In this document: positions 1-37,430 of the stretch, piece by piece
How the letters are laid out: the number at the start of each line of letters is the position of its first letter
How positions within the stretch are numbered: the stretch's first letter is position 1
NCBI GenBank assembly: GCA_001179505.1
Contig: CDMY01000644.1
Location: forward strand, 1 to 37,430
Direction of reading: 5' to 3'
Length of the DNA: 37,430 nt
Source: Vitrella brassicaformis CCMP3155
Taxonomy: Eukaryota > Protista > Chromerida
Program-made: the position numbers and the translations under genes
Notes under the pieces: model-generated
What the model was told of the DNA's origin: nothing
Seen by the model: only the letters and a program-made list of their open reading frames with translations
Database searches by the model: none

Positions 1-412
1 CTCCACACTCCCCGCGTAGTTGTCCCTGGCCTGTCTTGCTTCAGTGTCGCGGAGGTTGTACGGCATCACCCAGGCTCCCCCGAGTGTCGCCCCGACTCAT
101 CCGAGTGGAGCACACGAGGATGCATACCTGAGTTCAATTATCCCAGTCAGCCTTTTTGCATCTCCGGTGCGCCTCCTGCCGATGTCGACCTCCTCCGATG
201 AATCGCATGTCGCCAGGGCCGTCAGGGGGAGGCGGAGCTGATGCCGTGCTCCATCTTATGCCTCCATGGCTTCCTGGGATGGATAAACCCCCTTGCCATC
301 ATGCGAGCTTTCGTAAGTGTGCAACTTCCCTCTCATCTGCGAGCTCAGAATATGTCGGTCGACTTCATTCCCTCCTGCGGCGAGACGTTCGTATTATGGT
401 TGGTTAGCATCG

Positions 413-811
413 ATGGCACAAGTATTGCAGGAAGAGCTTGATCCCGACGCGCCACAGTTCGCCATGGAGGTCCCTCCGCCGCCAAAGGTCCCATGGAAGA
501 CAGTCGGCATGGTACAGCGCACAGCACACAAGGAAGGACAGACACAAGGTGACAAACCATCACGCCATGACCTCCATGTGTGTCTTGTTTGTTTTGTGTT
601 TCAGGCGCTCCTGCTCTTCACGATGGGCACGACGCTGCTGCTGATGGGCACGGGGACGTTCTTCCGCACCGGCGTGAGTGCGGCGACCCCTTTGTTGGTG
701 CTGGGGTCGATATGCTTCATCCCGGGGTCGTACTACACGTTCATGTTTATCCAGATCTTCAGGGGAGTGCCAGGGTACACCTACCTCGACATACCCAGCT
801 ATGACGACTGA
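413..811 (+). CDS. TMEM230: TMEM230/TMEM134-family small membrane protein (2 exons: 413-511, 605-811; ~101 aa)
   Basis: Removing a 93-nt GT-AG intron (512-604) gives MAQVLQEELDPDAPQFAMEVPPPPKVPWKTVGM/ALLLFTMGTTLLLMG...PLLVLGSICFIPGSYYTFMFIQIFRGVPGYTYLDIPSYDD. The K-x-PWK start, two TM helices, FIPG and G-Y-x-Y-x-DIP-x-x-DD tail are the family signature. An extra upstream exon cannot be excluded. Confidence 0.85.
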   Translation: MAQVLQEELDPDAPQFAMEVPPPPKVPWKTVGMVQRTAHKEGQTQGDKPSRHDLHVCLVCFVFQALLLFTMGTTLLLMGTGTFFRTGVSAATPLLVLGSICFIPGSYYTFMFIQIFRGVPGYTYLDIPSYDD

Positions 812-2923
812 CGGGCGGGCTCTTGAGGACGGCTGATGGGTGGGAGGGGTCTCTTGGGAGGGCTTGTCCTTGTCTGTCTCTTTTTTCCTTCTTCTCTTGT
901 GTGTGGTCGTCAGCGGCCGTCTTTTTCTGACTGTCTCTCTCGCTGACCTGTATCTGTGAGAGTGTTTGTGTGGAAGGATGTGGTGACCTCTGCTCAGTGT
1001 CTGAACGTCCCAGTTTGTCATCACTGTTGTCATCATTCAGCAGTAGCAATGTTGTCAATCATAGAGTGCGACAGCACTACGATCACGTCCCGACACCCAC
1101 GCGCACACGCACTCAGACACACGCACATATACCGACACACAGACACACGGATAGACTTCACTCATGAGCAACAATCGGCATGTTCTCAGCTCATGGCCCA
1201 TCAGTGTCTATCAGGGCTGAGTGAGAATGCCATCAACATCCACATCATGGTATCAATGTCATACACTACACGCCCTGCACCGAATGCACAAAGATGCATT
1301 CTGTCGTGTGTTCCCTGCACCCGGCCCACCTCACCCGGCAACCCACCCCATCCCATCCCCCTCCCCGCCCTCCCACCTATCTGTCTGTCTGGATCAATCA
1401 AACTCTCCTCATGGGGGCACTTAGAAGGCACACATTTCTCGTCTCCCACTGTAGTGATACTCTCAGCCAGCCAGCCAGGACCAAGTGAGTAAGGCATAGC
1501 ATAGAGTCGGCAGGGTCGCACTGCCTGGACAAGGTTGTGTTTCTAGATGCGGGTGGGTTGTCAATACACAGCCGATGGGTTTGTGTGGCTTTGCCTCAAC
1601 TGGTCTGTAGTCGAGGTCGCAGTGGATCGTGCCTCGTGACCACGAACCATCGGTACCTCCACAAGACCGGCAAAGGCAAAACAAGGCACAGCAGCAAATT
1701 AGATAAGCACATTCATGAGTGGCGGTGGCGAGCTCGAGAAATCGGCTGCATCCGTCACAGCACACCTCTCCCTCGCTCTCCCTCCCCTCTCTCTCTCTCT
1801 CTGTGTGTGTGTGTGATCACTGTCTAGCTGCATTTCTGTCGGTTGGTTCATCAAAATCAGCCGCTCTCGTACCAACCACGTCCGTACGCGTAGATAGGCA
1901 TACAGCGGGCTGTCTGTGCCCATGCACACACATACTGGCAAACAATACCCTCTTCTCTTGACAGAAACAACCCCCCCCCACCCCAACCCCCCCCCATCTC
2001 CCTCTAGTCAGTCCCCTGCCCGCGCAAGAAAGTGCTGTACACCCCAGACCACAAGAGACAAGAGAAGGGAGGAGGACCGACAGGTTGTCAGCTGATGGAT
2101 GGAGGAAACCCACAGGCGTACGCACATCCATCCATCCATCCGTTCAGGCCAGGTCAGTGCCAGGTCGGTATCGATCAAGTCAGTGCGGTTCTGTGTGTGT
2201 GTCGTGTCGAGTCAAGTCATGTGGTGGCCTCTCTGGCTCCCTGTCTGTCTGTCTGTCTCCCTGGAAAAACGGGTGTGAAAGGCCTCTTCACGCGCATACT
2301 TCTTTCATCACATCTGTTCACACAAGAGGGCACACGTGTCTCTCTAGAAGCGAATGTCCCCTTGTTGCCTCTCTTGTGGACCCGTAAAGTCCAGGTCACC
2401 TTCGAATGTGTCACTTCGTCCTTGTACGGCTGAAGCGGCGGATTCGATGCCGCCCATGACCTGCCGGGCCGACAGAGAGAGGCAGCCATCGCCAATCTCA
2501 CCCCTGTACCAGCAGCAGCACCCGCAGCAACCAAAACGCCTATGTGTGTATGTAAGTGTCATCACCACAGCCGGTAGCAAGTAACAATTATGTAGAGGCA
2601 AAACCGCCCTCCCTCCCTCCCTCTCTCCGTCGGTCAGCTCTCGCGGCCGGCCACTGGTGTGGCGGCGGCACTGCGATCTATCACAGACACCCAGACACAT
2701 CAGCCACACACGTCCACACCCAGGTAGATGATCGACACAAACCCTCCCCTGCTCCCTCCCCTCCCTCATCATCCCAATAGCTAGCAAAACAAACACCGCC
2801 TCCCTCCCTCCCTCCCTCCACTCTCCACGTCTCTTCGAGACCAGTAAGTCAGCCAGTGAGTGCTCTCAGCTCTCAGCTCTCTCCCACACATAACACACAC
2901 GTAAGTTGCATGTCTGTCCATGA

Positions 2924-5252
2924 TCAGGTCTTGCACAGCTCATTGAAGAACTCCAGGTTGAAGTAGTAACGGCGATTCGCCGTGTAGTGCGGGCCGTCAT
3001 ACGCACCAGCCGGCAGACCAACACCAACACCACCACCAGCACCAGCAGGAGGGCCAAAATTGTGGGGGGCGGTGGCGGGGTCGCCCTGGCTGTTGCTGCT
3101 GGTGTTGCCGTCGGCTGCTGCTGCTGCTGTTGGGGCAGTTGAGGTGTCGGGATTGGCGCCGCGGGGCTCCTGTGTGGTTTGTGTGGGGGCGGTGGGTGGG
3201 CCGTCGATGGGGACATCATAGACGATGAACCTGAGAGGAGCATGAGCAGCAGAGAGAGAGAGAGAGAGGGGTGCGTGCATGTTTCTGTCGATCGACGACA
3301 GTGTCTGTCTCGAGTCATCGCCCACCTGACGGGCTGCTGCCCCCAGAAGCGTTTGAGTTCGATGTTGCCCACGCCGGGCACCTTCACCGTCCGCCACCGA
3401 ATCAGGTCGCAGTACATGCTGACATGCACACACACACGGTGATGCACAACAATTCCCATCCGCTGCCCCCTCTCCCATCCCGTCCCGACTCACACACCTG
3501 TAGAATGAGAAGGTGTACACGTGTTTGGTGTCGAAGAAGATCCGCGGGTCGCGACCCTCCTCCTCGCCCTCACCATCCCCAGCACCATCCCTCCGTCCGT
3601 GGTGGGCCACCACGGGACGCCTCAGGTCCACATTGACACCAGCACCAGCACCATTGTCGTCGGCGTCTTGCTGCTCCTCGGCATACGAGTAGTGGTGGGG
3701 TGAGGGCGGCAGCGAGTGGATGTTGTTGTGATGGTGGTGGTGATGGTGGGGCTTCCTGTGCGCGAAGGGGTTGTGCCGCCGCCCCCGGGGCAGGAACCGC
3801 TCGCGGCGAGCGATGCGCGCCTCGTCACTCTCAGGGATGTCCTGAAGACACCCACCACACGAACACAGCAAACACACGAAATGACAGATGGGGAGGGGAG
3901 GTGGCCAAAATGGGGAGGTGTCGGATACCGACCTGTCCGAGTGTGGGCGGGGGTTGGTCGAGCGGCGTGGCGGCCATCCTGTCGGCGTAGAAGGCCAGTG
4001 GGTAGACGATGTGCGGGCACTCGAGGTCACACACGCCGTCTTGCGATGCCGGGCTCTCGTTGCCGAACGACCAGTGGAACAGACGACCAACGGGAAACGT
4101 CTTGACGAAGGCCAAAATCAGACGACTCAAACCTGACACAAACAAAGTCGGGCACTTCACTCAGGTGTGTCGGCCTGGTGTGGTGTAGAGTGCGTGCGCA
4201 CCAGCCATGAGGAAGTCGAGGCTCATTTTCTTGTCGATTTCTCCGCCGAAGTAGACGATGCCCCTGGGCTGCTGCTTGAACCGGCCCTGCAGCTGGATCT
4301 CGAACATGCGCTGCCGGCCCCTGAAGTGGTACGCCCAGTAAGGGTCCAATGGGTCTGTCCGCACCAGCAGCAGAAAGCGACCCTGTGCACAGAGAGAGAG
4401 AGAGAGAGGCAATCCATCGGATGGGAAGGTCTGTATTGGGTGTGTGGCGGACTCACGGACCTTGAACCACTCATTCTCGAACTCGATGGGCACTCTGGCG
4501 TTGACGGGGCAATCGACCGGCCCCCCCGCCACAGCGAAGTTCCTCATCCTAATGTGAGGCAGCGACGGCGGCGCACTCATTGCCACCTTCCTAGTCACGG
4601 TGGAGGCCTCGCCCCCCTCCGCCACTGTGTGTGTCCGGCCGTGTGTGGGCGACTTGTCGGCCTCCTTGTCGTCGCCCTGCGACTCGCCCGACGAGCAAGA
4701 CACCGCCACCGAGTTGTTGTCGGCCGTCGTGGGCGAGCTGCCGCCGGTGTCCTTGCTGTTGACCGAGACCGACAGACTCGCCGCCCTCTCGCCCTCTAAA
4801 GCTGAAATGAGACTCGACGGGGACCCACCGCTGTCGCCGCTCTCGTATTGGCTCAGCGGGCGGCCGGGGGAGTGGGGTGCGCTGTTGTTGATGTTGGCAG
4901 TGACGGACGGGGTGGGCAGATGGACCTGCAGATGGGGGCGGGAGGAGGTCGTGAACGGGCTCTCTGAGTCGCTGCTGAACTCACGAGCTGCATCCACACG
5001 CACACACAAGGTGGACCAGCACGTCCATTTGGGATCCGTTCCCTCCACTCCCCTGTAGGTACCCGGCGGCGAGTAGTCTCCCTTGATGGGTCGTGGTGAG
5101 GGTGACATACACGTGCGACTGGGAGGGGAAAATGCATCGCCGGTCGATCTCCTGATGCCCGACGCGGTGACAGGTGCGTGAGGTCGGCAGGGACGCCGCG
5201 CGCGTGGCGATGGCGAACCGAGCGACATCGGTGAGGACGATTCTAATGCCAT
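2924..5252 (-). CDS. DUF1769-domain protein with long Ser/Pro-rich N-terminal region (~7 exons)
   Basis: Exons join in frame at GT-AG sites: PIEFENEWFK/GRFLLLVRTDP...HFRGRQRMFEIQLQGRFKQQPRGIVYFGGE.../LSRLILAFVK...HWSFG...PHIVYPL.../DIPES...YTFSFY/SMYCDLIRW...IELKRFWGQQPV/RFIVYD...RRYYFNLEF. These match motifs I recognise from DUF1769. ATG at 5252 is preferred; the frame stays open further upstream. Confidence 0.75.
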
Positions 5253-5743
5253 TGTCGCGCAGGGGGAAGCGCAGGGAGAGGGAAAAACGCGAGCAGGAGA
5301 GAATTGCCGATTAGCTCGCACATGAAGGAAGAGGTGAAGGGCTTGGGGGTGTGAGTGCCTGTTTGATGCTCCTGTTCATAGCTGAAGTCACTGCGTGTAC
5401 AAGCTGAGCGAGTCACGTACATGGCATGCATTGAAACACACACACGCACACACACACAAACACAGAGAGAGAGACAGAGTCAGAGTCAGTCGACGCTAGA
5501 GTCAGTCAGACGGGGGGAAAATCCAGCCGGTCGGCTGGGAATCTAATCCATCCCATCCCACTCACTCACCCACACGCCCCTCGTCCCCATCCATCCATCC
5601 ATCCGTCCACCACACCGCCCGCAACCACCACAAATACGAAAAAGTCCACATCAGCCACACACACATCCCTCCCGAGTGTGCCGAACATGGGATGGAAGGA
5701 CGGGGAGAGCAGTGCCGCGGAACAGATGGCTGTTGTCAGTGAG

Positions 5744-8392
5744 TCAGGCGGTCGTGGCGTTTGGTGCCTCTGCTGTCGGCTGCGTCGTGGCCTGGCCGTT
5801 GGCAGTGGCCACAGGCGCAGGCGCAGGCGCAGCGCTGGGTGCCGTGGGGACGGTTGGCACCGTGTATGTGGCTGTGGTGGCTGGGTATGCAGCAGCAGCG
5901 ACGCCGGCTGGGACGGTTGTCTGTTGCTGGTGGCCGGCCACTTGTGCTGCAGCCGCCTGCTGCTGCTGCTGTTGCTGCCCCGCCATGCCGTACATGTCAT
6001 ACATGCCCGCCCACGCACCATAACCGCCCGCACCGTAACCAAAGCTCTGAACACACACACGCGCAACACGCAACACATCCATCTCTCCTGCCGTCCAGTT
6101 TGTCTCTCTCTCTCCTTCGGCTTACCGCGTATGGGTTGTATGTGTATGGATCGACCGGCGTCGCCGTGGTGCCAGTGGCTGTGGCCGCCCCACCGCCACC
6201 CGCCCCCGCCACCCCCACCCCTCCCACAGCGGCGGGCATCTGCCCCACCTGACCCCACGCCTGCGCGCTGCCCCTCATCGGCCCATACCCCATGGAGCCC
6301 ATGGCAGCCATACCTGCCGCGGCGGGCATGCCTGCAGCCGCCATGCCGGCCATGGGTATGCCCCCCGCAGCGTAGGGCATGTAAGGCATCGTGCCGTAGG
6401 GCATGGCTGCTGCGCCGTACGGCATCATCATGGATGCGGTGGCGGGGCTGCTGTACGAGTAGTCGGTGTCGGGACGCTTGGGGATGCGCACGCCGCGGGA
6501 AATGAGATCGTGGATCTTGGAGTCGCGGTTGCTGCATTGCACATGAGATGAGTGAGAAGACGCCCATGGATCGGCCCCTGTGTGGTGTGTGTTGGGTTGC
6601 TTTGCTTGGTTACAGAGAGCGGGACGGCTGGTTTGAGAACTGCACGTCCAGCAACACGCCATTGAAATTGAAACCTGATGGCAAGGCAAGGCAAGGCAAG
6701 GCAAGATGGATGGATCGATGGACGGGACCAACGCACAGACACACACAATCAGCGCAATCAGCAAGGAAGCACACCCACTCTCCCGCGTATTGTATTGCTG
6801 CGCGTCTCATTGTCTGCGCCCAGGAGCTCACCGTTGAGTCCTTTGAGGGCCTTCTCCGCATCGCGGAGGTCGAAATACTGGACGAACTTCTCACTGACAC
6901 ATACACCCCACACGACACAACACAACTTTTACCTTACCACAGCCGTCCTTTCTATCTCCGCTTCTGCTGTGTGTGTGCGCTTACGCCTCTCTCTTTCTGT
7001 TGGGCGTGACTTTCTTGACGGCCCCGAAGGCGGTGAAGAGCTCCCGGTACTGCTCCACCGAGTTGATGTCGATGAAGTTGCGGTCCGCAGTGGCGGGACG
7101 CACAAACAATGTGCCCTGGAGACAGACAGCACAACACACACAGAGGAGATGTCGGTCGGTCGGTCGGTCGGTGTCCCAGGCTGACCTGGTTCTCCTCACG
7201 CCCCCCGTCAGGCCTTCCCGAAGAGAACTGCGCGTCTATCTGCACACATCACACACAGAGAGACAGACGACAAGCGAGGCAACACACGTGAGACAAGCAA
7301 GGTAGGAGTCAAAGGAGCACGAAGCAAGTCACTCCACTCATCCACTCACAAACACACGGGCAGACGGAATCGGGCGGTCAGGCATGGAGTGTCGTGCTCG
7401 GTGTCGTGTCTTGAGCTGGGCTGAGCTGTTCTCCTCCTGTCGATCGCCGTGTGTGCCCCCCACCGTGCCCTGCCCGTGTCATCAAGTACGTGCTGTGTCT
7501 GCCGTGCCGTGTGAGTGTTCCGCCATTCGACCCGTCAATTCACTCAGGCAGTGGACGTGCTCCGTGTTGTGTGTGTCGTGGGGTGTCGTGGCCGCTCGCT
7601 GTGGTGCTGTGCTGTGGTGTGCACAGTGAGTGCTACTTGACCTTCGATGTTGTTCAAGCAGCAAGGAAGGAAGAAAGGAACAAGGAGCGACTGCTCGACT
7701 TGACCCGACTCGACTCGACTCGACTCGATTGACGGCTGGGCTGTTCCGCTCCGTGGTGATGTCAGCTCAGCTCGCCACCCACAGCCACACGCATGCACCC
7801 TCTCCCCCCGGCAGATTCGCACATACCGATTTGCCGCCGAACTCCTTTGCCTTCAGACCCTTGCGGGCCTCCTCGGCTGCACGGAGGTCAAACTGAAGCA
7901 TCGAACGCCACACACACAAACAACTTGGCATGGGTGCGTGTCTGTGTCTGTGTGTCTCTCTGCGTGTGTGAGGTGGCTTACGTATTCGATGAAGGCCATG
8001 CCTTTGGTCGAGATGTTGATGAAGTTCTTGATGTCGCCCCACTCCTCGGCGGCCTTCCTGATCTCCTCGTCGCTCACGTCACTCGGCATCTTGCTCAGAC
8101 ACACTACTCGAGTCACAAACGCCTCCTACACACACACACGCACACACACCCATCACACAAGCACACGTACGTGTCAACCAACGCCCCTCCCCGACCATAT
8201 TGGGATCATCTGCAGGCACCACACACACACACGCGCAGACACAAGGAGCGTACACGTCATATCGGCGGATCCCCTTCCTCTCGCTCGTTGGGCCTTACCC
8301 CAGGTGAGTGGCTGCGATGGTGCAGCGGAGTCAGTCGTGCCGCCCGCAGCAGCATCTGCCGGGCGGTCATACGGACCTGTACGGTAGCTCAT
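5744..8392 (-). CDS. Mei2-like (RRM1-RRM2 type) RNA-binding protein with low-complexity M/G/Y/A/Q C-terminus (~10 exons)
   Basis: Spliced product contains TRVVCLSKMPSDVSDEEIRKAAEEWGDIK...KGMAFIEY/FDLRAAEEARKGL...KS/IDAQFS...EENQ/GTLFVRP...YRELFTAFGAVKKV...EKFVQYFDLRDAEKALKGLNG. The (F/Y)DxRxA helix motif in both RRMs and the NQGTL linker resemble Mei2-like RRM1/RRM2. All junctions are GT-AG and phase-consistent. Confidence 0.75.
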
Positions 8393-8862
8393 CACGAGTG
8401 TTTATTGCCTCCTTCCCTCTAGCCCTTCTCCCTCCCCTTTTTGCCAAGCTTGCAGCTGAGCTCGCATTCGACGGTGCCAAGAGAAATCGGCGGCGAAGAA
8501 GCGTTGTGTCGTTGTTGCGCGGCACGATGTCGCCTTCCGCCGGCGGATTCTGATCTGTCTCTGCGCGTTCCGACAGGCGGCGGATCTGTCTGTCGAGTGC
8601 TTCCATCCTCCCTCCCTGTAAGGTGAGTGGAGCAGGCATCTGCTGAGAGCGAGGCAGAGGCAGGCAATAGCTGACCAGGCGAGCACCCGGCAGCTTGTTC
8701 ACTCGCGTGTTCAGCCAGCCAGCCAGCCAGCAAGGCTGACAGAAGATGCGATGCGTGTGTGATGGGCATGGTTCTTCATTCACGGCTGTCTTGTGATGAT
8801 GTTGGTGTGTGTTCGTTCGGTCAGGAGTGCTGAGTGACTGAGTGAAGGAGTGTGTCGTCACG

Positions 8863-11800
8863 ATGACGACGGCGTCCGACCTGAACAACCCCTTCAGTCG
8901 GGCGGAGCTCAAGCGGGTCAAGGAGATCCAGTTCGGGGTGCTCTCGCCGCAACAACTGGTACGCAAACACAGCCTGGAGCCTATTCCTCCTTGACTGACG
9001 TCTGTGCAATTGTTTTCTCTCTGATGGTGTCATTCGTTGATTCACTTCACTCACTGATGATTGGCTGGTTGCTTCATTCATTCAGCAAGCGATGTCGGTG
9101 TGCAAGGTGGAGCACGCCGAGATGTACGAGAAGGGTCTGCCGAAGCGTGGCGGCCTGCAGGACCCCCGCATGGGCACCATTGACTTCCGCGTGGCGTGTG
9201 AGACCTGCGGCATGAGCCAGTACGAGTGCCCAGGACACTTCGGCCACCTCGAGCTCGCCAAACCCATGTACCTCCCCGGTCAGTGACACACCCAACCACC
9301 GACCCACAGCACCCCATCCAAAACGCACCTTCTCTGCGTGTTGTGTCTGTCGGTGTCTGTGGGTGTCTGTCAGGGTACATCAAGACGGTGCTGAAGGTGC
9401 TGCGGTGCGTGTGCTACAGCTGCAGCCGTATCTTGGTCAACCACGGCGACGCCAAGGTCAAGCGAATCCTCAAAGGGCGGCTGGCGGGCCCCAAGTTCAA
9501 CAAGGAGCGGCTCGCGTACGTCATGAAACTCGCCAACAGCGTCAAGAAGTGCGATTTCCAGGAGGACACGACAGAGGAGAACCAGGCGTCCGGGCTGCAG
9601 TCGGGCGGGTGCGGGAGCCGCCAGCCCAAGTACAGCCGCACGGGGGTGCAGATCGTGCTGGAGTGGAAAAAGGACGACAAAGACATGGAGGACGAACCGG
9701 ACCCTGGCGACGACGAGGAACGGGTAAGCGAAGCGGGCCGGGCGTCCAAGGGGTGCGTGTGGTGTGGTGTGGTGTGAATGTCTGTGTGTGGGACTGGGTT
9801 GGTGTAGGACTCCAAGAGGAACCTCACTGCCGAGGAGGCGCACGCCATTCTGAAAAGGATATCGCCGTAAGCTGCCCAGATACACGCTTGGCGACCACCA
9901 AGGGCAAATACACCTGTGCTTCCATCTGTGTGTCAGTGAGGACATGGAGACGCTCGGCTTCGACCCCGTGCGGTCGCAGCCTGCCTGGATGATCTGCAGC
10001 ATTCTCCCAATACCGCCGCCCGCCGTCAGGCCATCCGTCCTGGTCAGTCAGTCAGTCAACACAACACACCCAACGCACACACCACACACAACACACACAC
10101 GCGTCCATCCATCCATCCATGCATCGTGTGTGTGTCTGCTGATGGTTCACACACAGTTTGGTGGGTCTGATCGGTCTGAGGATGACCTGACCAACAAGCT
10201 CAACGACATTGTCAAGATCAACGCTGTCGTCAAGAAACAGGAAAACAGCGGCGCACCCGTGCACATTGTCAATGGTGAGCTGAGCTCACCCTCCAGCACA
10301 CGACACGGAGCGAGATAGAGGGAGGCATGTGCGTGTATGTGTTGCTGTGGTTGGTCTCAGAGTACGCCAAGACGCTGCAGTGGCACATCATCACGCTCAT
10401 TGACAACGGCATCCCAGGCCTTCCTGTGGCCGCAACACGATCCAAGAAACCCATCAAGGTCACTCACTCCACCGCCACACGCGCCAACAAAGGCAGACCA
10501 CATTCCCTTCTCTCGTGCATGCATCAGGCAATCCGAGCGCGTCTGAAGGGCAAGGAAGGCCGGCTCCGTGGCAACCTGATGGGCAAGCGCTGCGACTTTT
10601 CGGCGCGTACGGTCATCACGGGCGACCCTAACCTGGCCATCGACCAGGTGGGTGTGCCGCGGTCGATCGCCATGAACCTCACATTCCCCGAGACCGTCAC
10701 CGCTCACAACATACATGAGCTCAAGGTCTGTCAGCACACACACAGACACACGGGGAGAAAGAGCCGAAGCGTTCACGTGTGTGTGTTGTGCAGCGGTTGG
10801 TGGCCAACGGCCCGAATGAGTGGCCCGGTGCGCGGTTCATCGTGAGGGACGACGGCACGAGATACGACCTCAGACACACCAGGGGGTCGGCGGAGCAGTC
10901 GCTGGAGTACGGCTACAAGGTGGAGCGGCACATGCGCGACGATGATCTGGTGCTATTCAACCGGCAGCCCTCACTGCACAAAATGTCCATCATGGGACAC
11001 AGGTCCGTCTCCGTCTCCGTCCGTCCATCTGCCCACACAGCCATTGATGTGTGTGTGTGTGTGCGTGTGGATGGGTGTGTGGATGGCATGTTTGCAGGGT
11101 GAAGGTACTGCCGTACTCGACGTTCCGTCTCAATCTGTCCGTGACGCCGCCGTACAACGCCGATTTCGATGGCGATGAGATGAACATGCACCTGGCACAG
11201 ACACATGAGACACGGTAGGTGGGCTGGGATGGGTGGCTGGGCACATCGATGTGTGGATGGATGGATTGATGTGCAGGAGTGAGATCAAGCACCTGATGCA
11301 GGTGCCCAGGCAGATCGTCTCCCCTCAGGGCAACAAACCCGTCATGGGCATCATTCAGGCACGCACGCCCTCACAGACCCACAGAGAGAGAGAAAGATAG
11401 AGACTGCTATATCATTTGTTCTCTGTGTCTCTACGTGTGCAGGATTCCTTGCTGGGCATCAGCAAGTTCACCCGGCGCGACACGTTCCTCGACAAGGCGA
11501 TGCTCATGAACCTTCTCATGTGGCTGCCCGACTGGGACGGAAATATACCCACACCCGCCATACTCAAGTATACCCATAACACCCAAACACTCCCAATCCC
11601 ATCCCAATCTGTGCGCGTGGTGGGTGCGGTGTATGGCGTCTGTGTGTGTGCCTGTTGTATGTGCAGGCCGGAGTGTCTGTGGACGGCCAAGCAGGTGATA
11701 TCTCTGCTGCTGCAGGACGAGCGCATCAATCTGCAGCGGCCGGGCAACAGGGCCGGAGAGAAAGAAAACCCAAACTTCTCGGCGTCTGACGGACACGTAC

Positions 11801-14800
11801 TCACTCACCCATCTGTCCGATGTGTCTGTGTACACAGACGACACCCGGCATTTTCTCCCTCTCTGTCTGTGTGTGTGTGTGTGTGTGTGTGGTGCAGGTG
11901 ATCATCCGCAAGGGTGAGCATCTGGCCGGTGTGATCGACAAGCGCACGACCGGGTCGTCCAGCGGCAGTCTGGTGCACATCCTCTTCCACGAGTGCGGAC
12001 CCGAAAAGACCAATTACTACCTCACATACGCCCAAAAGGTGCGTGAGGGCGCGCACACCCTCTCACCCTCACACCCCTCTGTCTCTCTCACTCACAATAC
12101 ACTGTGTGTGTGTGTGCAGGTGGTGAACTACTGGCTGCTGAACTACGGTTTCTCTGTCGGTGTGGCTGACATCATCCCTGCTGACACGACCGTACGCAAG
12201 TGCACGGCGTGCGACACATCCGGCTGCGCTGCGTGCATATGACATATACGATAGATGTGCACATGATGTGTGTGCTGTGTGGTCTGGTGTGGTGTGTGTG
12301 TGTAGGTGTCGTCTGTGGGTGAGGCGCTGAACAAGTCCAAGGAGGAGGTCAAGAAACTCGTCGGCGAGGCCCAGACCGGCAAACTCAAAACACAGCCCGG
12401 TACCCCCTCCCGCCTCCCCCTCCCTCCTCCCCCTCCCCCCCCACCNNNNNNNNNNNNNNNNNNNNNNNNNNNNNNNNNNNNNNNNNNNNNNNNNNNNNNN
12501 NNNNNNNNNNNNNNNNNNNNNNNNNNNNNNNNNNNNNNNNNNNNNNNNNNNNNNNNNNNNNNNNNNNNNNNNNNNNNNNNNNNNNNNNNNNNNNNNNNNN
12601 NNNNNNNNNNNNNNNNNNNNNNNNNNNNNNNNNNNNNNNNNNNNNNNNNNNNNNNNNNNNNNNNNNNNNNNNNNNNNNNNNNNNNNNNNNNNNNNNNNNN
12701 NNNNNNNNNNNNNNNNNNNNNNNNNNNNNNNNNNNNNNNNNNNNNCCCTCCCCCCCCACCCCTCTCCGTATTTGTGTCTTCATATCATGTGTGTGCAGGC
12801 AAAACCATGTTCGAGTCGTTCGAGAGTCAGGTCAATCAGGAGCTCAACAAAGCCCGCGACACCTCCGGCAAGATCGCGTCCGAGTCTTTGGACGAGAAGA
12901 ACAACATCATCGCGATGGTCTCGGCCGGCTCCAAGGGCAGCAGCATCAACATCTCCCAGATCATGGCCTGCGTCGGGCAGCAGAACGTCGAGGGCAAGCG
13001 CATCCCCTTCGGCTTCGCCAACCGCACCCTCCCGCACTTCACAAAGGACGACTACGGACCTGAGAGCAGAGGATTTGTGGAGAACTCTTACCTCAGCGGA
13101 CTCACCCCCCAGGAGTTCTTCTTTCACGCCATGGGCGGGCGAGAGGGTATCATCGACACGGCCTGCAAGACCTCCGAAACGGGCTACATCCAGCGCCGCC
13201 TCATCAAGGCCATGGAGGATGTGCAGGTGCAGTACGACCGCACCGTCCGCAACTCTCTGGGCAACGTCATCCAGTTCCTCTACGGCGAGGACGGCATGGC
13301 GGGGGAGTTCATCGAGGACCAGGTGCTCGACTTCATGAAGATGAACAACGACAAGCTCGAGGAGACCTACAGGCACGACTATGAGCTGCCACCGGACGAC
13401 AGGGGCATGGAGCGGCCAAATGACAACTACGGCACGGGGTGGCTGTCGGACCGCGTCAGGTGCGCGCGTGTGTGTGTGTGGTTGGATGGATGGATGGATG
13501 GGTGCATCTCTCTCTCTGTGTCTGTCTGTGCGTGTGTGGTGTGCACTGCAGGCAGCAGCTGATAGCCAAAAAGGACGACAGCGATCCCCCGCTCAACGAC
13601 CTGGAGGGCATCAACAGTCTTGAGAAGGAGCTCAAAGACATCAAGGAGGCCAAACACAGACTGTGCACGTACGTCACGTCAGACACCAAGCCACCCCGCC
13701 ACCCACACACATATGAGTGTGTGTGTGTTTTGTCCGTCGTTCTGTCCGTCCGTCTGTGTGTCGTCAGTGAGTATTTCAAGGACGGCGAGGCGAAGCAGCA
13801 CCTGCCCATCAACATAGAGCGCATCATCGAAAACGCCAGGAACCAGTTCCCAAGGAGAGGGGTACGGGGTAACACACCCGCACACACATACACACACACC
13901 ACCCTCCACACACAGGCGCTCATCTCTGTGTGTCTTGTGTCGTGTGTGTAGAGTCTGAATGACCCCCACAACGAGCGCTTCAGCCCAGTGACCATCTGCC
14001 GGGCGGTCGACAAGCTGCTCGAAGAGCTCAAAGTCGTCCAGGTAACTCACCCAGCCCCACCCAAATGCAACACAACACTCCGAACAGCACGCAACACACA
14101 TGTATGTGTGTCTGTATGTGTGTATGGGTGGCAGGGTGATGACGAGATCACGCAGGAGATCCAGCAGAACGCCCGCGGGCTGCTGACGTGCCATCTGCGG
14201 GCGGCCCTGGGCAGCCGCAAACTCATGGAGAAGGACCAGCTCACCGAACAGGCCTTCGAGTGCGTCCTGGGGGCCGTCAGGGAGCAGTTCTTCAAGTCGC
14301 TCGCGCACCCTGGCGAAGTGGTGCGCACATTGACGCACACACACAGATACACACACGGACAGGCGCATCGACTCTCTCTCTGTCTCTGTTTCTGCCTCTG
14401 TGTGCAGGTGGGCGCGTTGGCGGCTCAGTCCATCGGGGAGCCGGCCACTCAGATGACGCTCAACACGTTCCACTTCGCCGGTGTGTCGGCCAAGAACGTG
14501 ACGCTCGGTGTGCCCCGGCTGCGGGAGCTCATCAACGTGGCCAAGACCGTCAAGACCCCCGGGCTGACCGTCTTCCTCAAGCCCGAGTACGTCCATGACC
14601 GCGATAAGGTGCGGGAGGTGTCGACCAACCTCGAGATGTGCAACCTGGACAAGCTCATCTCGTACTGGACCATCATCTACGACCCGGACATCAAATCTTC
14701 CATCACCGAGGTATGGACACCCATGGCGGCCCCTCCCTCTCAACAGACAAGGAGTGTGTGTGTGTGTGTGTGTCGAATGGATGGATGGCTGCAGGACAGG

Positions 14801-17423
14801 GAGTGGGTGGAGGAGTATTTCGACTGGGCTGACGCCGAGAGGGGCGAAGAGGTGGTCTCCCCGTGGGTCCTGCGGGTCGTCCTCGACAGCAAAGTCTTCA
14901 ACGACAAACGACTCGAAATGCAACAGGTCGGTCCGTGCACTCAGTCTTTGCCCCCTTCCCCACACCCACCCACACCCCGACCCCCTTCTCTCTCTGTCAA
15001 TCATCAGATCGGTGAGCGTGTTACGGAGGAGTTCGGTTACAACTTCGTGAGCGTCATCCAGACGGACGACAACGCCGAGGAGCTCGTGATGCGCATTCGG
15101 CTGAAGCCGTCGCCCGAGGGGGAGGAGGCCGAAAACGAGGAGGAGGTCACGCTGCGGCAGATCGCTGAGGCGCTCCCAATGGTGCGCATCAAGGGCATCG
15201 TCGATATCAAGAAGGTCTACATGAGGGAGGAGAACAAAGTCACATACCTCGAGAACGGTACGTCCGCCACACACACAGACACACAGACAGGGAACAGGGC
15301 GCTTGCTTATCCCCCTGTGTGTGTATGGTGTGTGTCAGGGTCGTTCATGCGCACCAAGGAGTGGGTGATGGACACCGATGGCGTCAATCTCCCGGCCGTG
15401 CTTGCAGCCGACGACGTCGACCACACACGAACCATTTCCAACAGCATCGTTGAAGTGGCAGAGGTGCGCCATTGACCATACACAGATGGACGATTGCCAC
15501 CTCTCTCTGAGTCTCTCCCTCTCTGTGTGAATGTGTGTATGCGTGTGTGTGTGTGTGTGTGCGTGTGTGTGTAGACGTTGGGCATCGAGGCGGTGCGTGC
15601 CTCCCTGTTGAATGAGGTCCGCCGTGTGATATCCTTCGACGGCTCCTACGTCAACTACCGACACTTAGCTGTCCTGTGCGACATCATGACGGCCCGAGGG
15701 ACGCTGACGTCCATCACGCGGCACGGCATCAACCGCATCGATCGGGGGCCGATGATGAAGTGCTCGTTTGAGGAGACCGTCGAGATCCTCGTCGATGCGG
15801 CCATGTTCGCCGAGACCGACGAGATGAAGGGCATCACCGAGAACATCATGCTCGGACAACTCTGCAGATTCGGTACGGGGGAAGGCAGACACAACACTTC
15901 GTTCAGACACATGTGGATCGCTGTGTGGTGTGTGGTGTGTTCAGGCACCGGTGCGTTCGACATCATGATTGACGAGGACGGCGTGGCGGCGTGCACAGGC
16001 ACTGCCGAGGGCCAGGACCTTCTGGCGGCCGACGCAGCCGACTTCCTTCACGACAACTACCTCGGCGCTCCCGCAGCGGCCCTCCACTCCCTCCAGTCGA
16101 TGTCAGGCCTCTTCTCCCCCGCCCAGCCGCAGTCACCCGACCTCCCACACACCCTCACCAGCCCCATGCAGGCCGCCTTCATGAACGAGCTGCCCCAGAC
16201 CAAGAAGGGCCAGTACAGCGACGTCAACGCCCTCTTCTCTCCCGAGCCGGGCGGAGGCGAGCGTTTCATGGACCAGGGCCCGATGAGCCCGGCCTTCCAG
16301 GCTCCAATGTCGCCGCAATACCGGCCGGGGGCAGGGGCCGGGCCGCTCTCGCCCATCTACCAGGCGCCCTTCAGCCCCGCGCCACTCAGCCCCGCCTACC
16401 GTCCTGCAGGTGCTGCCGCGGCGGCTGGTCGTGCTGGACCCATGTCACGTCGGCCGTTCTCGCCCAGCTACTCACCCACGTCGCCGTCGTATGGCGCGCC
16501 GATGAGCCCCCGGCCGATGGGTGCGCAGGCGACCACACCCGGCTACGGCATGCGGGCGATGACGCCGGGCTACCAGGTGGGAGGCCGCATGCTCAGCCCG
16601 GGGTACTCGCCCACATCGCCCTCTGGCGTTCCCGGCTACAATCCCGCCAGCCCGGCATACAACCGCATGGGAGGGTACCGGCCCACGTCGCCCGCATACG
16701 CGCCTCTGTCGCCTGGAGGGTATCGTCCGACGTCGCCTGGCCATGCTCCGCTGTCGCCCGGCTACCGACCGCCGCTGTCGCCAGGGTACATCCAGTCTGG
16801 GCGGAGGGGAGGTGCGGGTGCTGCAGGGCCGGTGTCGCCGGGGTACTCACCCAGCTCGCCTGCATACACGCCTCAGTCACCCAACTATGGACCACAACCA
16901 CGTAAGGGAAGCGAGCATCCGTGTATGTGTCTACCGGTGTCACTTCTCTGTGTGTGTGATGGTGTTTGCTGTGTCGCCAGGTGCTGCTGCGTACTCGCCG
17001 ACGTCGCCCAAGTACTCTCCGTCATCCCCCGCCTACAGCCCTCGTCAGTCGGAGCCGCAGGACGCCAGCCCCAAGGCGGCCGTGTCGTCGCCCAGCCAGT
17101 CGTATGAGCTGGCCAGCCCCTCTGAGGAGCCGCCAAGCGCTCAGCAGCCACGGTCAGGCGGCCAGATCAGGCCCGATGCAGGCAGCCCCGAATCGCCCGC
17201 ATACTCGGAAGAAGGTACGACAGACAGACGGACATCAGCAGCACGTCTTGGGAGACGTGTGTGTGTTGACGTGATGTCGGTGTCAACTTCAGGCGGCCCG
17301 CACAGTCCCCACCATGGTGGCCCTCAGAGTCCTGGCGCGATGCCGTTCGGTGCGAGCCCCCCCGACCCCGCCCACCCCGACCCCGCCGAGAGACCTGTGC
17401 CTGAAGATGAGACGGAAGAGTGA
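8863..17423 (+). CDS. RPB1: DNA-directed RNA polymerase II largest subunit (29 exons as spliced by eye)
   Basis: Zn motif CETC...[29 protein letters not shown], catalytic NADFDGD (11156-11176), bridge helix [17 protein letters not shown], trigger loop [18 protein letters not shown]...YVNYRHL, and YSPTSPS-like CTD repeats that identify Pol II. First exon 8863-8958, last exon 17293-17423. Confidence 0.99.
11359..11442 (+). other. Non-canonical GC-AG intron in RPB1
   Basis: The conserved PVMGIIQ|DSLLG junction requires donor CAG|GCACGC and acceptor GTGCAG|GAT. No GT alternative preserves the conserved sequence. Confidence 0.85.
12446..12745. other. Assembly gap (300 N) inside an RPB1 intron
   Basis: The N run is flanked by C-rich tracts. 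Exons on either side join as KLKTQP|GKTMFESFE, contiguous with known RPB1 sequence, so no coding sequence appears lost. Confidence 0.97.
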
Positions 17424-17955
17424 TGCATTCACGCAACAGCGACATGATGGTCGCTGGACGGCTGACCTGTGGTGGTTGGGACAAGTGCTGTGTCTCGGTT
17501 TGTACGTGCGTCCTTGTCCCGTGAGGACAGCTATCAGTTTGACATACGTTAACTCATAGCGCAACGGCAGGCAGAGTCTGTGTGTGTCTGTGCCAGTGAG
17601 GCATCTTTATGAAGACAGATGCAGATGCATGCGTTCACGGATCAAAATGATGGCGGCTTGGTGGACGGGTGGACGGGAATGGGCATGAGTGTGTGTGCTG
17701 ACATGGCTCGATTGCCGAAGTATCCATTGACACAACTGTCTGCCTGTCTGTCTGTCTGGTTAGTCATCATCTTTCGCGCATCCAGCCATGTCTTGACATC
17801 GTCGAGGGCCCCTTTTTTTCCCCCTCTTGTTAAGTTTACAATACACGTTAAGCCAATCCGCGATTTGAATCTTTCTTTCACGCTTTCTTTCAATCTCTTT
17901 CTTTCTCTCGAGCGGAGCACCGAAACCAGCACCCCTTCCTCTCTCCCCAGCAGTG

Positions 17956-18648
17956 ATGATGCGCGTGTTTGGTCTGTTGGTCCTGTTGGCCCTCGCCGGC
18001 GTCGTACACTGCCAGCTCCTCGGCCCAGAGCCCGAGGAACGTGGCGAATCTGAATGTGCCGGGGCGGACCCGGACTGTCAGCCGCTAGCGGCTGGAGGTG
18101 AGGTCACACGAATGCCACCACCATCGTCCACGCAGAGTCTCTGCCCGTGTCTCTGCGTGTCTGTGTGCAGCTGCACGTTTCGTTCATCCTACGCTGGCGC
18201 GGACGAGCGGAACCAACTACAGTGGGCACTTAGGCAGGCGTCGTCTGTGTGCACGGGCTCAAGCCATTGCTCCTGTTCTGTGTGCGTGTCTCTGTGCGTG
18301 TGTGTGTTCTGCAGCTGCGGGTGCTGAGCGTGTGATTTGGAACTGCGACGGAGACGAGGAGTGCGCCGCAGCCGAAGTGACGTGTACGTCGCGCGAATCT
18401 GTCTGAACTCCGATGGACTGATTCATTCCATCTTTTGCTCTTCCTCTCCAATGTATGCAGACACCGGTTTTCCAGGCGGAGGAAATCCCGTGTCTTGGTG
18501 CGCAAATGAGAATTTCTTTGGCATTGGGACTGATTGCGGTGAAGACGCTGCCGATGTAAGACGAAAGGAATCGAAGCGGGAGAACACTTTTCTCCCTTCT
18601 TGGTTGACAGGCATTTTGCGTTTCCTTGGTTGGCAAGGGGTTCACTGA
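17956..18648 (+). CDS. Small putatively secreted Cys-containing protein (4 exons, ~150 aa)
   Basis: Signal-peptide-like MMRVFGLLVLLALAGVVHC. Three phase-1 introns (donors 18098 GTGAGG, GTGGGC, GTACGT; CAG acceptors) join the exons to end ...SWCANENFFGIGTDCGEDAADVRRKESKRENTFLPSWLTGILRFLGWQGVH*. No family recognised. Confidence 0.6.
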
Positions 18649-19805
18649 GGCCAGCTCGTTCAGTCCTCGACTGATTCCTCTGTTGTGTTTTGAAGAAGTG
18701 ACCCGGCCGGGCAGCTTCGACAATTGCGACTCGATTCTCGGCTGTCCCTGCTTCGGCTGGATCGATTGCATTTAGATTCGGTCGAACTCTCCCCTGTCTG
18801 CCCCATGTGTGGTTTTGGTCTGACTGGTCGACAGCGAGAGAGAGAGGAAGAGAGAGAGGGAGAGAGCGAGCACGCTGCTTTGTTTTGTGACGGGTGCTTT
18901 GCTTGGCTTTGTTTGGGTTTGTTCTGTTCCGTCTCGTTTTGTTTGTTTTGCCTAGTGATCTGAAGCCATAGATAGCTCTAGCTGACTGCAGAAAGTCTGA
19001 TAGTCGGCCGAATGAGCCCACGTGCTGTGCTGTGCTGTGCTGTGCATACGCTGCACTCAAAATTGTGCAGATAGCTGAGCTGTGCCCACGCCATCGTTCG
19101 TCGAAAAGACAGGTGCGTGTGCGGGCGGGTGTCTGTCTGTCTGTCTGTCAGCAAGGAAACTGAGCTGGTGCGTACTACGAAATGGCCACTCTTTGATGCG
19201 TACGGACATATTCGCTCAGCTGTTGTCATCACACACGACACCACTGCAGTACATACAATTGCCTGCCTGCCTGCCTCCCTGTTTGCCTTTTGGGTGCGGT
19301 GCACTCGGTCTGTTGGTTTCTGCGTCGTGAAGACGAACAGTCAGTCAGTCAAGCGATAGCTTTGTAGTGTCACGTGCACGTGTGTGGTTGAAACGGATAA
19401 GTGCGGATGGACGAGTGAGTGGGTGAAGGAGATCTTCTGGCCGCCAAGCTCTTAGCTGTACACACTGGTTTAGTGAACCACACATGAACAAACGCATCGA
19501 AACGGACGCCACTCCACTCACACACACAGACGGTTTCACACATCGACACACAGACACAGACACATCGAATGTGTACCATGGATCCATCCAGCCAGCCAGC
19601 ACAAAGGTATGGACATCATCTACACAAGAGCCGCCCTCCTGCTGCAGCCACCAGCAGCCAGGGGGCCACGATAGTACTGGCCGGTCAGGGGCAATCAGTG
19701 GATGGCCACAATGTGTGATCTGAACCACACAGACAACCAAACACAGCCGTGAGCAGCAGCAGAGGAGAGAGGCGGTGGTCTGCGAGTCGCTTTGCGTACC
19801 TAACT

Positions 19806-21304
19806 TTATGTGAGTTGATTGCTGCTGCTGTCCTCATCCATCTCATCGACACTCCTGTGAGACAGACAGACAGACAGCCACGTGTGTACTCATGAGTGCC
19901 CCCATCCCTCCCCTCCGCCCTCAACTCACTGGTCGTCCTCCGTGTGTTGTTGTTGCTGCTCGTCATCGTCGTCAATCATATCGCCATCATGCTCCTCTTC
20001 TCCCCAGTCGCCGCCCATGCAATCCTCCACGCCGTCCTGCACACACACAGACCACACACATTGATGACATGGCATGTGTGCGCGCGTGTGCCTCCTTCCA
20101 CCTCATCCAGATCGTCGCCGTCCCCGCCGCCCTCCAGGCCGTCCTCAGCCATACCGTCCTGCACACACACACACAACAAGGAATCATCACATGCATGTGA
20201 CTGTCTGCCCCTTCTTCCCTGACCTCATCGATGTCATCCTCCTCATCTAGGTCGTCGTCGCTCGAGCCATCATCATCAGATGACTCCTCGCCCCACACCG
20301 CACCGGGCGGCCCCCTCTGGTCCATCCCCTCCCACCCAGATATCACCTTCACCACACACTGACCTCCCCCCGCCCCGCCCACCACCACACGGCCATCAAA
20401 CACACACTCGAATGGCTTGCCATTGCCGAATCCACTGTCGATGTCAGGCAGCTTGTAGTGCAGCGCCTCCTCACACCGAATAAGGTGGATCACGTCACGG
20501 AGGCCATACACGATGCCCTCGTCTACCTGCCCGCCCTCTTCCTCTCCCTGGCTGTCTGATGTGTCCGTGTGTGTGATGTGTGGTGTGACGAAGGCAGTGT
20601 GGCGGAACAGACGGCGCCGCACAGACGGGCTGGCCACATTGCAGACACGCGAGACGAAGAAAGACAGTGCCGCGTTGAGCCGCCGCCCGAGTGGCGTGCG
20701 GGCTGAGAAGGGCAGAGAGGGGGGCTCTATCTTCGAGGCAATCTGACTGCACAACACACCCACACCGAACACAGAGTGGGAAGCCGACAGGGCAGACACA
20801 GTGCGCAGAGGGGCGAGGGACGTGTTGATGAAGCGCATGGCGTGTGTGGGGACAGAGCGATTGAGATAGTCGTGATACACCGACAAAATGCGGCGCTTCT
20901 GTCTGGCTGTCGTGCGAAAGTGTGTGAGTGCTCTGTCTACCGATGCCCCCAGGTGAATCAGATGGTGTGCAGCAGTGTCGTGGCCTCCCCTCACAAACTC
21001 GACAAGGGGTGGCAGCGACCCACCACCGTCTACGTGAGCTCCTGCCTCACGCACCAGAAGTGAAATGACATCGACATCCCAGTGAGCACAAGGGAGGGTA
21101 AACACATCGGCCCTCGCTCCCTGCTGCCTCACCAGCCAATACATCACAGCCCTGTTCCGCGCCTCTGCGGCAACATTTAGCGCATCTCTGCCTCTGTACC
21201 CCTCTACCACCCCCCGTCCCATCCCCTCGACCAGCTTCTCGAGGATTGCGATGTGGGGGTCTGTCTGGCCATCGTGCGCCGCATCCTGCTGCTGCTGCTG
21301 GTGC

Positions 21305-21336
<32 letters not shown>

Positions 21337-22012
21337 GTACTGCTGGTGCTGCTGCTGCTGCTCATCCGATTGCTGGTCCTCGTCCTGTCGGAAGCGGCAC
21401 GCACATGCCTCCTCGAGAGCCCCGTCTCCGTAGAGGCTGGGTGGTGTGGGTGCCGCTGCTGCGGCAGTGGTCAGGCGAGTGACGATCTCCAGGCACTCCT
21501 TCGCCGAGACCTCTTCCATGGGCAAAGAGCGACGACAGCGCACCACCACCATAATAGCCGCACGTCGCTCCGTGCCTCAGGAGGGTCTCAACCATGGGCA
21601 GGAGGGCCCACAGCTGAGTGGGGTCGTCCCGACGCACGCGGTCTAGCAAGGAGCCCAGTGGTCTCTCGTGCATAATGCTGCGAGGCTCAAAGTTCACATC
21701 TGCTCCAGCCTCGATGAGGCACTCCAGCGTCGCGGCACCATCCTCTCCGACACACTTCTCAACGGCCAGATGCAACAGGGAAGGCCAACGCTCCAGCCAG
21801 CCGCCCGGCCAGCCGCCCTTGCGGTACCGCCCGTTGGGGTCGGCCTTCTCTTGCGTCAGCAGCTGGGCCGCTGCGTCAGGTGAGAGGGAGCCATAGTGGA
21901 GCCCGAAGGCCAACTCCTTGGTGGCCGAGAGGGCAAAGGCTGGTGGCCCGCCGCGTGACAGAGCTACCGCGAAGGGCTCGCCGGGCTGCTGCTGTGGCTC
22001 AGAGTCAGACAT
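19806..22012 (-). pseudogene. Frameshifted copy of ankyrin-repeat-like gene family (paralog of 32180-34264)
   Basis: N-terminal part (ORF 21362-22012) and C-terminal part (ORF 19987-21552) lie in different frames. Alignment with the intact paralog shows TTT-GCCC-ATG versus TTC-ACCAGTTCGGCC-ATG, a net 8-nt loss at ~21520-21523. The short acidic downstream exons are conserved. An assembly error cannot be excluded. Confidence 0.7.
21286..21360 (-). repeat. Coding CAG-rich repeat encoding a 25-residue polyQ/H tract
   Basis: (CTG/GTG)n on the + strand encodes QQQQHQQYQQHQQHQQQQQHQQQQQ. Confidence 0.9.
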
Positions 22013-22262
22013 CGCCAGATCTCACCGGCCGCTGCTGGTGCACCTCACAGTCCGTCCACGGCGGGATGGGTCACCATGGCAAAGCTTCCTGACTTGCGTG
22101 TGTGGCAGTGACACACCTCGCCGCTATGTCTTCCAACCTGACACACCATGCACCGACAGGCAAGGGCACATGAATGCATGCAGGCTTGCCAGATCCGTGC
22201 GTTCCTTTCCTTCCCATCGCATGCGAATGCTTACCGTCGTCATGGTGGTTGGTTGGTTATGT

Positions 22263-22306
22263 GCGCACCATCACCAGCATTGCGGCGCACCATCACCAGC
22301 ATTGCG
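22263..22306. repeat. Perfect 22-bp tandem duplication
   Basis: GCGCACCATCACCAGCATTGCG x2 (22263-22284, 22285-22306), ~50 nt upstream of the ATG at 22359. Confidence 0.9.
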
Positions 22307-22358
22307 AGCTCGTAAGTGGCGATCCGCTCCAGTGTGAAGAACACACCGCTTCGGCGCC

Positions 22359-24720
22359 ATGGCTGCCGCAGCGGCTGCCAGCGGGGCAGCCGAGAAGCGG
22401 AAGCGGCCGAACGGCGGTGATGGCGATGAGGATCAGTGCGGCCATCTGGATGAGGCCATCGAGCAGTCCCTTTCCATCGCTAGTGCGCTGCAGGAGATCA
22501 AAAATGGCCTTACGCAGCGAGAGCGGGCCATGGGCGGGACGGCGGACACAAGCGAGCCATGCGTAAGAGGAGATCAGATGGGATGAGAGGCAGGGAATCC
22601 ATGAATGCGGCTGTGTGCGTTGCTGTGCGTGTGCGTCAGGCCGAGCTCATGCGTGACATCTTGTCGTTCAATGTGGCCGGGGAGATCGTGAAAGCCCGGC
22701 GGTCCACTCTGTGCGCCGTCAAGGGCACCGTTATGGCACTCCTGTTCTCGGGCCGCTTCGACAACGCCTTCATTCGTGACAATGACAAGCGCATTTTTCT
22801 CCAGTCGTTCCCCGATGCTTTCACGTGGTAGGCAGACATAGCAGCATGACTGTGGCCGTGGGTGGATCTCAGGTGTGTGTGTGCGTGCGCATTGTTTTTC
22901 AGGTTGGTAGGGCAGCTCATCACATACGTCGGCGAGCAGACCATCGATAGCATCGTCATACCGCCTTCGAGACAGAACGATACGCCATTCAAGTCAGCCA
23001 CACCATTGACAGACGGCAGGCTGCCTGTCTGTGTTGCCGTTGATAGCATGATGTGGTCTGGTGTGGTTGGTCTCATTTAGGTATTGGGTAGAGTTGTTAA
23101 TGTCCGACCCAGCGGCCAAGTGCAAGCGGCGTGCGAGCCGTGTGCAGATCCCCCCACTCACACAAGACCAGCAGGAGGAGCAGCAGCAGGGGACGGGCGG
23201 CGAGCAGCAGCAGCAGCAGAAGAGAGATGCTGAGGACCTCTCTGTGGAGCTGACCAGTATGATCAGGAGGGCCAAGGCTGACAGGGATGCCCAGATGGAG
23301 CGCCTCGAGGCCATCAGGCCGCTGCTCAAGACTGGCAACGTAGAGGACGATGCGGTGAGGTGAACACAGCTTGGCAGGGGAAGGCCAACTCGACGACGCG
23401 CTCTGTGTGTCATTTCCATGTTGCCAGTTGGTGTCGATTGAGGTGTCTGGCGCCGTCGTGACAGTAACGAAGGGTGTGGCGACATCGCTCGGCGAGGACT
23501 CGACCTTCGCAAACCGATTCCTCAAGTGAGCAGCTGCCGTCACTGCACACACACGCAGACATCTCCATCGGATGCCATCCTGCCTGCGTGTGTGTCAGGT
23601 ATGACCGCAGTAGCCATGAGGTAGATCCAGCGTACGTGCGGCGCATAGTGGACGTGGTGGCGCGCGCCCACATGAAGGCGGCGGCAGTCAAGGCGGGCGA
23701 TGTGCAGAGGGCGGTGGGGGAGATGGCCATCAAGGGATACCGACACGCACTCACCATGTAAGTGGACACTGGTAATGCATTGCCAGTACCCTGATGGCTG
23801 ACTGTGTCTGTATGTGTGTTAGGTATGGTTTGGATAGCGATCGCTATTTGGGTCCGGCTAATGCCCTGCTCACCACGGAGCACCTGCAGAAGATGCGCGA
23901 GTGGGTCGAGCGTCGGCCAGTCGCGCCCAGCAGCATCCCCGAGTGTGTCAGGGAACCGGTCATGCGCATTTACAAGTGAGGGAGGGAGGGAGCAGCAAGG
24001 CGGAAGACATTCTCACTCACTCATGTGTCTGTCTGTCTGTCTGTGTGTGTGTGTGTGTGTGTCATGTGTGTCGTGTCAGGGCGTCGGTGGATGGGTGGAA
24101 GTGGCTGGATCTCCTCGATGCCGTCAAGGGCCACTCCCCCCTGCTGCTCATCTCCAAGGTGGCCGACAGCAATGAGCTCTTCGCCATCCTCATCGATGGT
24201 CGCATCGAGGTCACGGGGGCGGCCGAGACCAAGCACGACATCAAATCGCACACCTTCAAGCTGCAGGGGACGGACAGCCACCCACACGTGGGCTATATGG
24301 GCTGGCGGCCCAACTTGTACATCGCGGGCACACAGGTGGGTACTCATTCGAATGAGCCATTCAGGCAGGCGGTCATGGTGATGGTCTCCTCTCCATTCAT
24401 GTGTGCAGGAGAGAGTCCCCGAGCTCATCGATTTCTCATCGCCCGACTCCCAGGCGACGGCCGTCCTCACCATCGCGTGCTTCAATTTCGGCATCCGTCC
24501 GGCCGTGGACCAGATCGGTGCCCCAGCAGCAGCCAGCGACGAGACCATGAAGCGGTCTCAGGGGCACATGCTGGATCAGCCCAACGAGTGGCGGCAGTGG
24601 GAGCGGCCGAGCGTCAGGCCGAGCGACCACGGCTGGGGGGATGATAGAGCGTTTCTGCCTGTCTCAGTGCAGGGATGGCACTTCAACCTCTCTGAGTTGG
24701 AGGTGTACAAATTGGCGTGA
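22359..24720 (+). CDS. KCTD-type BTB/POZ (one clear, one degenerate) plus C-terminal TLDc-like domain protein (~8 exons)
   Basis: DILSFNVAGEIVKARRSTL...LLFSGRFD...DKRIFL is KCTD-type BTB. VSIEVSGAVVTVTK...DSTFANRFLK looks like a second degenerate BTB. RIYKASVDGW...VKGHSPLLLI and the terminal FNLSELEVYKLA* match TLDc. All junctions are GT-AG and in phase. Confidence 0.8.
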
Positions 24721-24912
24721 GGGATGGGGAGGGGAAGGGGATGGAATCAATGGGGCCCATAGCCGTCCTGTTTGTGCAGTCCAGTGCACAGACCGTGATA
24801 TAAAAATGGTTACGTGAATGAATCGATTCACGCCTCAAGTCGAGTGATATGAATGAGTCGTCACCAACCACATAAAAGTACCCCGCGTTTGACACGCGCC
24901 CCATCAGCTCAG

Positions 24913-26257
24913 CTAGCTACCCCGACCACTCTCAGACATCTTCTTGCACCAGAGAGATACGCCCGTTGCAGCCAACTTCAGCGGCCCATTACTCACGCCA
25001 TCTCTGCCCGCGTGGCACAGCTCGGGCGGCAGCATCTCCAGCTTCTCGCAGTGCAGACCACCGACACCCTCACACACGCCTCACACCTTCGAGGCTCAAC
25101 GCAAACGGCGGGCCGCCCTGACGCACGCAACGCACAGCACACAAATGGGGAGTCTGACTTAAAATAGCATTGCCTACCTCCTTGTCGCAGATGGGAAAGA
25201 TGGCGACCATCAGCAGCCCGTTGTCCTTGAGCAGCGAGTGCATCTGCTTCGCCCACGCAGCCTGTCGACACACAACGGACAACAAACAATCAGCAATAGG
25301 CAGCCGTCCTTGTTGCAAGCTACGTTTCTCACTCTCATGTCTGGCTGTATGGCGCAAAGGAAGGTGTAGTCAAATATGAAGTCAAACGAAGAGGGGCGGT
25401 CGTAAGTGAAGAAGTCCGCCGTTTCGATGCTCCACTTGCCGGGCAAATCAAGCCCTTTCAGATAATCTGACACAACGGGGCAGGGCAAGGCAAGGCAAAG
25501 ACAGGCAGACAGGACACAGATGCTGCTGCCGCTGCTGATCCACTCACTCACTCACTCACTCACTTTGTTCCTCACCTCTTGCGACGTTTGCGCCCGTTTC
25601 AGATATGTCGAGGCCAATCACCTCTCGTGACAGGTCAGACAGCGCACCCACGTCATACCCACGACCTGAATGAATGAATGAATCAATCGATGGCAGCAGC
25701 CTCAGCTGAAACTCCTCAGCCTTTGCTTGTGTGTGCGAGTATGCTGACCGCATCCCGGCACGAGTGCCTTGCCCTTGGGAATCACACCATCAGCCACATA
25801 CTTGACCAACACGGGAGCTGACACGCACAGCAATGACACACACACAACAGAGAGTCTGCTGCACACAGGTATGGCCTTTGCATAAAGCCAGCCTCTCTCT
25901 CTGTTTCGCGGACTTGGCTTTGAAGTGTCCCATTCGTCACCCGGCGCCACCCCTTCCTGCCAGTTACTCTGCAAGGCAGACAGACAGACAGGCAGACAGA
26001 TCGTCACGCGTGACAAACGATTAATCAATGAATCAATAACTCAGTCACCCCACCTCCCAGAATGCTCCGTCCTGCGCTGATGGCATCATGCGCCTGGCCC
26101 TCTGTCTGACGAAAGACCACAGCAGAGAAGAGAAGGGCCGCTGCGGCTGATTAAAGGTGAAGGGTGGCGTTGTGCGCAGCGTAGACTGAGCGAGGGTCAG
26201 AAGCAAGGGAAGCAAAGATCCGCGTTCCAACGACAACACACCCTTGACTCCGTGCAT
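24913..26257 (-). CDS. SAM-dependent thiol/halide methyltransferase (HOL/TPMT family); frameshifted near the 3' end as assembled
   Basis: Exons give FWE/SNW...WDTSKP/TPVLVKY...GKALVPGCG/RGYDV...VIGLDISE/...DFF...FDFIFDYTFLCAIQPDMR/AAWAKQMHSLLK...FPI/GGPPFAL, all HOL-like motifs. The start is either 26257 (with N-terminal extension) or 26089. The last ~50 codons are in another frame (break at ~25071-25078). Confidence 0.85.
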
Positions 26258-26341
26258 CTAGCTCGCATGTTGTTTTCCGGCGTTTCGGCCAGAATCATCA
26301 ACTCCGATCAGCCGGCGTCTGTCTGAGCATTGCAACTGAGG

Positions 26342-28744
26342 ATGGCTGGTCTCCATGCTGGTCATCGCACCAAGGGCGACGACGGCACCCGCTGGGGCGT
26401 CCTTGCTCTCGCCTGCCTCATCATGATTGGATGCTACTACAGGCACGGATGCATCCACCATGATCTGTTGGCATCTCTCGTTCATCTCTGGCTGTGCTGT
26501 GTGTGTGCAGCTTCGACAACCCTGCGGCTTTGAACGAGTCGCTGCTGGACCACTTCAGCCCTCAGCTGTCAGTGTCTGAGTTCGAGTTCTACTTCAATCT
26601 CCTCTACTCGGTCTATGCGCTGCCCAACATCTTCCTGCCGCTGCTCTTCGGATACTTCATCGACATCATGGGCGTCAGGGCCGCTCTCGTCATCCTCAAC
26701 GCATTCCTGGTCGTCGGACAGGTCAGAATGGTCACCTGGCCGCCATTCTCCATGTGTGTGTTGGATGGATGGATGGATGTGTGTGGTGGCGTCGTGTGTG
26801 GCGTTGTTTGGGCTGCTTTGCAGGCGGTGGTGTGTCTGGGGTGTTACGTTGTGAACATGCCCCTGATGCTCACTGGCCGAGTGTGCTTCGGGCTGGGCGG
26901 CGAGAGCCTCAACGTGGCCGCCACCGTCCTGCTCATGCAGTACTTCAAGGAGCGAGAGGTCAGTCATCCGACACACAAATGAAATATCATGCAGATGCTC
27001 TTCTCTTCTGCACCAGATGGCCATGGCGCTGGGGATGAATCTGTGTGTGGCGCGGGGCGGGAGTGTGCTCAATGACCTCATCTCGCCGGTCATCGCCACA
27101 CGGCTGGGTGTGACGTCGGCCCTCCTCTTCAGCGAGGTGCTGCTCATCCTGTGCATGCTCGGCTCCGTGGGGCTCGTCATCATAGACGCCAGAGTCGAGC
27201 GGGACACTGACAGACACAACGCAGAGATCGCCGCCAGCGTGAGCACTCATGGCGCCACCGAGACGACAGTCGCCAGCACAACAACGACGGTGAGAGAGGA
27301 GGGATGTGACAATTGCATGAGTTCATCCGCGTTCCGTATCCGCTCATCCGGTCAACCAGAGTTCCCATTCTCACCGCATGTCGTTCATGGAGGCGATGCG
27401 GTTCGGCCCGGTGTATTGGGTCGCGTCGATGGTGTGTCTGGTCCTGTACTGCGCCATCCTGCCGTTCAACAACATCGCCTCGGCCTTCCTCGTCGAGGAA
27501 TGGTACTACGACCAGCCACCCGCACAGGTAGATGACCATCACACACAACACAACACGACGAAACACACGGGGAAGGCGGGATCTTCGGTGTGCCTTGTTG
27601 TGGTATCAGGCTCGTGAGCATGCGGGTCAGGTGATGAGCATCATCTTCGCCTTCTCGGCAGTGGCGTCACCGATCTTCGGGATCGTATCCGACAAGGTGC
27701 CAATGAATGGACGGCGAGGACAAAACACACAGACATGCACTGGTGAATTGTCCGTCGACGGGTGTGTTGTGTCATTAGGTGGGGAAGCGTGTCGGTTTCT
27801 GCTTTTGGTCGTCTCTGCTGGTCGGCCTGGCCCACTACCTGCTGCTGCACGTCACACCTGAGGTGTGAGACACACACGAGTGCTAGGATAATGTCGACCG
27901 TGTCTCATCTCTCTTTCTGGTCAGATCCCGATGATACTGCTGGGCCTCGGATACACTGTCTTTGCCACCGTCAGCCGACAGCCAGACATGCTCAACAATC
28001 GACTTAATGCCTGTGTCATTATTTCCAGGTCATCTGGCCCTGTTTGGGTCTTGCTGTCGACGAGCACCATGCAGGCACGGCGTACGGCTTCGCCACTGCA
28101 TTGCAGAACGCGGGGCTCTTCCTAGTGCCGCTCCAAGTCGCCTACCTCAGAGCCAAAACAGGTGGGGGTGGGTTTGCACATGCAGGCAGACAGACATGGG
28201 AGCAGGCGGCCCAGTTGACCTCTATCTGGGTGGTGTGCAGGTCGCTATGTGGTGGTGGAGCACATGTTCATCGCCCTGTCGTGTCTGGCGGCTTTTTTCT
28301 GTGTGTGGCTCTACTACCTCGACTCCAAACACGGCAGCGTCCTCGAGAGCGTCGAGGTGAGCGGGGGAGACACTCACGCATGAGGAGAGACACACATGGT
28401 GTGTGCCTGCGAATGTGTGGCTTCAGCACGTCGAGTGTGAGAAGGAGCCCATCTATCGTGAGGATCTGCCGCACTCGGACAGCACTCCCACCCAGGACGC
28501 CACGCCACACGCAGCCAGCACACCCGGTGAGGGCAACGGCGACGACCTGAAGGCCAAGAGGACATCCATCTTCGGCACCCAACTCAACAGCCTCACCAGA
28601 CGAAACGTATGTGACCATGGTCGGATGGACGGATGGATGGATTGGCGGCCGTGTCTGTGTGTGGTGCGTCAGGCTGACGGCGGTACGGGCGGCGAGGATG
28701 GTGTCTCGTGCGTCACGTGCCACCAGACCGTCAAGGTGCAGTGA
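26342..28744 (+). CDS. MFSD1: Major facilitator superfamily transporter, MFSD1-like (multi-exon)
   Basis: RWGVLALACLIMIGCYYS/FDNPAAL...FNLLYSVYALPNIFLPLLFGYFID, GRVCFGLGGESL, MALGMNLCVARGGSVLN, ILPFNNIAS, GTAYGFATALQNAGL are typical of MFSD1-like proteins. The frame of the final exon is less certain. Confidence 0.88.
26443..26510 (+). other. Non-canonical GC-AG intron in the MFS gene
   Basis: The conserved YYS-FDNP motif needs TAC AG|GCACGG...GTGCAG|C TTC GAC. No GT donor is available at this position. Confidence 0.8.
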
Positions 28745-29045
28745 TTTTGATTCCATCGGACGACACACACGACACACGCAGCAACAGGGATGACACCATG
28801 CAGACAGTTCGGTCCTTCATTGCTCGTGCATGGCATGAGATGAGATGAGAATATCTACTGCTTGAGGTACCGACAAGCCGACATACCGATCAGACAAATG
28901 ACGTCCATGAGTGTCTATAAATCGTGTCTGTATCCACTGCACCCTCCACCATTCATTCACTACAAAAGCCCCACACACGCCACGACCCGGGTACCCCTTG
29001 CAGTATACTACACGGCCTGTCTGTCTGTCTGTATGGCCTTCATGA

Positions 29046-31819
29046 TCACGTCTCCACCACCAGAGCGAGAGCCAGATATGCACACGCCGCCAGAGAGGTG
29101 AAGCCGAAGGTCACGTGCTCAGAAAACGACAGCTGAATGCGTTTCCTCCACGCCTCAATCCCATACGCCCAGTCCTCCGCAACAAATGCAACGATATCCG
29201 TCACATACTCGACACACAGGATGATGGTCGCGCGGACAGCCAGCTCCCCGCCACTTATGACCCCCCACTTGCGATCGGCATCTTCCTGCGGCGATGTCAT
29301 TGACACGTCCTCCGTCGAGCTGTCTGCTGGTGAGCCGCTTGTGAGCGTCACCAACGAGCCGAGAACAACTGCACACATCCACACACCACGACAACAGAGT
29401 ACGATGGATGTCTGTTGCTGAGGGTTCCCAGTGGGATCAGCAACCCATTTAATCGGTTGCCGCTCCCGGCCTCTCTGAGTCCCCTTCAGCTATGGTCTGT
29501 CTTGCACTCGCTGGGTATTCTCTGCCTCTTCATTGACGTGACGTGACGCAAAGAGACCAAAGCGGTGCACTCTCTGCCTGCCTGTCTGTCTGTCTGTCTG
29601 TCTGACCCCCTGGCCTCTCCCCTGCACTTACGACTGTATGAAAGCGCCACAATGGCGATCACGTTGATGAGCAGGTCAGCGAGGATAAGATTGGCTGCCG
29701 TGATCTCCCTCCGGTGAATGAACGCACCCCTGTCGGACTGCAGCAGCACGAATGTCCGACTCCTCGCCACCCCGCTGTTGTGGTTCTCCAAGCCCATGAT
29801 TGCGGTCTGTCCCTCTGGCGACGTGGCTCTCTCCTGGACTGAGACCGCCAGCTTTTCCCCGTCGCGTGCCGACACGCCATCCTCCTCCTCCTCCCCCCTT
29901 GCTTGTGACGCATCATCTGCCCTCTTCTCATCGGAAGAGACCTCGGGTCGTTGTGAAGGGTCACCTAGCCCACCGCTGTCCTCTGCCGCACTTGCCCCGC
30001 TCCTGCGGCTTGATGGCCGACGCGACTTTGCGGATCCATCCATCTCAAGCCACGGCCCATCCACCACAGGGATCCCCTGTGTCCCAGCCCGACTGTCTAC
30101 CCGGCTGACACGCGATGATGCCCGTAATGTAACACTGTCAAGCGACATTGACCTCGACCGCCACCTCTCGAGCATCCTCTCCGTCGATATGGAGCGAGCC
30201 ATTGACGGTTGATGCGCAAGGGGGGCTGGCCAAAGGGGCGACAAGCCCTGAGGCGGCGAGCGGCTGACTGATGGGGGTGCAGAGCGCACAACCACCAGGG
30301 CACCTTCATCGCCATTCTCTGATGGCTCCTGGGCAGCCGATGCGTCTTGATCGTTGTCTGCGTCGTTTTGTGACGGCAGGATGTACAGAGAGGGATGAGG
30401 GGAGGGGGAAAGGTGCTCCACATGGCCTGACGACGGACGCGCAGGGAGTGTGGGGGGCGGCGGGCTGCTGCGGTGTAGCATGGTGTCATCAGAGGTCGAC
30501 AACGACAGCGACAGAGAACTCGTGCTCAGACGGGGCACCAGGACGCTCACTGAACCACACAGACATGCACCTGTGTACAGGGACCCCTTTGGCTATGTTT
30601 TCATTCTGACCTCTGGCCTTGATTTGTGTGGCCGTCTCGGCGACGGCCGTCTTCATTTTCTTGCCTTGCGCACTGTAGTAGACGCGGCCCCAGAGTGCCA
30701 AGACCGCTCTGGCACCAAACTCGGCCAACGCCTGGAGGAACACGGCTATCAGCAACACCTGATGCATCCACCCATCGTGAGGGGCGGGCACAGAAAGGGA
30801 GAGATATGGCACGCCTGCGACGCAGCTGAAAGGCTTCGCTTTGCGTGTACCTGGCGACTCGACGCAAGGTAGATGAGGAACTTGCCAGGGACTGTACAAG
30901 AGCACACAATGCATCGGAAAATGCAGTGCTCTCTCGCCGCGCGTGTATCCACATGTGTTCAAGCCTACTTCCGAGGGCAGCTTCGCTACTGCGGACATTA
31001 TTCGGCAGCAGCTGCTGCTCGACCTCATGGCTCGCACGACCCTCCTTGGCTGACAACACGCACATACAAACAAACACGTCAGTGAACGGATCTACATGCC
31101 CCTCATCGACGCGCCGACTTACTCCAAGCACGGATGGCCAGCACGAGCAGCAGCTCACGGATCACCATTTTGAGCAGGGGATATCCGCCCGTAATGATTA
31201 CCTCGGCCAGCAGCGTGTTGCTCTCCCTCGCCAGCAGCAGCACGCCCACATTCACGGACATCAGCGTGTAGATAAACACCTGGACCAAGACCCCTGATAC
31301 AATCGCCTTGACAAGCCGACCGCCCCAGCTCTTGGGCTCCCGCACAATGGTCATCCAAAACACCACCGAGCCCGCCAGCTGGGAAAGGACGGCAATCCAG
31401 TTGGTGAAGGGGAACGAGCACGACTTGACTGATCCCCCCGGCACACACGGAACGACACTGTAGAGAGCGATCTGCATTCCCCAGTTGACCCCGATAGCCC
31501 CGACTGCATGCCAGATGAGTGACCTCCTCCCGTACGCTTCCGCGTGCTGCGGCGCCAAGTTGACCTCCAGACAAAGCACGGCACAGTTGTAGAGCAGCAG
31601 CTCGGTCGGCGGCTGTGAAATCAAAGGGATGGCGCCACTCGCAAAGGCAATGATGACCACAGTGAGGAAGATGCCGACAATAAGTGCCGCTGCCGTCAGC
31701 TGCAGGGTGGTAAGGAGGATGCGGCCGAGAAAGCGATGGTAGGCGACGAACTGGCAGGTGCATCTGCCGACTGTCAGACGGGAGGACTCCCTCCACTCGG
31801 TCGATTCGGCGTGGTTCAT
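29046..31819 (-). CDS. Uncharacterised multi-pass membrane protein with a large Ser/Arg/Pro-rich loop (at least 5 exons)
   Basis: The hydrophobic exon 31819-~31120 ends at TGG A|GTAAGT. Later exons give VLLIAVFLQALAEFGAR, a ~300-aa low-complexity loop ending ILADLLINVIAIVALSY, and a phase-consistent last exon ...ATIILCVEYVTDIVAFVAED...AACAYLALALVVET*. Splicing between ~30760 and 31060 is unresolved. Confidence 0.7.
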
Positions 31820-32160
31820 CTTCGGTTCATCCTCGTTTGTTACTCATTCAACATTTTGATTCAAGATCTTCGAAGCCATGGGGGAGGCCAAGATCTCTTC
31901 TTTCCACTCTCGCCTCATTCAAGCGCGCAAATGTCGATCCTGCGAATGCGGCGTTTCGGAGGATATCGTGGGTGCAAGGAGCATGACACGAGGCCATCCT
32001 AGCGTTGCAGCGCCGTCGAAGAGCCTGTGATGCGCATGCCATGAACTTGGCCATGAAGGTGAGGAGGCAGTCCAGGCAGATGATCACATGTGATTCCCCT
32101 TCTCTCGTGCCGCTTTTGTCATTGTGCTGTGTGTTTGCGGCAGCCTCGCTTCCACGTGAT

Positions 32161-34400
32161 CGGCCAGTGAGATGTGGCGATGTCCTATTTTGAGCCACAG
32201 CAGCAGCCCGGCGAGCCATTCGCCGTGAGCCTCTCGCCCGGTGGAGTGCCAGCCTTTGCCCTCTCGCCCACCAAACAGTTGGCATTCGGCCTCCACTATG
32301 GTTCCCTCTCACCTGACGCAGCGGCCCAGCTGCTGACGCAGCAGAAGGCCGACCCCAATGGGCAATACCACGACGGGCGCTGTGACTGTCGGGCTTCCCT
32401 GCTGCATCTGGCCGCCGAGAAATGTGTCGGAGAGGATGGTGCCGCCATTCTCACGAGCCTCATCGACGCGGGAGCCTCCGTGAACTACACCAGCTACAGC
32501 CCAGAGGGCGCTCCATGGGCCCTTCCCTGCAGCAAGAAACCCCTGGACTCCCTGCTAGACCGCCTCCGTCATGCAGACTCCGCTCAGCTGTCGGCCCTTC
32601 TGCCCATGATCGAGACCCTCCTCAGGCACGGCGCCAGGTGCTACTATCCTGGTGGTGCGCTGTCGTCGGTCTTCACCAGTTCGGCCATGAAGGACATCTC
32701 GGCCACACAGTGTCTGGAGGTGGTCACTCGGCTGACCACTGCCGCAGCAGCGGCACCCAGACCACCCGGTCTCTACGGAGAAACGGCTCTCAACGAGGCA
32801 TGTCAGTGCCAATTTCGAGGGGAGGAGGACCAGCAAGCGGAGGACCAGCAAGCGGATGAGCAGCCGGGGGATGCGGCGCACGATGGCCACACCGAGCCTC
32901 ATATTGCCATTCTCGAGAAAATCGTGGAAGGGACGGGGTGGGAGGTGCTGGAGGGATGGGGCGAGGGGGAAAGGGGCAGCTATGCCCTCAGTCGCGCTGT
33001 AGAGAGCCAGAACAGGGCTGTCGTGTATTGGCTAGTGAGGCAGAGAGTGAAGGCTGTGCATAGCACACTCATCCTTGCTCATGAGGACACGGAGGTCATG
33101 TCATTTCTGGTGAGGGAAGCAGGGGCTGACGTTGATGACGATGGTGCCGCAATGACTGGCGCCAGATTCTGGCCACCCCTTGTGGAGTTTGTGCGTGAGG
33201 GCCACTACACTGCTGCCGAGCATCTGAACCACTTGGGGGCATCGGTAGACAGAGCACTCACACACTTTCGCACGACAGCCAGACAGAAGCGCCGCATTTT
33301 GTCGGTGTATCACGACTATCTGAGTCGGTCTGTCCCCACACACGCCATGCACTTCATCAACACGTCCCTCGCCCCCCTGCGCACTCTCTCTGCCTTATCG
33401 CCTTCCCACTCTGTGTTCCGTGTGGGTGTGTTGTGCAGTGAGATTGCCGCCTATCTAGACCCCCTCGCTCCACTGCCCTTCTCAGCCCGCACGCCACTCG
33501 GGCGGCGGCTCAATGCGGCACTGCGGTTTTTCGTCTCGCGTGTCTGCAATGTGGCCAGCCCCTCTGTGCGGCGCCGTCTCTTTCGCCACACTGCCTTCGT
33601 CACGCCACACATCACACACACCGACACATCAGACAGCCAGGGAGGGGGAGAGGGCGGGCAGGTAGACGAGGGCATCGTGTATGGCCTCCGTGACGTGATC
33701 CACCTGATTCGGTGTGAGGAGGCGCAGCGCTATGAGCTGCCTGACATCGACAGTGGATTCGGCAGGAGCAAGCCATTCGAGTGTGCCTTCGATAGCCGTG
33801 TGGTGGTGCGAGGGGCGGGGGGAGGTCAGTGTGTGGTGGAGGTGATAGATGCGTGGGAGGGGATGGACCAGAGGGGGCCGCCCGGTGCGCTGTGGGGTGA
33901 GGAGTCATCGGATGATGATGATGGGTTGGGGGACTACGACCTAGACGAGGAGAATGACATCGATGAGGTCAGCAGGGAGGGGCAGACAGTCACATGCATG
34001 TGATGATTCAATGTTGTGTGTGTGTGTGTGTGCAGGACGGTATGGATGAGGACGGCCTGGAGGACGGCGCGGGCGACGGTATAGACGAGGTGGGCGGGAA
34101 GAACCACACAGACACACACATACGTGGAGGCCATGCCCACTCATGATGTGCGTGTTCAGGGATTCATGGACGACGACGGCATGAACGGCGACCAGGGAGA
34201 GGACGACGACGATATGATCGACGACGACGAACAGCAACAGCAACACGTGGAGGCCGACCAGTGAGCAGACAGTGGAGAGGGGGATGGATGAATGGATGGA
34301 TGGGGGCATTCATGAGTACACACATGTCTGTGTCTGCCTGTCTCTTATGTCTGTCTGTCTCCTTGTCTGACAGAGCTGCTGATGAGATGGATGGGGGGCA
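32161..34400 (+). repeat. Right arm of ~2.2 kb inverted segmental duplication
   Basis: Homologous to the reverse complement of 19806-22030, including upstream CGGCC(A/G)GTGAGAT(G/C)TGGCGATGTC and the intron positions. Confidence 0.9.
32180..34264 (+). CDS. Ankyrin-repeat-like protein with acidic C-terminal exons (intact paralog)
   Basis: Long exon 32180-33967 with ANK-like motifs (SLLHLAAEK...LIDAGASVN; ALSRAVESQNRAVVYWLV; FLVREAGADVD; PLVEFVREGHYTAAEHLNHLGASVD), then exons 34036-34089 and 34160-34264 encoding D/E-rich peptides. A further exon from 34374, conserved in the other copy, may extend the CDS. Confidence 0.75.
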
Positions 34401-35377
34401 CAGCAGCGGCGACCTGAATCCGCCCATCTACTTAGTACTACAGGTACATAGAACGACATGCCAAGCACCAGCCCCCCTTGCTGCTCACAGCTGTGTTGTT
34501 CGTTTCTCTGCTCTGTGTCGACCAGCACCTATCGCAGCCCGCCTGCTGCAGGAAGGATGTGTAGAGGGCGTGGCGTGTAGATATCTTCGATCACTTGCTG
34601 CGATCCAAGTTATGTTGTGTGTATGTTGTGTGGTGTTTGGCTGGTTGGTGACATGACTGACTTACTGATGCATTGCATTGCATTGCATTCGTTGTGTGTC
34701 ATTCAACCCATGTGTACAGACAGACAGACAGACAGACAGACAGCTCGAAACACTATCGGGCAAAAACTGTGCCTCAGTGAACGATTCATGTTGGCACACA
34801 TACACTGACGAAGAGGAAACGACGATCGGGGCTGAAGGCTGAACACAGACAGCGCCTGTGTAGGTGATGGGCTGGCTGCATCCTGGGCACACAGACAATG
34901 GGTCCATTCATGTGCGCGTGGAGAAACCATCATATTTGTGTACGCATGTGCAGTCGGTGTCCATCCGGCCATTCAGCTAGCATGTCCATGTGTTGCATCC
35001 ATTGCGTGCGTGGTCCAAGTGACGTGTGCAGCTGATCGATGTGTATGTAATCATACGGAATCCCATCCACAGATTTGAGTGTCAGCCCATGAGTGCATCC
35101 CATGGATGGAGTCGACATACAAATAGCGTGCCAGCACACACACAACACGCAAGCCGGTCCTCTACAAACCCCCACACACGCAGCATCCGGCCAGCCAGCG
35201 ATCCCCTCCCACACAGTCGCCCAGCCAAGCCATGCCAATCATGCCAAAATAAAGCCACTCAACAAACTGACAGACAGACAGACAAGAGCCAAACCCGACG
35301 CGCAGTCAGCTCAACAAAAGGAAGAGCCTCGTCGAGCCTGCCGTCCATGACGGCGGGCAGGCTCGTTAGCTAGGTGG

Positions 35378-35778
35378 CTACTTCTTCTTGCCCGCCATGG
35401 CCTTGGCTGCCGCCTGCATGGCTCTGACATGACAGCACAACCACACACCAAGCGGCGTGACACACGGAATGACGTGACGTGGTGACGATGGTGCTGCTGA
35501 CGCCTTACTTCTTGTCCTCCGCCTGTTTCTTCTTGAACTGAGCCACCAACCAGCAACCAGCACCACACACAGATGCACAGATCAGATCCCATCGTGTGTG
35601 TTTCCCCATCCTCTCCCTCTCTCCTCACCTCAACGTCGGCATCGTCCAGCTGCTGCTCTTTGGCTTTGGGCTGCTTGAGCGGCTTCGCCTTGCCACCCTG
35701 ACGCAGCCAAACATCCCAATCTCACAGGCAGGACATCCGTGGACATCTTTGCCAGCAGCTTACCTCTCTCCCTGGCAT
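35378..35778 (-). CDS. TMA7: Translation machinery-associated protein 7 (4 exons: 35778-35764, 35697-35629, 35537-35509, 35423-35378; 52 aa)
   Basis: Spliced product MPGRE/GGKAKPLKQPKAKEQQLDDADVE/FKKKQAEDK/KAMQAAAKAMAGKKK* matches the TMA7 consensus (GREGGKxKPLKQPK...D..F+.KQ). It was missed by the ORF track. Confidence 0.92.
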
Positions 35779-36449
35779 GATGTTTGTACGGCTCAGCACC
35801 AGATCAAGGGACAATTGCAGACGCGCGACGAATACACTATGCGCTCCGGTGCTCCTTTCTTCTGCCCGCGATCCACTCGGCCCCAAAAAGAACGGGGACG
35901 AGCGAAGCTTGGCTCAAGAAGCTCACCGATTGTACGCAGACTCTCACACATGCACAGACAGAGATGGCGCACAGCACACTCTACCCACACAATGCATTAA
36001 TCTGAGGATGGGTGGATGGACGCCTGCAGGTGATGCCGAGCTCATACCAGACATCCAGCACATGATTCATCGTAACCGACAGAATTGTTCAATAATTGAC
36101 CTCATGCACAGATATGTACACCACTGAAGGCATAAACACACGCACACGTGAGTGTCAGTGTGTGGCGGTGTGGGTATATGTGCCTGCGCCTGTGCGCGAT
36201 GGATCAGCATTCGTACATGCGCTTCCATCGTATGCAAACAAGCAAACACGCCCACACACACACACACACACACACACACAGCGAAGATGGAAAACAGTCG
36301 ACACTATTAGGGTGCAATCGTCAAACAGTCCAGCAAACGCACAAGTAGCACACGTAGAGAAAGCCGTTCGCACGTATCAGAAAAGCACACGAATGTCCCC
36401 TGAGGTTGACGTCTACAGCGATGCGTCTTGTATCAGACAGCCTGGAAAA

Positions 36450-37051
36450 GCATACAAACACGCGCAGGAGATCAATCAGGTCATCGTGAGACCACCCATT
36501 GGCACCCATTCATCAACTCATTTACCTGTGTCTGCGGCGGCTGTGGCCTGCGGAACTTTTGCACCGCAGCGCTGACTCCGTCAAGAGCAAGTCCGACTCC
36601 CGAAACACCAGCTACGACGCCGAAGATGCAGAGAGAGATTGCAGCACTGTACATGACAGACGTCCTCACTGGGTCGTCCTGCTCCTTGAGCTGTCCTCTG
36701 ATGATACCTGAGTGATGGAAAGTCACTTGTATTCAGGAGAGTTGACTCACTCACCCCTTCAATCGCCCCGCCTGTCGGCTTCTCTCCCCAGTGAGTCCCA
36801 GCCTTCCTGTTTTACCAACGGGATATTTGAGCGTCAGTCTGGCGCTGTCAGGCACCTCGTCGAACCTCCGGTAACACCTCCGAGGCCACTCGACTCCTTG
36901 TCCCAGTGCCGCCCGATAGTCCCACCGAGCAACCGCTCCCTTCTCGCACGCCGCAGGCTTCTTGGACAGCAGCAGTAGAACCTCGTACTGACGCGACGAT
37001 GTAACGACATCCCCGTCCACCCACGCGACCTTCAAACGTCCAGCCATGTCG
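36450..37051 (-). CDS. Hypothetical small membrane protein (tentative; 5' and 3' ends uncertain)
   Basis: MAGRLKVAWVDGDV...LTLKYPV G|GTAAAA joins in phase with CAG|GT ATC ATC to give GIIRGQLKEQDDPVRTSVMYSAAISLCIFGVVAGVSGVGLAL (TM-like), ending at a CAG|GTAAAT donor. No family recognised. Confidence 0.4.
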
Positions 37052-37430
37052 AGGGATTTTTCAGGGAGGACGCCTCGCGAGCTTTGGCGGCGCGAAATGC
37101 ATGCGTTCGTTCGTTCGTTCGTTCGTTTGTTAACGGGCACCTAGGCCCCGGCCCCTGAGGGCAGATGGTGTGTCCAATCAATGCGTCCGTACGTCTAACG
37201 TGGCCAGCGCTCAGATGAAAAATCGGCCACTGCTCGTTCTTGAAAAAGAAAGCAAGACACGTCGCCAGCCAACAGCACAGAACATCCAGACAGGAACAGC
37301 CAGACAGCAGAGGAAAGAGAGGCCAGAAGGGCAACAAAGCAGTCCAGCCTCAGGCGCAGAACGTGCAGGCAAGTAAAGATGCTCTGTCGATGAGATGCTG
37401 TCGATGAGATGATGTGTGTGTCCCCCTCAC

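Follow-up and report, generated by a model that had tools for sequence, protein, structure and literature searches.

Polarised introns with a UG tract at the polypyrimidine-tract position in the RPB1 gene of Vitrella brassicaformis: separate signals or a selected hairpin?

Many introns in the window analysed here, a 37,430-nt stretch of Vitrella brassicaformis CCMP3155 (contig CDMY01000644.1), begin A/C-rich and end G/T-rich. A first-pass annotation of this sequence had proposed that such introns fold into hairpins that bridge the splice sites and guide intron definition. The question is whether pairing between the two halves has been selected, or whether each half acts as a signal of its own.

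The gene at 8863..17423 on the plus strand (ATG at 8863, stop at 17421-17423) encodes RPB1, the largest subunit of RNA polymerase II, in 29 exons and 28 introns with a median intron length of about 86 nt (Table 1). The exon translations contain the catalytic NADFDGD motif and the RPB1 domain order, and the 3' end encodes a degenerate heptad CTD with YSPTSP-like heptads at 16400-17100. The tblastn search revealed collinearity with residues 1-1778 of Gregarina RPB1, and exon 12801-13457 gave 8679 protein matches, the best named being RPB1 of Gregarina and Plasmodium. Spliced transcript contigs in three runs confirmed 15 of the 28 introns, with 14 GT..AG joints and one GC..AG joint (8959-12305), and a DNA run carried the unspliced form of the region. 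The other introns rest on frame and homology, and the reading frame is open across all of them. An assembly gap (12446-12745) lies wholly within intron 16; the coding sequence breaks off after position 12399, in phase 1, and restarts at 12799, residue 726 of Gregarina RPB1 is aligned on either side, and the protein is continuous over the gap. The RPB1 introns, with 27 GT-AG pairs and one GC-AG pair of splice sites and with removal from mRNA seen in the spliced contigs, are short (about 60-130 nt) canonical U2-type introns.

Table 1. Introns of RPB1 and of other genes in the window. Paired values are skews of the 5' half / 3' half.
Feature	Coordinates	Strand	Properties	Basis
RPB1 intron 1	8959..9085	+	GT..AG, 127 nt, weak polarity, -0.05 / -0.25	RNA joint
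RPB1 intron 2	9279..9373	+	95 nt, strong polarity, +0.77 / -0.58, fold z -3.5	RNA joint
RPB1 intron 3	9724..9807	+	84 nt, G/T-rich throughout, -0.41 / -0.73	RNA joint
RPB1 intron 4	9867..9936	+	70 nt, +0.27 / -0.07	RNA joint
RPB1 intron 5	10043..10156	+	114 nt, contains 11-bp complement, fold z -0.03	RNA joint
RPB1 intron 6	10275..10360	+	86 nt, +0.26 / -0.63	RNA joint
RPB1 intron 7	10459..10527	+	69 nt, +0.60 / +0.13	RNA joint
RPB1 intron 8	10726..10793	+	68 nt, +0.52 / -0.38, fold z -2.5	RNA joint
RPB1 intron 9	11003..11097	+	95 nt, +0.12 / -0.77	RNA joint
RPB1 intron 10	11215..11276	+	62 nt, G/T-rich throughout, (GGAT)n	RNA joint
RPB1 intron 11	11359..11442	+	84 nt, GC..AG, only non-GT donor	RNA joint 11355/11440 with 4-nt ambiguity, position settled by reading frame
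RPB1 intron 12	11568..11666	+	99 nt, +0.47 / -0.69	RNA joint
RPB1 intron 13	11797..11897	+	101 nt, (TG) repeated about 12-14 times at 3' end	Contig pieces (11667-11798 and 11902-12036), frame, TRF
RPB1 intron 14	12039..12119	+	81 nt, +0.39 / -0.17	RNA joint
RPB1 intron 15	12192..12305	+	114 nt, +0.04 / -0.62	RNA joint
RPB1 intron 16	12400..12798	+	Holds gap, flanks of gap C-rich, 3' end TGTGTGCAG	Frame (split Gly codon), homology; one transcript contig's match stops at 12400
RPB1 intron 17	13460..13551	+	92 nt, G/T-rich throughout, polarity exception	Frame and homology
RPB1 intron 18	13669..13767	+	99 nt, +0.51 / -0.56	Frame
RPB1 intron 19	13862..13951	+	90 nt, +0.70 / -0.30, fold z -2.9	Frame
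RPB1 intron 20	14042..14134	+	93 nt, +0.71 / -0.33	Frame
RPB1 intron 21	14321..14407	+	87 nt, +0.44 / -0.23	Frame
RPB1 intron 22	14711..14794	+	84 nt, +0.41 / -0.68	Frame
RPB1 intron 23	14927..15007	+	81 nt, C-rich, no polarity, +0.33 / +0.39, second exception	Frame
RPB1 intron 24	15258..15338	+	81 nt, contains 10-bp complement, +0.50 / -0.44	Frame
RPB1 intron 25	15464..15574	+	111 nt, long (TG)n, +0.14 / -0.73	Frame
RPB1 intron 26	15873..15944	+	72 nt, +0.23 / -0.74	Frame
RPB1 intron 27	16902..16980	+	79 nt, within CTD, -0.14 / -0.60	Frame
RPB1 intron 28	17215..17292	+	78 nt, +0.12 / -0.47	Frame
Intron, first gene of window	512..604	+	Polarised, +0.48 / -0.38	Read by eye
Predicted intron (first of six, span 3419..7981)	3419..3497	-	Polarised in sense orientation	HMM, splice-site/frame refinement
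Predicted intron	3842..3932	-	As above	As above
Predicted intron	4383..4460	-	As above	As above
Predicted intron	6047..6125	-	As above	As above
Predicted intron	6894..6984	-	As above	As above
Predicted intron (last of six)	7893..7981	-	As above	As above
Predicted intron	20159..20223	-	Paralogous to 33968..34035	
Predicted intron	23976..24079	+	Long (TG)n	
Predicted intron	26959..27016	+	58 nt	
Predicted intron	28357..28426	+	70 nt	
Predicted intron	33968..34035	+	96% identity over 51 nt with 20159..20223 (-)	
Predicted intron	34090..34159	+	Paralogue in copy A: AC part retained, GT tract much longer	

All statistics refer to 40 introns of this one window, 15 of them RNA-confirmed: 27 from RPB1 (all but the gap-bearing intron 16) and 13 predicted elsewhere. 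Apart from the one read by eye (512-604), introns outside RPB1 were predicted by an HMM with splice-site and frame refinement. In a benchmark on RPB1, the HMM gave 18 islands scoring at least 7, of which 17 matched a known intron exactly and one fused two neighbouring introns.

Skew, defined as (A+C)-(G+T), was compared between the 5' and 3' halves of each intron. It was greater in the 5' half in 25 of the 27 RPB1 introns (Wilcoxon p=1e-7), and the same polarity was seen in all 13 predicted introns of other genes, as the first-pass annotation had described. In the RPB1 introns, AC/CA and GT/TG dinucleotides occurred at 318:112 in 5' halves and at 77:478 in 3' halves. The polarity was absent from GT..AG pseudo-introns of 60-130 nt taken from three intergenic regions and two long exons, where the mean half-difference ranged from -0.10 to +0.04, compared with 0.69 in real introns, and at most 0.5% of pseudo-introns reached 0.69. 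Strong polarity is thus confined to introns, including in the intergenic comparison that had been proposed with the hairpin idea. Seven of the predicted introns lie on the minus strand and are polarised in the sense orientation, as noted earlier for minus-strand genes, but this agreement is automatic because (AC)n...(GT)n reads identically on both strands, and it provides no independent evidence. The 5' zone is A/C-rich and U-poor (T 7-15%), with (AC)n, (GACA)n, (CCAU)n or (GA)n repeats in the 5' half, and repeat analysis of the introns revealed that several distinct repeat units follow one orientation rule. We found no published description of introns polarised in this way.

The composition of positions -28 to -4 (T 42%, G 35%, C 15%, A 7%) revealed no ordinary polypyrimidine tract upstream of the acceptor; pyrimidines reached just 58%, which bears out the earlier reading of a (TG)n-rich 3' end. 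In the zone from -30 to -6, A accounted for 5-9%, T for 40-42%, G for 34-39% and C for 13-20%, and the tract was often (UG)n, (UGUC)n or (GGAU)n. The 101 A's at -33 to -3 were followed by G in 6 cases against 33.9 expected (p=5e-11), and the nearest AG upstream of the acceptor was a median of 45 nt away. The few A's of the 3' tract sit in GAU or CAU contexts. GT dinucleotides in the 5' half were no rarer than composition predicts (47 observed, 41.3 expected). In ordinary U2-type introns, the stretch from the branch region to the acceptor is free of AG, and the acceptor is CAG or TAG. AG exclusion and the CAG/TAG acceptor are common to both, whereas the ordinary tract is U/C and the one here is U/G, with an AG-free zone covering about half of the intron. 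GTGTGT was present within 50 nt of the 3' splice site in 28 of 40 introns and ACACAC within 50 nt of the 5' splice site in 13, and the GT tract is therefore far more universal than the AC tract.

All four complements quoted in the first-pass annotation were located: 10091-10101 with 10125-10135 (11 bp), 15269-15278 with 15315-15324 (10 bp), and those in introns 14042-14134 and 14321-14407, whose bounds are the same as those of the frame-checked introns. Native introns folded slightly beyond dinucleotide shuffles (mean z -0.9, p=2e-4, with z below -2 in 8 of 40), at -23.8 compared with -21.2 kcal/mol, a mean gain of only about 2.5 kcal/mol; against within-half shuffles, z was -0.8. The in silico MFE structures of natives had more cross-half base pairs than those of shuffles (17.5 and 12.8) and a larger share of the 3' tract paired. 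Chimeras with swapped 3' halves folded as well as natives (p ~0.7 for all 40 introns, 0.3 for RPB1 alone), and the longest perfect complements of natives were not longer than those of chimeras (6.0 and 6.3 nt). The proposed shuffle and half-swap controls thus gave a small excess over shuffles and none over chimeras. The distance between the 5' and 3' splice sites in the graphs of the MFE structures was 0.15 of intron length compared with 0.16 in shuffles (p=0.35). AC in the 5' half and GT in the 3' half correlated at -0.40 (Spearman), and complement-specific correlations were also negative (5' C with 3' G, -0.34; 5' G with 3' C, -0.51), whereas like-with-like composition correlations between the halves were +0.46 and +0.42. 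AC and GT tracts were not co-enriched in this small sample (n=40), both occurring in 7 introns against 9.1 expected (odds ratio 0.33, p=0.15). These results uphold the hairpin claim as far as the ability of the halves to pair; they gave no sign that pairing was selected, and hairpin pairing as a selected feature is not supported.

The layout resembles the (AC)m-(GT)n structured introns of teleosts and lamprey (Lin et al. 2016, Genome Res, PMC4691745), with AC-type repeats after the 5' splice site, GT-type repeats before the 3' splice site at the pyrimidine-tract position, canonical GT-AG ends, halves complementary in principle, and stability somewhat above dinucleotide shuffles. A zipper of this kind would be an independent invention of this alga that reaches a substantial fraction of its introns. 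The pairing of generic CA-rich with UG-rich tracts across each intron would itself be selected, and it would mark out the intron, bring its splice sites together and lessen dependence on U2AF65 and the pyrimidine tract. The fish definition (ACACAC and GTGTGT within 50 nt of the 5' and 3' splice sites, respectively; Methods, PMC4691745) applies to 7 of 40 introns here, 5 of them among the 27 in RPB1, and to 0.09-2.29% of introns in fish. The missing pyrimidine tract, the stability above both kinds of shuffles, and the additional cross-half pairs and paired 3' tract also agree with a zipper. However, in fish AC and GT repeats co-occur above independence (PMC4691745), and this defining statistic is absent or negative here. 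The complement-specific correlations are negative, two-thirds of the introns have no AC run, and many 5' halves, such as those of 6047-6125 and 23976-24079, are too rich in purines to pair with (UG)n. Fish introns are long, whereas those here are about 85 nt, a length at which bridging carries little weight, and the splice-site distance is not below that of shuffles. Across most introns here the pattern is a polarity of composition, with U avoided first and A afterwards, instead of pure AC/GT repeats, and the GT part is far more frequent than its AC counterpart. The small gain in energy and the equal folding of chimeras also count against a zipper, but a generic one, which needs no partner-specific fit, would be compatible with the chimera result. 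Function in fish was shown by mutagenesis and U2AF2 depletion (PMC4691745), whereas the introns here are known from sequence and computation. We consider a selected zipper unlikely.

Two further explanations do without positive selection on pairing. The polarity may be a passive footprint of purifying selection on tracts that carry no signal, if (AC/GT)n and similar microsatellites grow unchecked in introns and selection merely removes them wherever they would act as harmful decoys, namely AG near the acceptor and U-rich or GU elements near the donor. The strong AG exclusion, the variable unit and length of these simple repeats, and the fast length change between paralogous introns are consistent with such a filter. 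However, the C depletion and U/G enrichment of the 3' zone far exceed what AG avoidance needs, the 5' zone shows no specific avoidance of GT, and (AC)n, which contains neither GT nor AG, is largely missing from the last 30 nt. Moreover, introns that lack a pyrimidine tract still require a 3' signal, and an orientation filter alone is quite unlikely. The other explanation is a DNA-level origin from hairpin or inverted-repeat mobile elements (introners, MITEs) or an inverted-microsatellite mechanism. AC...GT is its own reverse complement, so that a DNA palindrome would look alike on both strands, and another alveolate, Amoebophrya, has introner elements with inverted repeats, in which the intron ends are complementary and a hairpin is predicted to join the exon ends (Farhat et al. 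2021, BMC Biol, PMC7789003). Those elements form repeated families with terminal inverted repeats of 8-20 nt, direct repeats of 3-5 nt and mostly non-canonical splice sites (PMC7789003), whereas the introns here are canonical, unique and of low complexity, without terminal inverted or direct repeats. The blastn comparison among introns yielded low-complexity matches and one paralogue pair only, with no intron families; terminal inverted repeats were 5.0 nt in natives and 5.0 nt in chimeras, direct repeats at the boundaries averaged 2.2 nt, and intergenic DNA lacks the polarity. A mobile-element or other DNA-level origin is largely refuted by these results, and we regard it as highly improbable. 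The earlier suggestion that structured introns were undescribed for alveolates is not fully accurate in view of the Amoebophrya elements, although these differ in kind.

In vertebrates, intronic CA-repeat enhancers (hnRNP L) and UG-repeat elements (TDP-43) are protein-mediated, mutually independent tracts near splice sites that modulate single introns and are not known as a genome-wide intron layout. Independent action of CA and UG tracts is also the behaviour that our statistics favour. The (GT)16 acceptor of apoA-II is such a UG-repeat element (cited in PMC4691745).

Taken together, the findings suggest, with a probability of about 0.55, that two independent positional signals define these introns, that microsatellite slippage feeds both, and that their complementarity is a by-product. 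The RNA joints, the composition, the AG exclusion, the restriction of polarity to introns, the excess of GT over AC tracts, their independence, the chimeras and the variety of repeat units argue for this reading, as does the paralogous pair of 34090-34159 and copy A, in which the AC part was retained and the length of the GT tract shifted strongly. The small stability excess over shuffles, the extra cross-half pairs, and the U depletion of the 5' half, where GT is not avoided beyond composition, argue against it, as does the sample of just 40 introns from one window, 13 of them predictions. The last ~30 nt before the acceptor form a U/G-rich, A-depleted tract at the polypyrimidine-tract position, and this tract is also a zone of strict AG exclusion, which makes the first AG past the branch region the acceptor. 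Under the two-signal reading, the 3' splice-site machinery would recognise this tract; branch points may lie at the A's in GAU or CAU, which would fit the usual branch-point pattern. The A/C-rich, U-poor 5' half would be the second signal. Slippage would supply the raw material, and selection at the RNA level would tolerate each repeat solely in the orientation suited to its half. Since 'no U' and 'no A' are complementary rules, the halves would become complementary automatically, and hairpins would thereby be possible in some introns without having been selected. On the best reading, the main signal of these introns is a UG tract that replaces the polypyrimidine tract.

The stretch from 8959 to 17292, in which the first-pass annotation had noticed introns that can fold into hairpins bridging the splice sites, is a nearly exact match to the plus-strand gene for RPB1, the largest subunit of RNA polymerase II. 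Exon translations showed the features typical of this family. Exons were queried one by one; a protein search with the exon at 12801–13457 (219 residues) matched 8679 relatives, and the best named among these were the apicomplexan RPB1 proteins of Gregarina niphandrodes and Plasmodium inui. Public contigs were aligned on 8900–12445 only, covering introns 1–15. Spliced contigs in three runs (X1, X6, and X7) from three studies revealed 14 GT..AG joints and a further joint for which the reading frame indicated GC..AG; a fourth run (X3) gave the unspliced genomic form of this region. For the other RPB1 introns, the reading frame was tracked through all admissible GT..AG pairs, with collinear tblastn matches to apicomplexan RPB1 as a guide; tblastn of full-length relatives does not itself give intron borders, because it runs straight across introns, stop codons being rare in this GC-rich DNA. 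The gene contains 28 introns (27 GT-AG and one GC-AG), which are 62–127 nt long, intron 16 apart. Two introns delimited earlier from the sequence alone, 14042–14134 and 14321–14407, agreed exactly with the frame-tracked ones. A metagenome scan for RPB1 loci of relatives reached a top identity of approximately 77% and yielded no relative close enough for a comparison of orthologous introns. The RPB1 CTD (16240–17423) is degenerate, with YSPTSP-like heptads scattered between spacers rich in Pro/Gly/Arg; it is interrupted by intron 27, and the protein ends in an acidic tail (...EDETEE).

Coordinates of features of the RPB1 gene
Feature	Position	Strand	Remark
RPB1 start	ATG 8863	+	
GC-AG intron	11359-11442	+	transcript contigs and frame; sole non-GT donor among 28
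N's of assembly gap	12446-12745		inside intron 16 (12400-12798)
RPB1 stop	17421-17423	+	

The last base of the exon upstream of the assembly gap is 12399 (phase 1), the next exon begins at 12799, and the codon split between them is Gly. Residue 726 of Gregarina RPB1 is where the alignment stops to the left of the gap and where it resumes to the right, and the match of one transcript contig ends at 12400, its 92 further letters not being placed on 12401–12445. These results indicate that the RPB1 coding sequence is continuous and in frame over the gap. C-rich, CCCCCT-type low-complexity sequence flanks the gap on both sides (12403–12445 and 12746–12765) and is a likely cause of the assembly break. 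Intron 16, whose true length is hidden by the gap, was excluded from all statistics.

The sample comprised 40 introns from one window, of which 15 were confirmed by RNA, 12 were placed by frame and homology, and 13 were predicted in other genes, 7 of these 13 on the minus strand. An HMM, refined by splice sites and frame, yielded twelve of the predicted introns, and one was found by eye. The HMM gene finder, trained on RPB1, missed weakly biased genes or put them on the wrong strand, and of its islands only 12, all with a high score after refinement, were retained. When checked on RPB1, 17 of the 18 islands scoring at least 7 coincided exactly with a known intron, the exception being two adjacent introns that had been merged. 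One gene placed by the HMM on the minus strand, 17955–18800, truly lies on the plus strand; it opens with an evident signal peptide, MMRVFGLLVLLALAGVVHC..., and its introns are short and polarised, e.g., at approximately 18099–18171. All folding was performed in silico.

The (A+C)-(G+T) skew was greater in the 5' half than in the 3' half in 25 of 27 RPB1 introns (Wilcoxon p=1e-7), and the introns of other genes were polarised likewise (13/13). AC/CA and GT/TG dinucleotides occurred at 318:112 in the 5' halves of the 27 RPB1 introns and at 77:478 in the 3' halves. The A/C-rich front and G/T-rich back described in the first-pass annotation are thus real, and the four perfect complements that it listed are all present at their coordinates. 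Pseudo-introns (GT..AG, 60–130 nt) were drawn as controls from three intergenic regions and two long exons, all well delimited; they replaced counts of switches from A/C to G/T by block adjacency or in sliding windows, which were too noisy and were confounded by unannotated genes. The mean difference between halves was -0.10 to +0.04 in pseudo-introns compared to 0.69 in real introns, and at most 0.5% of pseudo-introns reached the real mean. The same polarity in intergenic DNA, which had been named beforehand as grounds for giving up the hairpin proposal, was looked for and absent, indicating that polarity is a property of introns and not of DNA in general. The TG-rich 3' end was also seen to follow the sense strand in minus-strand genes, as first remarked, but this adds nothing as evidence because (AC)n...(GT)n is unchanged by reverse complementation, which makes sense orientation automatic.

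Profiles anchored on the splice sites revealed two zones. Positions +11 to +40 were U-poor (T 7–15%, A approximately 30%, C approximately 35%), and positions -30 to -6 were A-poor (A 5–9%, T 40–42%, G 34–39%, C 13–20%). This rule of composition is wider than AC and GT repeats, as several repeat units conform to it: AC, GACA, CCAT, CACACCCT, and GA in the front, and TG, TGTC, GGAT, GTGTG, and CT in the back. The 3' signal is much commoner than the 5' signal: 28/40 introns carry GTGTGT no farther than 50 nt from the acceptor, and 13/40 carry ACACAC no farther than 50 nt from the donor. AG was strictly excluded from the 3' zone: among 101 A's at -33 to -3, G followed in 6, compared to 33.9 expected (p=5e-11), and the closest upstream AG lay at a median of 45 nt from the acceptor. 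The remaining A's of this zone stood mainly in GAU, CAU, or UAU contexts, which would fit the usual branch-site pattern; the branch A is predicted to lie in GAU or CAU, 20–45 nt upstream of the acceptor, where the A/C-rich part gives way to the U/G-rich part. GT was not avoided in the 5' zone beyond composition (47 observed, 41.3 expected), and the idea that avoidance of decoy donors depleted the 5' half of U was therefore rejected. A pUG quadruplex was likewise ruled out as a general feature, since a (UG) run near 12 units occurred in only one to three introns.

Intronic simple repeats with GTGTG, GGAT, and TG units lie at 9757–9776, 11248–11271, and 12103–12120. In the DNA run, dozens of unrelated contigs ended in or shared these repeats; such units are therefore widely scattered over the genome. 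Downstream of the stop codon of the first gene (808–810), the plus strand of 810–1400 is G/T-rich for approximately 200 nt and then A/C-rich for approximately 300 nt. This switch would fit two convergent 3' UTRs, each G/U-rich in sense, and G/U-richness may also be a mark of transcript 3' ends.

An inverted duplication of approximately 2 kb, at 20116–22031 (minus) and 32161–34078 (plus), some 10 kb apart, carries a paralogous acidic (D/E-rich) gene and shows 72–93% identity across eight aligned arms. One of its intron pairs is 96% identical over 51 nt, and the other has diverged chiefly in the GT tract. In this sole diverged pair of paralogous introns (copy A near 20037–20101, the other at 34090–34159), the AC part is retained and the length of the GT tract is very different. 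An origin from mobile elements (introners or MITEs) was rejected, as intron families, terminal inverted repeats, and boundary duplications were absent among the introns examined and the splice sites are canonical.

We then weighed whether pairing between the halves is itself selected. Most introns might be recognised by a generic CA/UG zipper, in which the U-poor 5' half pairs with the UG tract and replaces recognition by a polypyrimidine tract and U2AF65; the fish mechanism would thereby have been invented independently and would operate in very short introns, with a frequency roughly tenfold that in fish. Weak excess stability speaks for it. The mean MFE of the 40 introns was -23.8 kcal/mol compared to -21.2 kcal/mol for dinucleotide shuffles (mean z -0.9, p=2e-4), with z below -2 in 8/40, so that the excess over this control exists but is small; natives were again slightly more stable than within-half shuffles (z -0.8), and the predicted structures contained more cross-half base pairs (17.5 native, 12.8 shuffled). 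However, the half-swapped control proposed at the outset gave no advantage to the native combinations. Chimeras, in which a 5' half was joined to the 3' half of another intron, equalled or surpassed natives in MFE, duplex energy, and cross-half pairs (permutation p approximately 0.7 for all 40 introns and 0.3 for RPB1 alone), and the native partner of a 5' half ranked at the 53rd percentile among 3' halves. The longest perfect complement measured 6.0 nt in native introns compared to 6.3 nt in chimeras, approximately 9% of which reached 10 bp; the 10–11 bp matches reported initially are therefore expected of any AC-bearing front and GT-bearing back. In the predicted structures, the distance between donor and acceptor was no shorter in natives than in shuffles (0.15 and 0.16 of length, respectively).

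The two tracts also failed to occur together more often than by chance. By the fish definition, ACACAC within 50 nt of the 5' splice site and GTGTGT within 50 nt of the 3' splice site (PMC4691745), 7 of the 40 introns had both, compared to 9.1 expected (odds ratio 0.33), and AC content in the front correlated at -0.40 with GT content in the back. The correlations predicted by pairing were negative (front C/back G -0.34; front G/back C -0.51; front A/back T -0.06), whereas like-with-like correlations were positive (C-C +0.46, G-G +0.42). These negative complement-specific correlations are the most telling evidence against selected pairing. Rfam families were not found in the window, and intron-borne snoRNAs thus do not explain structure. 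Of the structure-guided hairpin, then, the slight stability and the excess of cross-half pairs stand, but co-occurrence and correlations go against it, and chimeras and predicted splice-site distance give no sign that pairing was selected; a generic fish-like zipper is disfavoured, and we consider it improbable that most introns are recognised in this way.

The layout corresponds to that of the teleost (AC)m-(GT)n introns; however, the co-enrichment that defines the fish introns is absent from the 40 introns examined in Vitrella, these introns are shorter by a factor of ten, and most of them follow the pattern, compared to at most 2.3% of introns in fish (PMC4691745). Structure-guided intron definition was, according to the first-pass annotation, not known to be described for alveolates, but hairpin-forming introns have already been described in the alveolate Amoebophrya (PMC7789003); those elements differ in kind, being repeated and non-canonical. 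Our literature search found no paper on such an intron architecture in Vitrella or other chromerids, and none that connects Vitrella with polypyrimidine tracts or with a polarity of intronic microsatellites.

Our interpretation is that the polarity consists of two positional signals on the RNA, each independent of the other. In the back, a UG-rich, A-free tract would substitute for the polypyrimidine tract and keep the acceptor unambiguous. The U-poor, A/C-rich front may bind protein or may provide contrast to the U-rich back. Slippage-prone repeats would supply the raw material, of which selection would let only the fitting orientation stand. Complementary halves would follow from the rules themselves, "no U" being the complement of "no A", and a minority of introns may fold into hairpins.

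Gene finders for the Vitrella genome should score intron polarity, and hairpins predicted in such introns should pass a half-swap control before they are taken as a sign of structure-guided splicing. If the UG-rich, A-free tract is a general substitute for the polypyrimidine tract, these introns would offer a clear natural case of intron signals built jointly by slippage of microsatellites and by selection on their orientation. In that event, 3' splice-site recognition, by U2AF65 or another factor, would have a different sequence preference in this relative of the apicomplexan parasites.
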